In this document: piece by piece, positions 1 through 64,000 of the stretch
Layout: each line of letters starts with the position of its first letter
Position numbering within the stretch: the first letter of the stretch is position 1
Made by a program: the position numbers and the translations under genes
Assembly: GCA_017454295.1 (NCBI GenBank)
Contig: JAFTDF010000004.1
Coordinates: 52,904 to 116,903 of the forward strand
Length of the DNA: 64,000 bases
DNA from: Bacilli bacterium
GTDB taxonomy: Bacteria; Bacillota_I; Bacilli_A; RFN20; CAG-826
Direction of reading: 5' to 3'
The notes under the pieces: model-generated
The model's input: the letters and a program-made list of their open reading frames with translations, nothing else
What the model was told of the DNA's origin: nothing
Database searches by the model: none

Positions 1-35
1 GCTTTCGCGGCCAAAATCGAAGGGGAAACGATCAT
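1..35 (-). CDS. rpe: ribulose-phosphate 3-epimerase, first 11 codons only (gene runs off the window)
   Basis: ATG at 35-33 overlaps the kinase TGA (ATGA). The translation MIVSPSILAAK resembles the conserved Rpe N-terminus (..APSILSAD). Its position after prkC matches the Bacillus ylo cluster. Confidence 0.4.
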   Translation of the reverse strand, partial: MIVSPSILAAK

Positions 36-904
36 TTAAAGCCAAAGATCCGAGAAAGGATCCCCCTCCGTTGTTTGAAATTGTCTTTGTCGGAAATGGC
101 CTTCACCAAATCGTCATGCATCGCTTCCGCGGTTTGATAACGTTCTTCGGCCCGCTTCCGGCAGGCAGTGAGGATAATGCGGTCGATGCTGCGGGGAATC
201 GAAGGCACCACGCGGGAAGGCTCGGGGAATTTCTTCTTCATTTGCATCATGGCGACTTGATCCATGGTTTCCCCATCGAAGGGAACCGTCCCGGTCAATA
301 ATTCATAAAACACGATGCCCATGGCATAGATATCATTCGTGGGTAAGGCGGGTCCGCCGGTCAATACTTCGGGGGAGCAATAATAGATGGTGCCTTGGAT
401 GCCATCTCCCCGATTCGATTGCCCCTTCACCGCGGCAATACCGAAATCGGAAATCTTCACCATCCCATCATTCATGATGAATAGGTTGTCGGGTTTGATA
501 TCGCGGTGGACGATGCCATGGCGATGGATATAACCGATCGCGGAAGTCAGCTGGAGCATCACTTCGCAAGCTTCAGACAGGGAGAGAGCATAGGAGAAAT
601 TTAGTTTCTCACGCAAAGTTTGGCCTTTGACGAATTCGTTGACGATATAGGGGCGGCCATCATAGGTGCCACGGCCAAAGACATGGACGATATTGGGGTG
701 ATTTAAAGAGGCGGCTAAAGCGGATTCATTGTTGAAACGCGTGAGGTTTTCGGCATTGGAAAGCAAGCTTTCCTTCATCACCTTGATGGAAACGATGCGC
801 TTCGTCACCAAATCGTTGGCTTCGTAAACGTCGGACATGCCTCCCGTGGCGATACGGGAAAGGATACGGTAGCGGTCGTCGATCTTATCGCCAATCTTAA
901 TCAT
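32..904 (-). CDS. prkC: Hanks-type Ser/Thr protein kinase, catalytic domain only (290 aa)
   Basis: Motifs GGMSDVY, VSIK, HRDIKPDN, DFG and SPE are present. The likely start is MIKIGD at 904, whose ATG overlaps the PP2C stop. The ORF-track start at 958 would overlap the upstream gene by 60 nt. Confidence 0.9.
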   Translation of the reverse strand: MIKIGDKIDDRYRILSRIATGGMSDVYEANDLVTKRIVSIKVMKESLLSNAENLTRFNNESALAASLNHPNIVHVFGRGTYDGRPYIVNEFVKGQTLREKLNFSYALSLSEACEVMLQLTSAIGYIHRHGIVHRDIKPDNLFIMNDGMVKISDFGIAAVKGQSNRGDGIQGTIYYCSPEVLTGGPALPTNDIYAMGIVFYELLTGTVPFDGETMDQVAMMQMKKKFPEPSRVVPSIPRSIDRIILTACRKRAEERYQTAEAMHDDLVKAISDKDNFKQRRGILSRIFGFK

Positions 905-1652
905 GGTTGACCGCCTCCCAATATGCGATGCCGATGTTGTCGGATCCGCCGTTGCCATTGGCTTCGGCGATGAGGGACATCACCTTTTGATCGGGGCGAT
1001 CATCGGTGGATAACACCGCCCGGATCTCCGACTCGGAAACATTGTTATATAGGCCGTCGGAGCAGCAAAGAATCGCTTCTCCGTTATAGGGCTGCCCATG
1101 GATATCGGGGGAGCAGGAAGGATAAATCCCCAAAGCGTTCATCAAGACATGGCGGTCGGGGGATGTGTCGCGTTCCTCGCTTTTGATTTTGCCGGTGCGG
1201 TAAAGATAGTCGACATAGGTTTGATCGGTGGTAAGTCGCTTCAGCCGCCCGAAGGCATAAGAGTAAGCCCGAGAATCGCCGATGTTGGCGATGGCCATTT
1301 TCTCACCTTGGATATAGACGGCGACGCAAGTGGTCCCCATTCCGGTATATAAGGGTTTGGTCGTGGCTTCTTCGAAAATGATCGAATTGGCATGACTTAG
1401 CGCCCGTTTTAGCCAGAATTTCGTTAAAAGAAACGGGGTTTTGCGTTTTTTCCGGAAGGATTCCGTCAAAGAATCGATGGCCATTTTCGAGGCATAATCG
1501 CCTTTGTTTTGGCCACCCATACCATCGCAGATAATTAAGAAAACATCGCCACAGTAATTGGTTAATACCGCGGCCCGATCTTCGTTGGAAATCCGAATTT
1601 TTCCGATGTCGGTGGCACTGGAAAAAAGCCCTTTGTAGATCCGCCCCATCAA
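897..1652 (-). CDS. prpC: PP2C-family Ser/Thr phosphatase
   Basis: Motifs NEDR, ICDGMGG, GDSR and SDGL are present. It sits upstream of and is coupled to the kinase, as in prpC-prkC. Confidence 0.9.
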   Translation of the reverse strand: MMGRIYKGLFSSATDIGKIRISNEDRAAVLTNYCGDVFLIICDGMGGQNKGDYASKMAIDSLTESFRKKRKTPFLLTKFWLKRALSHANSIIFEEATTKPLYTGMGTTCVAVYIQGEKMAIANIGDSRAYSYAFGRLKRLTTDQTYVDYLYRTGKIKSEERDTSPDRHVLMNALGIYPSCSPDIHGQPYNGEAILCCSDGLYNNVSESEIRAVLSTDDRPDQKVMSLIAEANGNGGSDNIGIAYWEAVNHD

Positions 1653-2698
1653 AGCTTCCCTCCCACTTGTTTGGAACGGAGTTGGCCGCAGGCGGCATCG
1701 ATGTCGCCCCCGAATTCTTTTCTGACGGTGCAGTTGATGCCGTTTTTCAGCAGGTAGTCGGCAAAGGCACGCACCCGCGTTTTGTCGGAACGGCGATAAG
1801 GCTTTTCTTTGACTTCGTTATAAGGGATCAAATTGACGTAAGCGAACAGATGGTTGTCGCGAATCAAGGCAACGAGTTCCTTGGCGCAATCCAAGGTATC
1901 GTTAAGGTCCTTGAGCATGATGTATTCGAAAGTCAAACGACGACCGGAGTCGGCGCTATATTCTTGCAAAGCGGGAATCAACTTTTCGAAAGGATAGGCC
2001 TTGGCAATCGGCATGATCTGCTGACGGATTTCGTCATTGGGGGCATGGAGGGAAAGCGCCAAATTGATTTGGATGCCCTCCTTTCCATAGGCCTTGATGC
2101 CGGGGCATAAGCCACAAGTGGATACCGTGATGTGGCGGGCGCCGATGGCCAAAGCAAAGGGATCGTTAGCGATCTTGATGAAATCAAGGACGTTGTCGTA
2201 ATTATCGAAAGGCTCGCCGGTTCCCATGACGTCGATGTGGGTAACATGGCGTCCGAATTCGGCTAAAAGGCCGTTCATCACGAGGACTTCACCCATCATT
2301 TCGGCCGCGGTGAGGTTACGTTCTTTCCGTAGCAATCCCGAAGCGCAGAAAGCGCAGCCCATGTTGCAGCCGACTTGGGAAGAAACACAAATCGCATCCC
2401 CATAGTTATAGGGCATTAATACGGACTCGACTTTGGCTCCATCTTCCATTTCCAGCAAGACTTTAATGGTGCCGTCTTTGGCTTCTTGCTTGGTATAAAT
2501 CGTGGGAAGTTTGATGCAATAATCGCGTTTTAAAACCTCGCGGAAATCCTTGGAGATATCGGTCATCGCATCGAAATCATAGATTTTCTTTCCGTAGATC
2601 CAGCCAAACACTTGCTTGGCCCGGTATTTGCTTTGACCCCTTCCCAGGAATTCCTCGGTGAGTTTGGCAAGTGTGTATCCGAGGAGATTCTGTGGCAT
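1649..2698 (-). CDS. rlmN: 23S rRNA/tRNA A-C2 methyltransferase, radical SAM (RlmN family)
   Basis: Contains the CNMGCAFCASG CX3CX2C cluster and the GTGEP and ACGQL motifs. Length is 349 aa and its stop overlaps the next gene by 4 nt. Confidence 0.9.
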   Translation of the reverse strand: MPQNLLGYTLAKLTEEFLGRGQSKYRAKQVFGWIYGKKIYDFDAMTDISKDFREVLKRDYCIKLPTIYTKQEAKDGTIKVLLEMEDGAKVESVLMPYNYGDAICVSSQVGCNMGCAFCASGLLRKERNLTAAEMMGEVLVMNGLLAEFGRHVTHIDVMGTGEPFDNYDNVLDFIKIANDPFALAIGARHITVSTCGLCPGIKAYGKEGIQINLALSLHAPNDEIRQQIMPIAKAYPFEKLIPALQEYSADSGRRLTFEYIMLKDLNDTLDCAKELVALIRDNHLFAYVNLIPYNEVKEKPYRRSDKTRVRAFADYLLKNGINCTVRKEFGGDIDAACGQLRSKQVGGKL

Positions 2699-2703
2699 AA
2701 CTT

Positions 2704-4032
2704 TTATTCAGCACTAGCGGTAGCACCAGCGGAAGCGCTGGGCTGTAACGAAGAGAGTTCGTTGAGAGGAGGAGCGACGGTGAGCTCGTTTTCCTTCTTC
2801 ACCATCACGGCGACATAAGCCGCGGTTTGATGGGATTCAAAGGGGAAATGCTGACGGTCTTCGACCATTTCGAATTCGGGGTGTTCCTTAAGGAAGGCAG
2901 CCACGGTCTGCGCGCCTTCTTTCATGGAAATGGTGTAGATAACATAGAGGAGTTTACCGCCCACTTCCACATATTTGGATGCGCCTTCGAGCACCGCTTT
3001 TTCTTGGGCGAATAGGGCGTCCATGGCATCCCGGTTGAAATTGAGCAAATAATCCGGGGCCGTCGGAACCAAATCGAAATTGGTCGAATTCGGCGCGGCG
3101 ATCACCAGGTCTTGCTGACGGGAAATCGCGGCTTCCATCGCCATGGGGTCGGGCGCGGAGAAGAAGTTCACGTTCTTTAATTCCTTCTCCTTGATGAGTT
3201 TGACCACATCGGGACGATCGTCGGTTTGGGGAACGGCGATATTCAAACCGATGGAAGACCCATAATTCTCAATCAATTCTTTTTCCAAAGAGGAATCGTG
3301 GTTGCCGTTATAAAGCAAGATCTCCCCTGGTTCGGAAACGTGATGGGTATCGATGAGGATTTTGGTAAGTTCTTTTTCCGAGAAGAGTTTGCCTTGGCGA
3401 TAAGCCTCGTTTTTACGGAGGGCAACTTTTCCCACATAATTGAGGATCCCTTCGGTATTAGAAGTGGAGAATTCGCCGGTGGCGATCAATTCCTCGGCCT
3501 TAACGACATCACGGACACGGACGCAGTTGGCCGCGGGGCGACCGAACTTTTTCAAGGTCTTCAAAATCGGGTAATGGGGGTAATGGCGGAAAATCCGTAA
3601 CGCCCAATCGGGGATGTTGTAGCGAAGCGAGAAATAAAGTTGGGAGTTGCGTTTCACCGAGAGGGGAACGAATTCCTCGGGGTTGGCGCTGTTATCGAGG
3701 AGGGGTTGGATTTTCTCCATTTTCTCGGCGCCAAGTTTCTCGGCGACAATCGTATCGATTTCTTCCCGGGCAAAGCGATGGAAGAAGTAGTCGTTGGCTA
3801 GCGCCAATTCCACATACCGTTTTTCTTCTTCGGTGAGGCCTTCGATATCCTTGAGCAAATACTCAAACAAGATATGGTGGCGGATTTCGCATCCAACCAA
3901 GCCAGCCACGACGTTACGGTGCGGCCGTAGAGCTGGATTGCTAAAGAACTTGTTCTTTAACGCATCGGCAAAGGGGACTTTTTTCTCCATGACCTCGGTC
4001 AGGATTTCAAGAGACAAATCAAATTCGATCAT
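2704..4032 (-). CDS. RsmB/Sun-like protein with NusB-like N-domain and a degenerate methyltransferase domain
   Basis: The C-terminus GGKLLYVIYTISMKEGAQTVAAFLKEHPEFEMVE aligns to the RsmB motif GG.LVYsTCS...EN...fL..hp.fe. The AAPNST segment sits where DAPCSG is expected. The position between priA and rlmN is conserved. Confidence 0.7.
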   Translation of the reverse strand: MIEFDLSLEILTEVMEKKVPFADALKNKFFSNPALRPHRNVVAGLVGCEIRHHILFEYLLKDIEGLTEEEKRYVELALANDYFFHRFAREEIDTIVAEKLGAEKMEKIQPLLDNSANPEEFVPLSVKRNSQLYFSLRYNIPDWALRIFRHYPHYPILKTLKKFGRPAANCVRVRDVVKAEELIATGEFSTSNTEGILNYVGKVALRKNEAYRQGKLFSEKELTKILIDTHHVSEPGEILLYNGNHDSSLEKELIENYGSSIGLNIAVPQTDDRPDVVKLIKEKELKNVNFFSAPDPMAMEAAISRQQDLVIAAPNSTNFDLVPTAPDYLLNFNRDAMDALFAQEKAVLEGASKYVEVGGKLLYVIYTISMKEGAQTVAAFLKEHPEFEMVEDRQHFPFESHQTAAYVAVMVKKENELTVAPPLNELSSLQPSASAGATASAE

Positions 4033-4044
4033 AACGAATTCTCC

Positions 4045-4590
4045 TTAATTCTTTTTCTTCATCGCTTCTTCGTATTTCTCTTCGAAGCCGGCAAAGGCAT
4101 CGCCGAGATATACATCTTCTTCGGCGTGGTCATGGTCACAATGTTCGTGATCGTGGTCATGGTCATGACCGTGGACGATCTCCCCTTCCATTTCCTCTGG
4201 CTCTTCGCCAAAAGAAAACTCGTAATCGTCGTTTTTCTCCTCGGGTACTTCGATGTAACGAGGATATTTCGAATTGATGAAATCGTAGGTGTGGGCTTCG
4301 CTGACGTATTCGAATTCCAAATGGATGTTGATGGAAAACAGATTCATCGTGCGCAGCAAATAATCGGCAACTGCTTCTTCAAGCGGCAGGTATTTTTCCG
4401 GGGCGCGGACAATCACGATGGTTTGCCAGCTGGTTTGCTCAACCCCACCATGGAACACCATGGAGTTGGGGGCATAGAAGACGATGTCGTTTTCGTCAGT
4501 TTCGAACAGCTGGGCGAGATTGGCACCATGTTCTCGGGAATAACGGCCGACCACGAATTGGTCCAGGCCTAAAACTTGGATTGTAATCAT
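4045..4590 (-). CDS. hypothetical protein (possibly DUF1904/tautomerase-like core) with acidic His/Asp-repeat tail
   Basis: 181-aa ORF. The tail reads EEMEGEIVHGHDHDHDHEHCDHDHAEE and is encoded by an imperfect (CAY GAY)n hexamer run near 4126-4175. Confidence 0.6.
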   Translation of the reverse strand: MITIQVLGLDQFVVGRYSREHGANLAQLFETDENDIVFYAPNSMVFHGGVEQTSWQTIVIVRAPEKYLPLEEAVADYLLRTMNLFSINIHLEFEYVSEAHTYDFINSKYPRYIEVPEEKNDDYEFSFGEEPEEMEGEIVHGHDHDHDHEHCDHDHAEEDVYLGDAFAGFEEKYEEAMKKKN

Positions 4591-4610
4591 AACGAAACAA
4601 GTTTACTCCT

Positions 4611-4627
4611 TTGTGATAATATCACAA
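4611..4627. promoter_or_regulatory. 17-bp perfect 8-1-8 palindrome TTGTGATA-A-TATCACAA, candidate operator
   Basis: Read directly. It lies in the 44-nt gap between the priA stop and the start of the His-rich protein gene, and it overlaps a TATTAT -10-like hexamer on the minus strand. Confidence 0.4.
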
Positions 4628-4634
4628 GAAGGAA

Positions 4635-6833
4635 CTAGCAATCCAAGGGGTCTACGTCGTAGACAATTTCCACGCCGCCAAGTCCGGAATAGGTATGGGA
4701 AATCTCGCGTAACAAAGCTTTCAAATCGTTTGGTTTTTTTGTCTTCAAAAGGAGCGTTTTCTTATACATGCCCCCGACAAATGAGTAATAGGGGGTAAGC
4801 GGACCGACGGCAATGGTGGCATCGTCAGAATGCTCTTCGATATCGGATTTCATTTCCAAAGCGGCTTCCATGGCGCGCTCTTCCTCTTTAGCAGAAAAAT
4901 GGGCCGCGATGAGGAAAAAGAACGGCGGGTATTGGGAAAGTTTACGTTGCTGCATCTCCTTCAAATAGAAGGCTTCGTAGTCCTGTTTTGCTCCAAAGAC
5001 GACGGCATAATGGGCGGGATTAAAGGTTTGGATTACCGCTTCGCCAGAGGCCTGGCCACGACCGCTACGGCCCACGGTTTGGGCAATCAAGCCGAAGGTG
5101 TTTTCCGCGGCGCGATAACTTTGCATCGCTAGTCCTTGGTCGGCGCTGACTAGCCCCGCCAAGGTCACATTGGGGAAATCATGTCCCTTTGCCACCATCT
5201 GGGTGCCCACGAGAATGTCATATTCTTTTTGGCGGAACGCTTCTAAAACCTTAGGGATATTTAGGCGCGATTTTGCGACATCGCTATCCAAACGGCCGAC
5301 CCGTGCCATGGGAAAAATCTCTTTGAGAAGCTTTTCCACGCGCTCGGTCCCCAAGCCGACCCGTTGGACTCTTGGCGAGCCACATTCGGGGCACTCCTTG
5401 GGATAAAGTTCCACATAACCGCAATGGTGACACTTCAGCATTTCGTCCTCGCGGTGATACGTCAAATTTCCCTTGCATGAAGGGCAGGTATAAATATGGC
5501 CGCAATCAGGGCAGATCACGGAGGCATAACCACGGCGATTCACCAAGAGGATGACTTGTTCCCGTCGATCGAGTCGGGCTTGGATTTGCCGTTCTAACTC
5601 ATAGGTGAACACGCCCCGATTCTTACGATCGATGGACCGCTTCTCACGCATATCGATGATTCGTGTAGCGGGAAGGGCCCGTTCGTTGATGCGGTGCATC
5701 ATCTTCGCCAGTCCATAGACGCCTTTTTCGGCGCGGGCTTTGGTTTCTAAAGATGGCGTCGCGGAGCCCAGCACCACTTTTGCCTGGAAATGGCGAGCCC
5801 TCATGATGGCGACTTCCCGAGCGTGATAATAAGGTGCTTGGTCTTGTTTGTAAGACTCGACATGTTCCTCGTCGAGAACAATCAAACCGATTTGGTCCAA
5901 GGGGGCAAACACGGCGCTTCTTGCACCGACGACGATCATGGCCTCGCCCCGGGCAATCCGCCGATATTCATCATATTTCTCCGCCGGGGTTAATCCACTA
6001 TGGAGAATGGCGATGGCCTTACCAAAACGCCGTGAGAAATATTCCACCATAATCGGGGTCAAAGAGATTTCGGGAACCAGCATCAAAGTCTTCTTCCCTC
6101 GGGCAAGCATCTCTTCGGTCAGTTTCAGGTAAACCTCGGTTTTGCCTGAGCCGGTCACCCCTTGGATTAAGGTCACGTCTTTGTCGCTATTCAAAACCGC
6201 TGAGACGGCGTCTTCTTGTTCCTTGCTCAAACGGCGTGGCTGGTTTTCTTTTGCAGCATCGGGAATCACGAAACGATTCCGTTCTTTCTTGAAAAAACGA
6301 ATTCGCCCTTTCTCCGATAAAGCCTGCAAAATGGACGCAGAACCGGCTTCTTTCTTCAAAATCGCCCCATTTTTCGTCAGATAACGAAGTAATTCCATTT
6401 GCTTTGGCGTAAGGCCTTCCTCGTTCGCATCAACGGCCTCGACGTAGGTATCGTAGGCAATTTTGGGACCGCGTAAGGAGGAGATGGCCGGTTTCAAAGA
6501 GGCGGGGAGCATCGCTTTCAAAACGGCGATTTTCGGGGCTAAATAATAAGCGGCGATTTCTTCGGCGGTGAGCAGCAGTTCGGGGCTAAGCAAACTACGT
6601 TCATCCACCAAAGATTCGATGGGAGCAATGGGGAAACCATAATAGGCTTCCAACTCATCGGGTTGGAGATCTTCTTCCTCCACCGCGTCCACGAAACCCA
6701 TGATGGTTTGGTGATGGAAGTTCACGATGACGCGGCAGCCTCTTTCGACATGGGCATCCCCCATATAGTAATAGGAAAAAGGCCGATCGAGATTGGCTTT
6801 GGCGTGTTGGATGAAAACGGATAGGATCTTCAC
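4635..6833 (-). CDS. priA: primosomal protein N' (replication restart helicase PriA)
   Basis: Contains Walker A GVTGSGKTEVY, the LDEEH motif and four CxxC zinc motifs (CPDCGH..CPSCKG..CHHCGY..CPECGS). Length is 732 aa with a GTG start. Confidence 0.95.
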   Translation of the reverse strand: MKILSVFIQHAKANLDRPFSYYYMGDAHVERGCRVIVNFHHQTIMGFVDAVEEEDLQPDELEAYYGFPIAPIESLVDERSLLSPELLLTAEEIAAYYLAPKIAVLKAMLPASLKPAISSLRGPKIAYDTYVEAVDANEEGLTPKQMELLRYLTKNGAILKKEAGSASILQALSEKGRIRFFKKERNRFVIPDAAKENQPRRLSKEQEDAVSAVLNSDKDVTLIQGVTGSGKTEVYLKLTEEMLARGKKTLMLVPEISLTPIMVEYFSRRFGKAIAILHSGLTPAEKYDEYRRIARGEAMIVVGARSAVFAPLDQIGLIVLDEEHVESYKQDQAPYYHAREVAIMRARHFQAKVVLGSATPSLETKARAEKGVYGLAKMMHRINERALPATRIIDMREKRSIDRKNRGVFTYELERQIQARLDRREQVILLVNRRGYASVICPDCGHIYTCPSCKGNLTYHREDEMLKCHHCGYVELYPKECPECGSPRVQRVGLGTERVEKLLKEIFPMARVGRLDSDVAKSRLNIPKVLEAFRQKEYDILVGTQMVAKGHDFPNVTLAGLVSADQGLAMQSYRAAENTFGLIAQTVGRSGRGQASGEAVIQTFNPAHYAVVFGAKQDYEAFYLKEMQQRKLSQYPPFFFLIAAHFSAKEEERAMEAALEMKSDIEEHSDDATIAVGPLTPYYSFVGGMYKKTLLLKTKKPNDLKALLREISHTYSGLGGVEIVYDVDPLDC

Positions 6834-6839
6834 GATTCT

Positions 6840-6845
6840 ATTATA
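6840..6845 (-). promoter_or_regulatory. TATAAT hexamer 6 nt upstream of the priA GTG
   Basis: The minus strand reads TTTTATAAT-AGAATC-GTG. Function is uncertain because the start is GTG and gmk ends only 24 nt upstream. Confidence 0.25.
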
Positions 6846-6857
6846 AAACGAAGGAAC

Positions 6858-7430
6858 TTATTTTTCCGCTTTTGCGGCATGGATAATGGCAATAATATCT
6901 TTGGCTGCCTGTTCGACGGTGTCGTTTACGACAACATACTTATACTTATCTTTTAAAGCCAGTTCGGATTGCGCCTTGGCAAGACGACGTTGGATGATTT
7001 CTTCGGTTTCGGTGGAACGGCCCCGAATCCGCGCTTCGAGTTTTTCCATGGAAGGAGGGATGAGGAAAATGGTAATGGCGTCAGGGCATTGGGCCACCAC
7101 TTTTTGGGTACCCTGTACTTCGATTTCCAGCAAGACGTCCTCGCCGGCATTGCGGTGGGATTCGATTTTGTCTTTGGGACTGCCGTAGTAATTGCCGACG
7201 AACTCGGCGTATTCGAGTAAATTCCCGTTGCGGATGTTTTTTTCGAACTCTTCGCGACTGACGAAATAATAGTCCTTTCCATCCACTTCGCCGGCCCTAG
7301 GGGAACGGGTAGTCATCGAGATCGAATAATAAAAACGGACGGAAGGGTCCTGAAGTATCGCTTTGCGCACCGTCCCCTTTCCCACGCCGGAAGGGCCAGA
7401 GAGAATAATGAGAAGACCGCGCTTTTCCAT
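6858..7430 (-). CDS. gmk: guanylate kinase
   Basis: Contains P-loop GPSGVGKGT and the TTR and YYF motifs. Length is 190 aa. Confidence 0.95.
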   Translation of the reverse strand: MEKRGLLIILSGPSGVGKGTVRKAILQDPSVRFYYSISMTTRSPRAGEVDGKDYYFVSREEFEKNIRNGNLLEYAEFVGNYYGSPKDKIESHRNAGEDVLLEIEVQGTQKVVAQCPDAITIFLIPPSMEKLEARIRGRSTETEEIIQRRLAKAQSELALKDKYKYVVVNDTVEQAAKDIIAIIHAAKAEK

Positions 7431-7436
7431 ATAGGG

Positions 7437-7442
7437 ATTATA
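7437..7442 (-). promoter_or_regulatory. -10 box (TATAAT) 6 nt upstream of the gmk ATG; leaderless candidate
   Basis: The minus strand reads TGTCTATAAT-CCCTAT-ATG. There is no Shine-Dalgarno sequence. Confidence 0.5.
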
Positions 7443-7490
7443 GACACATCGGTTTCCTTTTCCAAAGGAATATTAACCAAGGTGGCACAA

Positions 7491-7499
7491 TGCTATAAT
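7491..7499 (+). promoter_or_regulatory. extended -10 (TGCTATAAT) 6 nt upstream of the rqcH ATG; leaderless candidate
   Basis: The sequence reads TGCTATAAT-TTGTCC-ATG(7506). There is no SD. It is divergent from the gmk promoter. Confidence 0.6.
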
Positions 7500-7505
7500 T
7501 TGTCC

Positions 7506-8909
7506 ATGCCGTTAAACCATGAGGAAATCGCTTCCTTAGCCGCGACTTTGAACCAAAGAATTGTCGGCGCCCACTTGCAAGGATTCACGGAATTCGACCA
7601 AGATGTGTTTTTCTGGTCGGTGTCGGGCAGGGATCGTTTGGTCTTTTGCCTCTCCCATTCCTTCCCTCGGGTCTATGTGGGTGGAGAAGCGTTGGAAGGA
7701 ACCTCATTAAATAACGTTTTCGCCGCGGCCATGCGTAAGATGCTTAGCCGCGCCAAAATCTTATCCGTTGGTTCCATAACCGGTGAACGGATTCTCTATT
7801 TAGACTTGGAACGCGTCAACGAGGTCTATAAAAAAGAACGGGTCCGCTTGGTCTTCGAAATGATTCCTTCCAAGCCCCGTCTCCTCCTTCTTGATGAAGC
7901 GGGAAGCATCTTGATTTCCACCCATTATTCCTCTTTGGATTCCAAACGCCCCTTACTACGAGGGATGCAATACGTCCTTCCGCCAAAAGGAGATTTCGTG
8001 GCCCCCAAGAAACCGCCCTTTGATGAATCCTTTTATGCTTTGCTATGCAAAAAAGAGGAAGAACAGCTGATGCTTAGCCGTAAAAAGAATCGATTTGGCG
8101 ACTTAGCGAAAAAGGTGCGCACCAAACGAAAAGCCGCCGCCAAAAAAGTCGAAGCCATTCAACGCGACATCGAAGAAGCCAAGGTTCATCTCCATGATGG
8201 CATCTATGGGGATTACATCTATACGGAATGGGATCAATTCAAAAAAGGCGATTCTTCCTTCATTTATGAAGGTCAAGCCATCCCCCTCGATGAAAAGAAG
8301 ACCCCGCAAGAAAACGCCACCGCTTTTTATAAACGGGCCAAAAAGGCAAAAGCCGCTTTGGAACAAGGGCAAGCCAATTTAGAGAAAGCCATCACCGAAT
8401 TAGAAAACGCCGATACCCTGCTGGCCATGATTGAAAACCTCGATGGGGAAGCCTTGGAGCTTAGCGGCAAGAAATTAGGCCTTTTTGAGCAAGGCAAAAC
8501 CAAGGAAATCCAAAGCACGACTTTACTACCTTCCCAAGTGCAAGACGGAGATACCCGGATTCTATTTGGGAAAAACGCCCGCCAAAACGAATTCCTTTCC
8601 TTCCTTTACACTTCTGATAAAAACGTTCTCTGGTTCCACCGCTTCCCGGGATCGGGATCGCATGTCCTTTTGCTTTCCTCTCATCCTAGCAATGCCGAAA
8701 TCCAACTGGCCTGCGAAATCGCCCTTCTTGCCTCTGGGGTTGAAACCGGAGATGTCATGTACACGGAACGAAAGAATCTTCGCCGTGGGAATTCCTTAGG
8801 TCAGGCCATCGTCAAATCCTACCAGTCCGCCCACATTCCCCAGGTTTCGCAAAAAGCAAAAGATCTTTTTGCTAGGGCCAGCCGGGTCCATATGAAATCA
8901 GGATTATGA
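7506..8909 (+). CDS. rqcH: NFACT-family ribosome quality control protein (RqcH / FbpA-like)
   Basis: It has an N-terminal NFACT-N-like region, a Lys/Glu-rich coiled coil and a C-terminal NFACT-R/DUF814 motif (ILFGKNARQNE..WFHRFPGSGSHVLL). It lies next to gmk, as yloA does in Bacillus. Confidence 0.8.
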   Translation: MPLNHEEIASLAATLNQRIVGAHLQGFTEFDQDVFFWSVSGRDRLVFCLSHSFPRVYVGGEALEGTSLNNVFAAAMRKMLSRAKILSVGSITGERILYLDLERVNEVYKKERVRLVFEMIPSKPRLLLLDEAGSILISTHYSSLDSKRPLLRGMQYVLPPKGDFVAPKKPPFDESFYALLCKKEEEQLMLSRKKNRFGDLAKKVRTKRKAAAKKVEAIQRDIEEAKVHLHDGIYGDYIYTEWDQFKKGDSSFIYEGQAIPLDEKKTPQENATAFYKRAKKAKAALEQGQANLEKAITELENADTLLAMIENLDGEALELSGKKLGLFEQGKTKEIQSTTLLPSQVQDGDTRILFGKNARQNEFLSFLYTSDKNVLWFHRFPGSGSHVLLLSSHPSNAEIQLACEIALLASGVETGDVMYTERKNLRRGNSLGQAIVKSYQSAHIPQVSQKAKDLFARASRVHMKSGL

Positions 8910-9760
8910 TGGATACCTTCTCCCCCGAGCTCATCGCTTTCCTCTCCCCTTCGGTTTTTGCTTCGCTCCATCCGTTACAGACTAGCGGCACCGCCAATCA
9001 CATCTACCAAGCCGGATCGTTTTTGGTGCGGAAAAAGATGGCGGATCAAACCGATGCCCCTTTTCAGACACCAAAGACCGAAAAGGCCTTTTATGACTGC
9101 CTTGGTTGGCGCAATCCCTTGACTCCGGAACTCTTCTTTTTCGATGGCGGGAATGGGGATAAAGTCGAGGCTTATATCGATGCAAATCCATGGAATCCGC
9201 AAGATGAAAAACACCTCAGCCAACTAGCCGAAACATTACGCGTTTTACATGCGAATCAAGGAGATGAAAGCATTCCCAATTTCTCCGCAATTTCTCGCTA
9301 TTTCCATTATAAAAACCTCGCAAAAACCGAATTATCCAGCGAAAAAGAGCAGCAAATCCTCACGCTTGTTTCCCCGCTATTCGAAGAGGGCGCATCCACT
9401 TGTTTATGCCACAATGATTTGTGGGCCGGAAACATGATCGTCGCCCCAAAGCGCCTCTATCTTCTCGACCTGGAATTCGCCATGAAGAACCACCCCTTCT
9501 TCGACCTTGCCTCCGTCATCGAAGAGAATCGTCTTGGCACCATCGAAAAATTGCATTTTTTACGTCGCTACTTTGGGCGCGAGCCAAACGTAGAAGAGAA
9601 CTTCCAGATCCAAACCCTCGTCTGCTTCCACCATATGCTTTGGTATTATTGGGCACTCTCCCGTTATCACGAGACGAGCCAAAGCGTCTTCTCAGACATC
9701 GCTGCGATCAAGAAAACGGATTTCGAAAACGAGGGGTTACCTTGTTTTCCCGCGCGCTGA
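8906..9760 (+). CDS. choline/ethanolamine kinase-like phosphotransferase (APH/LicA family)
   Basis: Contains the Brenner-type motif CHNDLWAGNMI and LDLEFAMKNHPFFDLAS. Its ATG overlaps the rqcH TGA (ATGA). Confidence 0.7.
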   Translation: MMDTFSPELIAFLSPSVFASLHPLQTSGTANHIYQAGSFLVRKKMADQTDAPFQTPKTEKAFYDCLGWRNPLTPELFFFDGGNGDKVEAYIDANPWNPQDEKHLSQLAETLRVLHANQGDESIPNFSAISRYFHYKNLAKTELSSEKEQQILTLVSPLFEEGASTCLCHNDLWAGNMIVAPKRLYLLDLEFAMKNHPFFDLASVIEENRLGTIEKLHFLRRYFGREPNVEENFQIQTLVCFHHMLWYYWALSRYHETSQSVFSDIAAIKKTDFENEGLPCFPAR

Positions 9761-9771
9761 AGATTACCATT

Positions 9772-10647
9772 ATGAACGTGAAACGCAGCGTCCTCTTCTT
9801 ATTACTTCCCCTATGTCTCGCCTCTTGTGGCGAGAAAGTCGAATTCCCGGTCACCGATGACCCCGATTTGATTTATTTGTTGCGCAACGGCGATAGCCTC
9901 CAAAGCAAAGCCACCACCGTCAACGAACTTAGCATCCGCACCAATACCACTGACCTTATTAAACGGCTAGAGGCCAACGAACCGATGTTTGTCTATTCCC
10001 ACACGGTATTTTGCCCCGCTTGTAAAGCCGCCGAAGGCGCTATGGTGACCTTCTTAAAGGATTCCCAAGTCCAAATGCTGAGCCTTTATAACGAAAGCCG
10101 CGACGATCGTACCATCATCGACACCGTCGAAGCCCTTCGTTATGACTACCCCGAAGTCTATAAGGCCTTCCTTCATAGCGATGGTGGCCTCTATACCCCT
10201 GCCGCCGTCTTAATCAAAGACAAGGAGCATGCCTATCAAGTCTCCTTTGAGGAAAACCGGGCCAATGCGAACGCCTTGGAAAAACAGTTCCGGGATTTGA
10301 TGAACCTTACGGCCGTCTATAACTTTCGCCACTTGGATTCTTTCCTTTCCTATATTGAGAAAACCGATTGCTTGTTCTTCTTCGAAACGGAAATCAAAGT
10401 CGAGGAAAAGACCGTCTCCGCTTTCACCCACCATGTTTACGACAAGGCCATCCACCAGTCGAAGCCCGTCGCCGTCTTGCATTATGCAAGTTTAACCGCG
10501 GATGAAAAAGCCACCCTTTCGGCCCGTTTGGCCAATGGCGAAAGCACCCTCTGCGGTACCTTCACCGGAGGGAAAGCCAGCGTGCTGAACTATCAAAAAA
10601 GCCCGGACCAAGTGCCCGAGCTGCTTACGACTTATTACGGAGCTTAA
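9772..10647 (+). CDS. thioredoxin-fold lipoprotein (CPAC motif)
   Basis: The signal peptide plus lipobox is MNVKRSVLFLLLPLCLA-SC. The CxxC motif is in VFCPACKAAEG. The ORF-track start at 9421 overlaps the upstream gene and has implausible composition. Confidence 0.6.
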   Translation: MNVKRSVLFLLLPLCLASCGEKVEFPVTDDPDLIYLLRNGDSLQSKATTVNELSIRTNTTDLIKRLEANEPMFVYSHTVFCPACKAAEGAMVTFLKDSQVQMLSLYNESRDDRTIIDTVEALRYDYPEVYKAFLHSDGGLYTPAAVLIKDKEHAYQVSFEENRANANALEKQFRDLMNLTAVYNFRHLDSFLSYIEKTDCLFFFETEIKVEEKTVSAFTHHVYDKAIHQSKPVAVLHYASLTADEKATLSARLANGESTLCGTFTGGKASVLNYQKSPDQVPELLTTYYGA

Positions 10648-11867
10648 CGTTTCGCCCGGACGAAGGCATCGAATTCCTTCGCTTCCGCTAACGTTTCAAA
10701 GGTCGCCATGTAATAACGGTTGCCCATTACCACGGCAATGTTGGCGGGGTAATCCCCCGTCATTTTCATATGCTCTCCATATTTGGCGTAGATTTCCCCG
10801 TCGTCATGAAGATAGTTGAACGTATTCCGACGGTGGGAAGCCATCGCATAGTATTTGGGCAAGGACATATCCTGCCGATTCTCGTTATAGGCGATGACGT
10901 CGGCATAAATATCGAAGACGGAGACCGACGATCCGAAGTCAATCAAATCGGGAGTGTAACCACCGGGGGCGCGCATGTTGCATTCCAAGGCTACGAATTC
11001 GCCCTTCTTAGCTAAACCCGGACGATCTTCGTTAAGAACGAAGAATTCGATGTGGAAGAACCGTTTCCGGATGCCAAAGGCCTTGACCACTTGGCGGCCG
11101 ACTTTTTCGAATTCCTTTTGCTGGATATCATCCATCTTCAAAGCAAAGGGCACATTCCAATAGCAATGGTCGGCCCCGGCATGGACGAGTTCGGCGATGG
11201 GAATGGGGAAATGATCGGTGCAGCAGAAGACAACATCGCCTTGCTCATTGCAAATCCCATCGAAGGAAACAATGGACCCGTGCATTTCTTCTTCCATGAT
11301 ATAGGGCTCGGGAAGGTGCCGTTCGAAGAAAGCATCGAAATCCGCTTCGTTACGTAACGAATAAGAATCGGAAGCGCCTACGCCGATATCGGGTTTGACG
11401 AAAACGGGGAACCCAACTTTTTTGACGAAATCCTTCGCCTTTTCTTTGTCTTCAGGGCCGCGGACCACCAAATAACGGATGGTTTTGGCGCCGCCTTTTT
11501 CAAAGGAGGCTTTCATCGCGGACTTCGCCTTGATGTGTTCCATGTCGGCGGGGTAGAAGCCGGAGGTCACGCCAAACCATTCGCGTAAGACGGCGTCGGT
11601 TTGGAGCCACCACTCATTATTGGATTCGATGTAATCGATCTTGCCGTATTTGTTTTGGTAATAGGAAACGGCCTCGATCATCTTGCCCATGTTCGTCATG
11701 TCATAGACGGTATAGTACTCGGTGAGGGCGTTACGGACCCTGGAGTTGAGTTCGTGGTAGGGAGAATCTCCAATCCCTAAAACACGAATGCCTTTTTTCG
11801 CAAGGGCCTCGACCCATTGGTAGTTTCGCTCGGGATATTGTGGCGAAATGAAAATGAAGTTCAACAT
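10644..11867 (-). CDS. ATP-grasp domain protein (carboxylate-amine ligase type), substrate unknown
   Basis: The 407-aa protein carries VFVKPDIGVGASDS, HIEFFV and ECNMRAPGG motifs typical of ATP-grasp folds. Confidence 0.7.
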   Translation of the reverse strand: MLNFIFISPQYPERNYQWVEALAKKGIRVLGIGDSPYHELNSRVRNALTEYYTVYDMTNMGKMIEAVSYYQNKYGKIDYIESNNEWWLQTDAVLREWFGVTSGFYPADMEHIKAKSAMKASFEKGGAKTIRYLVVRGPEDKEKAKDFVKKVGFPVFVKPDIGVGASDSYSLRNEADFDAFFERHLPEPYIMEEEMHGSIVSFDGICNEQGDVVFCCTDHFPIPIAELVHAGADHCYWNVPFALKMDDIQQKEFEKVGRQVVKAFGIRKRFFHIEFFVLNEDRPGLAKKGEFVALECNMRAPGGYTPDLIDFGSSVSVFDIYADVIAYNENRQDMSLPKYYAMASHRRNTFNYLHDDGEIYAKYGEHMKMTGDYPANIAVVMGNRYYMATFETLAEAKEFDAFVRAKR

Positions 11868-11873
11868 AGCGTC

Positions 11874-11882
11874 ATATTAGCA
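11874..11882 (-). promoter_or_regulatory. extended -10 (TGCTAATAT) 6 nt upstream of the ATP-grasp ATG; leaderless candidate
   Basis: The minus strand reads TGCTAATAT-GACGCT-ATG. It sits inside the loop of the 8-bp hairpin at 11865-11889. Confidence 0.5.
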
Positions 11883-11919
11883 CGCTATGCGAAAAGAAAA
11901 AGAGGAAAGGGGTTTCGGT

Positions 11920-13769
<1,850 letters not shown>

Positions 13770-14630
13770 TTAGGCGTTGACCGAGCCGGATACGACTTCG
13801 GTAATCTCCTGGGTAATCGCCCCTTGGCGGGCTTTGTTGTATTCGATGGTGAGTTTGTTGAGCAGCTCATCGGCATTGTCATTGGCGTTATCCATGGCGG
13901 TGCGACGACTGGCTTGCTCGGAGAGTTGGGATTCGATGGCTTTGAAGTAGAGCATCCCGCCTAAATATTGGGGGAGCAAGACGTGGATGAAGCGTCTAGC
14001 ATCCGGCTCGAATAAGGGTGGGCAATAGGCTTCGTCGGGTTCTTTTTGGTCTTCCAGTTGTAGCGGCAATAGTTGCGTCATTTCCGGCACAAACGACAAA
14101 GAGTTCACATATTTGGTCGAAATCAAGACGACTTTGCGGACTTTTTTCTGATTAAAGGCATCTTTGATATCTTTGCAGGCTTGGTTGATCAAACGTGGTT
14201 CCAAGGAAGCGGGATAGGCTTTGTAGTCGGTGTTGAGATGGGCGAACTCATGGCTCGCTAAATAATGAGAGGCGCCTTTTTCCCCGGCGACAACCAAGAT
14301 GTCTTTATCGGGATTGACATGTTCCTCCACAAACTTGTAGAGGTTGGAATTATAGGCGGCGCATAGTCCCAAATCGCTGGTGATGAGAATATATAGGACG
14401 GGGAGATCGCCCTCGTTTTCCTTGGCGTAATGGGTTTTGGTTTCATGGTCATAGGCAAATAGCTTGGCCATGATCTTTTGCAAGCCCGCGATATAGTCCA
14501 AGGATTCGTCATAGGCCTTACGAAAGCGTTTCACCTTGACGGTGGCGACCATTTCCATAGCCTTGGTGATTTTCTGGGTGGACTTCACCGAGGCGATGCG
14601 TCGTGTGGTTTTCGTTAAGCCTAAAGACAT
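13770..14630 (-). CDS. atpG: F1 ATP synthase gamma subunit
   Basis: Conserved N-terminus I.SVKSTQKITKAMEMVA and C-terminus ITQEITEVVSG. Confidence 0.93.
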   Translation of the reverse strand: MSLGLTKTTRRIASVKSTQKITKAMEMVATVKVKRFRKAYDESLDYIAGLQKIMAKLFAYDHETKTHYAKENEGDLPVLYILITSDLGLCAAYNSNLYKFVEEHVNPDKDILVVAGEKGASHYLASHEFAHLNTDYKAYPASLEPRLINQACKDIKDAFNQKKVRKVVLISTKYVNSLSFVPEMTQLLPLQLEDQKEPDEAYCPPLFEPDARRFIHVLLPQYLGGMLYFKAIESQLSEQASRRTAMDNANDNADELLNKLTIEYNKARQGAITQEITEVVSGSVNA

Positions 14631-14633
14631 CGT

Positions 14634-16136
14634 TTACTCCCTGCTTTTCGAATAGGCTTGGATGGCTTGGTTCAAAGTGGCTTCCAGTTCCGGCGTGAAG
14701 GCCTTCTTTTGGTTCAGCTCTTTGAGGAAATCTTTGTAATTGGATTCGATATAGACGTCCATGGCGGAGAGATACTCGGCGACTTTGTTCACCGGAAGCG
14801 CGTCAAGATAGCCTTGCTTGACGGCATAGAGTTCCACCACTTGCTTCCACATCGGATAGGGGGCGTACTGCTTTTGTTTTAAGGTTTCCATCAAGATGGC
14901 GCCATGGGTGAGGATCTTCTTGGTCGCGGCATCCAAATCGGAACCAAACTGGGCAAAGGAAAGCATTTCGCGGTAGGAAGCCAATTCGATCTTCAAGGAG
15001 GAGGCGACTTGCTTCATGGCTTTGGTTTGGGCGGAGGAACCGACGCGGGACACGGAGAAGCCCGAATCGACGGCCGGGCGTTGGCCAGCGGCGAAATAAT
15101 CGGTGATCAAGAAGATCTGACCGTCGGTAATGGAAATGATGTTGGTCGGAATGTAGGCAGAGATATCGCCCGCTTGGGTTTCGACGATCGGTAGCGCCGT
15201 AATTGAGCCACCGCCGAAATCTTTCGATAAACGGCAAGCCCGTTCCAATAAGCGGGAATGGAGATAGAAGATATCACCGGGATAGGCTTCGCGGCCAGGA
15301 GCCCGTTTTAATAGCAAGGAAAGGGTGCGATAGGCAACGGCGTGTTTGGATAAGTCATCGAAAACGACGAGCACGTCTTGCCCTTGTTCCATCCATTCTT
15401 CGGCCATGGCCATGGCGGCGAAAGGGGCGATATATTGGTTCGGCGCCGCTTCGGAGGCGCTGGAAGAGACGACGGTCACGTAATCTAAGCAACCTAGATT
15501 ACGAAGCTTGTCCACCAAGGAGGCAACGGAGGAGTTCTTCTGACCGATCGCGCAATAAATGCACTTCACGTCTTTTCCTTTTTGATTGATGATCGCGTCG
15601 AGGGCAATCGCGGTTTTCCCGGTTTGGCGGTCCCCAATGATGAGTTCGCGTTGGCCACGGCCAATCGGGATCATGGCATCGATGGCTTTGATGCCGGTTT
15701 CTAAAGGCGTATCAACGGATTTACGGGTCATAACGCCCGGGGCAATCCGCTCGATGGGACGGGTCTTTTGATATTCGATGGGCCCTTTTTCATCCAAAGG
15801 CAAACCAAGGGCGTTCACGACGCGGCCTAGCAACCCATCCCCAACGGGGACTTCCACGACGCGGCCGGTCCGTTTGACGGTGTCGCCTTCTTTGATTTCG
15901 TTATCCGCGCCGAGTAAGACGGCGCCAACGTCGCCATTGTCGAGGTTCATGGCCATGCCATAGACGTCGCCGGGGAACACCAAAAGTTCGCCGAGCATGG
16001 CTTTTTCAAGTCCGTAGATGATGGCAATGCCATCGCCCACGGAAATGACGGTGCCGACGTCATCGGCTTCCAATTTGGCTTCGAAATCGCGGATTTGGGC
16101 TTTGATTAGCGATGAGATTTCATTCGTGATTTTCAT
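14634..16136 (-). CDS. atpA: F1 ATP synthase alpha subunit
   Basis: Contains Walker [10 protein letters not shown] and the VFDDLSKHA and PGREAYPGD motifs. Confidence 0.97.
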
Positions 16137-16669
16137 CGTGACCCTCCTTTGAGGCTGCGGTGAAGTTCCTGCAAACGGGCCCGCAGCGTCCCGTCATAGA
16201 CTTTGCCGTCGATGTTGACCTTTACCCCACCTAATAAGGTGTGGTCGACCTTTTCTTTCAAACGCACTTGGGCACCCAACTTTTCCGATAAGACTTTCTC
16301 GATCGCTTGAACCTCTTTCTTTTCCAAAGGGACGGACGAGAAGAGGATACCTTCTTTAATACCCATCGCCTCATAGACGAGGGAACGGAAGGCGCTTTCG
16401 ATTTGCGGAAGCATCGTCACGCGATTATGAGCGACGATCACTTTGAGGAAATTGGGGAAATGCGGCGCATCCTTGAACTGGTAGACACGATCCATCGCGG
16501 CATACTTGTCGTCTTTGGAAATGGAATAGGAAGAAAGGAATTTCTCCCAATCGGGTTCTTGGAGCGATTTCGTCAGCTCTTCCCACGCCGAAAGATAGGC
16601 TTCGTAGTCTTTTTCCGAAATGAGTTCGAATAAGGCTTTGGCGTAGTTGAGTGCGACTTCGCTTTCCAT
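16133..16669 (-). CDS. atpH: F1 ATP synthase delta (OSCP) subunit
   Basis: 178 aa, N-terminus YAKALFEL, located between atpF and atpA. Confidence 0.85.
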
Positions 16670-16678
16670 GGAACCTCC

Positions 16679-17263
16679 TTATTTCATCTCCGAGAGGAAG
16701 TCGTCGAGAAGGGCTTTGTTGTCCTTTTCGTTGACTTCGCGTCCCAAGACTTTGCTCGACGCGGCGAGAGCCACATCGATGATTTGATCGTGGATTTCCT
16801 GTTCGGATTTCTTCTTCGCGGCAGCGATGTCCTCATCGGCCTTTTTCCGTTTAAGCGCGGCATCTTCCTCGGCTTTGGCCAAAATGGCGGCGGCTTCGGA
16901 TTCAGCTTGACGCTTGGCATTAGCGATGATGGAAGCGGCTTCTTCCTTGCCTTCGGCGATGGTTTCTTCTTTTTTCATGACCGCCTCATGGGCTTCGCGT
17001 TGCATCTTTTTGGCATCGTCGATCATTGAATTGACGCCGTCGCGGCGTTTCTTCAACATCTTTTTCACCGGTTTATACCCAATGACGAAGACGACGATGA
17101 GCAACACGACGAAGGCCAGTAATTGAATCAAGAAATCCCAATAGCCGTTGGGGAAGAGTTTCGCTGTGAAATCCTCGGATGTGAAAGGTGCGCCTTGGCA
17201 GCCTGAAAGCAACAAGGCCGAAAACGGCAACAACAGCAGTGATAACCGTTTCGCTTTCTTCAT
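16679..17263 (-). CDS. atpF: Fo ATP synthase b subunit with N-terminal lipoprotein signal
   Basis: A lipobox (MKKAKRLSLLLLPFSALLL-SGC) is followed by the usual b-subunit TM helix and a charged Ala/Lys/Glu-rich helix. Confidence 0.85.
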   Translation of the reverse strand: MKKAKRLSLLLLPFSALLLSGCQGAPFTSEDFTAKLFPNGYWDFLIQLLAFVVLLIVVFVIGYKPVKKMLKKRRDGVNSMIDDAKKMQREAHEAVMKKEETIAEGKEEAASIIANAKRQAESEAAAILAKAEEDAALKRKKADEDIAAAKKKSEQEIHDQIIDVALAASSKVLGREVNEKDNKALLDDFLSEMK

Positions 17264-17268
17264 GGGGA

Positions 17269-17556
17269 TTAGATCTTTCCGCCGAGGATGAAGATGATCA
17301 AGATGGCGATGATGAGCGCGTAGATGGCGGTCGATTCGTCAAGGGCGATGGCCAAGATCATCGTGGATTGCAGTTTGCCCTGCTGCTCAGGATTGCGGCT
17401 CATGGCATCGATGGCGTGGCAAGCGATCCAAGATTCGCCAAGGGCGGAGAAGCCACCGACGATGGCGGCGATCCCGGCGCCGATGCCGAGTAAACCGAGG
17501 TTCGATCCGGTGCTGGCCGCGTCGGCCGCATAGATCAGATTGAGTAAAAAGCCCAT
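17269..17556 (-). CDS. atpE: Fo ATP synthase c subunit (Na+-type binding motif)
   Basis: Hairpin protein with an RNPE loop and an ion-site motif LDESTAIY. A Glu in GES occupies the helix-1 Gln/Glu position. Confidence 0.9.
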   Translation of the reverse strand: MGFLLNLIYAADAASTGSNLGLLGIGAGIAAIVGGFSALGESWIACHAIDAMSRNPEQQGKLQSTMILAIALDESTAIYALIIAILIIFILGGKI

Positions 17557-17577
17557 ATTGAATACCTCCTAATATGG

Positions 17578-18405
17578 CTATGCATTTTGTTCTTTCTTGG
17601 GGCGGGTCACCTGGCGGGCGGTTCCCATGGGGTCGGTTTCGGGCAATTCCGCGCCGATCCAGACACCGTTAAGGGAAGCGAAGACCAGGGTTTGAATCAA
17701 CCCCGAGAACAAACCGAAATAAAGGTTGAGCACCCCCATGGGGATGGGGCTCAAGAAGATGGCGGCGGGCGAATTTAACGGATCCGCATAGCCCGCGGCC
17801 AAGCCGGAAAAGATGGCGACCGAAGCATTCTTCAGCGCCCAATTGAGCAAGCCCATGATGACTGAGCCGGCCAAGGCATTGCCAAACATACGAAGCGTCG
17901 TGGAAATAATCGGCGTCCACATCGTGATGAGGTTCACCGGCAAGAAAATGGAAATCGGCTCGATATAACGATGGAAATATTTCCATTTTTGGTAACGGAT
18001 ACCCGTGAACTGGATGAGGATGAACATCACGAGTGACAAAGCCAAAGGCATGATCAGGGTATCGATGATGGATGGGAAGCCGGTAATCGACCAAATAAAG
18101 GCAAGGAATAAATAGCAGAATAGACCCAGGAAATAACCGGTCCAATTTCCCGGATTCTTCCCCATAAGCCCCGTGGCCCATTGGTCGATCCATTCCACGA
18201 AGCCGCAAGCAAGACCTAGGGGCCCGCGGGCGGGTTTCATCGGATCGTGGAAATGGGCTTGAATGCCGACGATGATGGCCAAAATCGCGACGATGCCGAT
18301 GACGACCAAAGAGGAAATCGTCGGTCCGGAAATGCGGAACGTCGGATCGCCGAAGGAAGCGATCATATCGCTCAAGGGATCGCCGGAAAAGAAGGGGAAG
18401 CTCAT
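17578..18405 (-). CDS. atpB: Fo ATP synthase a subunit
   Basis: Polytopic protein with the conserved LRMFGNALAG Arg motif. The likely start is MSFPFF at 18405, whose ATG overlaps the atpI TGA (ATGA). Confidence 0.9.
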   Translation of the reverse strand: MSFPFFSGDPLSDMIASFGDPTFRISGPTISSLVVIGIVAILAIIVGIQAHFHDPMKPARGPLGLACGFVEWIDQWATGLMGKNPGNWTGYFLGLFCYLFLAFIWSITGFPSIIDTLIMPLALSLVMFILIQFTGIRYQKWKYFHRYIEPISIFLPVNLITMWTPIISTTLRMFGNALAGSVIMGLLNWALKNASVAIFSGLAAGYADPLNSPAAIFLSPIPMGVLNLYFGLFSGLIQTLVFASLNGVWIGAELPETDPMGTARQVTRPKKEQNA

Positions 18406-18854
18406 TCTTGCTCCTCCTTCGTTGGTTCTTTCTTCGCCGGTTTCTTCAACCGGGAGTAGGTCATAATCAAAAGCACGACCCAATTCGGCATAAGGGCCAA
18501 AGCCACGGCGACGAGGTTCAAATAGCCATGTTCCAAGCTACCCCAGCGGAACGAAGCAAAGCCCGCGAGAACGAGCACGCCCGCATAAAGTAAAAAGCGG
18601 AACATTCCAAATAACGCGGTGAGATAACCCCGTTTCCCGGAAAGGTCACTTTGATCCAAGACAAAAGCCGCCCCTTTGGCCATGGTGATATAAGCAATCA
18701 GGTTCACCGCCGAACCGGCCAGCCATCCTAATAGCACGCCTACGTTATCCAGGAAAATGAAAATCACGGATACCAAAGTGCCCACGAGCGCAATGGCAAG
18801 TAAGATGAAGAGGTTTTTCTGGAATTCGGACCAGTTGGCAAAACGTTCTTCCAT
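18402..18854 (-). CDS. atpI: ATP synthase protein I-like small membrane protein
   Basis: 150-aa 4-TM protein and first gene of the atp operon. AGGAAG lies about 9 nt upstream of the ATG. Confidence 0.6.
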   Translation of the reverse strand: MEERFANWSEFQKNLFILLAIALVGTLVSVIFIFLDNVGVLLGWLAGSAVNLIAYITMAKGAAFVLDQSDLSGKRGYLTALFGMFRFLLYAGVLVLAGFASFRWGSLEHGYLNLVAVALALMPNWVVLLIMTYSRLKKPAKKEPTKEEQE

Positions 18855-18996
18855 GGGCGCATCTTCCTACGCGATATTTTACGCGCAAGGAAACGGGCGC
18901 GCCACAAGAAAACACGCAAACCGCTTACAGTTTTCCTAAGCCACGATGAAATGGTCCAAAAATTGCGCTCTCTCCTAGGAAAAACGGAGAAATCCT

Positions 18997-19025
18997 TTTA
19001 CAATGTAACCGCTTACAAATATAAT
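18997..19025 (+). promoter_or_regulatory. sigma-A type promoter TTTACA-N17-TATAAT for the TGS/uridine-kinase gene
   Basis: -35 at 18997-19002 and -10 at 19020-19025 with an exact 17-nt spacer. An AGGAGG SD lies 7 nt before the ATG at 19057. Confidence 0.65.
19004..19017. promoter_or_regulatory. cre-like site TGTAACCGCTTACA (CcpA catabolite-responsive element consensus)
   Basis: All fixed positions of WTGNAANCGNWNNCW are matched. It lies in the promoter spacer. Confidence 0.45.
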
Positions 19026-19056
19026 AGCGGGCTACTCATCTTCAGGAGGATTTGCC

Positions 19057-20706
19057 ATGGCTTACGAAATTACCATTAACGGCAGCAAAATGACATTGGA
19101 GAAGAACGAGCGGATTCTCGATATCATCCAATCCAGAGACCCCGAAAAACGAGCCGTTGCCGCTCGCGTCAATCGTCGTTTGCGCGATTTGAATTTTGAA
19201 ATTCAGGGACCCTGTGACATCGAAGTCATCCAAAACAACGACATTGAGGCGATGAAGGTGTACGAAGCCTCGCTCCGCTATGTCGTGGCGATGGCCTTTG
19301 CCAATTGCTATCCCCAATTGCATATCCGTTTTGCCTATAACGTGTCGCGGGCGATTTCCATCCACCTCCTCACCAGCGGGTTCACGGCCAATTCGGCGAT
19401 GCTACAAACCATCACCCAAGAAATCGACCGCATCATCGCCGCCGACTATCCATTGAAACGGATCGTCGTCCCCAATGACGAGGCCGCCGAGATTTTCAAG
19501 GCCCGTGGCTATGACGATAAAATCGCCATCCTCCCCTACCGTCCCGAACGCACCGTCCATCTTTATGAATGTAACGGTTACCTCGATTACATGTATTCCC
19601 CGATGGTTCCTTCCACCGGTTATATCCATGACTACAAGCTCCGTCTTTATACCCCGGGCTTCTTGCTCCAATATCCGCGGGCGGAAAAAGGCGGTACCAT
19701 TCCTCCGTTTGAAGATGCCCCAACCTTCAGCCGCACCTTAACCGAGGTCCATGACTGGAGCAAAACCGTCGGCCTCCTCGACGTGGCCTCCATCAACCGT
19801 GCCGTGGAAAAAAACGGACCCATCGAATTGATCAATCTTTGCGAAGCCCGTCACAATCGGATGCTTTGCGAACTGGGCGAACGCATCCAACGCGACATCG
19901 ACGAGATTTCCCTCATCTGCATCGCCGGTCCTTCCTCTTCCGGGAAAACCACGTTCGCCAACCGTCTCCGCATTGAATTGCTCTCCCGTGGTATCCGCCC
20001 GGTCCGTATCTCGCTCGATGACTATTATCTGGAACGGAAGGATTGCCCCTTAGACGAAAACGGCAAACCCGACCTTGAATCCATCGAAGCCCTTGATATC
20101 GCCTTGTTCAACCAAAACATGGTCGAGCTCATTTCGGGCGAAGAGGTGACCTTACCTCGCTTCGACTTCCAGCTTGGCAAGCGGGTACCTGGCCGCACCT
20201 TAAAAGTGGGAAAGAACGAGCCGATCATCATCGAAGGCATCCACGCCCTCAACGAACGGATGACCGTGGATATCCCCAAGAGCGCGAAATTCAAAATCTT
20301 CATCTCCCCCGGCTCGCAGCTCAACCTCGATGACCATAACCCCGTTTCCCTCACCGACCTTCGTTTGGTCCGTCGTATCGTGCGTGACTACAAGTTCCGC
20401 AACGCCTCCGCCGAGGAAACCCTATCGATGTGGCCTTCCGTCCGGGCGGGCGAATTCAAATGGATCTATGCCACCCAAGAAGGCAGCGACTATGTCTATA
20501 ACTCCATCTTGCCGTATGAGCTCCCGATTATGCGTCATTACGCGTTACCGCTGCTTGCCCAAATCGCTCCCGAATCCCCCAACTATCCGGTGGCCCAGCG
20601 TTTGATGAAGATGCTGAAGTATTTCGTGGACATGGATGAAGAGTGGGTTCCTTCCAATTCCTTGATGCGCGAATTCATCGGCGGTTCTTGCTACGCCGAC
20701 GTATAA
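19057..20706 (+). CDS. TGS-domain / uridine kinase-family (PRK-like) nucleoside kinase
   Basis: The N-terminal ThrRS-like TGS region is followed by P-loop GPSSSGKTTFANRL and the Udk-like motifs IIIEGIH and RRIVRD. Length is 549 aa. Confidence 0.75.
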   Translation: MAYEITINGSKMTLEKNERILDIIQSRDPEKRAVAARVNRRLRDLNFEIQGPCDIEVIQNNDIEAMKVYEASLRYVVAMAFANCYPQLHIRFAYNVSRAISIHLLTSGFTANSAMLQTITQEIDRIIAADYPLKRIVVPNDEAAEIFKARGYDDKIAILPYRPERTVHLYECNGYLDYMYSPMVPSTGYIHDYKLRLYTPGFLLQYPRAEKGGTIPPFEDAPTFSRTLTEVHDWSKTVGLLDVASINRAVEKNGPIELINLCEARHNRMLCELGERIQRDIDEISLICIAGPSSSGKTTFANRLRIELLSRGIRPVRISLDDYYLERKDCPLDENGKPDLESIEALDIALFNQNMVELISGEEVTLPRFDFQLGKRVPGRTLKVGKNEPIIIEGIHALNERMTVDIPKSAKFKIFISPGSQLNLDDHNPVSLTDLRLVRRIVRDYKFRNASAEETLSMWPSVRAGEFKWIYATQEGSDYVYNSILPYELPIMRHYALPLLAQIAPESPNYPVAQRLMKMLKYFVDMDEEWVPSNSLMREFIGGSCYADV

Positions 20707-20734
20707 AAAGGCGCAAAAACCGAACGAAAATAGA

Positions 20735-20763
20735 AAATAAGGGGCAAATCGTCCCTTATTTTT
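20735..20763. terminator. bidirectional intrinsic terminator between convergent genes
   Basis: 9-bp stem AAATAAGGG/CCCTTATTT with a 9-nt loop. An A-run precedes it and a T-run follows it. It overlaps the stop of the 368-aa gene. Confidence 0.5.
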
Positions 20764-21862
20764 CGTTTTCTTTTCCTAAGTTCGCAAACGCTTCTTTTTG
20801 GGTTTGGTAGGCGGCGATAAGCTCTCCATAATAGAGGTTTCTCATCCGCGCATAGGCGATGCGTTCTTCTTCGCCGGCCGTGGCCATATATAAAGAGGTA
20901 AAGAACTTTTCTAAGCGGAAGAACGATTCGTAGAGATTCAAGATGGTGACGAAATAGAAATAATTCTTCCGCGAATAAATCAAGACGGGGGAACTATGGG
21001 CGATTTCGGAAGCCATTTCATAGACTTTCGAATAATGGGTGAGGCCCGCGACCCGTTCCACCCCATCGCGGAAATTGAATTTGAAATCGGGGATCTCGGT
21101 CGCCCCTTTTACACCCGTGAGCCAGCCATATTCGATAAAGCGTTTCATGTCTTTCGACTTCAATCCAATTTCATGCATTCTGGCTTTGATGTCGACGAAA
21201 ACGGAGTCGGTTTCTTCTTTGCTGGAAAGGCCGCCGCGGAAGGCCACGCCATAACGAATATGACGAAGATAGGCTTCCACCGCTCCTTCGCCATGGCGGA
21301 CTAAGATGGAAAGGATACATTCGTTTTCATGGAGGGTGCGCCAGGTTGAGAAGGCTTCCGTCTCAAACCCTTCCTCCAAAAGCGAGGCCACGCATTTGCC
21401 CATTTGGAATCCCTTCATCATCACGTCGACGAGCAACGTGCGTTCGGGATCGCCTTGTTGATAACGGGACAAGATGCCAAGGACGAAATTCAAATAGAGG
21501 TCCAAGGTCGACATCGCCGGGGAAAACCGCGAGGTCAAATTCCCGATGCGATAGGCAAATTTTTCATTGGTGTAATACTTATCCAACGACACGGAGGCGA
21601 GGAAGCTCAGATAGGATTCGTCGTTGGCGAGCTCTTCTTGGCTACGTTCGGGATGGGTAGCCAAATAAAAGGCATGCTCATTGATTAAATAAAGCGATAG
21701 CTGCAATGGGTTGACGCCTAGCGATGCTAGCGGCGCCACATCCTGGGATTCGTGGGCGCCTTCGTAGGCATAGGAAAACGCCTTGAACAAAAAATCCCGG
21801 TCATATTTGGGATCGAGGTTCACGTGGTCGAGGAATTCGTAGAAGGCTTGCCGTAGTTCCAT
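20756..21862 (-). CDS. hypothetical protein, probably all-alpha and cytoplasmic
   Basis: 368-aa ORF with no signal peptide or TM helix and no motif I recognise. Confidence 0.55.
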   Translation of the reverse strand: MELRQAFYEFLDHVNLDPKYDRDFLFKAFSYAYEGAHESQDVAPLASLGVNPLQLSLYLINEHAFYLATHPERSQEELANDESYLSFLASVSLDKYYTNEKFAYRIGNLTSRFSPAMSTLDLYLNFVLGILSRYQQGDPERTLLVDVMMKGFQMGKCVASLLEEGFETEAFSTWRTLHENECILSILVRHGEGAVEAYLRHIRYGVAFRGGLSSKEETDSVFVDIKARMHEIGLKSKDMKRFIEYGWLTGVKGATEIPDFKFNFRDGVERVAGLTHYSKVYEMASEIAHSSPVLIYSRKNYFYFVTILNLYESFFRLEKFFTSLYMATAGEEERIAYARMRNLYYGELIAAYQTQKEAFANLGKENEK

Positions 21863-21868
21863 ATTCTT

Positions 21869-21874
21869 ATTCTA
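21869..21874 (-). promoter_or_regulatory. -10 box (TAGAAT) 6 nt upstream of the ATG; leaderless candidate
   Basis: The minus strand reads GGATAGAAT-AAGAAT-ATG(21862). Confidence 0.4.
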
Positions 21875-21894
21875 TCCATTCTAGGGGTGCGATT

Positions 21895-22785
21895 CTATTG
21901 GGGTTTCCCTGGCACGAACAAATCCGCTTGTTCCACCCATGGGGAAATGGGCGAATTTCCTGGCGCGTAAGAGACCCACACCACTTCCACTTTCCGAAGC
22001 AGCGCTTGGCTTTCCACGGCGTCCCGCCTTGCCAGTTCCTTCGCATCGGGAAGTTTTAGTTCCCGACATTCTTCCTCTGAAAACACCCCGTTTTCTCGTT
22101 CCACGGGTCCGAAGTTTTCGCGTGAAAAGTCCACGATATAGACGCGGCTATGAACCGGTACGGTCTTTTCTTTGGCGAAAGTGATCAACGGGGAGGAAAG
22201 TGGGAGGTCTTTCGGTTCCAGTCCATAGATGACGATATCCTTCTCTCCAGCGAACAGATCGGCTTCGATGGCATGAGATAGTGAGGCGATTTCTTCTTCG
22301 CGGGAAGCAAAACGATACAAAGGAATGGGCGTTGTCCGCTTCGGCGGGATTTGATCCCAAGACAAAGCGATGTTCGGCAAGGACTCGATCGAAGTGGCGA
22401 TTCGTTTCCCGTCGGCATAACCACGTATCACAATCGGACGGCCACGAAAAAAGTCATAGGGATTTGTGGATTGATAAAGCAAACCCTGACGTAGGAATCC
22501 TTCAAAAACAGGTTGGAGGTGACGTAACTTTTCGCTTTTGTAAGTCGCTCCAACTTGGAAATGGCGAAGGCCTTCTAATACCTCTTGGGGCGAGGCATAG
22601 CCACGTTGAATGAGCGTTTCGATCGCTTCCGGAGCGGCTTGATAAAGGAACATTTCTTCCACCGCTTCGATGGTCAAAACATCAAAATGCTGGTCGGGAT
22701 AGGCCTTACGATAAGCGGAGAAAAACCCCTTTTCCGAAGCAGGCGCAATCAGGATCGCGTTTTCGTATAAGGGGTAACGAATCAT
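21895..22785 (-). CDS. hypothetical protein
   Basis: 296-aa ORF starting 15 nt after the glpK stop, with no Walker motifs. There is only a faint resemblance to helicase-accessory (AddB-like) N-terminal segments. Confidence 0.5.
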   Translation of the reverse strand: MIRYPLYENAILIAPASEKGFFSAYRKAYPDQHFDVLTIEAVEEMFLYQAAPEAIETLIQRGYASPQEVLEGLRHFQVGATYKSEKLRHLQPVFEGFLRQGLLYQSTNPYDFFRGRPIVIRGYADGKRIATSIESLPNIALSWDQIPPKRTTPIPLYRFASREEEIASLSHAIEADLFAGEKDIVIYGLEPKDLPLSSPLITFAKEKTVPVHSRVYIVDFSRENFGPVERENGVFSEEECRELKLPDAKELARRDAVESQALLRKVEVVWVSYAPGNSPISPWVEQADLFVPGKPQ

Positions 22786-22800
22786 AAAAGATGGATGGAA

Positions 22801-24294
22801 TCAGTCGTGCTGTTTGGGCTTAAAGGCGCAAGCGGCTTTCACGGCATCGAGCCAACCTTCGTAAAGGTCATCGGCCATTTGGCGCGGCATTTCCGGTTTA
22901 TAGACCTTGGCGATGGAGTGGCAGGAAAGGATTTCCTTTTTGTCTTTCCAGAATCCGCAATGGAGGCCGGCGAAATACCCGGCACCCAAAGCCGTGGTTT
23001 CTAAGCAAGCGGGAAGATGGACTTCGCAGCCGAGGATATCGGCTTGGAATTGCATCATCAAGGTGTTGGCGCTGGCCCCACCGTCGACGCGGAGGGAAAG
23101 CAATTTCAAATGGGCTTCGTTTTTCATCGCCTCGATGACGTCCTTGCTTTGGTAAGCAACCGATTCGAGGCCGGCCCGGGTGATCTCATGACGGCCGGTG
23201 CCCCGGGTCAAACCGAAGATCGCCCCACGGACATCGTCATCCCACCAAGGGGTGCCTAAGCCAACGAAGGCAGGGACGAAATATACGCCACATGAACCTT
23301 TTTTGGCTTTATTGGCATAGTATTCGGAGTCGGCGGAATCCTCAAACCAACGGGTTTGGTCACGGAGCCATTGCACGAGAGCGCCACCGATGAAGACGGA
23401 ACCTTCCAGGGCATAGGTCGGAACGCCTTTTTCGCTCCAAGCGACGGTGGTTAATAACCCTTTTTTGGAAATGATGGGTTCATGGCCGATGTTCATCAGC
23501 ATGAAACAGCCGGTGCCATAGGTGTTCTTGGATTCGCCTTTTTCGAAGCAGCATTGGCCAAACAAAGCGGCTTGCTGGTCGCCCGCGACCCCACAGATAT
23601 GGACTTTTCCGGGGAAGAAGCTGGCCTCGCCATAATCGAAGGAATTGTCTTTCACAGCCGGAAGCATCTTCATCGGGATATTCCAAATGTCGCAGAGCTC
23701 TTGGGTATATTCCATTTTGAAGATATCGAAGAGCATGGTACGGGAGGCATTGGAAACATCGGTGAGATGGGATTTTCCTTTGGTGAGCTTATAGATGATC
23801 CAAGAATCGATGGTACCGGAGAGCAATGCGCCCTTTTCCGCCCGTTCCTGGCCATTGGGAATGTGGTCGAGGATATAGCGGATTTTGGAAGCGGAGAAAT
23901 AAGGGTTCATGCGGAGTCCCGTGCGGGATTGGATGAAATCGGTTTTGTCTTCCCGTTCTTCGCAAAGGCTTTGGGTCTGCTTGGATTGCCAGACAATCGC
24001 ATTGCAAACGGCTTTCCCGGTATCCTTTTCCCAGACAACGGTGGTTTCACGTTGGTTGGTGATCCCGATGGCCGCGACATCGGACATCTGCGCATTGGAA
24101 ACGACGAGGAGTTCATTGATGACGTCGAGGACGGAGATCCAGATGCGGTTGGCATCGACTTCCACCCACCCGGGTTCGGGGAAGAGGCAGTCGACGGGAC
24201 GTTGGGCTTTGAAGACGGCTTCACCGTCGTGGTTGATAAAAATGGCACGCGTGGAGGTGGTGCCTTGGTCAATGGCCAAGATGTATTTTTTCAT
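22801..24294 (-). CDS. glpK: glycerol kinase
   Basis: Contains the FGGY motifs ILAIDQGTTSTRAI and GITNQRETTVVW, plus GALEGSVF-type segments. Length is 497 aa. Confidence 0.96.
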   Translation of the reverse strand: MKKYILAIDQGTTSTRAIFINHDGEAVFKAQRPVDCLFPEPGWVEVDANRIWISVLDVINELLVVSNAQMSDVAAIGITNQRETTVVWEKDTGKAVCNAIVWQSKQTQSLCEEREDKTDFIQSRTGLRMNPYFSASKIRYILDHIPNGQERAEKGALLSGTIDSWIIYKLTKGKSHLTDVSNASRTMLFDIFKMEYTQELCDIWNIPMKMLPAVKDNSFDYGEASFFPGKVHICGVAGDQQAALFGQCCFEKGESKNTYGTGCFMLMNIGHEPIISKKGLLTTVAWSEKGVPTYALEGSVFIGGALVQWLRDQTRWFEDSADSEYYANKAKKGSCGVYFVPAFVGLGTPWWDDDVRGAIFGLTRGTGRHEITRAGLESVAYQSKDVIEAMKNEAHLKLLSLRVDGGASANTLMMQFQADILGCEVHLPACLETTALGAGYFAGLHCGFWKDKKEILSCHSIAKVYKPEMPRQMADDLYEGWLDAVKAACAFKPKQHD

Positions 24295-24301
24295 ATGAAA
24301 A

Positions 24302-24307
24302 ATTATA
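24302..24307 (-). promoter_or_regulatory. -10 box (TATAAT) 7 nt upstream of the glpK ATG; leaderless candidate
   Basis: The minus strand reads CGCTATAAT-TTTTCAT-ATG. There is no SD. Confidence 0.5.
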
Positions 24308-24348
24308 GCGTGCCGGAAACGTTAAAGCGAGGTAGAGTTTAGGACCGT

Positions 24349-25614
24349 TTAGCGGTTGGAATAGAAACGTTCGATGTCGTCGATTTCCTTCAAGATGGAA
24401 GAAGTGAGGACTTCGGCGCCATGCTCGGTGATGAGCAAATCGTCTTCGATACGGACCCCGATTTTGAGATCCTTGAAATAAAGTCCGGGTTCATCGGAAA
24501 TCACGTTGCCGGCTTGTAAAGGCACATCGCGGCTTCCCGGATCATGGGTGTCCAAACCGATATGATGGGAAACCCCATGGAAATAGTAATTCCGAATCTC
24601 TTCCTTGGTTTGAATCAAGCCTTTTTCCAAGCATTCGGAAGCAAGGAATTCCACGGTTAAATTCTGCAAATCCTTGATGGTTAACCCCGGTTTTGCGGCT
24701 TTTGCGATCATTTTGTTGCAGTTTAAGACGATTTGATAAATGGTCCGTTGCAAATCATTGAACTTCCCATTCGCGGGCACGGTACGGCTGACGTCGGCGC
24801 AATAATAGCCGCAGCGGGAGCCCAAATCCATCAACACCAAATCCTCTTTGCCAATGGTATCGGTGGGCGTCGGATAATGGAGGCAAGTCGTATGGACCCC
24901 ACTGGCCAAGATCGTGGGGAAGGCCACACCTTGGTAGCCGGAGATGTCGTTGATGACGTGATGGAATTCATCGGCGATCTCATATTCTTTTTTCCCAGGG
25001 GCGATACGGGCCATGGCCGCCATGATGCCAAGGCGCGTCGCTTCGATGGCGGAGCGGAATTCGGCGATTTCGTTTTCCGACTTCACCAAACGTAAGGAGA
25101 CGATATCCCCATAGATATCTAAAATCTCGATGCCATGGAACACCGTTTCCAATGAGCGGCGATAATCCTCGATATAGGTGCCCTCGGCGATCTTGTTTTC
25201 CCGTTCCAAATCCAAATAGACGGTACGGATGGGACCATAATCGCTATAGGCGCCCCGGATGGCGTTATCGACGCGGGTGCTTAGCGAGGTGTTGAGCAAG
25301 ACGTTGCGGATACCGGAAATCGTGCCGGCTTCTTCGATGGTGAGCTTCTTCCCATACCACTTTTCTTTGTTGGGATCGAAGGGAGAAATCAAAAGGTATT
25401 CCCGTTCCTCGCCTTCCACCTTATATAAAAGCAGCACGGAGTCTTCTTGGTCGATGCCGGTGAGGTAATAGAAATTGCGGTTGACTTCGAAGGGATAGGA
25501 TTCGTCCGCGGAGCACTTCTTGGGATAACCGCTAAAAAGAATGGCGAAACTGTTGTCCCGCATTTTCGAGAACAAGGCTTTCCGCCGGTTTTGGTATTCG
25601 GTAAAGGGAATCAT
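24349..25614 (-). CDS. Xaa-Pro aminopeptidase/dipeptidase (M24B)
   Basis: Creatinase-like N-domain followed by the metal-ligand motifs DLGSRCGYYCADVSRT, HGVSHHIGLDTHD, EPGLY and IRIEDD. Confidence 0.9.
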   Translation of the reverse strand: MIPFTEYQNRRKALFSKMRDNSFAILFSGYPKKCSADESYPFEVNRNFYYLTGIDQEDSVLLLYKVEGEEREYLLISPFDPNKEKWYGKKLTIEEAGTISGIRNVLLNTSLSTRVDNAIRGAYSDYGPIRTVYLDLERENKIAEGTYIEDYRRSLETVFHGIEILDIYGDIVSLRLVKSENEIAEFRSAIEATRLGIMAAMARIAPGKKEYEIADEFHHVINDISGYQGVAFPTILASGVHTTCLHYPTPTDTIGKEDLVLMDLGSRCGYYCADVSRTVPANGKFNDLQRTIYQIVLNCNKMIAKAAKPGLTIKDLQNLTVEFLASECLEKGLIQTKEEIRNYYFHGVSHHIGLDTHDPGSRDVPLQAGNVISDEPGLYFKDLKIGVRIEDDLLITEHGAEVLTSSILKEIDDIERFYSNR

Positions 25615-26222
25615 GATACTTTCTCCTCTATGATGGTGATGGTTTGTTCGTCTTGAAGTAAGTCGAGGGATAAGCCCGCTTTTTCAAAGACCGGATGTAG
25701 TTTAGCACTAGAAATGGCCGTTGTTTCCACTTTTATTCCGAAAGCGGTCTCTTTTAAAGAGAAACCGTATTTCTCCGAGAGGCGGAGAATGGTTTGATAA
25801 GCGGAATAGTCCACCTCCAAATGATAAGAATAGACCTGTTTCTCGACCCCAAGCCTAGCCGACGAAATGGCAAGTTCCGCCGCTTCTAAAATGGAGCGAC
25901 GAAGCCGGGGAATGCCTAGTTTGGTGCCGCCGAAATAACGGGCCACAATCAGATAGCCATAGAGGTCTTTTTCTTCCAAAAGGCTTAACAAAGGGCGGCC
26001 GGCACTCGAACCGGGCTCACCATCGTCGCTGCTTTTGCCCCGGTCTTTAAGCCGATAGGCATAGGGATAATGATCGGCTTTGGGGAAGCGTTTCTTAAAA
26101 GAATCATAGATTTCCTTAAAGGAAGTTTCGTCCGAAAGCGGCCCCACTTCTCCATCGAAGGTGGAGCCCAAACATTTATATTCCCCAGTGGCCGGGGCGA
26201 AAGGTAAACGCGCCATGATCAA
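25611..26222 (-). CDS. yigZ: IMPACT/YigZ family protein
   Basis: UPF0029-type motif SSDDGEPGSSAGRPLL and FGGTKLG, with a C-terminal DUF1949-like domain. It has ATGA overlaps on both sides. Confidence 0.8.
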   Translation of the reverse strand: MIMARLPFAPATGEYKCLGSTFDGEVGPLSDETSFKEIYDSFKKRFPKADHYPYAYRLKDRGKSSDDGEPGSSAGRPLLSLLEEKDLYGYLIVARYFGGTKLGIPRLRRSILEAAELAISSARLGVEKQVYSYHLEVDYSAYQTILRLSEKYGFSLKETAFGIKVETTAISSAKLHPVFEKAGLSLDLLQDEQTITIIEEKVS

Positions 26223-29200
26223 GGATAGACAATCGAAGCGACTTCGGAATAGGAGAAGGCCTTGTTCACGCCACCGAGCAGGTTGCCCGTGCCACGATAA
26301 TCGTAGTAGACGTTACTGCTATCGAAATTGCCGTCGAGAGCGGAAGCGAGGCAATCATAGAGGTCACCCAAGTAGAATTGCTGCAGTAACACGGAAGCGG
26401 AATCGTTGCCCTTAGCAAAGTCGGAAATGGCACTGGCCAAACTTGCATCGTCCCCGCCATGATAAGCTTCCAAAGACTTGTAGGCCTTCTTGAGGCTTTG
26501 CATGACATCGAGCTTGTCATCGCTGCGGTCGAAGGCAGAGGCAACGCTCGTTAATCCGCATTCGCCATCGGCTAAGGTTGCCACCGCATCGCTAGAGAAG
26601 TAGACGCTACGATCACCGCTAGCCGGTGCCCCCACAAACAAGCCGGGGTGGCTATCAAGTCGAGCGAAGGCGTTATAAGAATAGGAGAGCTTTTTGGCGA
26701 TACCATAAAGGATACCTTGAGCGAAGGCGCCCGGTTCTTCATAAGCGTCGCTTTGCGTGATGAAGTTGGGGTTGCCTGCGCCCTCTTTGGTGCCGTAGAG
26801 GGTAACGGTTTTCGCGGTGAACTTCGAAGAATCAAGCGCGTCGTAAAGATGCTCGTAAGCTTCGCTCGTGGGGTCGCTAAGCAAATAGGATTCGCTGGCT
26901 CGGGCCACCGCCGGAGTAGGTGTCGAGGAGGTCGCGTTCTCGTAATAGCTCTTATTGGCCATCGCGTCGAGGAAGCCGATATCGTCGATGAACTGATCGA
27001 AATAGGCCGCTTCTCGGAAGCAGAATTCCTTCATATCGGATTCGGCGGAAGTCACTGCATAAATCCCAGTGGCGGCATCGTAACGATCGGTGGAACCAAA
27101 TGTGCCGAATTCGTCACCCATGCCAAGGGAAACGGGGACGGGCACGCCACCGACGGGAACCTCGGCCGTGACGTGGAAGAGGTTATACAAGACAAAGTCT
27201 TTGGCGGTGAAGGCATCGGCATGCAATTTGGTTTCGAATAAGCCGGAATCGGCGATCATCGAGAATAGACCAAAGGTCGAATGCTGGAAGCCGGTGGTGC
27301 ACTTATCGTCTTTCAGGAAGTTCGCCAATTCGCTCGAGCCTTCGTCGAAGGAATAATAGTATTTCACCGAGGACGGATCGACGTTGCCACGGAAGGTGGA
27401 GGTGAAGAAATAGTAAACGGAGGCGATGGCCTTTTCACGATAGGTTGCTTGGTCTTGGCGGTAGTTGGCGCAATCGAATTCCACGCTGGCATTGGTGAAG
27501 GAATTCGTGCCATCGCCTTGAACCTCGAAGCCACCAGGGAGCTTGGCCAGATTCAACGTATAGGTCGTGCCGGTGTGACTCATCGAAACGAGTTCGGTGA
27601 CGTCAATCAAGCCATAATAAAGGTGGATCGAAGAGGCCGTCCCCGCATAATCGAAGGTGAGTTTATCGGGCATGCCAAACCCATCCCCGCTGACATCGAA
27701 GCTCAAAGTCAGGCCATCCGGCAAATCCATGACGTCATCGCTATAAACGTGGAAGCCTAGACCAATACCGGAATCGGATTTCCCCGAGACGAAACGGGCC
27801 AAGGTGTTGGGCATGATGGCATTGCCGACTTGGCAGCCATTTAGGGCTTGGAAGAGCGCATAGAGCTCAAAGGGTTGGTATTTGTTAAGTTGGACATCGC
27901 CGAGTTCGACGTCGGCGGTCTTAAAGCCAAGACGCTGGACGGTTTCCACCAAGCCGACGTTGGCGTCATTTGCTTCCCCAGGGCGATCGACGCCAGGATG
28001 ATGACGATGGCCATCGGTGGTCAACGCGGAAATCTCATCACCCCAATCGGTGGTGAGCATGGCACCGGAAACATCTTCAAGGGTGCCTTCTTCAAAGGCG
28101 GCGATCGCATCGTGGATTTTGAATAAACCCGCGGCTTTGAGGTAATCGTCATAATCGGCCGAAGAGAGATCGGGCAAATGCTTGACGATGCCACGGGTGC
28201 CTTCGCGTGCCTCAAGGTAGAGCTCTAAGTCTTCCGCGCTTTGGGTCAATTCCAGGTTTTGCTGAGCCAAACCGGAATCGATGTAAATCTTCTGGATGAA
28301 TTGCTCGAAGATGGTCAAATCGTTTTGGCGGAATAGCGTCCCCGTGGTCGCGGATTCGCTTTCTTTGGCAAAGCCATAGCCATCCTCGGCACGGTAATAC
28401 TCCCAGGTCTCGGAATAGTGGCCGTCGGCGGCCTTGTTGGGACCGGCTTCATGGAAGATATAAGAGTTATAGAGGTCGAAGAGCATCGTCCGGACGATCA
28501 TCGGATCGACGAAGGAGACGTCGAATTCTGACATGTTGGACTTATTATTCTTCAAAGCGTCGACGACATAGCAAACCTGATCGATTTCGGGTTCATAGAA
28601 CGGCACTTCGTAATCCAGGGAATGAATGGCCTTCAAATCCCCGTTTTCATCCACCCATTCATAGGAGAAGAAGACGTTGGTCAGCGACAAGTCGACCCCT
28701 AAGATATCGTAGGTGCCCTTCCACAGATTGCTATGAAGGGCATTGGGCACGACATCGCGGAGGAAATAGGCATCGTTAAGGCCATGGAGGATCAAGGATA
28801 GCACCGTGCCATCCATCGAAGCAAAGTCGGTGGAGGAACCGCCGGAAACGTAGGGGCTTAAGGTCGGGGAGCCAAGGATTTCGATGAAATCGCAGAACTC
28901 GCGGATATGGTCATCCATCTCATCGGGTTGGAGGGTGCGGACTTGGCCGATGTAATAGAGGGCTTTGCCCATCGCCAAGTCATAATCCCCATCCGCGGCG
29001 TGAGCCTGATCCTTGGGACTATCGGCATAGAAGTAATACTCAGAAAGGGCATCCGTGGCGATGAGGTCCGCTAAGAGGTTTTCGAAGCAGGTATGACCTT
29101 TTTTGGCTTCGTAATCGGGATACTTCGGGTCGGCGGGATCGATATCGAAAACCGCATCGGCCTTGCTCTTATTCGAATCGAAGGGACCAGATTCATACAT

Positions 29201-32200
29201 GGTCGAAAGGGCTTCGGAGAGCGCTTGTGCATCTAAGGAGGCGATGTTATTGGGGTCGGCGCTGGAGCAAGAAGAGAGATAGAACATCACGTCGACGATG
29301 TCGTTGATGTCGTCAGGCCCATAGGCACCATAGTCATCTCCGGAGAGGGAGAGGGTGAAATAGAAGTCGGCGCATTGGATGTCTTTGCCGATGGATTCCC
29401 CATAATCGCCGCGCTCGATGGCGTCGGTAAGGTAATAGGGCAACGCGCGGCGGAAGATTTCCACATCGTTGAAATGGGTGAAGAGCCCATTCATTTCCAC
29501 CCGCTTGGCCAGTTTCGTGGTTAAATCATAGCCAAAATAGGATGCGATATCGGTGAAGGCATCGGTGGAAAGGTTCCCATCACCATCGATGAAATCCGTG
29601 GCTTGGATGAAATCGATGAGACCGCACAGGTGTTCGATTTCCCCATCGGCCCCTTCCCAGGAGGCGTCGGGTAGCGAGGTAATGATGGAATAGACGGATT
29701 CTTTGCTGGGATAGCCAAGGAGCAATCCGCCTTTGTCCACCGCTTCATCTAACGGGGTTCTCCAGGTCATATCGGCTCGGCTATTGTCGATCTTGTAGAT
29801 GCCGGAATTCATCGTGATCGAGCCTAGAATCTGCTGGAAGACGGTCGCGTCATGGGCGGCATGATAGGCGCTGGCACGGCTGCCAAGGGCCTCGTCATCG
29901 GGATGGAAGACTTTCGAACGGTGAGCCGAAAGCAGCATCGGACGGAGCAATTGGTCGGAAGACACGTCCTTGATCTTGATACCGGAAACATCGATCTTCC
30001 CGGCACTATCGACTAAGCCGTAATTCTCGTCATAGATGGTGTCGAGCGTATCCATCAAATGATCGATCTCGGTTTTCTTCCAAGCATAGGCGGCCTCCTT
30101 GTCGTAAGTGGCGGGGTCGCGATGCACGTCATAGAAGTAAGCCGGATAAGCCGCGTGGAAATCGATATCATCTCCGGCATCGACTTTGTTCAAAGCCTCG
30201 GTTAAGGCGTTGGCTACGAAGACGGTGGAGAAAGAATAAGAAGCACTGATATGGGATAAGGCGGACCGCATCGCCGGCAGGTTAGATGCTTCGATTTTGG
30301 AAAGCGCATCGAAACTACCGAGGGATTTCAAATCGACGAACACCGCATCTAAGGCATCGAATTCGCCGGTTTTGGTTCCGTTTTTCTGCCAAACGGAAGG
30401 ACGGTTCAATTGGAGGCAGGATTCATAGAAAGCGGAGCAACGTTCGAGGCTCGTGTCCCCCACCGGGGTTTCATCTTCGAAATAGTGGGCGTTGGCGCCG
30501 GCACTGGCGAGGATCTTCTCGGCGAAATATGCGGGGAAGGAATAATAACGGGTGGTGCCATCGCCGGTTTCCTCGGCAGGAATCACGAGACTCGGATCGG
30601 GCGATTCGATGGAACTGGCCAAAGGTTGGAACATCATCGAGCCGGACATTTGGTTCATGAGATCGATCAAAGCGGTCCCATCCTTAAACAAATCGAAATT
30701 GGAAAGATCCAATCCACGGGCGGCCAAATCGATCAAGGTTTGGAAGCGTTCGCCTTCGTCGGCCCAATCCTTCTCGCTGATGAGGTTCCGGAAAGTAATG
30801 CCCATCGGTTTCAGCACGAGCTTGTTGTCGTTATTGAGCAAGGGGTCGAGGACTTTGGAATCGAAGTAACCGGGCAAGACTTTCCGTAACACGACGGATT
30901 GCCCGATCGAAGCGAAGATCTCCTTCATATCGCAGCCCACCAAATGGGAAGCAATGTCGTTGGTGGAGGCCATGTCGGTGAGGCGGTCAAGAACGCCACT
31001 GGCCATCACGCGGGAAACCGCGCCGACCATGAAGGCGTTTTCATGGTAATCGCTCGGCTCACCATCATAGGAATCGACGATCGATACCGGTTTGGCATAG
31101 GTGGAGACCATCTCGATGCCATCGAGGTCGTCGAAGGCCAATTTGTTTTCGATCTTGATACTGTCGAAGAGGTAATTGAACACCTTGGTCATGTTGACGT
31201 TGGTGACCTGATCGATGACGGGGTTCAAGATCAAGGAATCGGCAAAGACATCCAACACCTTCAGGAATTCGGAGCCGTGAGCGTTCAATGCCTGAGCGAT
31301 GGAATCCAACGTGAAATTGCCAGGGCGAAGGAAGATGGGGAAGACGGAATGGCACTGCGCCCCGAGCGTTAGGAACTTGGCGAGTTCGCGGCCCAATACG
31401 GGCTTACCTTCCGCCTCTGGGGAAGTATCGATGGTCTCGATATTGAAGTTGGATAAGACGTCGGCTTGTTTTAAGAAGCGATCGGCCAAAACCGGCATCG
31501 CCGCGGAGAACATCGTCGAGCCATCGATGCGGCGGAAGCCATTGGCCAAAGCCTTAAATAGATTTGGATCATAGCCATGTAAGCCACCTTCGGGGTTCAT
31601 ATCGATGCCGACGTGGGTTTTGAAGTCATAGAAGAGGTTCTTTGCCGCCGTCACGATGACTTCGCCTTTGGCAAGCAAGGTTTCGTCGGTGGAACCGGCA
31701 TAGGGGTTTTCAAGCATATCACCCGCCACATCCAGCATGGCGCCAAATTCCCGTTTGTTATTGACGTAATTAGGCGTCCCGTCCGCGTTTTGTAAGGCGA
31801 TGGCCGCTTTACTCAAATCCACTTTTTCGGGGTGGTCTTTCAATAAGGAATCGTTTAATAAAGCCGACACGATTTCCATCCCGACGGGGAAAGCGACGTT
31901 GACCAATCCAGAATCCAGCAAACAGCCGCCGGCGGAAAGGCCTTTGTCGTTAACGATGGGTTCATCATTCACATCGCGTTCGCCCACGAGAAGACGAATC
32001 AATTCACGGTGGTCTTTTGCAAACGCGGCGAGAGCACTGTTAAGCAAGTCGGTGTCCGTTAGCGGTGCGGAACTATCGGCTTGGTGGATGCGACCCACGA
32101 GCGATTTGGTCAAACCGGCATCGAGCCGATTAAGCCCGTGGAAGGTTTTCACCACGGCGTAGGCATCTTGCAAATAAGGGTAAGAAGCAATGGCCTTGGT

Positions 32201-33556
32201 ATCGGACTTGCCTTCCGGGAGCAAGGTTTTAAGATCCGCATCGGCACTGCGATCATAGACATAGCCGCGTAACACCGATTCGACGAGGCGGGAAGAAGAA
32301 GGAGAAGCCATCGCTTCCTCTAAGGAACGTAAGGAGGCGTCGGAGGTTAAGGCATCATAGAGATTGCCGATCTCCGGATAGGCACGCAAGGAGCGAGAGG
32401 GATCGACTTCGGTGGGAATAAAACCGGAGGAGGTCAAATCGCGGTAGAGATGATAGCAACGGTTCAAATAAGATTTTTCGTTGCCTCTCGCAAAGCTTAG
32501 GGCGGTATCGCTAGTCGCGGAAGATAGGGCAACGGTGTCGCGAGAAAGCGAGGTGGCAAGGGCGCTGACATCGGCTAAGACATCAAGACCATCGTCGCCG
32601 GAAAGGGTCAGCATTTGCACCAAGCTTTGGCCCACGATTTGAATCGGCAATAGCGCCAAAGAGTCCGTCTCGTTCTTGGTGACGGAATTGCCCATTAAGG
32701 CGAAGAAGCCGCCCCCGACGCTAGCAAGGGAGCGCACCTCGGTGACGATGTTGGCGGACATATTCTCGTATTGGGCTTGGGAAAGGAATTCCGTCAATTG
32801 GGTATCCAGTGTGTCTTTGCCACTGCCTTTGGTCCAAGAGAAGAATGCCTTGTTGAGAATCGAGTTGTCATAGGTCTCCATGACCTTTTGATACATTTGG
32901 ACGGTTTCGTTTTTGTCGTTGAGTTTGGTGTAATCCACATGGGAATGGACGGCGTTGACCATGCCGCTGAGCGGGGCGATGGTTAAGACCAGGCACATCG
33001 CGCCGACGAGTAACCCTTCGATCCCGGAAATAATCAAAAGGCGCCGTTTGCGGGCGGGCTTGGGGATAAAGTGCTTGAAGAGAATATGCCACAGCAAGAA
33101 GGAGAGAAGGCTGCCCACGGTGGCAACAGTGATCCCAATCAAGATAATCGTGACGTAACGAAGGATGGAGGCAGAGATCGCGGTGGAATAGTTGAGCAAA
33201 GCATCGATCGAGGATTGGACTTTGAAGGCATCTTTAAGGATCTTGAAGACCCCTTCTTTCACCATGTCAAACAGGGGGCCGGGGCTCACTTCGATGACCG
33301 TTTCCCGAATCATGAAACGCAAAGGCTGATGGAGCCAAGTGGCTAAATTGATTTGACCAACGGTGTTGGCAATCATCCCCGAGCAGGCAAGTAAAGCCAC
33401 GGTCATGATGGAGAGGAAGAGGAAACGATAGGTCCCGTGTTTCCAGCCATAAAGCAAGCCGACGAGGAAATAGACTAGCAGCAATCCGAGCACCGACCAA
33501 AACACGATCATGAACACGAGGTCGAGCGTTTTGATAAAGGAATCGATATCTATCAT
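26219..33556 (-). CDS. giant (2,445 aa) acidic membrane-anchored protein of unknown function
   Basis: One uninterrupted ORF. About four N-terminal TM helices have a tentatively CvpA-like topology, and the basic loop KPARKRR implies the C-terminal ~2,250 aa face outward. The body is Asp/aromatic-rich, Lys/Arg-poor and shows no obvious repeats. Confidence 0.8.
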   Translation of the reverse strand: MIDIDSFIKTLDLVFMIVFWSVLGLLLVYFLVGLLYGWKHGTYRFLFLSIMTVALLACSGMIANTVGQINLATWLHQPLRFMIRETVIEVSPGPLFDMVKEGVFKILKDAFKVQSSIDALLNYSTAISASILRYVTIILIGITVATVGSLLSFLLWHILFKHFIPKPARKRRLLIISGIEGLLVGAMCLVLTIAPLSGMVNAVHSHVDYTKLNDKNETVQMYQKVMETYDNSILNKAFFSWTKGSGKDTLDTQLTEFLSQAQYENMSANIVTEVRSLASVGGGFFALMGNSVTKNETDSLALLPIQIVGQSLVQMLTLSGDDGLDVLADVSALATSLSRDTVALSSATSDTALSFARGNEKSYLNRCYHLYRDLTSSGFIPTEVDPSRSLRAYPEIGNLYDALTSDASLRSLEEAMASPSSSRLVESVLRGYVYDRSADADLKTLLPEGKSDTKAIASYPYLQDAYAVVKTFHGLNRLDAGLTKSLVGRIHQADSSAPLTDTDLLNSALAAFAKDHRELIRLLVGERDVNDEPIVNDKGLSAGGCLLDSGLVNVAFPVGMEIVSALLNDSLLKDHPEKVDLSKAAIALQNADGTPNYVNNKREFGAMLDVAGDMLENPYAGSTDETLLAKGEVIVTAAKNLFYDFKTHVGIDMNPEGGLHGYDPNLFKALANGFRRIDGSTMFSAAMPVLADRFLKQADVLSNFNIETIDTSPEAEGKPVLGRELAKFLTLGAQCHSVFPIFLRPGNFTLDSIAQALNAHGSEFLKVLDVFADSLILNPVIDQVTNVNMTKVFNYLFDSIKIENKLAFDDLDGIEMVSTYAKPVSIVDSYDGEPSDYHENAFMVGAVSRVMASGVLDRLTDMASTNDIASHLVGCDMKEIFASIGQSVVLRKVLPGYFDSKVLDPLLNNDNKLVLKPMGITFRNLISEKDWADEGERFQTLIDLAARGLDLSNFDLFKDGTALIDLMNQMSGSMMFQPLASSIESPDPSLVIPAEETGDGTTRYYSFPAYFAEKILASAGANAHYFEDETPVGDTSLERCSAFYESCLQLNRPSVWQKNGTKTGEFDALDAVFVDLKSLGSFDALSKIEASNLPAMRSALSHISASYSFSTVFVANALTEALNKVDAGDDIDFHAAYPAYFYDVHRDPATYDKEAAYAWKKTEIDHLMDTLDTIYDENYGLVDSAGKIDVSGIKIKDVSSDQLLRPMLLSAHRSKVFHPDDEALGSRASAYHAAHDATVFQQILGSITMNSGIYKIDNSRADMTWRTPLDEAVDKGGLLLGYPSKESVYSIITSLPDASWEGADGEIEHLCGLIDFIQATDFIDGDGNLSTDAFTDIASYFGYDLTTKLAKRVEMNGLFTHFNDVEIFRRALPYYLTDAIERGDYGESIGKDIQCADFYFTLSLSGDDYGAYGPDDINDIVDVMFYLSSCSSADPNNIASLDAQALSEALSTMYESGPFDSNKSKADAVFDIDPADPKYPDYEAKKGHTCFENLLADLIATDALSEYYFYADSPKDQAHAADGDYDLAMGKALYYIGQVRTLQPDEMDDHIREFCDFIEILGSPTLSPYVSGGSSTDFASMDGTVLSLILHGLNDAYFLRDVVPNALHSNLWKGTYDILGVDLSLTNVFFSYEWVDENGDLKAIHSLDYEVPFYEPEIDQVCYVVDALKNNKSNMSEFDVSFVDPMIVRTMLFDLYNSYIFHEAGPNKAADGHYSETWEYYRAEDGYGFAKESESATTGTLFRQNDLTIFEQFIQKIYIDSGLAQQNLELTQSAEDLELYLEAREGTRGIVKHLPDLSSADYDDYLKAAGLFKIHDAIAAFEEGTLEDVSGAMLTTDWGDEISALTTDGHRHHPGVDRPGEANDANVGLVETVQRLGFKTADVELGDVQLNKYQPFELYALFQALNGCQVGNAIMPNTLARFVSGKSDSGIGLGFHVYSDDVMDLPDGLTLSFDVSGDGFGMPDKLTFDYAGTASSIHLYYGLIDVTELVSMSHTGTTYTLNLAKLPGGFEVQGDGTNSFTNASVEFDCANYRQDQATYREKAIASVYYFFTSTFRGNVDPSSVKYYYSFDEGSSELANFLKDDKCTTGFQHSTFGLFSMIADSGLFETKLHADAFTAKDFVLYNLFHVTAEVPVGGVPVPVSLGMGDEFGTFGSTDRYDAATGIYAVTSAESDMKEFCFREAAYFDQFIDDIGFLDAMANKSYYENATSSTPTPAVARASESYLLSDPTSEAYEHLYDALDSSKFTAKTVTLYGTKEGAGNPNFITQSDAYEEPGAFAQGILYGIAKKLSYSYNAFARLDSHPGLFVGAPASGDRSVYFSSDAVATLADGECGLTSVASAFDRSDDKLDVMQSLKKAYKSLEAYHGGDDASLASAISDFAKGNDSASVLLQQFYLGDLYDCLASALDGNFDSSNVYYDYRGTGNLLGGVNKAFSYSEVASIVYP

Positions 33557-33563
33557 GCCCTTA

Positions 33564-33592
33564 ATTATGCGTTAGGCGCGGATAAATCGCAA
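33564..33592 (-). promoter_or_regulatory. promoter TTGCGA-N17-CATAAT, 7 nt upstream of the giant-gene ATG; leaderless candidate
   Basis: The minus strand reads TTGCGA-tttatccgcgcctaacg-CATAAT-TAAGGGC-ATG(33556). Confidence 0.5.
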
Positions 33593-33646
33593 CGCGCATT
33601 CGGATGCGCAATTGCAAGCATTCTCGCTAACGAAGCCCCTTACCCG

Positions 33647-33655
33647 TGGTATACT
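33647..33655 (+). promoter_or_regulatory. extended -10 (TGGTATACT) 6 nt upstream of the ATG; leaderless candidate
   Basis: The sequence reads TGGTATACT-TTCGCC-ATG(33662). Confidence 0.55.
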
Positions 33656-33661
33656 TTCGCC

Positions 33662-34543
33662 ATGCCAAATCGTTTTACCCGCATTCATTGCCCCCATTGC
33701 CAACAACCCATGGATCCCGTTTCCCCGACCTGTCCCCATTGTCAGGGCGAGAATCCCGATCCGAAAATGAAGACGGCTTATCTCCATCAGTTGATCGTTC
33801 CGACGTGGAAGCAAATCGTGCTTTTCATCATCGGCCTGATCGGTCTGAATGTCGTCGCCACGATCGTCCAATTCGGCATGGAGGTGACCTATACCGCCAC
33901 CCACCCCGGTGCCACTGTTCAAGATATCGCGAATTATCTGACGGAACCCACCAACCTTTTCATCCCCAACGCCATCGCCTATGTCAGCGTCGGCATCGCC
34001 CTTGGTTTGCTGCTATGGAAAGCTTGGCCCGCGATCTTCAAACCTTTGAAACGGTGGCAGCCCTATGTTGCCGCTTTGGTGGCCTTTGTCGCCGTCATCG
34101 TGGCCGAGATCGTCTATTCCCAGTTCTCGGGTGCCGTGCTCAAAGCGATGGGCATCGTCCCGCAAAGCAATACCAACCAGCAAGGAATCGTGGCCATGGT
34201 CAAGGCCGTTCCGGCGTTCTCCTTCATTGTCTTTGGCTTGATTGGCCCCTTCTGCGAAGAGGTGACTTACCGCGTCGGCTTGTTCGGATTCCTGGGCCGC
34301 TTCAACAAGGTCGTGGCTTATCTGGGCACCGCGTTGATCTTTGGGTTGATCCACTTCGGCTGGAGCGCCATTTGGAGCCCGGCCTATCCTGGCCATTTCA
34401 TCGTCGAGCTGATCAACCTCCCGCCCTATATCGGCGCTGGAGCCGTCTTCTGCTTCATCTATGACCGCTGGGGATTCGGCGCCGCCTTCTTGGCTCACGC
34501 CACCAACAACGTGTTCTCCGTGATCACATCCATGATTAGTTAA
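33662..34543 (+). CDS. CPBP (CAAX/Abi) intramembrane metalloprotease with N-terminal zinc ribbon
   Basis: Zinc ribbon CPHCQQ..N10..CPHCQG. CPBP motifs are EEVTYRVGLFG, FGLIHFGW and HATNNV. Confidence 0.8.
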   Translation: MPNRFTRIHCPHCQQPMDPVSPTCPHCQGENPDPKMKTAYLHQLIVPTWKQIVLFIIGLIGLNVVATIVQFGMEVTYTATHPGATVQDIANYLTEPTNLFIPNAIAYVSVGIALGLLLWKAWPAIFKPLKRWQPYVAALVAFVAVIVAEIVYSQFSGAVLKAMGIVPQSNTNQQGIVAMVKAVPAFSFIVFGLIGPFCEEVTYRVGLFGFLGRFNKVVAYLGTALIFGLIHFGWSAIWSPAYPGHFIVELINLPPYIGAGAVFCFIYDRWGFGAAFLAHATNNVFSVITSMIS

Positions 34544-34545
34544 GC

Positions 34546-35454
34546 ATGTCCGACCGGAAAAACCCGCAAATCCTCTCTGGTTTTGGCCTTCGCATCTTCG
34601 CGATGGTTTTCATGGTCATCGACCACATCGGCGTTTTGATGCTCAATTATCAAGCCGATATCGGAGAGGGTGCCAATACCGCAATCACGGTGTTACGGGC
34701 GATTGGCCGTCTCGCCTTTCCTTTGTTCGTCTTCCTGATGGCGGAAGGGTTCCATTACACCCGAAATGGGTGGCGTTACCTTGGCCGTATCGGGATCGTC
34801 TATGCCCTCATCATCAGCGCCATGACCATCTATATCTTCGGCATTGCCAAAGACCCCAACTTGGCCCATGGCAATTTCCCTGGGCCCAATCCGTTTACGG
34901 ACTTAATCCTCATCGGGGGCACCTTGTTTGCCCTGAACTCAAAAGGCTGGAAGAAACTATGGGCTTTGCTTCCCGCGGGCATCGTCGTCACCGCCCATGT
35001 GGTCAACGTTTTAGAAGCGGCCACTTCCTACACCTATATGTGGTTCCCCAACTACCTCCGTCCGGATTATGGCTTATTCGGACTTTGCCTTGCCTTAGGG
35101 TTCTATCTGGCACGCTTATTTGGCACGATGGTTTCCAAGAAGTCCGCCGCGGCGCTACAAATCAACGAAGAGGATTACCTCGCTTCCCCCAGCCATCAAC
35201 GGAACATGAACGTCCTCTCGGTTTTCTTCTTAATCACCGCCACCTTGGTTTTCTGGGGGATCAGCTACACCACTTACGACCCCCATAACATGCCGTTTGA
35301 AAGCTATTGCATCCTCGCCATTCCCTTCCTTTATCTTTATTCGGGGAAGCGTGGGTATAACGCAAAGTGGTTCCATGTGTTCTCTTATGCGTTTTTCCCG
35401 GTGCATTTGATTATCCTGTTTTTGATTTTCTTTGTATCATTTGGTCATATCTAG
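34546..35454 (+). CDS. TraX-family membrane protein
   Basis: Contains the signature LRIFAMVFMVIDHIG, is polytopic, and starts 2 nt after the upstream stop. Confidence 0.75.
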   Translation: MSDRKNPQILSGFGLRIFAMVFMVIDHIGVLMLNYQADIGEGANTAITVLRAIGRLAFPLFVFLMAEGFHYTRNGWRYLGRIGIVYALIISAMTIYIFGIAKDPNLAHGNFPGPNPFTDLILIGGTLFALNSKGWKKLWALLPAGIVVTAHVVNVLEAATSYTYMWFPNYLRPDYGLFGLCLALGFYLARLFGTMVSKKSAAALQINEEDYLASPSHQRNMNVLSVFFLITATLVFWGISYTTYDPHNMPFESYCILAIPFLYLYSGKRGYNAKWFHVFSYAFFPVHLIILFLIFFVSFGHI

Positions 35455-35465
35455 GAGGTAACCCT

Positions 35466-35768
35466 ATGCCAAAACAAATCGCCACCGCCGAAGAATTCGA
35501 CGCCGAAATCAAATCCGGTAAAGTCCTCGTGGACCTCTTTGCCACTTGGTGCGGCCCCTGCAAGATGCTTTCCCCCGTCATCGACCAAGTCGAAGCGGAA
35601 CATCCCGAAGTCAAATTCATCAAAGTGGACGTCGACGAAGTCCCGGCCATCGCCGCCCGTTATAACGTCTACTCCATCCCGACCATCCTCGTCTTCAACG
35701 ATGGGGAAAAGGTCAATGAGCAAATCGGCTTCGTTCCGAAACCGGGCATCGAAAAACTCATCGCCTAA
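35466..35768 (+). CDS. trxA: thioredoxin
   Basis: Active site WCGPCK, 100 aa, with an AGGAGG SD 7 nt upstream. Confidence 0.93.
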   Translation: MPKQIATAEEFDAEIKSGKVLVDLFATWCGPCKMLSPVIDQVEAEHPEVKFIKVDVDEVPAIAARYNVYSIPTILVFNDGEKVNEQIGFVPKPGIEKLIA

Positions 35769-35771
35769 GGA

Positions 35772-35794
35772 AGGGCCCAATAGGGCTCTTTTTC
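35772..35794 (+). terminator. intrinsic terminator after trxA
   Basis: Stem AGGGCCC/GGGCTCT (one G-U pair), loop AATA, followed by TTTTT. Confidence 0.5.
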
Positions 35795-35817
35795 TTATTC
35801 CCAAGAGAAAAACACTG

Positions 35818-35826
35818 TGCTAATAT
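35818..35826 (+). promoter_or_regulatory. extended -10 (TGCTAATAT) for the tRNA pair
   Basis: It ends 11 nt upstream of the first tRNA base. Confidence 0.55.
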
Positions 35827-35837
35827 AGAGCCCGCTC

Positions 35838-35914
35838 GGACCATTGGTGTAGCGGCCTAACATGCTTCCCTGTCACGGAAGAGATCACGAGTTCGAATCT
35901 CGTATGGTCCGCCA
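35838..35914 (+). tRNA. tRNA-Asp (anticodon GTC), CCA encoded
   Basis: Manual fold gives acceptor GGACCAT/ATGGTCC, anticodon stem CTTCC/GGAAG with loop CTGTCAC, and T arm ACGAG-TTCGAAT-CTCGT. Confidence 0.9.
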
Positions 35915-35916
35915 GC

Positions 35917-35990
35917 GCAGGTGTAGTTCAGTGGTAGAACACCAGCCTTCCAAGCTGGTTATGCGGGTCCGATTCCCGTCACCTGCTCCA
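35917..35990 (+). tRNA. tRNA-Gly (anticodon TCC), CCA encoded
   Basis: Manual fold gives acceptor GCAGGTG/CACCTGC, D arm GTTC-AGTGGTA-GAAC, anticodon stem CCAGC/GCTGG with loop CTTCCAA, and T arm GCGGG-TCCGATT-CCCGT. It starts 2 nt after tRNA-Asp. Confidence 0.88.
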
Positions 35991-36000
35991 GAGCGAATTG

Positions 36001-36021
36001 CCTTGCGTCGCAAGGTTTTTT
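36001..36021 (+). terminator. intrinsic terminator after the tRNA pair
   Basis: Stem CCTTGC/GCAAGG with a 3-nt loop, followed by TTTTTT. Confidence 0.6.
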
Positions 36022-36045
36022 CTTTATAAGAAAGGGGAACTCCCC

Positions 36046-36051
36046 TACAAT
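36046..36051 (+). promoter_or_regulatory. -10 box (TACAAT) 7 nt upstream of the rdgB ATG; leaderless candidate
   Basis: The sequence reads CCTACAAT-TGCTTCC-ATG(36059). Confidence 0.45.
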
Positions 36052-36058
36052 TGCTTCC

Positions 36059-36646
36059 ATGAAACGCGAACTCTTCTTGGCCACCAACAACCAACATAAA
36101 CTCGAGGAATATCGGGAAATGCTCTTCCCTTTAGGGTATTTGGTCTATTCCCCCAAAGACCTCAATATCGACCTCGATCCCGAAGAAAGCGGCACCACTT
36201 ATCGCGAAAACGCCTATTTAAAAGCCAAGGCCTTTGCCAAAGTCTCCCCCTTTCCCGTCATCGCCGATGATTCGGGAGTGGAGGTCATCGCCCTCAATCA
36301 TGAGCCGGGACTTCATTCCGCCCGTTATGCCGAATCGCTAGGCGGTTATCCCCAAGCGATGGCCGATATCATCCGCCGCTTGGAGCATAAGCAGGACCGC
36401 TCCGCCGACTTCGTTTGCTGCATCTGCTATTTAGAATCCGAAAACGCCAAACCTTTGTATTTCGAAGGGGTATGCCACGGTTCCATCTTGCCTGCTCCGG
36501 TAGGCGAAAACGGATTCGGTTATGATCCTTTCTTCCATTGCAACGATGCCGACGCCGATTTCGGCACCGCTTCAAAGGCCATCAAAAACCAATATAGCCA
36601 CCGCGCGTTAGCGTTAAGGAAGTTCAAACTATTCCTGGTGATTTAA
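36059..36646 (+). CDS. rdgB: non-canonical purine NTP pyrophosphatase (RdgB/HAM1)
   Basis: Contains the motifs LATNNQHKLEEY, ADDSG, FGYDPFF and SHRA. Confidence 0.9.
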   Translation: MKRELFLATNNQHKLEEYREMLFPLGYLVYSPKDLNIDLDPEESGTTYRENAYLKAKAFAKVSPFPVIADDSGVEVIALNHEPGLHSARYAESLGGYPQAMADIIRRLEHKQDRSADFVCCICYLESENAKPLYFEGVCHGSILPAPVGENGFGYDPFFHCNDADADFGTASKAIKNQYSHRALALRKFKLFLVI

Positions 36647-37326
36647 GCCACCAGCAAAGTAAACGTCAGGCCAAGTGCAATCAGGCTTTGCGCCAATAGA
36701 TACGTCAGCATGATGAAGAAGTCCCGCCGTTTTCGGTTGGAAACGAAGGACGTGTAGGCCAAATAAATATCCGAAATGATAAAGCAGATGGCGCCTAGAA
36801 CCGCAAGGAAGCAATAATCGAAGTGACCTCTGGCACAACAGATGATGGCCCAGATCAAATCTAAGCTAAGGATGGCAAAGTAAACATCTCCGCCAAAGGC
36901 GAGCCCTTTCATGCGCGCCACCTTGTTGATGGGACGGAACATAAAGACGACGAAGAGCAGCACATATAAACCCATCACCAAGAAATAGGCGTAGTGATCG
37001 GGCTGGGCGATGAGGATCATCTGAATGATATAAAGGATGTGGCCCACCAAGAAGGACACCATCCCGCCCACAAAGGGCCACACCTTATGTTTCTTTAATA
37101 AGAAGGTATCTCCGAGCAACCCGAAGAATAAGCCAAGGTATACCAGCGGATACTGGGGAATCGTAAAGGCAACTGCCAAAGTCAAAAAGAGCACGCAGAA
37201 TGGTTTGGTTATTTTCCGAGCCAGTTCCTTTTCCAAATAGCAAAACACCAAATGGGTAAGGGAAGCGGCCACGAAAAGACCAAAGAAGACATAGCTGACA
37301 ACGGGAATTGCCTGGAAATCAAGCAT
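36643..37326 (-). CDS. YhhN-family membrane protein (lysoplasmalogenase-like)
   Basis: 227 aa with about 8 TM helices and YhhN-like LLGD/ISD segments. It is the last gene of the ABC operon. Confidence 0.65.
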   Translation of the reverse strand: MLDFQAIPVVSYVFFGLFVAASLTHLVFCYLEKELARKITKPFCVLFLTLAVAFTIPQYPLVYLGLFFGLLGDTFLLKKHKVWPFVGGMVSFLVGHILYIIQMILIAQPDHYAYFLVMGLYVLLFVVFMFRPINKVARMKGLAFGGDVYFAILSLDLIWAIICCARGHFDYCFLAVLGAICFIISDIYLAYTSFVSNRKRRDFFIMLTYLLAQSLIALGLTFTLLVA

Positions 37327-37390
37327 GGTGGAAACCTCTTTCTCCCATTATCGTCTTTTTTCGGGGAAAGGGAAAACGTTTCTAAGTTCC

Positions 37391-39064
37391 CTACATGCGG
37401 TTCTCTTCGGTAAGGATTTCCAAAATGGGGGTCTTGGCGACCTTCCCAGCCAATAGAAGAGAGATAAGAAGCGACAAAACCGTGGTGACCGCGACGAGCA
37501 CCCCCAAGGCAATGGGGATATACCACCACTCGATGGTCAGGTTCATGTTGCTATCGAGTTTGATTTGGGACTGAATGGTTGCATCAAATACGAGTTTCGT
37601 GGCAACGCAAGCCCCACTCCCAAGCAAGACGGTGGGGATATAACCGCGGAAGAAGATGACGTTGATCTGGGCAAGGAAGATCTGAATGACACCTTTGCGA
37701 CGCATGCCCTGGGCACGGCACATCCCCAAAAATCCCTTCATGGATTCCACGGAGAAGTGCATGGTATTGATTAGATTCAATAACGTAGCCAAGAAGATAA
37801 CCCCGCCAAAAGCCCCTAATCCGACGCAAATATAGAGGAAACGATCGAAGAAGGCAGCGCAAGTGAAGAACGCCTCCGGCACGATGCGTGGATCATAATG
37901 GTAGAGGCTCAAATTATCAGGGTCACCAGTCACCGAAAGGCGATACTGCTGCAGGATATCCTCGTAACCATAACGGGCTTTTTGAAAGGAGGGGAATTCC
38001 AGAATCTGAGTCTTGGTGTAGGCCGGATAGAAATTGGCCCGGGAGAAGGTTCCTAATCCCATTGGGAAAAAGGCATAGCCGGCATCCGTGGTCTTTTTGG
38101 CGAGGGCTTCGGGCTTTTCGTCATAAACAAACCACGAGGTCATCGTTTGGTTCTGTCCTTCCGCGGGATGGAAGACGCGTCTGGGCGCCACCGCTTCTCC
38201 TTTTTCTCCCAAAGAGGCGGAAGAAATCCAGAAATAGTCGCGGGCATAGAAACGTTCCACTTCGGCCGAAGTTTCGTTGAATTGCAATGAGTAATAACGC
38301 GGCGACCGGGAATAATAGACGTCGGAATCGTAAACACCGACGATTTTGTAATTCACGAAATAGGGGACGGCGACCTGTTCTTGGTATTCCTTGGGTTGGA
38401 CGATTTCCTCGTCGCTAGAAGAATAGGCGCTCTTCGTCGAAGAGATGTAGTTATAGGCGGTCAGGGTCGAACCGATGATCGCTTCCCGGTCGAGTTCGAA
38501 ATCGCGGGTGAATTTGGAGGACACCATGATTTCCCCTTTGGAAGATGCGCCTTTCGAGAACGTGCTTCCCGTGATAAGAGGTTGCATGCCCAGGTGGTAG
38601 TCAGAGTCCAGGAATGGCTGATGGGCATCGTTTTCGTCGATGACCTGAATCCCGAAGAAATGGTACGTGGAGTAGCGCCCGGCCATGTTCCTCATGGGTT
38701 TTGGTTCACCGCCGTTAATGGAAAAAGACGGGGCATGTCCACTGTTATTCTCCGCATAGAGATAATCGTATTTGATGGATTTGGAGACGCCTTGGATTTT
38801 GTCGATGTCTCCCTCGCGGTCGGCTTGACAGAGCACTTTCCCGGAGACGGTTTGGGATTCGGTGTAGGTGACGCGCATCGAACGGAACGAGGGGTTGCGG
38901 TTGATTTCCGAATTGAATCCGCCATAGAAGCCGATGGCGATGAAAAGAAGCGGGTAGAGCAACGTCATCCCAAAGGAAATCCCAAGGACGCTTTGGAAAG
39001 TCGTCCGTTTCCTTGCCCTAAGCGAGAGTCGCGCCAGTCTCCAATATTCGTGCAACTTCATCAT
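37391..39064 (-). CDS. FtsX/MacB-type ABC permease with large extracytoplasmic domain (557 aa)
   Basis: TM1 is followed by a ~360-aa loop, three C-terminal TM helices and a canonical tail (KTPILEILTEE). The start MMKLHEYW at 39064 overlaps the stop of the upstream mini-ORF. Confidence 0.8.
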   Translation of the reverse strand: MMKLHEYWRLARLSLRARKRTTFQSVLGISFGMTLLYPLLFIAIGFYGGFNSEINRNPSFRSMRVTYTESQTVSGKVLCQADREGDIDKIQGVSKSIKYDYLYAENNSGHAPSFSINGGEPKPMRNMAGRYSTYHFFGIQVIDENDAHQPFLDSDYHLGMQPLITGSTFSKGASSKGEIMVSSKFTRDFELDREAIIGSTLTAYNYISSTKSAYSSSDEEIVQPKEYQEQVAVPYFVNYKIVGVYDSDVYYSRSPRYYSLQFNETSAEVERFYARDYFWISSASLGEKGEAVAPRRVFHPAEGQNQTMTSWFVYDEKPEALAKKTTDAGYAFFPMGLGTFSRANFYPAYTKTQILEFPSFQKARYGYEDILQQYRLSVTGDPDNLSLYHYDPRIVPEAFFTCAAFFDRFLYICVGLGAFGGVIFLATLLNLINTMHFSVESMKGFLGMCRAQGMRRKGVIQIFLAQINVIFFRGYIPTVLLGSGACVATKLVFDATIQSQIKLDSNMNLTIEWWYIPIALGVLVAVTTVLSLLISLLLAGKVAKTPILEILTEENRM

Positions 39065-39192
39065 GACACCTCGGAGATAACGGCCACGGGATCGGCCTTG
39101 ACGATGGCGCGCAAGGCACCGTGGGAGAACAAGATGGCAAACCCAACAAAGGCGACCAAAGCACCAAGGCATACATAGAAGGGCAGATACAT
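39061..39192 (-). CDS. 43-codon ORF encoding an FtsX TM4 plus C-terminal tail, in frame with the upstream permease across a TAA
   Basis: My translation is MYLPFYVCLGALVAFVGFAILFSHGALRAIVKADPVAVISEVS. It lies 8 codons after the TAA at 39214-39216 in the same frame. Its TGA overlaps the next ATG (ATGA). It is below the ORF-track size cutoff. Confidence 0.55.
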   Translation of the reverse strand: MYLPFYVCLGALVAFVGFAILFSHGALRAIVKADPVAVISEVS

Positions 39193-39213
39193 CGTCGCGA
39201 CGAATTTCAAGGA

Positions 39214-40419
39214 TTAGACGAATGCTCCGTAAGTAGAGGCCACCACAAGATTAATCAAGGAAGTCAAAGGAGTGAACATCGTCCAAAGTAGTAGATAACC
39301 CAGCAAAACCCCAACGCTTACCAAAAAAGCGGATTCGATGAAGACGACACTTTTGAGCGACCTTCCCCGCATTCCCAATGCTTTGGCCAATCCAAAGAAC
39401 TTCTTACTCCGGTCGATGGAGATGATCGCCGAATTGGCCAAGGAACCAACCGACATCAATAGCAAAATCAAAGCGAATAAAGCCGCGGCGGAAATGACGA
39501 CGCTTCGCATGGTTTTGTCACTGGCATATTGTTCGTAAACGGGGCAGGAAACGGTATCGGTATAATGGAGGATGCGGTCCGTTTCGAAATACTCGACGGT
39601 AATCCGCTTGGGCAAAACGGCATTGCATTTATCCGCCAAGGCGTTCAGGCGATTGATCGTACCTTCGGGGTCGCTTACTTTCCCCTGAGGCCGATGGTAG
39701 GCAGAGAACGATTCGACGATGGCGCGGCTAGGGAATGTGGTAAACGCGATTCCGATATCCCCGATGACTTGGCCAAAGGAAAGCGGGGAAACGTTCCCGT
39801 TGAGGACGATTTTCTCTCCGGTATATTCGAAAATCCCAACGACGACGAATTCCGGATAGCCATACTGGTCCGACCGCCAACCCCACAAATCGCGGACATA
39901 AGCCGAACGCGTATGCACGCTTCCGATGGTATAGGGATCGGGTTCTTCCCCTTCAAAGGATTTCTCATAAGCCTCTTTGCTGACGATGACCTCGTTGTGA
40001 GCTTCCGAAACAGCGATATTGCGTCCTTCGACGATTCGCAAGCCCGGACCGACGGGATAAGAGGGGTCGGTGTAGGTGATTTCCGATGCGATGTTGGTGG
40101 TGTAATAAATGGATTGGACCATATCCGGAGCAGATCCCACCGCATCCAAGAAGGCCGGGTATTCGGTTTCTTGGAAGTATCTTTGCTCCATGACATTGGT
40201 CTGCATGGCGTTGTTATAGTTGACGCTGACGAGGGCTTTTTCCGGGAAAAAGGCTTTTCCGATGATCTCCCCGCCGTTTTTCGCAAAGGAAACAGCCAGG
40301 CACAACATGCCCATGATGAGCGCGGACAAAAAGGTGGAGATGACCACGGTCAGGATCGAACGGGATCGATTCTCCTTAATGGTATGGAATGCGATTCTGC
40401 AACAATCCCTTGTCCTCAT
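39214..40419 (-). CDS. FtsX/MacB-type ABC permease, ends before the expected fourth TM helix (401 aa)
   Basis: TM1, an extracytoplasmic domain and the TM2-TM3 FtsX motifs are present. The ORF stops at TAA right after TM3. Confidence 0.75.
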   Translation of the reverse strand: MRTRDCCRIAFHTIKENRSRSILTVVISTFLSALIMGMLCLAVSFAKNGGEIIGKAFFPEKALVSVNYNNAMQTNVMEQRYFQETEYPAFLDAVGSAPDMVQSIYYTTNIASEITYTDPSYPVGPGLRIVEGRNIAVSEAHNEVIVSKEAYEKSFEGEEPDPYTIGSVHTRSAYVRDLWGWRSDQYGYPEFVVVGIFEYTGEKIVLNGNVSPLSFGQVIGDIGIAFTTFPSRAIVESFSAYHRPQGKVSDPEGTINRLNALADKCNAVLPKRITVEYFETDRILHYTDTVSCPVYEQYASDKTMRSVVISAAALFALILLLMSVGSLANSAIISIDRSKKFFGLAKALGMRGRSLKSVVFIESAFLVSVGVLLGYLLLWTMFTPLTSLINLVVASTYGAFV

Positions 40420-41117
40420 ATGCCCATCTTCTCAACGTCGTATTTCTCCATATAATCGGCCGACACCACCCCATCTTTGATGTGGATGATATTTTCCGCG
40501 TTTTTGGCGTCTTCCATGTTATGGGTGACGAGCACCACGGACTTGCCCATCTTGACGATTTCCTTTAGCAGTGCCATGACCTCGGCCCCGTTTTGGCTAT
40601 CGAGGTTCCCCGTCGGTTCGTCGGCGAGGATGATTTCGGGATCGTGAACCAACGCCCGGGCAATCGAAACACGTTGTTTCTGACCGCCGCTTAATTCGTT
40701 GGCCCGTTTGTTGATTTTCTCTTCCAGTCCTAGACGTTTGAGGATTTCCTTGGCCTTTGCTTCCCGTTCGGCCCGCTTCATGCCGGCAATGGTAAGGGGC
40801 ATGGCCACGTTTTCCAAAACCGTATAGGAAGGCTCGAGGTAGAAGGATTGGAACACGAACCCCGTGGTCTTGTTCCGATAATCCGCAAGCTGGTTCTCCG
40901 AAAGGGCATTCAGTTCCATGCCATGGCTGAACACCTGCCCCGAAGTTGGGGTGTCGATGGCGCCGATGATGTTCATCAAGGTCGATTTCCCGGAACCTGA
41001 TTTGCCTAAGACGCAGGTAAACTTCCCGTCTTCGATGACGAGGTTGACATCTTTGAGGGCCTCCACGGCGCCTTCGCCTTTGCCATAGATTCGGTTGACG
41101 TGTTTGAGAATGATCAT
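40416..41117 (-). CDS. ABC transporter ATP-binding protein (MacB/LolD-like)
   Basis: Contains Walker A GKSGSGKST, signature LSGGQKQRV and Walker B ILADEPT. An AAGGAGG SD lies upstream. Confidence 0.93.
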   Translation of the reverse strand: MIILKHVNRIYGKGEGAVEALKDVNLVIEDGKFTCVLGKSGSGKSTLMNIIGAIDTPTSGQVFSHGMELNALSENQLADYRNKTTGFVFQSFYLEPSYTVLENVAMPLTIAGMKRAEREAKAKEILKRLGLEEKINKRANELSGGQKQRVSIARALVHDPEIILADEPTGNLDSQNGAEVMALLKEIVKMGKSVVLVTHNMEDAKNAENIIHIKDGVVSADYMEKYDVEKMGI

Positions 41118-41205
41118 GGCGACCTCCTTTGGAGAATGTCATAAACCATAGCACGGCTATGAAAAAAGGAAACCAAAACAGGCGCGCCTGCGCTAAAGAA
41201 GTGTA

Positions 41206-41211
41206 TATAAT
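41206..41211 (+). promoter_or_regulatory. -10 box (TATAAT) for the MFS gene (SD-led transcript)
   Basis: The sequence reads TGTATATAAT, then a 20-nt leader containing AAGAGG, then ATG at 41232. Confidence 0.5.
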
Positions 41212-41231
41212 GGAGAAAAGAGGTTACTTCC

Positions 41232-42623
41232 ATGGAAGAACGACAATCCAAACTTGGCTACCGCCGCTGGCTTAGCATTATTTTCATCGGCTTGATTGGG
41301 CAAATCGCCTGGGCCATCGAAAACAACTACATCAACCTTTGGGTCTTCTCCCAAAGCCACGATGCCAACCATATCACCTGGATGACCACCGCTTCGGCCG
41401 TCGTCGCCACCTTGACCACCTTCTTCATGGGTGCCCTTTCGGATAAGCTTGGGAAACGCAAAATCTTCATCGCGGCAGGTTATGCCATTTGGGGCGTCAC
41501 GGTCTTCTCCTTCGGGCTGATGTCGCTCACCAACATGACGAATCTCGCCCAAGGCAACGCCACCACCGCCATCGTGCTCGTCGGGGTGATGAACGTTGTA
41601 GTCGACTGCGTCATGACCTTCTTTGGATCGACTTCCAACGACGCTTGCTTCAATGCCTTCGTCACGGATGAAACCAATTCGAAAAACCGGCCCTTTGTCG
41701 AAGCCGTCCTTTCCATCATGCCTTTGCTGGCCATGGGGATTATGCTCGCCGTCGGTATGATCCTAGGCATCCCTGGGGTGCAAGGGGATATGCCCAATGC
41801 GGAATGGGCCGCCAAGATCGCCCAACCGTGGTTCATCTTCTTCTTGGTCTTTGGCATTTTGACCACCCTCATCGGGATTGTTTCCTTCTTCTTGATTCCC
41901 AAGGACCATATCATCCCCAATCGGGAGGACGGTTATTTCAAACACATGGTGAAGGGTTTCACCCCCAAAGCCGTGAAAACCAATCCCACCCTCTACATCG
42001 CCTTATTGGCCTTCATGCTCTTCAACATCGCCATCGACGCCTTTATGCCTTACCTCTTGGTCTATTTGCAAAACCTCCCCGCAGTCGCCTCGGTCGACGG
42101 CGGTTTCTATATCATCGTGGGCACCGTCATGGGCATTGCTTCCATCGGTGTTGTGCTCATTGGTTTATTCATGGAGAAAATCGGCAAATTCAAAGTCATA
42201 TTCCCCGCGGCCGCATGCTTAATCGCCGGGTCTTTAGGACTCTTCTTTGTCCGCGATTCCCTTGCAATTTGCACGGTTTTCGCCACGATTATGATGTTTG
42301 GTTATTTGGCGGGCACGGCCGCTTTAGGCGCCGAAATCCGTGATGATACCCCCATCAACGACGCCGGGGCTTATCAATCCGTCCGTATGGTCTTCGTCGT
42401 CATGCTCCCGATGGTCATCGGCTCGAATTTGGCCTCGCTTACTTTCCAAGCCACCAGCCTCGACGAATTTGGAAGACAAACCAAAGTGCCCGACGCCAAC
42501 ATGTTCTTAGTCACCGCCATCGCCGCGGGTATTGCCATCGCCCCGATCATTTGGCTGCTGCTTCAAAAGAAAAAGGCCGCGAGGGCCTTTGTCCAAATAG
42601 AAGATCCTAACCAAGGAAAGTAA
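41232..42623 (+). CDS. MFS transporter (GPH/sugar-type)
   Basis: 463 aa with about 12 TM helices and an MFS-type loop GALSDKLGKRK after TM2. Confidence 0.8.
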   Translation: MEERQSKLGYRRWLSIIFIGLIGQIAWAIENNYINLWVFSQSHDANHITWMTTASAVVATLTTFFMGALSDKLGKRKIFIAAGYAIWGVTVFSFGLMSLTNMTNLAQGNATTAIVLVGVMNVVVDCVMTFFGSTSNDACFNAFVTDETNSKNRPFVEAVLSIMPLLAMGIMLAVGMILGIPGVQGDMPNAEWAAKIAQPWFIFFLVFGILTTLIGIVSFFLIPKDHIIPNREDGYFKHMVKGFTPKAVKTNPTLYIALLAFMLFNIAIDAFMPYLLVYLQNLPAVASVDGGFYIIVGTVMGIASIGVVLIGLFMEKIGKFKVIFPAAACLIAGSLGLFFVRDSLAICTVFATIMMFGYLAGTAALGAEIRDDTPINDAGAYQSVRMVFVVMLPMVIGSNLASLTFQATSLDEFGRQTKVPDANMFLVTAIAAGIAIAPIIWLLLQKKKAARAFVQIEDPNQGK

Positions 42624-44550
42624 GCGGGATTTCCGGCCCAGCTAGCTCTTTCTTGTTCCAATCGGGGTGGAAGTCCCCGTTCGCTTTGGCCTCTTCATAG
42701 GCCGCTTCGGAGAGATCAATCTCAATCGAGGTCAAATATTCGCATCCATAGAAGCAAAGCGAATCGGCCGATTCCAACGCCGGCAAAACGATCTTTTTGA
42801 TATTCAAATCCTCGCGGAACGTCTGTTCGCCCAAATAGCGAATGGAAGAAGTGCCAAGGTCTAGCGTCGCCACGCCATCATAGCAAAGCTTGTTCATTTG
42901 CCCAAAGCCAGAAGGAAGAATCTGGGTAACCGTGGAAGGCAAAACGAAGCGATTCACCTTTGACGCGGAGGAAGCCTCGGCTTCGGTGGAATGGAAGGAG
43001 TGGAAGGAAGAGACGGCGGTGAAGTCGTATTCGGTGAGCAAACGCGTTTTCGCGCTGGGGGCAACGGTCACGTCGGGGAAGGAGAAGGCATCCGGCTTGG
43101 CCTCGTTCCAGAAATCGTCCGCCTCGAGTTCGACCAGGGCATCGGAATCCTTCAACACGACCACAGGAGAGACCCCATGTTCTTGCAAGGCAAAATTCTC
43201 CAACATATAACCGCCCACATCGGCATCGAAGGCGTAATAGAAGGTTTTCTCGTAGTCTTTCGTTTTGTAATTGAACAAATCATCCGGATCGGCATAAACG
43301 ATTTTCCGCGGCGCGAAATAGGGATAGAGGTCCAGCGTGGCTTGGTCGAAGAGGTTGGCCTCGTCATAGAAAGCCACGAAATCTCCTAACTCATCGCCAA
43401 TATAGAAGCGACCCGTGAATGCGAAATCCGCGGGAACCGTGATTTTCCCGGTGGGATAATCAAAGACGTTCATCGCCGGGTCTTGGGATTGATGATAGGT
43501 CCGGGTTTCGGTTTTGCTTGGATCGGCGGGATCGAGGTGGAAGGTCACCGTCGCCTCGGGCACATAATCGGTATAGATGACATTGATCGCGGCATCGTAA
43601 AGGATATGCTGCGAATCGACCTTTCGCCCCGCTACGGCAGAGGGGGCACTGCTTGCATAGTTACCTTCGATATAAGCAAACGAATAATCCAAAGCGGTCA
43701 AATCAGGAAGGGCGCCAAGGCTGGCACCATAGGGAATGACGCGAGGATCAAAAGCGCCATCGGGGATTCCCGGGGCTCCAACGAGGGAATCGCGGGTCAG
43801 CACCCCCGCCACTTCGTGTTCATAAATCGGATTCAACGTCACCGTATAGGAATGTGGGTTCTCATCGAAATGGGCGGTGATGGTGGTCTCCCCATGAATC
43901 GTGATGTTGTTGATGCCGGTGAAGCCACTGACAAAGGACACGCTTTTCGTTCCATCGTCGTTTTTCACCGTGACGTCATAACCGGTAAAGGAGAAATCTT
44001 TGTAATAGGGGTCATAACCATAGGACCGGGGGTCATGGTTGGTGGTATCGGCGGTCATCTTCAAAGCTTCGTGATCACCGATTTTGGTACCAAAGGTGGC
44101 ATAGTCGGCCGCCACGGTCTCATAAGCGCATTGGATGGTAACGAGGTAATCCTTCGGCTTGGCTTCGAAAGTCGTGAATAACGCGCAATCGGACTGGATC
44201 GACTGCACATCGATCGCGTTGCCATTGGCGTAGAAACCTTTCCAATCAACGAACTTGTATTCATAGCCATTGGGGGCTTTGCGGTCGGACACGGAATAAC
44301 GGTGGTTATCCAAGACCGAATAACCTTCCAAACGGGCGGCTTCCCCCGCTTTCGCCCAACAATAACCTAAGTGACGGGCCTTGGACGCGTTCGGGGTTTT
44401 CGCGGAGATATCGGCATCGATCCCTTCGTAATCCCCGTAAAGATCGACGCGGAAATAGTCTTCCCTGGCGCCATTAGAAAACAGAGCGCATCCGGTCAGG
44501 GAAGGCATTCCGATTCCTAGCAACAGCAAAAAGGGAAGTTTTCTCTTCAT
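42607..44550 (-). CDS. surface lipoprotein with Listeria-Bacteroides-type beta repeats and a C-terminal BspA-like leucine-rich repeat
   Basis: Lipobox MKRKLPFLLLLGIGMPSL-TGC. Repeated Y.VT...GW-type modules are present. The C-terminal LRR region reads LPSTVTQILPSGF...IRYLGEQTF...IVLPALESADSLCFYGCEYLTSIEI. Confidence 0.7.
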   Translation of the reverse strand: MKRKLPFLLLLGIGMPSLTGCALFSNGAREDYFRVDLYGDYEGIDADISAKTPNASKARHLGYCWAKAGEAARLEGYSVLDNHRYSVSDRKAPNGYEYKFVDWKGFYANGNAIDVQSIQSDCALFTTFEAKPKDYLVTIQCAYETVAADYATFGTKIGDHEALKMTADTTNHDPRSYGYDPYYKDFSFTGYDVTVKNDDGTKSVSFVSGFTGINNITIHGETTITAHFDENPHSYTVTLNPIYEHEVAGVLTRDSLVGAPGIPDGAFDPRVIPYGASLGALPDLTALDYSFAYIEGNYASSAPSAVAGRKVDSQHILYDAAINVIYTDYVPEATVTFHLDPADPSKTETRTYHQSQDPAMNVFDYPTGKITVPADFAFTGRFYIGDELGDFVAFYDEANLFDQATLDLYPYFAPRKIVYADPDDLFNYKTKDYEKTFYYAFDADVGGYMLENFALQEHGVSPVVVLKDSDALVELEADDFWNEAKPDAFSFPDVTVAPSAKTRLLTEYDFTAVSSFHSFHSTEAEASSASKVNRFVLPSTVTQILPSGFGQMNKLCYDGVATLDLGTSSIRYLGEQTFREDLNIKKIVLPALESADSLCFYGCEYLTSIEIDLSEAAYEEAKANGDFHPDWNKKELAGPEIPLTFLG

Positions 44551-44557
44551 GGTTAGT

Positions 44558-44563
44558 ATTATC
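44558..44563 (-). promoter_or_regulatory. -10 box (GATAAT) 7 nt upstream of the lipoprotein ATG; leaderless candidate
   Basis: The minus strand reads GCGATAAT-ACTAACC-ATG(44550). Confidence 0.4.
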
Positions 44564-44588
44564 GCATAACGATAGGAAAAGGGAATAA

Positions 44589-44605
44589 CGTAGAGTAACT
44601 CTACG
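44589..44605. promoter_or_regulatory. 17-bp perfect 8-1-8 palindrome CGTAGAGT-A-ACTCTACG, candidate operator
   Basis: Read directly. It lies in the divergent intergenic region, about 26-42 nt upstream of the lipoprotein -10. Confidence 0.4.
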
Positions 44606-44671
44606 GGGATGGAAATCTCATATTGCCCATTGCCACCTTAACGCGTAAACTATGTGCCGGTAGGTTTTATT

Positions 44672-45142
44672 ATGAACAATCGTAAATTATCCGTAATCAT
44701 TGCCTTGCTCGTCGCGGTGTTTGCCATCGTTGCGATCTTGGTTTGCTTTGCCCCCGCCTTTGGCGCGGACGTCGACGGCTATGGGGATACCCGTGGCAAC
44801 GTCTTCAACATCATCTTCGGTTATCAAGGTAAAAACGCCGTGCCGATGCTGATCGTTGCCTTCGTTTTCGAATGCGTCGCCGTCTTGTTCGCCCTCTTCG
44901 GCGCCCTCTTCCGGGGCCGCTTGGGTGGTATCAACCTCGGCCTTGCCGGCTTGCTCTTAATCGCCGGTGGCATCATCTTCCTCTTCGCCCCGCAGTTATA
45001 TCAATCCGCCAATGCCGGCACCATCGTCTTGATCCCCGGGCAGAAAATCTCCAATGGTTCCGGGATCCTGCTCACCGGCATCTTCGCCATCGTCTCCGGC
45101 GTCCTCGGACTCTATGGCGGCTACCGTTCCTTCAAAGCCTAA
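44672..45142 (+). CDS. small 4-TM membrane protein, unknown function
   Basis: 156 aa counted from the ATG at 44672. A GTG at 44654 is also possible. It has four hydrophobic helices. Confidence 0.55.
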   Translation: MNNRKLSVIIALLVAVFAIVAILVCFAPAFGADVDGYGDTRGNVFNIIFGYQGKNAVPMLIVAFVFECVAVLFALFGALFRGRLGGINLGLAGLLLIAGGIIFLFAPQLYQSANAGTIVLIPGQKISNGSGILLTGIFAIVSGVLGLYGGYRSFKA

Positions 45143-45160
45143 GGAAAACAACGCAAAAAG

Positions 45161-45187
45161 AAATCCCGCTTCGCCGCGGGATTTTTC
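45161..45187. terminator. bidirectional intrinsic terminator
   Basis: 9-bp stem AAATCCCGC/GCGGGATTT with a 6-nt loop, an A-run before and a T-run after. It lies between convergent genes. Confidence 0.7.
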
Positions 45188-45188
45188 T

Positions 45189-45677
45189 TTACTTGTTTTT
45201 CATTTTTTGGAGGTATGGCACCACTTCTTCATAAGGGATGCCTAGGGCAAAGGAGAGTTCCCCATAAACGATGGGGGAGGCGCGATTGACGAATTGCGAA
45301 TCCATGGAATTGAGATGGGTGTCTCTGCGTTTCCGTTGCAATGCGCCTTCTAGAAGCATCACCAAATCCTCCACCATACCGCTATTGAAGGCGGCATCGT
45401 AGGCGGCTTTGCGTTTTTTGGAATCGAGGATATAGAAATCGCCGGCGAAAGAAGGCCAGGATTTGATGAGGTCCACCGCTTGTTCCTTGGTTAAGGGACG
45501 TCGCAAGGAGGCGGGGTTATCCACGGGAACGCGAATGATGTTATTCCGATCGTCCCCATAAAGTGGAGTCAACACGTAATAAAGGTTCCCGGACGGGTCT
45601 CCGGAAAGGGCGGCAATGTCTTTGATTTGACAAACGCCACAGTGGGTGTGGTAAACGTAGTCGCCGATCGCGTGCAT
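45189..45677 (-). CDS. CarD/CdnL-family RNA polymerase-binding regulator
   Basis: N-terminal Tudor-like motif GDYVYHTHCGVCQI. The start MHAIGDY at 45677 has a GAGGGGG SD 8 nt upstream. Confidence 0.7.
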   Translation of the reverse strand: MHAIGDYVYHTHCGVCQIKDIAALSGDPSGNLYYVLTPLYGDDRNNIIRVPVDNPASLRRPLTKEQAVDLIKSWPSFAGDFYILDSKKRKAAYDAAFNSGMVEDLVMLLEGALQRKRRDTHLNSMDSQFVNRASPIVYGELSFALGIPYEEVVPYLQKMKNK

Positions 45678-45702
45678 TGAATTCCCCCTCATATTTGTAC
45701 AA

Positions 45703-45711
45703 AGTATAGCA
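45703..45711 (-). promoter_or_regulatory. extended -10 (TGCTATACT) for the carD-like gene
   Basis: The minus strand reads TGCTATACT, followed by a ~25-nt leader containing the SD. Confidence 0.5.
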
Positions 45712-45773
45712 AAAAATGGGGAAACCCTCTAGCGAAAAAAAGAAACCGGCAAAGCCGGTTCATGGGTCATTTT

Positions 45774-46448
45774 TTAAGCTTTTTGATAGGCTTTTACTAA
45801 GGTAATTAGGTAGTCTGCCAGGGCATCGACTCCCTCATCCTTTTTCGCGGAAACCGGGAAGAAAACAGCCTCCGGATTGAGACGGCGGATCCGCTCTTCC
45901 ACTTTCTCTACGTCGAAGTCAAAGACGGAAATGGTATCCATTTTCGTGAAGACGAAGGCATTGCCGCGAGTAAACATCAAAGGATACTTCAACGGTTTGT
46001 CATCGCCTTCGGGGATCGAAAGAATCACCAAGTTTAAGGTCGCGCCGGTATCGAATTCGGCGGGGCAAACCAGGTTCCCGATGTTTTCCAAAATCACCAA
46101 ATCCAAGCCATCTTCGCCTAGACAGGCGATGCCTTCGCTGGTCATCTTCGCGTCGAGATGGCATTCGCCCGAGGTGTGGAGTTGGATGGTTTTCACCCCG
46201 GTTTTTTCGGCGATGGTGTTGGCGTCGACGACCGCATCCATATCGGCTTCGATGACGCCCACGCGCAATTCCTTCTTCAATTTGGCGATGAGATTCACCA
46301 ACAAGGTGGTTTTCCCAGCGCCGGGAGAAGACATCAAATTGATGAAAAAGACGTTCTTTTCCTTCAAGTGTTCCCGTAATGCGGCGGCACGGGCATCGTT
46401 ATTGGCCAGCACGGATTGTTTGACCTTAATGACTCGTAGATTTTCCAT
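45774..46448 (-). CDS. hypB: hydrogenase/urease-type nickel-insertion GTPase HypB
   Basis: Contains G1 SSPGAGKTTLL, the metal-binding CH motif GECHLDA, ENIGNLVCPAEFD and TKMD. A GAGGTAA SD lies upstream. Confidence 0.85.
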   Translation of the reverse strand: MENLRVIKVKQSVLANNDARAAALREHLKEKNVFFINLMSSPGAGKTTLLVNLIAKLKKELRVGVIEADMDAVVDANTIAEKTGVKTIQLHTSGECHLDAKMTSEGIACLGEDGLDLVILENIGNLVCPAEFDTGATLNLVILSIPEGDDKPLKYPLMFTRGNAFVFTKMDTISVFDFDVEKVEERIRRLNPEAVFFPVSAKKDEGVDALADYLITLVKAYQKA

Positions 46449-46493
46449 AGCTTTACCTCGCTGGATATTTTACCCATTTCCCCAGGACTCCTC

Positions 46494-46499
46494 TATAAT
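46494..46499 (+). promoter_or_regulatory. -10 box (TATAAT) 8 nt upstream of the methyltransferase ATG
   Basis: The sequence reads TCTATAAT-CAAATGCC-ATG(46508). There is no SD. Confidence 0.45.
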
Positions 46500-46507
46500 C
46501 AAATGCC

Positions 46508-47101
46508 ATGGAACGAAAAACCGATTTAATTCGCGAAAAATTCGATGCCTGGGCGGCGGATTGGGACGCAAATGGAAGCCCCGATAACGCCCTGCTAGAT
46601 TTCCTATTAGACAAGATTCCCGACCTCGAAAAAGGACCGATTTTGGATGTCGCTTGCGGTACCGGCGTCATCACGGGAAAACTCGCCGCCAAAAGCGGCC
46701 AGCCCGTTTTGGGGATGGATCTCGCGCCGAAGATGATTGAAATCGCCAAAGAAAAATATAACCACGTCCCCTCTATCTCTTTCCTCACCCAAGATTTCTA
46801 TGAATATGAAGGGGCGCCTTATCAGACCATCGTCATCCATAATGCCTATCCCCACTTCCTCGATGTTCCCGCCTTATCCAAAAAAGCGGCGTCCTTACTT
46901 TGCGAAGGCGGCACCTTGGCGATCCTTCATTCCCTCGGCCGAAAGACTCTCGAACATCACCATTCCGGCTCCGCCTCACCCATCTCCTTCTCCTTGGGCA
47001 CGCCCAGAAAAGAAGCGGCGAGATTCGCGAACGAATTTACTTTGCTCCAAGCCGATGAAGGGGATTCCTTCTACTACTTCATTCTCCGTAAACGCGCCTA
47101 A
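46508..47101 (+). CDS. class I SAM-dependent methyltransferase
   Basis: Motif I is ILDVACGTGVITG. Length is 197 aa. Confidence 0.8.
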   Translation: MERKTDLIREKFDAWAADWDANGSPDNALLDFLLDKIPDLEKGPILDVACGTGVITGKLAAKSGQPVLGMDLAPKMIEIAKEKYNHVPSISFLTQDFYEYEGAPYQTIVIHNAYPHFLDVPALSKKAASLLCEGGTLAILHSLGRKTLEHHHSGSASPISFSLGTPRKEAARFANEFTLLQADEGDSFYYFILRKRA

Positions 47102-47127
47102 AAACCCAAAATTCCTTCGATGAAAAG

Positions 47128-47160
47128 ACGTTTCTCCGAATTGGAGAATCGTTTTTCTTT
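47128..47160 (+). terminator. intrinsic terminator after the methyltransferase gene
   Basis: 10-bp stem ACGTTTCTCC/GGAGAATCGT (one mismatch), loop GAATT, then TTTTTCTTT. Confidence 0.75.
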
Positions 47161-47181
47161 TAATTGGTTAATCGCGAGTAG

Positions 47182-47210
47182 AGTGCCTGTGGCTTGCGCC
47201 TACGTAAAAT
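47182..47210 (+). promoter_or_regulatory. promoter-like AGTGCC-N17-TAAAAT upstream of the 311-aa/1,230-aa operon
   Basis: The spacer is exactly 17 nt. TTAATCGCGA lies just upstream. The same layout recurs at 52655-52694. Confidence 0.45.
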
Positions 47211-47227
47211 AGCGACCGGAAATTGTT

Positions 47228-48163
47228 ATGAACGCCGCATCGACCCCCACCAATTCCGCCAAGAAAAAAAGCCCCCTCGTGTTCTGGGGCGTTTTCCTTG
47301 CCGCTACGATCGGCCTTGGGGTCGGCGCGGGATTCGGTATGACGAAATTGCTCAAACCCGATTCCATCCAATATATCGTCGATGAAGACCAATACACCAT
47401 CGACATGGAGGCCACGCGGAAAAAATACCAAGCGGCCAAATCCAGTAAGAACTTTGCTTCATTAACCCCAGAGGAAATGATCAATATCGGTTACGACCTC
47501 TTCGCCCAAGACGAAAACAATTACACCGTCGGCGTGGGTTATACCCAAGCGGCCATGGTCCGGCAAATCATCCAAACCCGTTCCGTCAAAATGGGAGACC
47601 GTTTCTTCGAGGAATCCAATTCCATCGGGATGGTCAATCTCTACGACCGCATGTTCCAAGAAGGGGATAACACCGTCAAATATTGGGGCTCGACGCCGGA
47701 TTATGGAAGCAACCAACCCGAAACCGTCTCCAACGCGGATTATCGCATCGCAATGGGTCGTAACGTCTCCGACAGTTTGGTCTACATCGTTTCCGAGAAA
47801 ACCAAAATTGAAACGCCCTCGCCGGGAGACCCGCCCAATGGCATCTACCAAGAAAACGGAGATTACCGGGTGGAAATCACCCTCGACCCCACCACTTCGG
47901 TGGCCCGTTATCAATGCCAAATGCAAACGATCTCGAATTTGAAATATAAACCCACCTTCGACTTCGTTCACCTCAGCGTGGTGCTTGATGCGGACCTCAA
48001 CCTCATCAAGATGACGACCCACGAAAAATACTTCGCCACCATCTCCTCGGGACTTGGTTCCACCGGCGAAGGTTCCCTCACCACCATGTATTACCACGAA
48101 GCCCCCTCCTACGGCTTCCCCAGCGTCAACAGCAAATTACCGGATTTCCCGGATTCATTATGA
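47228..48163 (+). CDS. membrane-anchored (N-terminal TM) extracytoplasmic protein, unknown function
   Basis: 311 aa with basic N-terminus KKKSP followed by the TM helix LVFWGVFLAATIGLGVGAGFG. It sits immediately upstream of the 1,230-aa gene. Confidence 0.7.
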   Translation: MNAASTPTNSAKKKSPLVFWGVFLAATIGLGVGAGFGMTKLLKPDSIQYIVDEDQYTIDMEATRKKYQAAKSSKNFASLTPEEMINIGYDLFAQDENNYTVGVGYTQAAMVRQIIQTRSVKMGDRFFEESNSIGMVNLYDRMFQEGDNTVKYWGSTPDYGSNQPETVSNADYRIAMGRNVSDSLVYIVSEKTKIETPSPGDPPNGIYQENGDYRVEITLDPTTSVARYQCQMQTISNLKYKPTFDFVHLSVVLDADLNLIKMTTHEKYFATISSGLGSTGEGSLTTMYYHEAPSYGFPSVNSKLPDFPDSL

Positions 48164-48177
48164 AAGGAGCAACCACG

Positions 48178-51100
48178 ATGGCTCATTCAAAACTCAAACA
48201 CGGACTTCTCATCGGCTTAGCCGGGCTTGGCGTCTTCGGCGCCTCAGCCGTCACGACCTTCTTCGTCGTTCCCCAAAAAGTCATTACCCGCAACGTCGAG
48301 AACAATCACAACAACGGCGAAAACCATGTTCTCACCGGGCAGGAACGTTTTATCGGTAACCTCGCCAACCAAGCCTCCACGGGCCTTAGCTTTGAAATCA
48401 ACCATTTGAAATTCGACCAAAGCTATGTCGGCGAAAACGCCAAAACCGGTCACAACACCATCACCGTGACCGAAGACGCCCCGGCCACACTTCGCTTTGC
48501 GATGTCCAATCTCTCCCTCCATGGAGTCAACTTTGCCCTTACCGCGCCCCTCACCTATAGCAACAACGGAGTTAACGCCAAGCACCGGGGAATCCATGCC
48601 GCGCTAGTCAACGACGAAATCTATTTGAACCTTTTCGATAACGGCAACGATGTCGCGGATGTGGTAAATAACCAACTCGAGCGTTCCGCCGGGGGCACCT
48701 GGGATTTCAAATACAAAGTCTCCACCGCTGCCAAGGACATCCAAGTCGCCGAGGAAGATCAAGACGCGTTGACCCGTGGCTTCTATCAATATGAATATGG
48801 GGATCTCGACTGGCTCCTCGAAGATGTTCTCTCCATCCTTTCCGAAGGAGGGATCAACGTTTCCTTGGAGGGTTGGCTGAATAAGCTTACCTCCGGAAGC
48901 GAAACGTCCTCGGAGAGCGAAAGCGCCTCGAATGGTATTTCCTTGGATGACATCACCGCATCGATGAACCGAATGGTCGAGAAGAAAGTGGACGGGAAGC
49001 CCTACTTCATCTGGAATTTGCCCTTAGGCGATATGAACTTGCCGTTAGGGTTTGGTAGCGACGCTAGCTATAACCTCGCCCGCGTCGATCTCCCGGCCAA
49101 GGTCAGCGCCGACGATAGCGCCCCGTTAGAAGCGTGGACGATCCAAGACGGTTTGAGCCTCTCCTTAAGCGCCAAAGTCTCCACCGAGGCCATCGAGGAT
49201 TGGAGCGATGCCGTCTATGGCGATCCCGCCGACTACCACGATTTGCGCAATAGTGCAGGCTTATTCGAAGAAGTCGCCAAAGTCGTCTCCAAACCGCAAA
49301 TCGGGTTATCCGGCTCCTTCACCATCGGTCATGAGGAGGATGCCATCGAAGGCACCCGCACCAAGTTACGGAAAAAAGCGGTCGATGAAGACGCCAAAAT
49401 CGAACTTTCCGCCAATCTCGATGCCTTTGCCGCGGCCGAGCCGATTGCCGATTCCAAGCGTGAACTGCAGGGCATCGACGCCAGTTTGGTCATTGGCAAA
49501 GTCGACCAGCCCAACGAAGAACCCACCGCCAAAAACAAAATCGGCGTTGCCTATTTAAAAGAAGATGAGGAATTCAATGGCTATCTCAACGTCAACGAGG
49601 TCTTGAAAGCCAAAACCAGCAAGACCTACCTCGACGAATTCTATTCCGAAGTCCTCGAAGATACCTTCTCCTCCAGCGAGGATGGCATCTCCCTCGATCA
49701 ACTTAGCGGAATCGTCGATCTATTAGGCGATGACGTCAAAAAGATCCAAGAATCCGACTTGGTGAAAGCCATCCAAGAAGGTTCCTTCCCCACCGCTTTA
49801 GACTTGCTTTCTTCCTTTGTCGGTGGCGATAACACCATTGCCATCAACCTCTCCTTTGCCCCTTTAGGGATCGAAGGGACCGCCTCTGTGGTGTTAGATG
49901 GCGCCGCCAATCACGATTTGCTCTCGCTTACGATCTCCAATCTTAAGTTGCTCTCTTTCACTTTGAATGGGGAACTTCACACCTCCGCCTTCGTTGCGCC
50001 GAGCAAGCCGGCCTTTGCCGAGAATCCCGCCGAATATCAGGAACTCTCCCACCTCAAGGGAATCGGAGGCCAAATCAAAGACATCGTGAATGAGAAATCC
50101 TTCGGGATGGATCTTGGCCTAACGATGGCTAATGCCACCGAAACCACCTTGGATGCCCAGGGGAAAGTTCAACTTTCCTTTGGCGAGCAGAAAGAAGGCA
50201 ACGTTGGCCTAAAACTCATCCATAAAGCCAAGAGCTATACCGCCCAACATAACGCCGTCATCGATTTGAAGAACGATTTCCAAGACATCGCCTTCCATTA
50301 CGATTCCTATAAGGACGATGACCGCGTCGACACCTCGGCTAAATCCGCGGATGGCATCAACGGCAAGATGTCCCTTGCCTCCGCCAAAGAAGTCTTCTCG
50401 CAAGAACAAGATTTCGATCTTCAAGAAATCCTCACCATCTTCAAAGGCGACGATCGTTTCTCCCGCCTTGGCGCGGCCTTGATGGGTGAATCTTCCGCTT
50501 CGTTAATTTCCCAAATCATGAACCGTCAATATTTCGGTTTGCTGGAAAACCATGCCATCTTGAGCCAAGTCGATATCGCTAGCGACCACACCCTCGTCGT
50601 CTTAGATGGCGCTAAGCTTGGCTTAGATGCCACCACCATCACCATCGACGTCGTCTACGAAACCCCCGCCGAAGGGGAAGGCGGCATCGCTTCCTTGAAT
50701 GTGCAAATCGCCCGGGCTGGCAGCCAAGACCAAGAAGCCCGCACCATCGCTCTCTCCCTCTCGAACATTGCTCCGTTAGGGGAAACTTCGATTGCCCATC
50801 TCGACGATACCAATTTCGATGACTATAGCCCCTTAGCCACGCTCGGTCGCGATTTGGTTCACACCTTGACGCTAGGCGACTATGTCAATGAGGGCAAAGT
50901 CCAAGGTGCTTCCAATTATGCCATCCATGGCGCGATTGATCTGGATATCGCCGGCTACGGAACCACCCTTTATGATTTCGATGCCAAAGCCTATGTCGAA
51001 GGCGCTGAAACCAAACTCTATGCCGAACTCGCCGACTTCCCGGTCATCCGCGGCGTCAACGGTCCCGATTCCGATACCTATTTCCGGCCCAATGAACTCG

Positions 51101-51870
51101 AGGGTGTGCGCACCAGCGAGATCTACTTCTATGCCAATGGCGTCGATCCCGAAGGCCAAGTCCTCTTGACCCGCGATTCTTCCTATGGCCGCCTCCGCAA
51201 CGTCCAAGATGCCGTCCGTCTCCAAGGCAAGGATCTCACCGATGACCTGCTAGGCTGGCTTGGCGAATATGCCCTTGGCTTGGATGCTTCCTTATTTGAA
51301 AAAGAAGAAAGCGAATCCACCACCGAATCTTCGGGCATGGCCATCCATCTCGATGATGCCTGGGTTGGTTTCACCCATGACGATCACACCTACGAAATCG
51401 CTTTGAATTTGGGTGATTTGCTGGGGATTTCGATCTTGGACGAAGTGAAATTGACCTTCGAGACCAAATCCGTCACCTCGACAAATTACAGCAAGGAAAT
51501 CGTTTCGGGATTGGTCGTCTCCCTCGCCGTTGCCCCCAAAGCCACCGATGCGGAAAACCAAGTCCATAAGATGAAACTCGCCTCCGCCGAAGTGAGCCTC
51601 CGCCTCACCAATTTCGCAGGCGCCGATCATGCCGTCACCTCCGTCTTTGGCGAAGATTCTCGCTTTGCCCAAGCCTTCGTCGGCACCGTCTCCGAAGATG
51701 GTCTTATCGACGAAGATGGCGAAACCGGTGCCCTCTACCTCATCCAAAACGGGTTCCAATCCGCCATCGCCAATCCCAATCCCCACGCCGGATTTGATAA
51801 CTACTATGGTTATGACTTCAGCCAAGGTGTCGGAGACTTCGCCGGACGGAACCTCTACTTGGGGATCTAA
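48178..51870 (+). CDS. large (about 1,230 aa) signal-anchored envelope protein, paralogue of 52717-56238
   Basis: An AAGGAG SD lies 8 nt upstream of the ATG at 48178. An alternative ATG at 48160 overlaps the upstream stop. The N-terminal TM helix is LLIGLAGLGVFGASAVTTFFVV. Conserved islands are shared with the paralogue (FIWNLPLG..LPLG, YLN.N..LKAKT, L.TR....GKD....LL.WL). Confidence 0.8.
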   Translation: MAHSKLKHGLLIGLAGLGVFGASAVTTFFVVPQKVITRNVENNHNNGENHVLTGQERFIGNLANQASTGLSFEINHLKFDQSYVGENAKTGHNTITVTEDAPATLRFAMSNLSLHGVNFALTAPLTYSNNGVNAKHRGIHAALVNDEIYLNLFDNGNDVADVVNNQLERSAGGTWDFKYKVSTAAKDIQVAEEDQDALTRGFYQYEYGDLDWLLEDVLSILSEGGINVSLEGWLNKLTSGSETSSESESASNGISLDDITASMNRMVEKKVDGKPYFIWNLPLGDMNLPLGFGSDASYNLARVDLPAKVSADDSAPLEAWTIQDGLSLSLSAKVSTEAIEDWSDAVYGDPADYHDLRNSAGLFEEVAKVVSKPQIGLSGSFTIGHEEDAIEGTRTKLRKKAVDEDAKIELSANLDAFAAAEPIADSKRELQGIDASLVIGKVDQPNEEPTAKNKIGVAYLKEDEEFNGYLNVNEVLKAKTSKTYLDEFYSEVLEDTFSSSEDGISLDQLSGIVDLLGDDVKKIQESDLVKAIQEGSFPTALDLLSSFVGGDNTIAINLSFAPLGIEGTASVVLDGAANHDLLSLTISNLKLLSFTLNGELHTSAFVAPSKPAFAENPAEYQELSHLKGIGGQIKDIVNEKSFGMDLGLTMANATETTLDAQGKVQLSFGEQKEGNVGLKLIHKAKSYTAQHNAVIDLKNDFQDIAFHYDSYKDDDRVDTSAKSADGINGKMSLASAKEVFSQEQDFDLQEILTIFKGDDRFSRLGAALMGESSASLISQIMNRQYFGLLENHAILSQVDIASDHTLVVLDGAKLGLDATTITIDVVYETPAEGEGGIASLNVQIARAGSQDQEARTIALSLSNIAPLGETSIAHLDDTNFDDYSPLATLGRDLVHTLTLGDYVNEGKVQGASNYAIHGAIDLDIAGYGTTLYDFDAKAYVEGAETKLYAELADFPVIRGVNGPDSDTYFRPNELEGVRTSEIYFYANGVDPEGQVLLTRDSSYGRLRNVQDAVRLQGKDLTDDLLGWLGEYALGLDASLFEKEESESTTESSGMAIHLDDAWVGFTHDDHTYEIALNLGDLLGISILDEVKLTFETKSVTSTNYSKEIVSGLVVSLAVAPKATDAENQVHKMKLASAEVSLRLTNFAGADHAVTSVFGEDSRFAQAFVGTVSEDGLIDEDGETGALYLIQNGFQSAIANPNPHAGFDNYYGYDFSQGVGDFAGRNLYLGI

Positions 51871-51886
51871 ACGCCATCTCCCTTCA

Positions 51887-51909
51887 AGCGCCCATTGTGG
51901 CGCTTTTTC
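51887..51909 (+). terminator. intrinsic terminator after the 1,230-aa gene
   Basis: Stem AGCGCC/GGCGCT, loop CATTGT, then TTTTT. Confidence 0.7.
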
Positions 51910-51932
51910 TTTATTTCCTTTGGAAATCGCCC

Positions 51933-51938
51933 TACAAT
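51933..51938 (+). promoter_or_regulatory. -10 box (TACAAT) 6 nt upstream of the XRE-gene ATG; leaderless candidate
   Basis: The sequence reads CCTACAAT-CAAAGC-ATG(51945). Confidence 0.5.
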
Positions 51939-51944
51939 CAAAGC

Positions 51945-52598
51945 ATGGAACAACTCTCCAATATCGTCGGGAAAAACCTCGCTTCGTTACGAAAAGCAAG
52001 GGGTCTGACCCAACAAGAACTGGCCAAAGAAATCAACTACTCGGATAAATCCATTTCCAAATGGGAACTCGGCTACGCTTTGCCTTCCGTCGACGTGTTA
52101 AAGGACTTCGCCGAATTCTATGGGGTCACCGTGGACTACCTCATCCGCGAACAAAAAGAACAGGAACTCATCGCCACCGCCCAAAAGGAAACCCCCTGGA
52201 TCAATCTCAACCATGGTTTGATTTTGGCCATGTCGATGACCTTCATCGTTTTGGTTGCCCTCTCCGTTTTCTTCTCCGAATATTATTCCCCCTTCAGCAG
52301 CTCCGCCCCCGATCCAGAATCCCGCCGCTGGGCTTGGTCCATCTTCATCTGGATGGTCCCCGTGTGCTTATTGGTGGCCGCTTTCGAAACCCGGCGTTTC
52401 TGGCGTCCCAATAAGATTGCTTTCGTGGTGCTGCTTAGTTGCTTCGTTTGGTTCTTGTTTATCGCCTTTGCCATTCACTTCGCCTTCTTTGCCAGGCCTT
52501 CCGAAAACGTATGGTATATCCTTGTGGCTTGCATCCCCATACAAGTCATTATCATCTTGGCGGCGAATTTCCGCAGGAAGCCAAAGGAAAAACAATAA
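51945..52598 (+). CDS. XRE-family HTH regulator fused to four TM helices
   Basis: HTH region LRKARGLTQQELAKEINYSDKSISKWELG, followed by four hydrophobic helices. Length is 217 aa. Confidence 0.8.
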   Translation: MEQLSNIVGKNLASLRKARGLTQQELAKEINYSDKSISKWELGYALPSVDVLKDFAEFYGVTVDYLIREQKEQELIATAQKETPWINLNHGLILAMSMTFIVLVALSVFFSEYYSPFSSSAPDPESRRWAWSIFIWMVPVCLLVAAFETRRFWRPNKIAFVVLLSCFVWFLFIAFAIHFAFFARPSENVWYILVACIPIQVIIILAANFRRKPKEKQ

Positions 52599-52601
52599 AA
52601 G

Positions 52602-52623
52602 ACGTGCCCCGTGCACGTTTTTT
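52602..52623 (+). terminator. intrinsic terminator after the XRE gene
   Basis: Stem ACGTGC/GCACGT with a 5-nt loop, then TTTTTT. Confidence 0.7.
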
Positions 52624-52665
52624 CTTGTTCTCCAAAACGGAGAATCCCCATTCCTTGATTGCGAT

Positions 52666-52694
52666 AGTGCCCCTTGTTTTTCCTTGCATATAAT
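52666..52694 (+). promoter_or_regulatory. promoter-like AGTGCC-N17-TATAAT upstream of the 1,173-aa lipoprotein gene
   Basis: The spacer is exactly 17 nt and TTGATTGCGA lies just upstream. An AAAGGA SD precedes the ATG at 52717. Confidence 0.5.
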
Positions 52695-52716
52695 GCAAGC
52701 GGGGAAAAGGATACGT

Positions 52717-55700
52717 ATGCACCATCGACTTCGTCAAATCACCGTCTCCTTGCTAAGCCTTGTTGGCTTAGTTTTTTCCGGTTGTGCTACCGTGGCTTCT
52801 CCGCTTCCCGAAATCAAAGCCGAGCAAACCTATGTCCGTAACGACACCCCGATTCGGGCCCAGGTTTCAAACTTGATTGAAGATGGTCTGGCTTTGGATC
52901 TCGATTCGTTCCAGATCAACATCCCCAGCAAACAAGGCGCGGATAACCTCATCGACCTTTCCCATAGCCAAGCCCATTTCCGGCTCGATGCCCCTTCGCT
53001 CCACGGCATCGTCCTTTCCTTAGCGGCTTCCGGCACCTATAACGGCGCCGCCGATCCTCTCCATTTCAACCTCGATTTGCCCGGCGACGATACCATCTAT
53101 CTCGCCCTCGGACTGCCGCAGCGTCAAGGCAAACAACGGGGTTTCCGTTTCAAAAGCGACCTCGCGATCGTCGATGCCCCCGAAGGGATGGATGAGGGAA
53201 CCCGCGGAATCACTTATTTCGAATATGGGGCTTTGGACCATTTCCTTTATTCCTCGCTTGAGGCATTGGGAATTTCTTTCTCTCTTTCCACTTCGGAAGG
53301 CGGCATCGCCTTTGATGGCGCCGCGATCAAAGATTCCTTAGCGCAAATGGAAGCCGTCGGCAGCGACCGTTTCATTTGGAACTTGCCTTTAGGTGAAGCC
53401 ACTTTGCCCCTTGGGCTCGTGGCATCCTCGGGAACCTTGCGCAGAATCGAATTCCCCGCCGATGGGGGTACTTATACGTTTGAAAACGGTATCGAATGTT
53501 CGTTCTCCGCCACCATTCGTCCCGATGAGAATCACGTTTTCTCGGCGCCAAACGAAGCCGAATCTTACGTCGAGATTAGCGATTCGTTAGAACTAGTCAA
53601 AGGTATCGGACGATATGTAAAGAGTAAGTCCTTTGGTTTTGATGGCGAATTCACCATCGCCCATGCGGAAGGCAGCATCACCGGCGACGACACCCATTTT
53701 GCCCGTGAGGGATTTTCCGAGGAAGCGACCTTATCCTTTACCGGGGATGCCGATTTCTCCGTATCGCCTTATCAAGACGCGGCCTTCTCTCTTTCCCTTT
53801 CCCAAGGATCGGATAGCGAAAACCTCGCCCTTCATCTGCGCGAAGAAGAGGGCGAAACCAGAGCCTATTTAAACCTTAACGACATTCTCAAAGCAAAAAC
53901 GAACGTCTCCACTGTTTCCAGCTTTGCCACGAGCCTCAAAAACGCTTTGGGGGACGAAACGATTCGCAACGAAACCATCATGGCGTTGCTCTCGGGTTTG
54001 CTCTCCACCGCCGATAGCATCCAGCAAGCTCTCGATGCCATTCAAGGAACTGGCTTATATTCTTCCATCAAAGATGGCCATTACGAAGAGTCACTAGAAA
54101 TCATTAAGGAAATCTCCCATGACCAAAATTCCATTCGCGTGCAAATCGACCTCGCCCCGATTGCGATGAGCGGAAACGTCACCATCACGCTTTCTTCGGC
54201 CGCAGATTCCTTACTTTCGATCGCCTTGGACCAAGTCGGCATCGCCACCAGCGAAGAGCCGACGCTAAATCTTGCCATCACCGGCACGCTCGCCATTCGC
54301 GATTTCCTCGCGCCCGCCCTAGAAACGGACCAATATGTTGAGATGGAACACCTTCCGGCTTGGGAAGAAGAATTATCCGCCATCGCCGAGACCGATCAGC
54401 TCACCGCCGATATCGAAGGCTATGTATTGCAACTTGGCACCACCGCGGTCGCCAATCAGACCGTGCATGGGTTCTCCGGCAACCGCCTTGCTCGCGAACA
54501 AGGGTTCCTCTTCTCCGGGAATCTCGGTTTTGATTTGGCCGAGAAAAAAGGAACGGGCAAAGCCACGTTTACCGACCGAAAGGAAAACTTCCTCAACGAC
54601 CACAACCTCAAACTCGATGTCACCGGGCCGGAAATCGAAGATACCGTCCTTAGCGATGAGGCCAAACGGAACAACGACTATACCGGTAACGATACTCCGA
54701 ATGGCGGCATGATGCTGTTCGAATACGATTCCAAAAACTCCGCCACGACCAAATCCGCCTATTCCAAAGCAACGGAACCAAAACACGATTCCTTAAAGGG
54801 ACGGTTCTCGGTGCACTCCTTGGATACGATTTTGGGAATCGTGACGGATTTGATGTCTTCCGACGATGTCCGTTTCGACCGTTTGACAAGCCTCTTCTCC
54901 GACTTAACCACCAAGTCCACGATCGGCGCTTTACTTGGCGGCAAATATCTTCAAGTCCTTGCCAGTGGCATCCTCTCCTCGGTCAGCATCGATAACCTTC
55001 AAAACATCGACACCTTTGTTTTGAAACCGGGTTTAATCAAAGAAGGTTATCCCTTAACTCTTCGCATCACCTATGAAGACGATGCGATCCTCGAATCCGG
55101 CGTCCATCAAGGAAAACCGAAGATCTTAGAAGTTCTTTCCCGCCCGGAAAACAGTGCAGAAGGAACGGAAATCTATGCAAAAATCACCTTAACCGGTACG
55201 AATTTGGAATCCGCGGATTTCAATTGGGGCGCTTCGCCTAATCTCAATGATTTCCGTTCCTATTCGTCTTTGGCCCATCTCCTCGACTACCTTTTAGGCA
55301 CGATTACCTTGGGTTCCACCGATACCAACCCATTGACGACGTATCACTTATCCGGCCGTATCCCGTTAAAGATTTTGACCAAGACCTATAACATCGAACT
55401 CGAGATTTTCATTTACCTCCACGGCACCAATGTGAAGATCATCGGCTCCGTTCATACCCCTGAAATCAAACCGATTGGTTTGGTCTCGGTCACCAATGCC
55501 GACACCTATGTAAACCTGTTCTACGAGAGTAACGGCGAAGATAAAGAAGGAGATCTCTTCCTCACCCGTCGCCACGTCGAAGACCACGATCTTTCCAACG
55601 ATAAGAAGACGGAAGAGTTCCGCCGTGTCCGTGGGAAGGATTTCTCCGCGAATTTGTTAGATTGGCTTTTAGGCTTCATCTTGAACGTGGGCAGCGTAGT

Positions 55701-56238
55701 CACCAACAACCTAGATTCGGGAGCGGCCAAACAAACCATGCACGGAGAAGACCTCATCCGCGGCTGGTCCACCGGCGGCACCTATGCCAACCCCACCTGG
55801 ACCATCACCATCGGGATGGAAGGGCTCACCCACATCTCCTTATTCGAAGACCTGACTTTGACCATCGCCGGCAAGACCGTCACCTATAGCGAAGGCGGAA
55901 AAGCCTACACCAAGAAATCGTTATACTCCGCAAACGGCGGTTTGGCTCTCAAGATCGTCGGTATCTCCGCCGCCTCGGCCACTTTGGATTTCAGGGTCGC
56001 TAACATCACCGCTTCTGGCAACTACGAAAACGCTTGGAGCAATAGCAACCACAAAGTCGGCCTTTATGGCATCTCCACATCCAGCCACAAGGTCTTTTTG
56101 AGCACCTATACCGACTATAGCATCTCCACCACGATGGTTACCCCCGCTTCCGCTTTTAGCGGAGCCAACGGAAAATCCACCGCCAATGCGAATTATCGCA
56201 ATGCCTCTTATTACGTTACGCCAACCCAAAAAGCCTAA
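52717..56238 (+). CDS. large (1,173 aa) lipoprotein, paralogue of 48178-51870
   Basis: Signal peptide plus lipobox MHHRLRQITVSLLSLVGLVF-SGC. The ORF-track start at 52255 overlaps the XRE gene and precedes the terminator and promoter. It shares sequence islands with the 1,230-aa protein. Confidence 0.8.
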   Translation: MHHRLRQITVSLLSLVGLVFSGCATVASPLPEIKAEQTYVRNDTPIRAQVSNLIEDGLALDLDSFQINIPSKQGADNLIDLSHSQAHFRLDAPSLHGIVLSLAASGTYNGAADPLHFNLDLPGDDTIYLALGLPQRQGKQRGFRFKSDLAIVDAPEGMDEGTRGITYFEYGALDHFLYSSLEALGISFSLSTSEGGIAFDGAAIKDSLAQMEAVGSDRFIWNLPLGEATLPLGLVASSGTLRRIEFPADGGTYTFENGIECSFSATIRPDENHVFSAPNEAESYVEISDSLELVKGIGRYVKSKSFGFDGEFTIAHAEGSITGDDTHFAREGFSEEATLSFTGDADFSVSPYQDAAFSLSLSQGSDSENLALHLREEEGETRAYLNLNDILKAKTNVSTVSSFATSLKNALGDETIRNETIMALLSGLLSTADSIQQALDAIQGTGLYSSIKDGHYEESLEIIKEISHDQNSIRVQIDLAPIAMSGNVTITLSSAADSLLSIALDQVGIATSEEPTLNLAITGTLAIRDFLAPALETDQYVEMEHLPAWEEELSAIAETDQLTADIEGYVLQLGTTAVANQTVHGFSGNRLAREQGFLFSGNLGFDLAEKKGTGKATFTDRKENFLNDHNLKLDVTGPEIEDTVLSDEAKRNNDYTGNDTPNGGMMLFEYDSKNSATTKSAYSKATEPKHDSLKGRFSVHSLDTILGIVTDLMSSDDVRFDRLTSLFSDLTTKSTIGALLGGKYLQVLASGILSSVSIDNLQNIDTFVLKPGLIKEGYPLTLRITYEDDAILESGVHQGKPKILEVLSRPENSAEGTEIYAKITLTGTNLESADFNWGASPNLNDFRSYSSLAHLLDYLLGTITLGSTDTNPLTTYHLSGRIPLKILTKTYNIELEIFIYLHGTNVKIIGSVHTPEIKPIGLVSVTNADTYVNLFYESNGEDKEGDLFLTRRHVEDHDLSNDKKTEEFRRVRGKDFSANLLDWLLGFILNVGSVVTNNLDSGAAKQTMHGEDLIRGWSTGGTYANPTWTITIGMEGLTHISLFEDLTLTIAGKTVTYSEGGKAYTKKSLYSANGGLALKIVGISAASATLDFRVANITASGNYENAWSNSNHKVGLYGISTSSHKVFLSTYTDYSISTTMVTPASAFSGANGKSTANANYRNASYYVTPTQKA

Positions 56239-56666
56239 TCCATTTGGCCAATGCTACGCAGGAATCGTTCTAGGATAATCACCGCCGCCGCGGAATCGAT
56301 ATTTTTCCGTTGGGCTTTGGCGTTCTTGCCGTTTTGATGGAGCATCTCCGCCGCTTCCACGGTTGAATTGCGTTCGTCTTGCTGCATGACGGGGATGGCA
56401 GGGAAGGCCTCGTGAAGCATGTCGATAAAAGCGATGACGATGGGCGTCATTTCGCAAGGATCACCGCTAGGGAACAAAGGAAGCCCGATTACGAATAAGG
56501 AAACATCTTCGGTAAGCAAGACTTCCCGGATGCCTTCAATGGCTTTTTCATAATGGGTGGCGGCAAAACGGAGATTCTGCAAAGGCGTCACGAACATGCC
56601 GCTGCGGGAGATGGCCATGCCAAGGCTCCCTTTTCCTAAGTCTAAAGCGAGGATGTTTTTTATCAT
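56235..56666 (-). CDS. ruvX: YqgF/RuvX-family putative pre-16S rRNA nuclease / Holliday junction resolvase-like protein
   Basis: N-terminus ILALDLGKGSLGMAIS and the DERNST motif. Length is 143 aa. Confidence 0.85.
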   Translation of the reverse strand: MIKNILALDLGKGSLGMAISRSGMFVTPLQNLRFAATHYEKAIEGIREVLLTEDVSLFVIGLPLFPSGDPCEMTPIVIAFIDMLHEAFPAIPVMQQDERNSTVEAAEMLHQNGKNAKAQRKNIDSAAAVIILERFLRSIGQMD

Positions 56667-56672
56667 GGCAAG

Positions 56673-56678
56673 AGTATA
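56673..56678 (-). promoter_or_regulatory. -10 box (TATACT) 6 nt upstream of the ruvX ATG; leaderless candidate
   Basis: The minus strand reads TTTTATACT-CTTGCC-ATG(56666). Confidence 0.5.
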
Positions 56679-56721
56679 AAAGGTTTTCCCGACTTTGTCT
56701 TTTTCAATTAGGATATAGGGG

Positions 56722-57879
56722 ATGAAAAAAGCATTGGCACTTTGTGGTGGCGGCTCCTTAGGGGCCTATGAGATGGGCGTATGGAAATACTTCCGCGAGC
56801 ACGGTTTTGATTTTGATATCATCACCGGTACCTCCATCGGGGCCATCAATGGGGCGATGATCGCCGCGGACCGTTTTGACGAAGCCATGGATTTATGGGA
56901 CACCATCCGCGTCTCGGACATCATGACCAACGGCATCGATTTCGACCGTAATTTTTTAAAGAATATCGATGTCACGCGCGACTCAAATTGGTCGAAATTC
57001 ATTTCCGGATTCCGGCAAAACAAAGGCGCCGATACCGCGCCCCTAATGAAGATGCTGGAAGAACGGATTTTGCCCTTGCGCGTCAATCACAGCAAAAAGC
57101 AATTCGGCGTCGTCGTTTGCCGTTTTCCCTCTTTTAAAGAGGAAGATATCCTCATCAACGACCTTCGCGATGACCAAGTCCTCGATTACATCATGGCCAG
57201 CGCCTCCTGCTGGCCCGTTTTCCCGGTCTATGAAATCCGGGGCGTCGAATATGTCGACGGTGGCTGGCGGAATAACTTGCCAATCGATTTTGCCTTGCGT
57301 CTTGGGGCCGATGAGGTCGTGGCGGTCTTGTTGAACTCTTTGCCCCATGCCCAGCGGCGCGAATTGTTCGACCTCCCCAACGTCACCTTGATTCAGCCAA
57401 GTCTCTCCCAAGGCAGCTTTCTCGCCTTTACCCATAGCGCCATCGAAAGCAACATTCAACTCGGTTATTTGGACGCGGGCAAAACCTTTGGCACCTATAG
57501 CGGGAACCGTGTCACCTTGGAACGGACTTCGGGTTTAAAGACCTATGCCCAACGTTATTACCGCCTCTTCATGGAAGAAGATCCCAACGATTATTTAGCC
57601 CTCGCCAAATACCAGGCGAAACGAAAACTCCTCAAGATTCAAGACCCCATCGAAGCGTGCTTTATCTATTCTTTAGAACGGATGATGGATCTCTTCGATT
57701 TGGATTTCCGGCGTCTGCATAAGGTGGAAGATTTGATGATCGACATCAAACGGAAGATCAACGAAGAGCCTACCTTGACCAAGGAACGGCAACGCTTCAT
57801 GAAGATCACCTCCAAAGACAGCATCCCCCTGACCATCGCCAATAAAGAATTGTTCTATTTTGGTCTTCTCATAAAGTAA
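56722..57879 (+). CDS. patatin-like phospholipase
   Basis: Contains oxyanion GGGSLGAYEMG, nucleophile GTSIGA (GxSxG) and catalytic Asp YVDGGW. Confidence 0.88.
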   Translation: MKKALALCGGGSLGAYEMGVWKYFREHGFDFDIITGTSIGAINGAMIAADRFDEAMDLWDTIRVSDIMTNGIDFDRNFLKNIDVTRDSNWSKFISGFRQNKGADTAPLMKMLEERILPLRVNHSKKQFGVVVCRFPSFKEEDILINDLRDDQVLDYIMASASCWPVFPVYEIRGVEYVDGGWRNNLPIDFALRLGADEVVAVLLNSLPHAQRRELFDLPNVTLIQPSLSQGSFLAFTHSAIESNIQLGYLDAGKTFGTYSGNRVTLERTSGLKTYAQRYYRLFMEEDPNDYLALAKYQAKRKLLKIQDPIEACFIYSLERMMDLFDLDFRRLHKVEDLMIDIKRKINEEPTLTKERQRFMKITSKDSIPLTIANKELFYFGLLIK

Positions 57880-57936
57880 ATCGATACCAAAAACTTTGTT
57901 TTCGGTATATCCTTTTCCGCGAAAAGAGGAACCACC

Positions 57937-59709
57937 ATGGAACAAACATCCTGGGACCTAAGTCCCTTATACCCCTCGGTCGAAGCGGCCGAAGAAGGCC
58001 TGCTTGCCTTTAAGGAATATATCGATAAGACCGCTGCCTACCAAGGCAAGCTTCAAGACGAAACCGCGTTAGCGGAATATCTGCGTTTGGATAAAGAGGC
58101 CACCCTTTTGCTCGTCCGCCTTTATTACTACGCGGAGATGAAAAGCGACCTCAATAAGAAAGACGTCGCCAACGCAGAGTTGCTTTCCAAAGTCGAGCTT
58201 GCTTCTAACGCCTATAGCTCCGCCAATAGTTTCTTCCAGCCCGAAATCATCGCGTTCGGGGAAGAAAAAACTACGGCTTTTTTGAAGAAATATCCGGAAT
58301 TTGCGGAATTATCTTTTGCATTCCGCAAGATTTTCAATCAGCAGAAATACGTTCTTCCCGCCGAAAAAGAAGGACTGGTTTCCCATTATTCGCCCTTGCT
58401 TGGAGAGGGTGGAACTTTATACTCCCAACTCACCGTCGCCGACGGCTCGGCCAAGGAAGCCACCCTTACCGATGGCAGCAAAGTCATGGTGTCCCAAGCC
58501 AATTGGACGATGCTCGTCGAGGAAGCTAGCTGCGAAGAAGACCGACGCATCATCTTCGAGACGCTTTACTCCTATTACGATGCCCACAAATCCACTTATG
58601 GGGAAATCTACAACCTTACCTTGCAAGCTCAACTCGCGACGATGAAGGCCCGTGGCTATGGTTCGATTTTAGAAGTCCATCTTAATCACAACAATATCCC
58701 CGTCTCGGTCTTCCACAACCTCATCGAAGTCGCTTCGGAAGGAGCGGAACCCCTGAAGAAGTATTATCGGATCCGCGCCAAAGCCCTGGGGCTGGAGAAG
58801 CACCGTTCCTACGACCGCTTCTTGCAATTGGCCAAGTCGGATAAGAAGTTCGACTATGAACAAGCAAAGGAACTCTTCTTTAACTCCATTCGCCGCTTTC
58901 CAAAAACCTTCCAGGAAAAAGCCCATGAAGTCCTGCGCGAAGGCTATGTCGATGTTTATCCGGCGGAAGGCAAGCGTTCCGGCGCCTATTCCAATGGCGG
59001 TTATGACCTCCACCCCTACATACTGCTCAACTTCGTCGGCAAACTCGATGATGTCTTCACCCTTGCCCACGAAGCCGGCCACTCCATCCATACCCTCTTT
59101 GCCGAAGAGGCCCAGCCGACCTTAGCCCAAGACTACACCATCTTTGTCGCCGAAATTGCTTCTACCTTCAACGAGCACAATCTTCTTGATTATTTATTAA
59201 AGGAAGGGGATCTCGATCGGAACGATAAGGTTTTCCTCCTCCAAAAAGCCATCGATGAAATCGTGGGGACCTTCTATCGGCAAACCCTCTTTGCCCATTA
59301 TGAATACCTGATGGCGGAGAAAGCGGAAAAAGGCGAACCCATCAACTATCAAGTCGCCTCTTCCGTCATGGAAGATCTCTATCGTACCTATTACGGGATC
59401 GAAATCGCTGAAGAAAAGGTGAAACCGCTGGTTTGGGCTTATATCCCCCACCTCTTCTACACGCCTTTCTATGTGTATCAATACGCCACCTCCTTCACCT
59501 CGTCGATGCTCATCTATGAACGCGTTAACGCTGGCGAAGAAGGCGCCTTCGAAAACTATCTGAATCTCTTACGTTCCGGAGGCAGCGATTACCCGGTCGA
59601 CCAAGTCAAAGCCGCGGGCGTCGGCCTCACTACGAAAGAACCCTTCCTCGCCGTGGTTCGCCGCATGCAATCGTTGGTGGATCAGCTCGAAGCCTTACTA
59701 AACGAATAA
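57937..59709 (+). CDS. pepF: oligoendopeptidase F (M3B)
   Basis: Zinc motif HEAGHSIH, 590 aa, with an AGAGGA SD. Confidence 0.9.
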   Translation: MEQTSWDLSPLYPSVEAAEEGLLAFKEYIDKTAAYQGKLQDETALAEYLRLDKEATLLLVRLYYYAEMKSDLNKKDVANAELLSKVELASNAYSSANSFFQPEIIAFGEEKTTAFLKKYPEFAELSFAFRKIFNQQKYVLPAEKEGLVSHYSPLLGEGGTLYSQLTVADGSAKEATLTDGSKVMVSQANWTMLVEEASCEEDRRIIFETLYSYYDAHKSTYGEIYNLTLQAQLATMKARGYGSILEVHLNHNNIPVSVFHNLIEVASEGAEPLKKYYRIRAKALGLEKHRSYDRFLQLAKSDKKFDYEQAKELFFNSIRRFPKTFQEKAHEVLREGYVDVYPAEGKRSGAYSNGGYDLHPYILLNFVGKLDDVFTLAHEAGHSIHTLFAEEAQPTLAQDYTIFVAEIASTFNEHNLLDYLLKEGDLDRNDKVFLLQKAIDEIVGTFYRQTLFAHYEYLMAEKAEKGEPINYQVASSVMEDLYRTYYGIEIAEEKVKPLVWAYIPHLFYTPFYVYQYATSFTSSMLIYERVNAGEEGAFENYLNLLRSGGSDYPVDQVKAAGVGLTTKEPFLAVVRRMQSLVDQLEALLNE

Positions 59710-59712
59710 AAG

Positions 59713-59737
59713 AAAAGCAAGCCACGTGCTTGCTTTT
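59713..59737. terminator. bidirectional intrinsic terminator
   Basis: 10-bp stem AAAAGCAAGC/GCTTGCTTTT with a 5-nt loop, between convergent genes. Confidence 0.75.
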
Positions 59738-59748
59738 TCTTACTGGGA

Positions 59749-60837
59749 TTAAATGTCGTCTGGCGTCCAATGCTTGTTTTTTGGATCCCGTTTTTTCGGG
59801 GCCGGTTGATGATCTAGGGGCGCCACATAGGGCCGCGGCCGCACCTTGGTTTGGACGGGTTTCTTCTTCGGCGGCTTGATATGTTCGGGAAGATGGATAT
59901 AAGCGCCGTGGGTAATCGATTGCTCAAGCTTTTGGGTATCGTGGAAGATCTTCCGGATTTCGGCATTGCGGCCTTCGGCACGATAACGGTCAAGCATCTC
60001 CGATTTGATGTGGTCTTCGTTCTTGCCATTGATATAGCGGAGGAACTCATAGGCATCATCGGGAATGGGATCGTTGGAATTGCCGTTTAGCGAAGCGAAA
60101 TGCAAGTCGAACATCATCGATTCCCATTTGCCGCGTTTGTAGTCGTTATAGAACCGCTTCTTGTAAGCGATCTTCTCATCCAGGCTGTTATAGGCCTTTA
60201 AGCGTGCTTTACGATGGGCATAGATGTCTTCGTATTTGGCGGGATAGTTCAGGTTATAGAAGATGGCGAAGAAGCAAACTAGCAGTAATAAAGCGCTGTA
60301 GGCAGGGGCAACATAACCGGTGATATCCGAGATCAATTTCAAAATCTCGGCAGGGATGCTGCGGGTGATGATTTGACTGACCGAAGGCACCCATTCATTG
60401 AGATAAAGGAAGGTCAAGGCAATGGGATAAACGATGTGGATGATGATGGCGGGGATGTAAAAGAAGAAATAAGCGTGGCGATACGTGGCCATTTTGTGGC
60501 ACAACACCAGCGGGAAGAATCCCACCACCCATAACGTGATCGGAAGGATGAAGAACTTCAGGAAGTCGAACATCAAATACGTCTTCCCGGCAAAGGCAAC
60601 CGCATACTGGTTGATCGCCGTGACCAAAGAGAAGTTCGGGATCAACGGGCAGATGAAGGCGAAGACCAAAGCCGCCATCGGGAAAAAGAAAATCCAGCCC
60701 ATGTTCCGAATCCAAATCCGGGGACGGGTGCGTTGCGAACGCTGAAGAATCTCAATGGTTACCACGCTTCTAATTATAGAAGCACATCTTGCTTCCATAA
60801 ACAAAAATCGCCACAAGGCTAAAAATGGGGAAATCAA
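59749..60837 (-). CDS. polytopic membrane protein with basic Pro/Lys-rich C-terminal tail, unknown function
   Basis: Several TM helices, and a tail reading KPPKKKPVQTKVRPRPYVAPLDHQPAPKKRDPKNKHW. The start is uncertain (TTG 60837, ATG 60798 or ATG 60702). Confidence 0.55.
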   Translation of the reverse strand: MISPFLALWRFLFMEARCASIIRSVVTIEILQRSQRTRPRIWIRNMGWIFFFPMAALVFAFICPLIPNFSLVTAINQYAVAFAGKTYLMFDFLKFFILPITLWVVGFFPLVLCHKMATYRHAYFFFYIPAIIIHIVYPIALTFLYLNEWVPSVSQIITRSIPAEILKLISDITGYVAPAYSALLLLVCFFAIFYNLNYPAKYEDIYAHRKARLKAYNSLDEKIAYKKRFYNDYKRGKWESMMFDLHFASLNGNSNDPIPDDAYEFLRYINGKNEDHIKSEMLDRYRAEGRNAEIRKIFHDTQKLEQSITHGAYIHLPEHIKPPKKKPVQTKVRPRPYVAPLDHQPAPKKRDPKNKHWTPDDI

Positions 60838-60894
60838 GTCTTTTCTTTCTCCCTATAAAGAGGAAAATAAGCCCGTTGAAAGGTGGTGATCGCC

Positions 60895-62382
60895 ATGGCG
60901 AAAATCGGTTTTGATAATGAAAAGTACTTGAAGATCCAATCGGAGCACATCACCAAGCGGATCGAACAATTCGGAGGTACTTTGTATTTGGAATTCGGGG
61001 GCAAGCTCTTCGATGACCTCCACGCTTCCCGTGTATTGCCTGGTTTCAAAGCCGACTCCAAGCTTCAGCTGTTACTGAAGATGAAAGAAGAGGCCGAAAT
61101 CGTCATTGTCATCAATTCCGATTCCATCGACGAAAGCAAAATTCGTCAGGATCTTGGCATCACCTATGACCAAGACGTGCTCCGTCTCATCGACGCCTTC
61201 CGTGAAGCCGGCCTCTATGTTGGTTCCGTTTGCCTCACCCACTTCGATGGGCAAAAAGGCGCCAAACAATTCGAAAAGCAGCTCAATAAGCAAGGCATCA
61301 AAACCTATCACCACTACAAGATTCCCAACTATCCCTATGACGTCGATCGTATCGTTTCCGAAGATGGCTTAGGGAAAAACGATTACATCGAAACCAGCCA
61401 TCGCCTCGTCGTCGTCACCGCCCCCGGTCCGGGCGCAGGCAAAATGGCCACCTGCATCTCCCAGCTCTACCACGACAATAAACGGGGTAAGAAATCCGGC
61501 TATGCCAAATTCGAAACCTTCCCCATTTGGAACCTACCTTTAAAACATCCCATCAACTTGGCCTATGAAGCCGCGACCGCCGACCTCAACGACGTCAACA
61601 TGATCGATCCCTACCACCTCGATGCCTATGGCATTTCCACCGTCAATTACAACCGCGACGTGGAAATCTTCCCCGTCTTGAACCGGATGTTTGAGCGCAT
61701 CTATGGCACCTCCCCTTATAAGTCCCCCACCGATATGGGCGTGAATATGGCCGGATATTGCATTATCGACGACCAAGTCTGCCAAGAAGCCTCCCGTCAG
61801 GAAATCATCCGCCGCTATTTGAAGGCGCTTTGCTTACGTCGTGATGAACCCATTGCCGAACAAACCATCTCCAAGATCGATGCCATCATGAAAAACAATG
61901 GCATTTCGGTCTCCGAACGCCATTGCGTCCAATATGCCCGTAACAAAGCCGCCAAAACCGGCGGTCCCGCCGCGGCTATCGAGTTGGATGATGGCACGAT
62001 CATCACCGGCAAAGCCACTCCGCTATTGAAGTGCACATCCGCCTTAATTTTGAATACCTTGAAATATTTGGCGGATATCCAAGATAAGGTGTTACTGCTC
62101 CCCAAAGCCATCTTAGAGCCGGTCTGCTTGTTGAAGACCCGTGACTTTGGCAACCACAATCCGCGCCTCCACCTCGACGAAGTCTTGGTCGCCCTTTCCA
62201 TCTCGGCCATCACCAATCCGTTAGCCGAACTCGCCATCGCCCAACTTCCCAAACTGCGGGGCGCCCAAGTCCATACCACCGTCATCTTGTCGCAGTTTGA
62301 ACAAGGCATCCTCCGGAAGCTTGGCATTCAGCACACCAGCGATCCGGTTTACGAAACCAAGAAGCTTTACCATTCCAAATAG
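60895..62382 (+). CDS. DUF1846 (UPF0371) family protein
   Basis: Typical N-terminus KIGFDNEKYLKIQSEHI with about 495 aa. An AGGTGG SD precedes the ATG at 60895. Confidence 0.75.
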   Translation: MAKIGFDNEKYLKIQSEHITKRIEQFGGTLYLEFGGKLFDDLHASRVLPGFKADSKLQLLLKMKEEAEIVIVINSDSIDESKIRQDLGITYDQDVLRLIDAFREAGLYVGSVCLTHFDGQKGAKQFEKQLNKQGIKTYHHYKIPNYPYDVDRIVSEDGLGKNDYIETSHRLVVVTAPGPGAGKMATCISQLYHDNKRGKKSGYAKFETFPIWNLPLKHPINLAYEAATADLNDVNMIDPYHLDAYGISTVNYNRDVEIFPVLNRMFERIYGTSPYKSPTDMGVNMAGYCIIDDQVCQEASRQEIIRRYLKALCLRRDEPIAEQTISKIDAIMKNNGISVSERHCVQYARNKAAKTGGPAAAIELDDGTIITGKATPLLKCTSALILNTLKYLADIQDKVLLLPKAILEPVCLLKTRDFGNHNPRLHLDEVLVALSISAITNPLAELAIAQLPKLRGAQVHTTVILSQFEQGILRKLGIQHTSDPVYETKKLYHSK

Positions 62383-62421
62383 GAATGACTCCCGTTACAA
62401 TACCGCAGAAAGGATTCTTTT

Positions 62422-62970
62422 ATGTCGAAACGAGTATTAATCGCTTACTTCTCCCATGGCGGAGAAAACCTCATCGATGATCAAATCGTCGATCTTCAAG
62501 GAAAGGGCATCACCAAAACCGTCGCCACCACCTTGCAGGGGAAATTGGAAGAAAAAAGTATCAAGGCCAATTTGTTCCAAATCGAGCCCCTCATCCCTTA
62601 TCCCACCGCTTACGACCAAACCTTGGCCCGCAGCAAAGACGAATACGAAAGCGGCGCCGCTCCCTTGATCAACGATGGTCCCAACGGCTTTGAGGCCTAT
62701 GACGTGGTGTTCCTTGGCTACCCCAACTGGTGGGGCACCATTCCCGCGCCGATTCTCTCCTTTTTGCGTGACCACGATATGCAAGGCAAGACCATCGTCC
62801 CCTTCGTGACCCATGGTGGGCAGATCTTCCTTTATTCTTTGGAAACGATCCAAAAGGAAGCCCCCAACGCCGCATTCGCCAAAGGCTTCGCCGTGGCCGC
62901 CCCTTATGTAAGCGCCGCCCCTGCCGTCATCGACGAATGGCTTGGTCAAAACGAAAGCCTCTTGCAATAA
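62422..62970 (+). CDS. flavodoxin-family protein
   Basis: N-terminus RVLIAYFSHGGEN, and the YPNWWGT motif typical of flavodoxin_4-type proteins. Confidence 0.75.
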   Translation: MSKRVLIAYFSHGGENLIDDQIVDLQGKGITKTVATTLQGKLEEKSIKANLFQIEPLIPYPTAYDQTLARSKDEYESGAAPLINDGPNGFEAYDVVFLGYPNWWGTIPAPILSFLRDHDMQGKTIVPFVTHGGQIFLYSLETIQKEAPNAAFAKGFAVAAPYVSAAPAVIDEWLGQNESLLQ

Positions 62971-62990
62971 AGCCTGCAAATTATGAAGAA

Positions 62991-63010
62991 AAAGCCGCAA
63001 TCGCGGCTTT
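62991..63010. terminator. bidirectional intrinsic terminator
   Basis: 8-bp stem AAAGCCGC/GCGGCTTT with a 4-nt loop, an A-run before and a T-run after. It ends at the clpB stop. Confidence 0.75.
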
Positions 63011-63012
63011 TC

Positions 63013-64000
63013 TTATGCAAGTTTTGCTTTTTGGATTTGGAATCCGGATCCTGGCGAATACGTCATTTGATACTTCGATTCCGTATCGATCTCGCCTTTG
63101 ACGATGGCACTGGCAATCAGGGTTTCGATCTCATCTTGGATGAAGTGCTTTAAAGGCCTTGCCCCAAAGGTTTCCGAATAGGCTTGATCCAAGACGGCAT
63201 CCACCACCGACTCCTGGAATTCAATTCCGTAATAGAGTTCTTTTAACCGTTCCGAGAGTTCGCGGAGAAGTTTTCTCACAATTGCCTTCTGGACCCCTTT
63301 ATTCAAGGGTTCGAAGTAGACGATCTCATCGATACGGTTGAGGAATTCCGGTTTGAATTTGACATGGAGTAAAGCTTCGGCTCCGGCTTGGTTCCCATGG
63401 AGCAATTCCTCGCTGCCGAGGTTGCTGGTCATGATGATGACGGTGTTGCGGAAGTCCACTTTATGTCCTTGCGAATCCGTCAGATGGCCTTCGTCTAATA
63501 CTTGAAGTAACAGGTTGAAGACCTCGGGATCGGCCTTTTCGATTTCGTCGAAGAGAACGATCGAATAAGGGTTGCGGCGCACCCGCTCGGTAAGCTGTCC
63601 GCCTTCTTCGTAACCAACGTAGCCCGGCGCCGCCCCAATCAAACGGGAGACGCTGTATTTTTCCATATATTCCGACATATCGATGCGGATGATGTTGTTC
63701 TCGTTGTCGAAGAGGGCTTCGGCTAACGCTTTGGAAACTTCGGTTTTGCCAACCCCGGTCGGACCAAGGAAGAGGAAGGAGCCAATCGGGCGGTTGGGGT
63801 TTTTGATACCAGCGCGCTGACGCAAGATGGCATTACTAACCAGGGCAATTGCCTTGTCTTGACCAATGACTCGTTGGGAGAGGGTGTTTTGCAAGTCGAG
63901 GACTTTCTCCCGATCCCCTTTGGAAATCTTGGCAACGGGGATGCCCGTCATACGTGACACGACTTTGGCGATTTCTTCTTCGTCCACCACTTCGTTGACG
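63013..64000 (-). CDS. clpB: Clp/Hsp100 AAA+ chaperone, C-terminal D2 domain (partial, continues beyond the window)
   Basis: Contains RVIGQDKAI, Walker A FLFLGPTGVGKTE, GYVGYEEGGQLTE, Walker B VLFDEIEKA and the sensor motif GARPLK. Confidence 0.8.
   Translation of the reverse strand, partial: VNEVVDEEEIAKVVSRMTGIPVAKISKGDREKVLDLQNTLSQRVIGQDKAIALVSNAILRQRAGIKNPNRPIGSFLFLGPTGVGKTEVSKALAEALFDNENNIIRIDMSEYMEKYSVSRLIGAAPGYVGYEEGGQLTERVRRNPYSIVLFDEIEKADPEVFNLLLQVLDEGHLTDSQGHKVDFRNTVIIMTSNLGSEELLHGNQAGAEALLHVKFKPEFLNRIDEIVYFEPLNKGVQKAIVRKLLRELSERLKELYYGIEFQESVVDAVLDQAYSETFGARPLKHFIQDEIETLIASAIVKGEIDTESKYQMTYSPGSGFQIQKAKLA

Follow-up and report, generated by a model that had tools for sequence, protein, structure and literature searches.

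A giant protein family of uncultured gut and rumen Bacilli with a CvpA-like membrane anchor and a predicted external helical-repeat domain

Uncultured Bacilli of RFN20 and related groups are common inhabitants of the rumen and of the horse, poultry and human gut. In the stretch of DNA from one such organism analysed here (64,000 nucleotides, referred to below as the window), a single gene occupies more than 7 kb of one strand and encodes a 2,445 amino acid protein for which searches of Pfam and NCBIfam returned no match. An earlier note on this sequence had described the product as an acidic, membrane-anchored orphan, unusual among bacterial giants in being free of repeats. What kind of protein is this, on which side of the membrane does most of it lie and what might it do? 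The questions are sharpened by the host lineage. One of the loci compared below, L004, is that of Candidatus Enteromonas, a member of the RFN20 family CAG-826 (PMC8035907). Several families of these Bacilli are predicted to have given up both peptidoglycan and sortases. Peptidoglycan deficiency is predicted for CAG-826 and a lack of sortases for the order RFN20 (PMC10868615), wall status being a family-level prediction here since the genome of the window was seen over 64 kb only.

An intact gene and its family

The coordinates of the gene, its product's domains and its neighbours are collected in the table below. As previously stated, the frame runs uninterrupted from ATG to stop whilst all others across it are broken (longest ORF no more than 197 aa); the remainder of the interval originally quoted, positions 33557–33592, is a promoter-like site upstream of the ATG. 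Full-length copies of the protein are found in two entries of different source: an NCBI nr cluster member (P0155) matches the window protein, with His at the sole position where the window and the cluster representative differ, and a Logan/ENA entry (P0001) was seen on inspection to differ by one residue (H1309R). In the third assembly of the species, a 9.3-kb ENA contig, the gene is broken near residue 1258 into P0158 and P0157, as might be expected if the giant ORF were an artefact, whether through chimeric assembly or as a pseudogene in decay. Against this stand the two full-length entries, the confident AlphaFold model of residues 1295–2445 (see below) and more than 140 full-length, collinear homologues in independent assemblies, which rule out a chimera. 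The artefact reading is already refuted for practical purposes and its probability is negligible.

The promoter has the geometry originally described, and a search of the 400-nt region finds two sites of the TTGCGA/CATAAT type where shuffled sequence would give 0.4. A (C/G)ATAAT box is also present 6–9 nt 5′ of the giant ATG in L002, L003 and L005, with no obvious Shine–Dalgarno sequence found before the ATG in these three loci. This recurrence makes the leaderless start that had been claimed plausible, not proven.

The label of orphan does not survive. Word-indexed homologue searches returned six proteins with the full-length query, the same six with a six-sequence alignment and none with an N-terminal alignment; a word index becomes saturated when the query is long or rich in TM segments, and so an exhaustive profile search was needed to reveal the family. 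With a profile of residues 1–1200 the family numbers at least 328 representatives, each standing for a cluster at 50% identity; 189 of them match at E ≤ 1e-30, almost all are 1,200–3,000 aa in length and not one is named. The locus is conserved in 14 species-level genomes. A full-length family alignment was built from 27 sequences. The relatives derive from rumen and gut MAGs, those of family CAG-826 included, and literature searches found no paper describing them. The window protein has the features by which we recognise the family: the anchor and core (residues ~1–833), at least two ~245-residue modules and a giant–yigZ pair divergent from a CPBP gene. The family to which the giant belongs is large, widespread, undescribed and unnamed, and its hosts are uncultured Bacilli of gut and rumen, the order RFN20 included. 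It is also fast-evolving, pepP and glpK changing far more slowly than the giant gene at the loci they share: between L007 and the window, for example, the giants are 23% identical, compared with 55% for PepP and 66% for GlpK.

Table. Positions of the giant gene, the domains of its product and neighbouring genes in the window
Feature	Position	Strand	Basis or remark
yigZ (IMPACT family)	25611..26216	-	ATG 2 nt past the giant's TGA
Giant ORF, 2,445 aa, 268 kDa, pI 4.5	26219..33556	-	single uninterrupted ATG-to-stop frame
Lineage-specific, mostly helical C-terminal tip, residues 2036–2445	26222..27451	-	in 36–58 of 154 representatives
Beta-sandwich, Ig-like/pilin-like, residues ~1940–2035	27452..27739	-	strands at model residues 646–734
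Partial fifth module, residues 1836–1939	27740..28051	-	profile self-comparison
Repeat module U4, residues 1548–1835	28052..28915	-	profile self-comparison and AlphaFold model
Repeat module U3, residues 1295–1547	28916..29674	-	profile self-comparison and AlphaFold model
Repeat module U2, residues 1054–1294	29675..30397	-	profile self-comparison
Repeat module U1, residues 834–1053	30398..31057	-	profile self-comparison
Conserved membrane-proximal helical core, residues 204–833	31058..32947	-	in ~95% of family representatives
CvpA-like four-TM anchor, predicted N-out/C-out, residues 1–203, with G33xxxG37 and basic loop KPARKRR	32948..33556	-	charge bias, sub-threshold Colicin_V matches
Sigma-70-like promoter TTGCGA-17-CATAAT, ending 7 nt before ATG	33564..33592	-	9/12 consensus positions
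CPBP/Rce1-like intramembrane protease-family gene, divergent	33662..34543	+	position kept in L015, L017, L018, L019
TraX-family membrane protein gene	34546..35454	+	kept in L015, L017, L018, L019
Thioredoxin, WCGPC motif	35466..35768	+	equally placed in L015, L017, L018, L019

The membrane anchor and its topology

Hydrophobic segments are found in the giant protein at residues 6–39, 43–66, 124–160 and 172–203 only, bearing out the proposal of about four N-terminal TM helices, and the loops GWKHGTYR and KHFIPKPARKRR are as the earlier note gave them. Across 32 family members, loops 1 and 3 are basic, with acidic residues absent from loop 1, and acidic character is confined to loop 2 and the N-tail. 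The bias is strong, loop 3 having a mean of 6.2 K+R against 0.4 D+E and at least four K+R in 32/32. Together, the four segments and the positive-inside bias predict a four-pass protein with an extracytoplasmic C-terminus. By the positive-inside rule and the topology of CvpA, ~2,250 residues would lie outside the cell, as had been argued from the basic loop of the window protein and as the family-wide bias in loop 3 supports.

The resemblance to CvpA had been offered tentatively and is upheld, although below gathering score. Colicin_V (PF02674) is the commonest Pfam match among the family N-termini (9/32 at E ≤ 1) and its matches cover all four helices in one register (profile positions ~4–131 of 144), the best scoring 25.8 bits (E 1.2e-5) against a gathering threshold of 29.3 bits; the window protein itself gives no PF02674 match at E ≤ 1. 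CvpA is predicted to cross the membrane four times and to end in a periplasmic tail, which varies in length and has been proposed to bind partners there, and is characterised by conserved glycines (GxxxG) and an acidic residue N-terminal to TM1 (bioRxiv 10.1101/2020.09.25.314492). Judged against that description, G33 and G37 are conserved at 92–100% in the giant family, whilst the residue before TM1 is Asp in the query and its close relatives and Asn in the consensus of the 32-member alignment. The giant and CvpA appear to have in common four TM helices, predicted N-out/C-out, a GxxxG motif ending TM1 and an extracytoplasmic C-terminus of variable length. They differ in size, CvpA being about 160–200 aa and the giant having a C-terminal domain of 2,250 residues, and in the ~60 residues by which TM2 and TM3 of the giant are set further apart. 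A CvpA-type N-terminal anchor presenting a C-terminal domain outside the membrane is also seen in MarP (Rv3671c) of Mycobacterium tuberculosis, where four TM helices precede a periplasmic serine protease of ~200 residues; the cargo of the giant, in contrast, is a non-catalytic helical repeat array with no protease motif.

Were the topology inverted, the protein would be a membrane-tethered scaffold, its alpha-solenoid-like domain lying inside the cell and organising cytoplasmic machinery. Exported Firmicutes proteins tend to avoid Cys, and the 18 Cys residues in residues 201–2445, scattered as first described, amount to 0.8% of the ectodomain; the family median is 0.55% and the value for nine cytoplasmic proteins encoded in the window 0.82%. 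Cys is not depleted, and this counts against an outside location. Foldseek also gives the helical part weak neighbours among intracellular alpha-solenoids (BIRC6, CAND1 and karyopherins, for example), but these matches are non-significant, and an internal location is difficult to reconcile with the family-wide charge bias in loops 1 and 3, with an even number of TM helices preceded by an acidic N-tail, and with the predicted periplasmic C-terminus of CvpA. We regard a cytoplasmic scaffold as improbable.

The predicted ectodomain: core, modules and tip

Residues 201–2445 have a pI of 4.41 and a net charge of −173, in keeping with the acidic, Lys/Arg-poor composition originally noted, and the largely helical character proposed for the region is also supported. 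A motif scan found no LPXTG, HExxH or CxxC in the giant protein, so that the reported lack of both a sorting signal and a catalytic motif stands. Scans for Ca-binding, metalloprotease, P-loop and CxxC sites gave nothing convincing and no D-x-D-x-DG-type motif is present; the suggestion of Ca or metal binding in the earlier note had acidity as its sole basis.

Conservation drops steadily from the anchor (0.41) to the C-terminus (0.14). Y229 and S232, in a juxtamembrane motif of the membrane-proximal core, are invariant, and the core carries weak traces of the repeat unit that follows it (residues 670–788 compared with 877–987, probability 78%). Beyond the core, profile comparison resolves residues 834–1939 into four and a half diverged helical modules of ~245 residues (probability up to 99.2%, E 2.6e-19), each made up of two halves of ~110–125 residues. 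The AlphaFold model places a low-confidence insert in U4 at about residues 1711–1743. Relatives have between two and eight modules, and two neighbouring modules in L011 are 57% identical, a level that indicates a recent duplication. Tandem Repeats Finder (TRF) detected no tandem repeats in the giant gene at the DNA level. The description of the protein as non-repetitive is therefore correct for the DNA but not for the protein, and with it falls the argument that the giant is unusual because it has no repeats. Its oddity lies instead in the nature of the repeat, a helical module unmatched in PDB, and in the type of anchor.

The modules are followed by a ~90-residue beta-sandwich resembling the Ig-like domains of EbpB (a Gram-positive pilin) and PrgB (an adhesin), a local match that is not significant by E-value (Foldseek probability 0.57–0.89, E 0.2–0.55). 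Tip domains are found in 33–58 of 154 family representatives.

Modelling in chunks with AlphaFold, followed by Foldseek, had been proposed as a check. Residues 1295–2445 gave a confident model (pLDDT 82, pTM 0.76) with no match at E ≤ 1e-3 in PDB or in the viral set BFVD, and profile searches of PDB sequences with the giant found nothing. The model of residues 1–1200, from a six-sequence alignment, was poor (pLDDT 51.8) and its Foldseek matches are not meaningful. On these models the helical repeat array appears to have no known structural relative. ARM/HEAT-like alpha-solenoids, which are also long arrays of short helices, are the best, non-significant, neighbours of both models; their units are ~40 residues long, however, against ~245 in the giant, which is moreover predicted to be extracellular.

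How does such a protein compare with known giants? Like the large Gram-positive adhesins (LPXTG/MSCRAMM proteins, Ebh, SasC, PrgB and pilins), it is very large, acidic and modular, with repeats that vary in number and a distal region in the position of their binding region. Unlike them, it has no signal peptide, LPXTG or wall anchor, being held instead by an N-terminal polytopic anchor, and its repeats are helical and not beta-rich Ig/Cna units; both an LPXTG-like motif and a C-terminal hydrophobic segment, the signs of sortase attachment, are absent. An RTX/Bap-type adhesin was rejected: Pfam found no Ig-like repeats of ~80–110 residues or Ca-binding nonapeptides in the query and 23 relatives, whereas the repeats of the giant are helical and ~245 residues long. 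An NRPS/PKS megasynthase was likewise rejected, Pfam and NCBIfam having found no adenylation, condensation, ketosynthase or carrier domains. The gliding proteins Gli349 and Gli521 of Mycoplasma mobile offer a further comparison. These too are giants of the cell surface with internal repeats, held by a TM anchor in place of a wall anchor, and they come from wall-less relatives of the Bacilli. They are known from only a few Mycoplasma species, where they form part of a dedicated motility machinery. Pfam and NCBIfam, like the other searches made, showed no relationship to them in the sequence of the giant, and no sign of such machinery is seen at the giant locus, where the neighbours are housekeeping or CPBP/TraX genes.

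Gene neighbourhood and possible function

Synteny with yigZ had been suggested as a test, and relatives in the same setting were found at 14 loci. The order giant–yigZ–pepP–glpK, with CPBP divergent, is seen across these 14 genome loci, yigZ coming next after the giant gene in almost all relatives, and the block Trx–TraX–CPBP divergent from giant–Impact_N is retained even where the giants are only about 16–19% identical. The giant gene is single-copy and occupies a fixed chromosomal locus among housekeeping genes across the clade. Rfam identified two tRNAs only in the window.

This setting bears on a further possibility, that the giant is a polymorphic effector or contact-dependent toxin, or else a mobile protein of phage origin. 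The very large size, the variable C-terminal tip and some faint tail-fibre-like matches would fit, but Pfam and NCBIfam found no toxin, immunity, Rhs, LXG or secretion-system domains, PADLOC found nothing, and PHROGs had no matches for the giant, TraX or YigZ (CPBP having only one, weak, to a family of unknown function). The fixed locus and a GC content like that of the rest of the window also argue against mobility, and we consider this reading very improbable indeed.

The reading we prefer, to which we give an even chance, is that the giant is a cell-surface protein, a membrane-anchored stalk with a variable tip whose role would be adhesion, coating of the cell surface or both. As judged from sequence features, a diverged CvpA-type four-helix domain would insert in the membrane with both termini outside and carry about 2,250 acidic, mostly alpha-helical residues beyond it, comprising the conserved core, a stalk of modules and a lineage-specific tip with an Ig-like beta-sandwich. 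Module number (four and a half here) would change through internal duplication and loss, and stalk length may determine how far from the cell a variable tip extends to bind or to shield. At least some members of the family occur in lineages for which the loss of peptidoglycan and sortases is predicted, and there attachment to a wall would give way to an integral membrane anchor. The giant gene is probably co-transcribed with yigZ, and the divergent CPBP–TraX–thioredoxin block may, speculatively, process or modify the giant protein.

The pattern of conservation allows a different emphasis. With the anchor and juxtamembrane segment best conserved, an essential activity could sit at the membrane and the stalk could be accessory; the giant might then be an expanded CvpA orthologue serving envelope homeostasis (for example the tolerance of bile or envelope stress reported for enterobacterial CvpA), its ectodomain a sensor or partner-binding extension. 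The Colicin_V matches and GxxxG motif, the variable, putatively partner-binding C-termini of CvpA, the gut habitat and the single-copy gene at a fixed locus are all consistent with this. A fast-evolving 2,250-residue extension of variable copy number would hardly be a sensor, however; family membership is sub-threshold, and the reading predicts little, canonical CvpA having no known mechanism. It is possible but unlikely.

The surface-protein reading can also be taken further. The family would then be the main envelope structure of a peptidoglycan-deficient clade of gut Bacilli, a CvpA-derived anchor bearing an acidic helical-repeat coat or exoskeleton of new fold and a host- or particle-binding organelle, taking over from the lost cell wall and from sortase-anchored proteins and matured by two constant neighbours, the protease-like CPBP and the acyltransferase-like TraX. 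We think this decidedly unlikely in full.

For annotation, at least 328 sequence clusters are at present without a name or domain model, and profiles of the anchor, core and repeats could define new domain families. The giant would rank among the most extreme cases of a CvpA-type anchor displaying a large external domain, and its use of that anchor is relevant to the question of what CvpA itself does. The family also bears on the puzzle of how RFN20-type Bacilli predicted to have lost peptidoglycan and sortases build and decorate their surface. Its members are conserved, single-copy, fast-evolving proteins of 200–330 kDa, and their predicted external location, confidently modelled but unmatched fold and fixed membrane-enzyme neighbours make them obvious candidates for a role as antigen, phage receptor or major component of the surface of these bacteria.

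The giant gene and its start

The giant ORF is no artefact. As the earlier note had it, the frame is intact from its ATG onwards, the longest ORF in any other frame across the gene reaching 197 aa at most, and the GC content (0.525–0.535) is like that of the rest of the window. Support comes from other entries: the NCBI nr cluster member P0155 matches the window's protein, sharing its histidine at the sole position that separates it from the cluster representative, and the Logan/ENA entry P0001 differs by one residue (H1309R, by inspection). In a third assembly, a 9.3-kb ENA contig from the same species, the ORF is split at around residue 1258 into P0158 and P0157, pieces of 700 and 1,173 aa; the break reflects either a mistake in assembly or sequencing or a frameshift variant present in nature.

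Hydrophobic segments are found at residues 6–39, 43–66, 124–160 and 172–203 and nowhere else, and the remaining 2,245 residues are acidic (pI 4.41, net charge −173) with 18 scattered cysteines. Neither LPXTG nor HExxH or CxxC was found in a motif scan, and searches of Pfam and NCBIfam with the giant returned no match. The sigma-70-like promoter has exactly the geometry described for it, with 7 nt between the −10 box and the ATG, and the start has no good Shine–Dalgarno sequence in front of it; this match to consensus is consistent with a leaderless transcript. In three relatives (L002, L003 and L005) the sequence (C/G)ATAAT lies 6–9 nt before the giant's ATG, likewise with no Shine–Dalgarno sequence, which suggests that leaderless expression may be kept among closer relatives. 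With respect to ORF, promoter, transmembrane segments, charge and motifs, the earlier description is thus accurate.

Features of the window discussed in the text
Feature	Coordinates	Strand	Remarks
Giant gene	26219..33556	-	ATG start, 2,445 aa, one ORF
Sigma-70-like site	directly 5' of giant ORF		TTGCGA-17 nt-CATAAT-TAAGGGC-ATG
CPBP/Rce1-like protease-family gene	33662-34543	+	same block as relatives
TraX-family gene	34546-35454	+	same block as relatives
Thioredoxin gene	~35466-35768	+	WCGPC; same block as relatives
yigZ (IMPACT family), then directly Xaa-Pro aminopeptidase (M24B)	24349-26216	-	yigZ ATG 2 nt past giant's TGA
ORF	21895-22785	-	weak relatives in same position at several loci
DUF5677 protein gene	20756-21862	-	second gene past glpK, following ORF 21895-22785
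MacB-type exporter operon	37391-41117	-	two FtsX-like permease genes (593, 401 aa; one with MacB-like periplasmic core domain) and ABC ATPase
PrkC-like Ser/Thr kinase gene	32-958	-	308 aa, kinase domain alone
PP2C phosphatase gene	897-1652		precedes kinase
RlmN gene	1649-2698		precedes kinase
ORF	42607-44550	-	
ORF	10644-11867	-	
ORF	2704-4032	-	
ORF	47228-48163	+	
ORF	59749-60837	-	

A CvpA-featured anchor, a modular array and a variable tip

Charged residues were counted in an alignment of 32 diverse N-termini from the family. Mean K+R and D+E are 0.2 and 1.3 in the N-tail, 1.5 and 0.0 in loop 1, 1.9 and 5.6 in loop 2 and 6.2 (minimum 4) and 0.4 in loop 3. Under the positive-inside rule this bias puts loops 1 and 3 in the cytoplasm and leaves the N-tail, loop 2 and the whole stretch beyond TM4 outside, in agreement with the external large domain predicted earlier from the basic loop. 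The only recurring Pfam family is Colicin_V (CvpA), matched by 4 of 24 full-length proteins and 9 of the 32 N-termini, at best with 25.8 bits (E 1.2e-5; residues 17–188 to profile positions 5–122 of 144) and in the same register in other members. The CvpA-like topology tentatively proposed for the anchor (residues 1–203) therefore draws support from recurrent, in-register matches, but no score reaches the gathering threshold of 29.3 bits, and the giant itself has no match. Two glycines forming a GxxxG motif, G33 and G37, are 92–100% conserved. Judged from these sequence features, the anchor probably works like CvpA and probably derives from it, short of formal membership.

The giant had been called non-repetitive. 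This holds for the DNA of the gene, where no tandem repeats were found, but not for the protein. When 200-residue windows of a 20-member alignment were compared in all non-overlapping pairs by HHalign, residues 1301–1491 matched 1552–1750 (99.2% probability, E 2.6e-19) and 1063–1248 matched 1304–1499 (99.0%). The unit at 1295–1545 has copies at 834–1032, 1054–1253 and 1548–1775, a partial copy at 1836–1925 and half-shifted matches at 930, 1158, 1414 and 1646, the last indicating that each ~245-residue module consists of two related halves of ~110–125 residues sharing a W..E.EI..l..li motif. Repeat traces are faint in the core (204–833; at most 78% probability) and none was found past residue ~1940. 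A module HMM detected 2–8 units per protein among 145 representatives that are 1,200 aa or longer: the 1,340-aa members L006 and L012 have two each, whilst L008 has seven strong units and weaker partial matches. Units 1 and 2 correspond from protein to protein as orthologues by position. In L011, units 3 and 4 (1251–1434 and 1453–1643) are 57% identical, against 16–40% for other module pairs, pointing to a recent internal tandem duplication.

Residues 1–1200, modelled with six sequences, gave a poor, all-alpha model (mean pLDDT 51.8) in which only 300–790 reached 70–86. Residues 1295–2445, with a 27-sequence alignment, were modelled well (mean pLDDT 82.3, pTM 0.76), the modules appearing as many short helices with a low-confidence insert at ~1711–1743, followed by an eight-strand beta region (~1940–2028), a beta-hairpin (~2128–2145) and a helical C-terminus. 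At E≤1e-3 Foldseek matched nothing in PDB or BFVD, and profile searches against PDB sequences came back empty. Below that threshold the helical part weakly resembles alpha-solenoids, and the beta region gives local alignments of ~107–110 columns to Ig-like domains of EbpB, an Enterococcus pilin (probability 0.69–0.89, E 0.2–0.55), and of 158 columns to PrgB (probability 0.57, E 0.55).

A widespread family in a fixed neighbourhood

Contrary to the earlier claim, the giant is no orphan. A word-indexed search returned six relatives only; an exhaustive profile search with residues 1–1200 picked up, at E≤1e-3, the representatives of 328 clusters built at 50% identity, of which 189 also pass E≤1e-30. 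With few exceptions they are 1,200–3,000 aa long and align collinearly from residue ~1 onwards. Ten that were looked up are unnamed in every source, and the family has no name, Pfam or NCBIfam model, PDB relative or paper in the literature searched. Giant repeat surface proteins and CvpA-type anchors with an external C-terminus are each known as ideas; the family unites them in a way not previously described.

Relatives occur at 14 loci in species-representative genomes, all MAGs of uncultured Bacilli, Bacillales or Bacillota, with most record titles pointing to rumen or gut (goat rumen, reindeer, horse faeces) and one reading 'Candidatus Enteromonas', the GTDB genus UBA733 of order RFN20, family CAG-826 (PMC8035907). 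On every contig that reaches far enough, the ORF is unbroken (1,340–2,795 aa). The order at these loci is CPBP (divergent), giant, yigZ, pepP, glpK; identity to the window is 22–42% for the giant, 55–78% for PepP and 66–82% for GlpK. In rate of evolution the giant is similar to CPBP and TraX, the membrane proteins encoded beside it, and far ahead of the housekeeping genes. No paralogue was found in the flanks examined. In four distant members, ~16–19% identical to the giant, the downstream region carries other genes (hydrogenase, GGDEF proteins), yet the block from thioredoxin, TraX and CPBP across the giant to Impact_N (YigZ) is intact in three, and in the fourth a single polysaccharide-deacetylase gene is inserted before Impact_N.

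Even at this identity the CPBP/Rce1-like, TraX and thioredoxin genes lie head-to-head with the giant (L015, L017, L018 and L019, and the window). TraX acetylates the N-terminus of F-pilin. CPBP-family proteins are described as sorting proteases in a report on myxosortase (PMC11980579) and as acting in lipoprotein N-acylation in one on LnsAB (PMC7387801). Together, CPBP and TraX could form a system that matures surface proteins, either the giant or lipoproteins, and processing of the giant by these neighbours is possible.

The yigZ gene stays beside the giant in distant relatives and pepP does not; E. coli also pairs pepQ with yigZ. The DUF5677 protein is 55–71% identical in L002, L003, L005 and L006. 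Six ORFs of 296–647 aa have no Pfam match at 1e-8 (1e-3 for that at 21895-22785), and the exporter operon lies ~4 kb from the giant. The kinase, at only 308 aa, leaves no room for a transmembrane segment or PASTA repeats, which would be in keeping with wall-less relatives and a peptidoglycan-deficient organism.

A putative surface stalk

The anchor and both core halves are present in 147–153 of 154 representatives, whereas 33 have the beta region, 58 one of the C-terminal segments and 36 the other. Across 24 divergent members, column conservation falls steadily from 0.41 in the anchor through 0.36, 0.32, 0.30 and 0.28 to 0.14 at the C-terminus. This is a real, conserved, single-copy giant gene in a fixed neighbourhood, encoding a CvpA-featured four-helix anchor, a variable-copy modular helical array and a tip that varies and includes an Ig-like domain. 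The pattern is that of an extensible stalk set on a conserved base and ending in a variable tip, which we liken to surface-exposed stalk proteins. The charge rule and the CvpA precedent would place it outside the cell, and from architecture, conservation gradient, evolutionary rate and relatives predicted to be without wall or sortase we infer a surface stalk, adhesin or coat. Two points count against a surface role: cysteine is not depleted in the giant, and conservation is highest next to the membrane. A possible alternative is a CvpA-like membrane function to which the ectodomain is an extension. As to function, a surface stalk is our inference; the family itself is well supported, occurs widely, has no structural match and is relevant to how gut Bacilli without a wall make their cell surface.

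Follow-up and report, generated by a model that had tools for sequence, protein, structure and literature searches.

Uncultured RFN20-type Bacilli and related MAG lineages share one conserved genetic module of four genes, A, B, R, and C. The module is an undescribed surface system outside every described family. It probably regulates itself, and it comprises a small anchored protein (A), two giant paralogs (B and C), and a membrane-embedded regulator (R). As to function, we tentatively favor, at somewhat less than even odds, a surface apparatus in which A, B, and C would handle hydrophobic ligands or lipids, with R as its dedicated regulator. The four open reading frames of the original prediction are all present in the window (the whole 64-kb stretch of DNA analyzed), as follows.

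47228-48163, plus strand: gene A, open reading frame for a 311-aa type-II membrane-anchored protein with a predicted LolA/LolB/LppX-like open beta-barrel ectodomain
48178-51870, plus strand: gene B, open reading frame with a Shine-Dalgarno-supported start; 1230 aa, N-terminal signal-anchor and repeated beta-rich modules
51886-51905, plus strand: terminator-like hairpin and T-run after B (consensus scan only)
51945-52598, plus strand: gene R, 217 aa; transcription regulator embedded in the membrane by four TM helices, XRE HTH at the N-terminus
52597-52623, plus strand: terminator-like hairpin and T-run after R (consensus scan only)
52717-56238, plus strand: gene C, open reading frame for a 1173-aa lipoprotein, paralog of B over its full length

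Judged by the 14-nt gap between A and B, and by the overlap of the B ribosome-binding site with the end of A, these two genes are co-transcribed. The most likely start of B is the ATG at 48178, which has the Shine-Dalgarno sequence GAAAGGAG 8 nt upstream and gives a product of 1230 aa, the same as database protein P0001. An alternative ATG at 48160 is less likely. R begins at the ATG at 51945 (217 aa), and all orthologs have the same start. Three separately terminated transcription units had been proposed; terminator-like hairpins do follow B and R, but no terminator was found 3' of C, where the stop codons of C and the convergent ruvX overlap.

MAGs of RFN20-type Bacilli from gut and rumen keep the four genes linked. 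Gene orders seen are A-B-R-C, A-B-C-R, R-A-B-C, R divergent from A-B-C, R divergent from A-B, and A-C'-B', and A lies immediately 5' of a B-type gene in all loci with enough flank. The loci occupy at least four distinct genomic neighborhoods that are unrelated to each other. The suggestion of a functional module is borne out by this linkage in relatives through several gene orders and neighborhoods. Candidatus Enteromonas, assigned to the RFN20 family CAG-826 (PMC8035907), is among the relatives. Peptidoglycan is predicted to be absent from family CAG-826 (PMC10868615), and the module hosts are gut bacteria that probably lack a wall. EzrA is encoded in some module-carrying lineages (L026 and L032), so these may be walled. 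At locus L030, a class-3 lipase lipoprotein gene lies 14 nt after a gene encoding a 4,042-aa B-type lipoprotein, and at L031, LPG_synthase_TM and GT4 glycosyltransferase genes follow R on the same strand. The lipase neighbor (L030) and the glycolipid-gene neighbors (L031) are single cases.

Profile and PDB-sequence searches gave no characterized family for A, B, or C, in line with the lack of recognizable motifs noted at first; none of the three matched Pfam, NCBIfam, PADLOC, PHROGs, or PDB sequences, and none matched the LolA, LolB, RseB, or LppX sequence profiles. Thirty-seven homologs of A were found (0/37 annotated) and 33 close homologs of B. Among 1.84 billion cluster representatives, 227 belong to the B/C family, all of them unannotated. 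The full-length paralogy claimed for B and C is statistically solid (BLASTP E 2e-50, 25% identity, ~1,080 aligned residues), and all the sequence islands first quoted for it recur in the alignment. The pair does differ in anchoring. B has one N-terminal hydrophobic helix, whereas in C the signal sequence ends in FSGC, with the lipobox Cys kept at that position in orthologs, giving C a lipid anchor where its paralog has a helix anchor. C orthologs in relatives are 30-44% identical. B-type and C-type orthologs from relatives group apart, so the duplication is older than this clade.

Gene A encodes a single N-terminal hydrophobic helix (TM residues 17-35) followed by a predicted ectodomain of ~11 long antiparallel strands with inserted helices (AF2 model, pLDDT 88.7, pTM 0.81). 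In Foldseek searches with this model, LolB, RseB, LolA, and LppX matched at probability ~1.0, a likeness at fold level only (TM-scores 0.3-0.48, rmsd 7-9 A). Ependymins were also among the best matches at this probability, and one matched LolA entry has stearate bound. Proteins of the LolA/LolB/RseB/LppX-LprG superfamily use an open beta-barrel to carry lipids and the acyl chains of lipoproteins, and two of them, LppX and LprG, are envelope-anchored in bacteria without a classical outer membrane. The A ectodomain resembles these carriers in fold, as do parts of B that match LolA and RseB. However, the module differs from them in the lack of a sequence-profile match, in TM-scores of only 0.3-0.48, and in the helix anchor of A. 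B and C would be chains of several such modules, reaching 1,200 aa, and a literature search found no such chains described for the superfamily. The module has no conserved LolCDE or MmpL partner, and its hosts are Bacilli without an outer membrane.

Several residues of A are invariant and polar (E129, R141, H248, E266, and several Tyr); they would be more at home in a specific site or an enzyme than in a greasy pocket and count against a lipid role. A also has an FEES motif. The LolA fold is also not always a lipid binder, as GerS of Clostridioides difficile is a LolA-fold lipoprotein that activates the amidase CwlD. With GerS/CwlD as precedent, A could be an enzyme or enzyme activator acting on an envelope polymer or glycolipid, with B and C as scaffolds or substrates, and the invariant residues, the FEES motif, and the L031 genes following R would fit such a role. 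We consider this decidedly unlikely: A matched no catalytic family, whether by sequence or by fold, Foldseek gave dehydratases, lyases, and thioesterases only low probability, and the module has no conserved partner enzyme.

The AF2 model of B (pLDDT 76, pTM 0.57) predicts ~8 blocks of 5-6 long strands plus helices, with strands of 10-15 residues arranged as barrels or cups. Its best-probability Foldseek matches were local and comprised LolA, RseB, BFA1, and the ApoB beta-barrel. Two regions of B stand out.

49297-50880, plus strand: internal tandem duplication of two ~260-aa modules (49297-50097 and 50098-50880), each with ~11 strands plus helices
51040-51279, plus strand: most conserved stretch of B orthologs, IRGVNGPDS..YFRPNE.EG.R ... 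LLTRDSSYGR.RNV.D.VRL.G

Comparison of B alignment segments by hhalign matched s3 with s5 (E 2.2e-5 over 116 columns) and s4 with s6 (E 4.7e-4). The duplicated profile segment is multi-copy in proteins P0148, P0179, and P0195, which are 1,800-4,000 aa long, and amplified in relatives of 1,400-4,000 aa. Invariant and near-invariant columns concentrate at residues 922-1001 (numbering of the trimmed B sequence), and C shares the most conserved stretch only in part. In architecture, B resembles AsmA/TamB/YhdP proteins, with an N-terminal membrane anchor followed by ~1,200 residues, repeats of 5-6 long beta strands and then a helix in the model, and a length that varies by module number. Unlike in that family, no AsmA, TamB, or DUF490 profile was matched in 34 B/C members, and none of its proteins was in the top 50 Foldseek matches of B; AsmA/TamB/YhdP proteins reach from the inner to the outer membrane in diderms, while the module hosts are Bacilli.

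B and C evolve faster than housekeeping genes (identity to locus L002 is 47% for B, 43% for C, and 80% for PepF). Copy number of the middle module varies among relatives, and the 4,042-aa relative has eight CBM_5_12 carbohydrate-binding modules. Adhesins and surface fibrils typically show such traits, which count against a lipid role. B and C could instead act at the surface as adhesins, fibrils, or a protein coat, on a cell with neither wall nor sortases, with A as a dock or assembly factor, R as an on/off switch for the coat, and the beta modules as spacers that bind no lipid. Both proteins are surface-anchored, and the pTM of the B model would suit a rigid, extended body. RFN20 lacks sortases (PMC10868615), so other anchoring would be needed. 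We find this account possible but doubtful, since no adhesin repeat, Ig-like, LRR, or lectin domain was found in the 34 B/C members searched, the long predicted strands in barrels or cups are unlike the short strands of Ig-like stalks, and the best fold matches are lipid carriers. B and C are also single-copy and collinear, with a fixed chromosomal place and a dedicated regulator; variable antigens, such as the neighboring LRR lipoprotein (34% identity), behave otherwise.

R has an HTH_3 domain (Pfam E 1.9e-16) and four hydrophobic segments, confirming the predicted XRE regulator with four TM helices; it is a DNA-binding protein held in the membrane. R orthologs are 41-66% identical and adjoin A, B, or C in every lineage examined. 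The winged-helix proteins ToxR and CadC each have a single helix and a sensor domain in the periplasm. Like them, R links DNA binding in the cytoplasm to membrane helices and adjoins its likely targets, but it has an XRE-type HTH, four helices, and hardly any extracellular domain, so any signal would have to reach it inside the membrane or by way of partner proteins. Transmembrane transcription regulators are widespread (PMC10269533). Two candidate operators were found in the window.

47132-47148, no strand assigned: inverted repeat TTCTCCGAATTGGAGAA, lying 80 nt ahead of the start codon of A; candidate operator of R for the A-B operon
52628-52644, no strand assigned: inverted repeat TTCTCCAAAACGGAGAA, lying 73 nt ahead of the start codon of C; candidate operator of R for C

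These are the only two exact matches in 64 kb to the 17-bp inverted repeat TTCTCC-N5-GGAGAA, and both are in promoter regions. Relatives, distant ones included, carry the same palindrome upstream of A, for instance between the divergent R and A genes of L026, L029, and L031, where a terminator would make no sense, and it is kept upstream of C-type genes in L001, L005, L011, L012, L013, L017, L018, and L027. Symmetric variants occur in relatives (e.g., GACTCTCC..GGAGAGTC). The repeat is likely the R operator, and its conservation upstream of both A and C strengthens the idea of a dedicated regulator.

A, B, and C might alternatively be an envelope sensor that captures a ligand or detects membrane or envelope damage and signals to R through TM-helix contacts, with the R regulon as main output. 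The precedent would be RseB, which has the LolA fold and gates the RseA/sigma-E pathway; for A and B alike, it ranks with the best fold matches. R sits in the membrane, is linked to the module in all cases, and has conserved motifs containing Pro in TM2 and TM4. We regard a sensor as unlikely, because ~2,700 extracellular residues would be a very large investment and the module has no protease or anti-sigma component. Operator copies in the window are restricted to the A-B and C promoters, so the visible regulon is the module itself, which argues for feedback control and not signal output.

Envelope scaffold, adhesin pair, and lipid or ligand handling had all been offered as functions; the fold matches of A and parts of B favor the last, at fold level only. 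Among predicted structures, the confident A model with its lipid-carrier matches and the local LolA/RseB matches of B support a lipid apparatus, and the L030 lipase and L031 LPG_synthase_TM/GT4 neighbors are context hints. Against it stand the LolA likeness without a profile match, the presence of the module in the possibly walled EzrA lineages, and the patatin gene beside the window locus, which has no signal peptide and is missing in L001 and L005. Mycoplasma pneumoniae P116, a large protein on the surface of a bacterium that has no wall and depends on lipids, is a lipid-extracting shuttle with ATP-independent lipid uptake and delivery, and it shows that wall-less bacteria use such surface shuttles (PMC10023570, PMC12487902). 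It is the closest match to the proposed working of the module. However, the module proteins have no sequence similarity to any PDB chain, P116 is absent from the top 50 structural matches of B, and P116 acts as a homodimer of a single protein that has a fold of its own, and not as part of a three-protein module with a dedicated regulator.

In the proposed apparatus, A would be a single LolA-like cup at the membrane, and B and C would be chains of ~260-aa LolA-like cups. The A, B, and C complex at the surface would bind hydrophobic ligands, most likely gut-lumen lipids, fatty acids, or sterols, and move them without ATP between the environment and the cell membrane, as P116 does, with A as the membrane-proximal acceptor. 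An R dimer bound to TTCTCC-N5-GGAGAA would control A-B and C on a signal perceived in the membrane and thereby match expression of the apparatus to membrane state.

A further conserved element lies between the candidate operator and the start codon of C, and its core GCATATAATGC recurs at this position ahead of C in 10 loci.

52684-52698, plus strand: conserved palindrome TTGCATATAATGCAA with a perfect TATAAT; probably the -10 element of the C promoter

The four adjoining genes A, B, R and C are a real system that has not been described before, and A-B-R-C is probably a module regulated by R. A encodes a small membrane-anchored protein, B a giant protein held by a helix, C a giant lipoprotein paralogous to B, and R an XRE-type regulator with four predicted membrane helices. 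No description of such a four-gene module was found in the literature, and the homologs of A, B and C all come from metagenome assemblies, none of them named beyond "hypothetical protein". The genes lie in the window as follows:

47228-48163, + strand: A, ORF of 311 aa
48178 (likely ATG start)-51870, + strand: B, ORF of 1230 aa
51945-52598, + strand: R, ORF of 217 aa, start position as in all orthologs
52717-56238, + strand: C, ORF of 1173 aa

The ATG at 48178 is the likely start of B: GAAAGGAG precedes it by 8 nt, and P0001 in the database likewise has 1230 aa. A and B each have a single N-terminal hydrophobic helix. The signal sequence of C, MHHRLRQITVSLLSLVGLVFSGC, ends in a lipobox Cys (the lipobox is relaxed, with F at -3), and a Cys after the hydrophobic region is also found in the C-type orthologs of five loci from relatives (L001, L002, L004, L005 and L027). 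By signal peptide and lipobox Cys, C would be classed as a bacterial lipoprotein. The N-terminus of R matches Pfam HTH_3 (E 1.9e-16), HTH_19 and HTH_31, all Cro/C1-type helix-turn-helix domains, and is followed by four hydrophobic 19-residue segments that are also present in the L001 and L026 orthologs. From this HTH and the predicted integral membrane segments, R fits the transmembrane transcription regulators, though it combines an XRE domain with four helices. The original prediction of different anchors on the two giants and of an XRE regulator with four transmembrane helices is therefore borne out. It had also proposed three separately terminated units; a consensus scan found terminator-like hairpins after B and after R and detected none between C and the convergent ruvX (- strand), whose stop codons overlap by 4 nt (56235-56238). 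At the R start codon, a -10-like TACAAT lies 8 nt upstream with no Shine-Dalgarno (window 51930-51947), and similar boxes occupy the same place in L001, L004 and L005; the R mRNA may be leaderless.

Gene order was compared by searching 31 fetched loci with the A, B/C and R profiles. A B-type gene lies directly downstream of A in every locus with enough flank, accompanied by C and R. Most loci have the order A-B-R-C; others have A-B-C-R (L004, L006, L007 and L015) or R-A-B-C (L021), R is divergent from adjoining A-B-C in L029 and L031 and from adjoining A-B in L026, and in L032 R lies 3.5 kb from A-C'-B'. Gene neighbors vary from lineage to lineage, so the linkage of the four genes reflects more than general synteny, and the expectation that the module would be conserved and syntenic in relatives held across several orders and neighborhoods. 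A neighboring patatin gene is unlikely to be part of it, having no signal peptide and being missing in L001 and L005. In L029, a 474-aa lipoprotein gene without a Pfam match (14357-15781) directly follows A-B-C in an AT-rich lineage, where it may encode an extra component.

Among species-representative genomes, those with B go under the names Candidatus Enteromonas and "uncultured Mollicutes", or are "Bacilli" and "Erysipelotrichaceae" MAGs by name, from rumen or gut. Candidatus Enteromonas has been placed in order RFN20, family CAG-826 (PMC8035907); CAG-826 is predicted to lack peptidoglycan, and RFN20 lacks sortases (PMC10868615). The more distant carriers (L026-L032) are AT-rich Bacilli. 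EzrA is encoded in some of these, and the module is therefore not confined to lineages without a wall.

The intergenic regions of the module share a 17-bp inverted repeat, TTCTCC-N5-GGAGAA, as a candidate operator. Its two copies and a second palindrome before C are:

47132-47148: candidate operator copy 1, 80 nt before A, perfect match
52628-52644: candidate operator copy 2, 73 nt before C, perfect match
52684-52698, + strand: palindrome TTGCATATAATGCAA, with a perfect TATAAT, upstream of C; core kept in 10 loci

These are the only two perfect matches in the 64-kb window, against about 0.004 expected by chance (simple arithmetic on 12 fixed bases in 64 kb). Relatives have the same repeat before A and before C, in some cases with symmetric changes in both arms (GACTCTCC..GGAGAGTC); where B and C abut, it is found upstream of A only, and in L026, L029 and L031 it occupies the gap between R and A, which are divergent there. 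A terminator scan flagged copy 1, as though it ended the upstream gene. This was rejected because the repeat also occurs in divergent R/A promoter regions and stands before C without a T-run. R is the sole DNA-binding protein that travels with the module and is therefore the likely binder of the candidate operator. The second conserved palindrome, TGCATATAATGCA, is situated between the repeat and C and is the probable site of the -10 box of the C promoter. With this placement the repeat would lie about 55-65 nt upstream of the predicted C transcription start, and we infer that its position fits activation better than repression. A short motif is also shared 20-30 nt downstream of each operator copy, GCGAGTAGAGTGCC before A (47179-47190) and GCGATAGTGCC before C (52665-52672); the A version is kept in L001, L002 and L005, and the motif may serve as a promoter element or as a second binding site.

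BLASTP aligns B with C over about 1,080 residues (25% identity, E 2e-50), and every short stretch of similarity that had been quoted as evidence of their paralogy falls inside this alignment. Among relatives, B-type and C-type proteins form separate groups: B of the window has 28-47% identity to B orthologs vs 24-26% to C-type proteins, and the lipoprotein of the distant lineage L027 is closer to C than to B. The duplication is therefore old, and both anchor types have been retained. A profile search (built from B, C and distant B orthologs, 11 sequences) found 227 family representatives among 1.84 billion cluster representatives, 203 of them at E <= 1e-10, and most have 950-1,350 aa. Twelve distant family members have no Pfam domains, except for one 4,042-aa B-type lipoprotein with eight CBM_5_12 modules. 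Its gene is followed after 14 nt by a class-3 lipase lipoprotein gene (L030 8001-21597), with no A-type gene near it in that locus.

B and C could act as adhesins or as a coat, which we regard as rather unlikely. They do evolve faster than most of their neighbors: compared with L002, the closest fetched relative, identity is 80% for PepF, 87% for RuvX, 66% for R and 60% for A, vs 47% for B, 43% for C and 34% for the neighboring LRR lipoprotein. The number of modules within B and C also varies, and the inserts in the 4,042-aa relative are carbohydrate-binding. On the other side, neither B (ending in ..NLYLGI) nor C (ending in ..TPTQKA) has a C-terminal LPXTG, and no Pfam adhesin repeat domain was found in them or in family members; from these sequences, B and C would not be classed as sortase-anchored adhesins.

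A, B and C had no match in Pfam, NCBIfam, PADLOC, PHROGs or PDB sequences, which agrees with the earlier statement that no enzyme, adhesin-repeat or sortase motif could be recognized. Every member of both family alignments was likewise without a Pfam match at E up to 1. Profiles of the LolA clan (LolA, LolB, MucB_RseB, LppX_LprAFG, DUF4367 and others in Pfam and NCBIfam) gave nothing at E <= 1 against A, B, C, 36 A-family members and 34 B/C-family members, nor did AsmA, AsmA_2, TamB (DUF490) and related profiles against the 34 B/C members. The only PDB sequence or profile matches were LysR regulators (E ~0.5), which were taken as chance.

Predicted structures point to a fold for A. Its model is of high confidence (pLDDT 88.7, pTM 0.81): a membrane helix and a short helical stalk lead into about 11 long antiparallel strands with two inserted helices. 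The best PDB matches by Foldseek were LolB, RseB, LolA (one entry stearate-bound), LppX, ependymin-type proteins and DUF1329, with probability ~1.0 yet TM-scores of only 0.3-0.48 and rmsd of 7-9 Å. On this model, A is predicted to have an unclosed antiparallel beta-barrel of about 11 strands with helices that close the cup, as in the LolA/LolB/RseB/LppX superfamily. The B model (ORF residues 40-1236; pLDDT 76, pTM 0.57) has about eight blocks of five or six strands, each strand of 10-15 residues, with helices after each block. Whole-chain matches of B were poor, and only LolA, RseB, BFA1 and the ApoB beta-barrel reached a probability of at least 0.8; the likeness to LolA/RseB-type structures consists of local matches only. 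LptD, porins and TonB receptors were B's top matches by E-value and were set aside as generic beta-rich proteins (probability <= 0.4, TM ~0.05). Viral models gave low-probability global matches only, and TamB, VPS13 and ATG2 structures were not among B's top 50. Segments 341-607 and 608-868 of modelled B are mutually homologous (E 2.2e-5 and 4.7e-4), and the same segment occurs in several copies in relatives of 1,400-4,000 aa. About 11 strands make up each repeated unit, as many as in a LolA-type cup. That A is itself one copy of the B module was rejected, since hhalign found no homology between the A and B profiles.

On the reading favored here, which falls somewhat short of probable, the module may be an apparatus at the cell surface that handles hydrophobic ligands, probably lipids. 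A would be a membrane-held cup, B a helix-anchored and C a lipid-anchored chain of cups, and R would set expression of the module from within the membrane. The fold matches of A and B to LolA/RseB-type structures favor lipid handling, as do the lipase gene after the giant B-type gene in L030, the glycolipid-type genes after R on R's strand in L031, and the precedent of P116 in Mycoplasma (PMC10023570, PMC12487902). Against it stand the low TM-scores, the example of GerS, a protein with the LolA fold that serves as an enzyme activator rather than a lipid carrier, the invariant polar residues that A carries, and the adhesin-like traits of B and C. A more specific scheme, a new kind of lipid-acquisition machine of wall-less gut bacteria in which the cup chains of B and C would extract lipids from food particles, host material or other microbes and pass them to A while R would read the lipid state of the bilayer and set expression, seems doubtful. 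In its working, a lipid-handling module would be most like P116 and the mycobacterial carriers LppX/LprG. In overall layout, it resembles the AsmA/TamB-type proteins, since modelled B has an N-terminal anchor helix and then a long body of about eight repeated strand blocks; however, the AsmA/TamB groove spans two membranes, and this host is not expected to have a second one. In the sequence tests the module matches none of these systems, and its hosts have no outer membrane to bridge; for P116, no PDB chain was matched by sequence or profile, and it was absent from the top 50 structural matches. The Lol pathway uses a LolCDE-type ABC transporter and an outer membrane, whereas the module's hosts are Bacilli and no ABC transporter was conserved with the module in the profile-searched loci.

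RFN20 and related reduced Bacilli are common in the guts of humans, ruminants and birds, and to our knowledge none has been cultured. The module, with about 2,900 codons, is among the largest conserved surface-protein investments of these bacteria. It is unannotated everywhere, yet it offers a testable circuit of candidate operator and membrane-embedded regulator. If B and C are lipid-carrier cup chains, they would represent a new architecture for lipid movement at a single-membrane surface, and R would be a simple model for intramembrane sensing; if R reads bilayer lipids, it would be the bacterial equivalent of membrane transcription factors that sense sterols or lipids. With B and C as adhesins, too, the module would be the main conserved surface structure of these organisms.

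Three other loci in the window encode membrane or surface proteins, all on the - strand. The 2,445-aa ORF at 26219-33556 has hydrophobic helices at its N-terminus and matches nothing in Pfam, and is thus another orphan giant membrane protein; it was ruled out as a third B/C paralog, being unrelated by BLASTP. At 37391-41117, between YhhN-family and MFS genes, are two FtsX/MacB-type permease genes and an adjacent ORF (40416-41117), which we assume to encode the ATPase; these genes are a lineage-specific insertion, since L001, L002, L004 and L005 lack them at this place. The LRR_5 (BspA-like) lipoprotein of 647 aa at 42607-44550 is the fastest-evolving gene of the neighborhood, with 34% identity to its L002 ortholog and 24-26% to those of L004 and L005.
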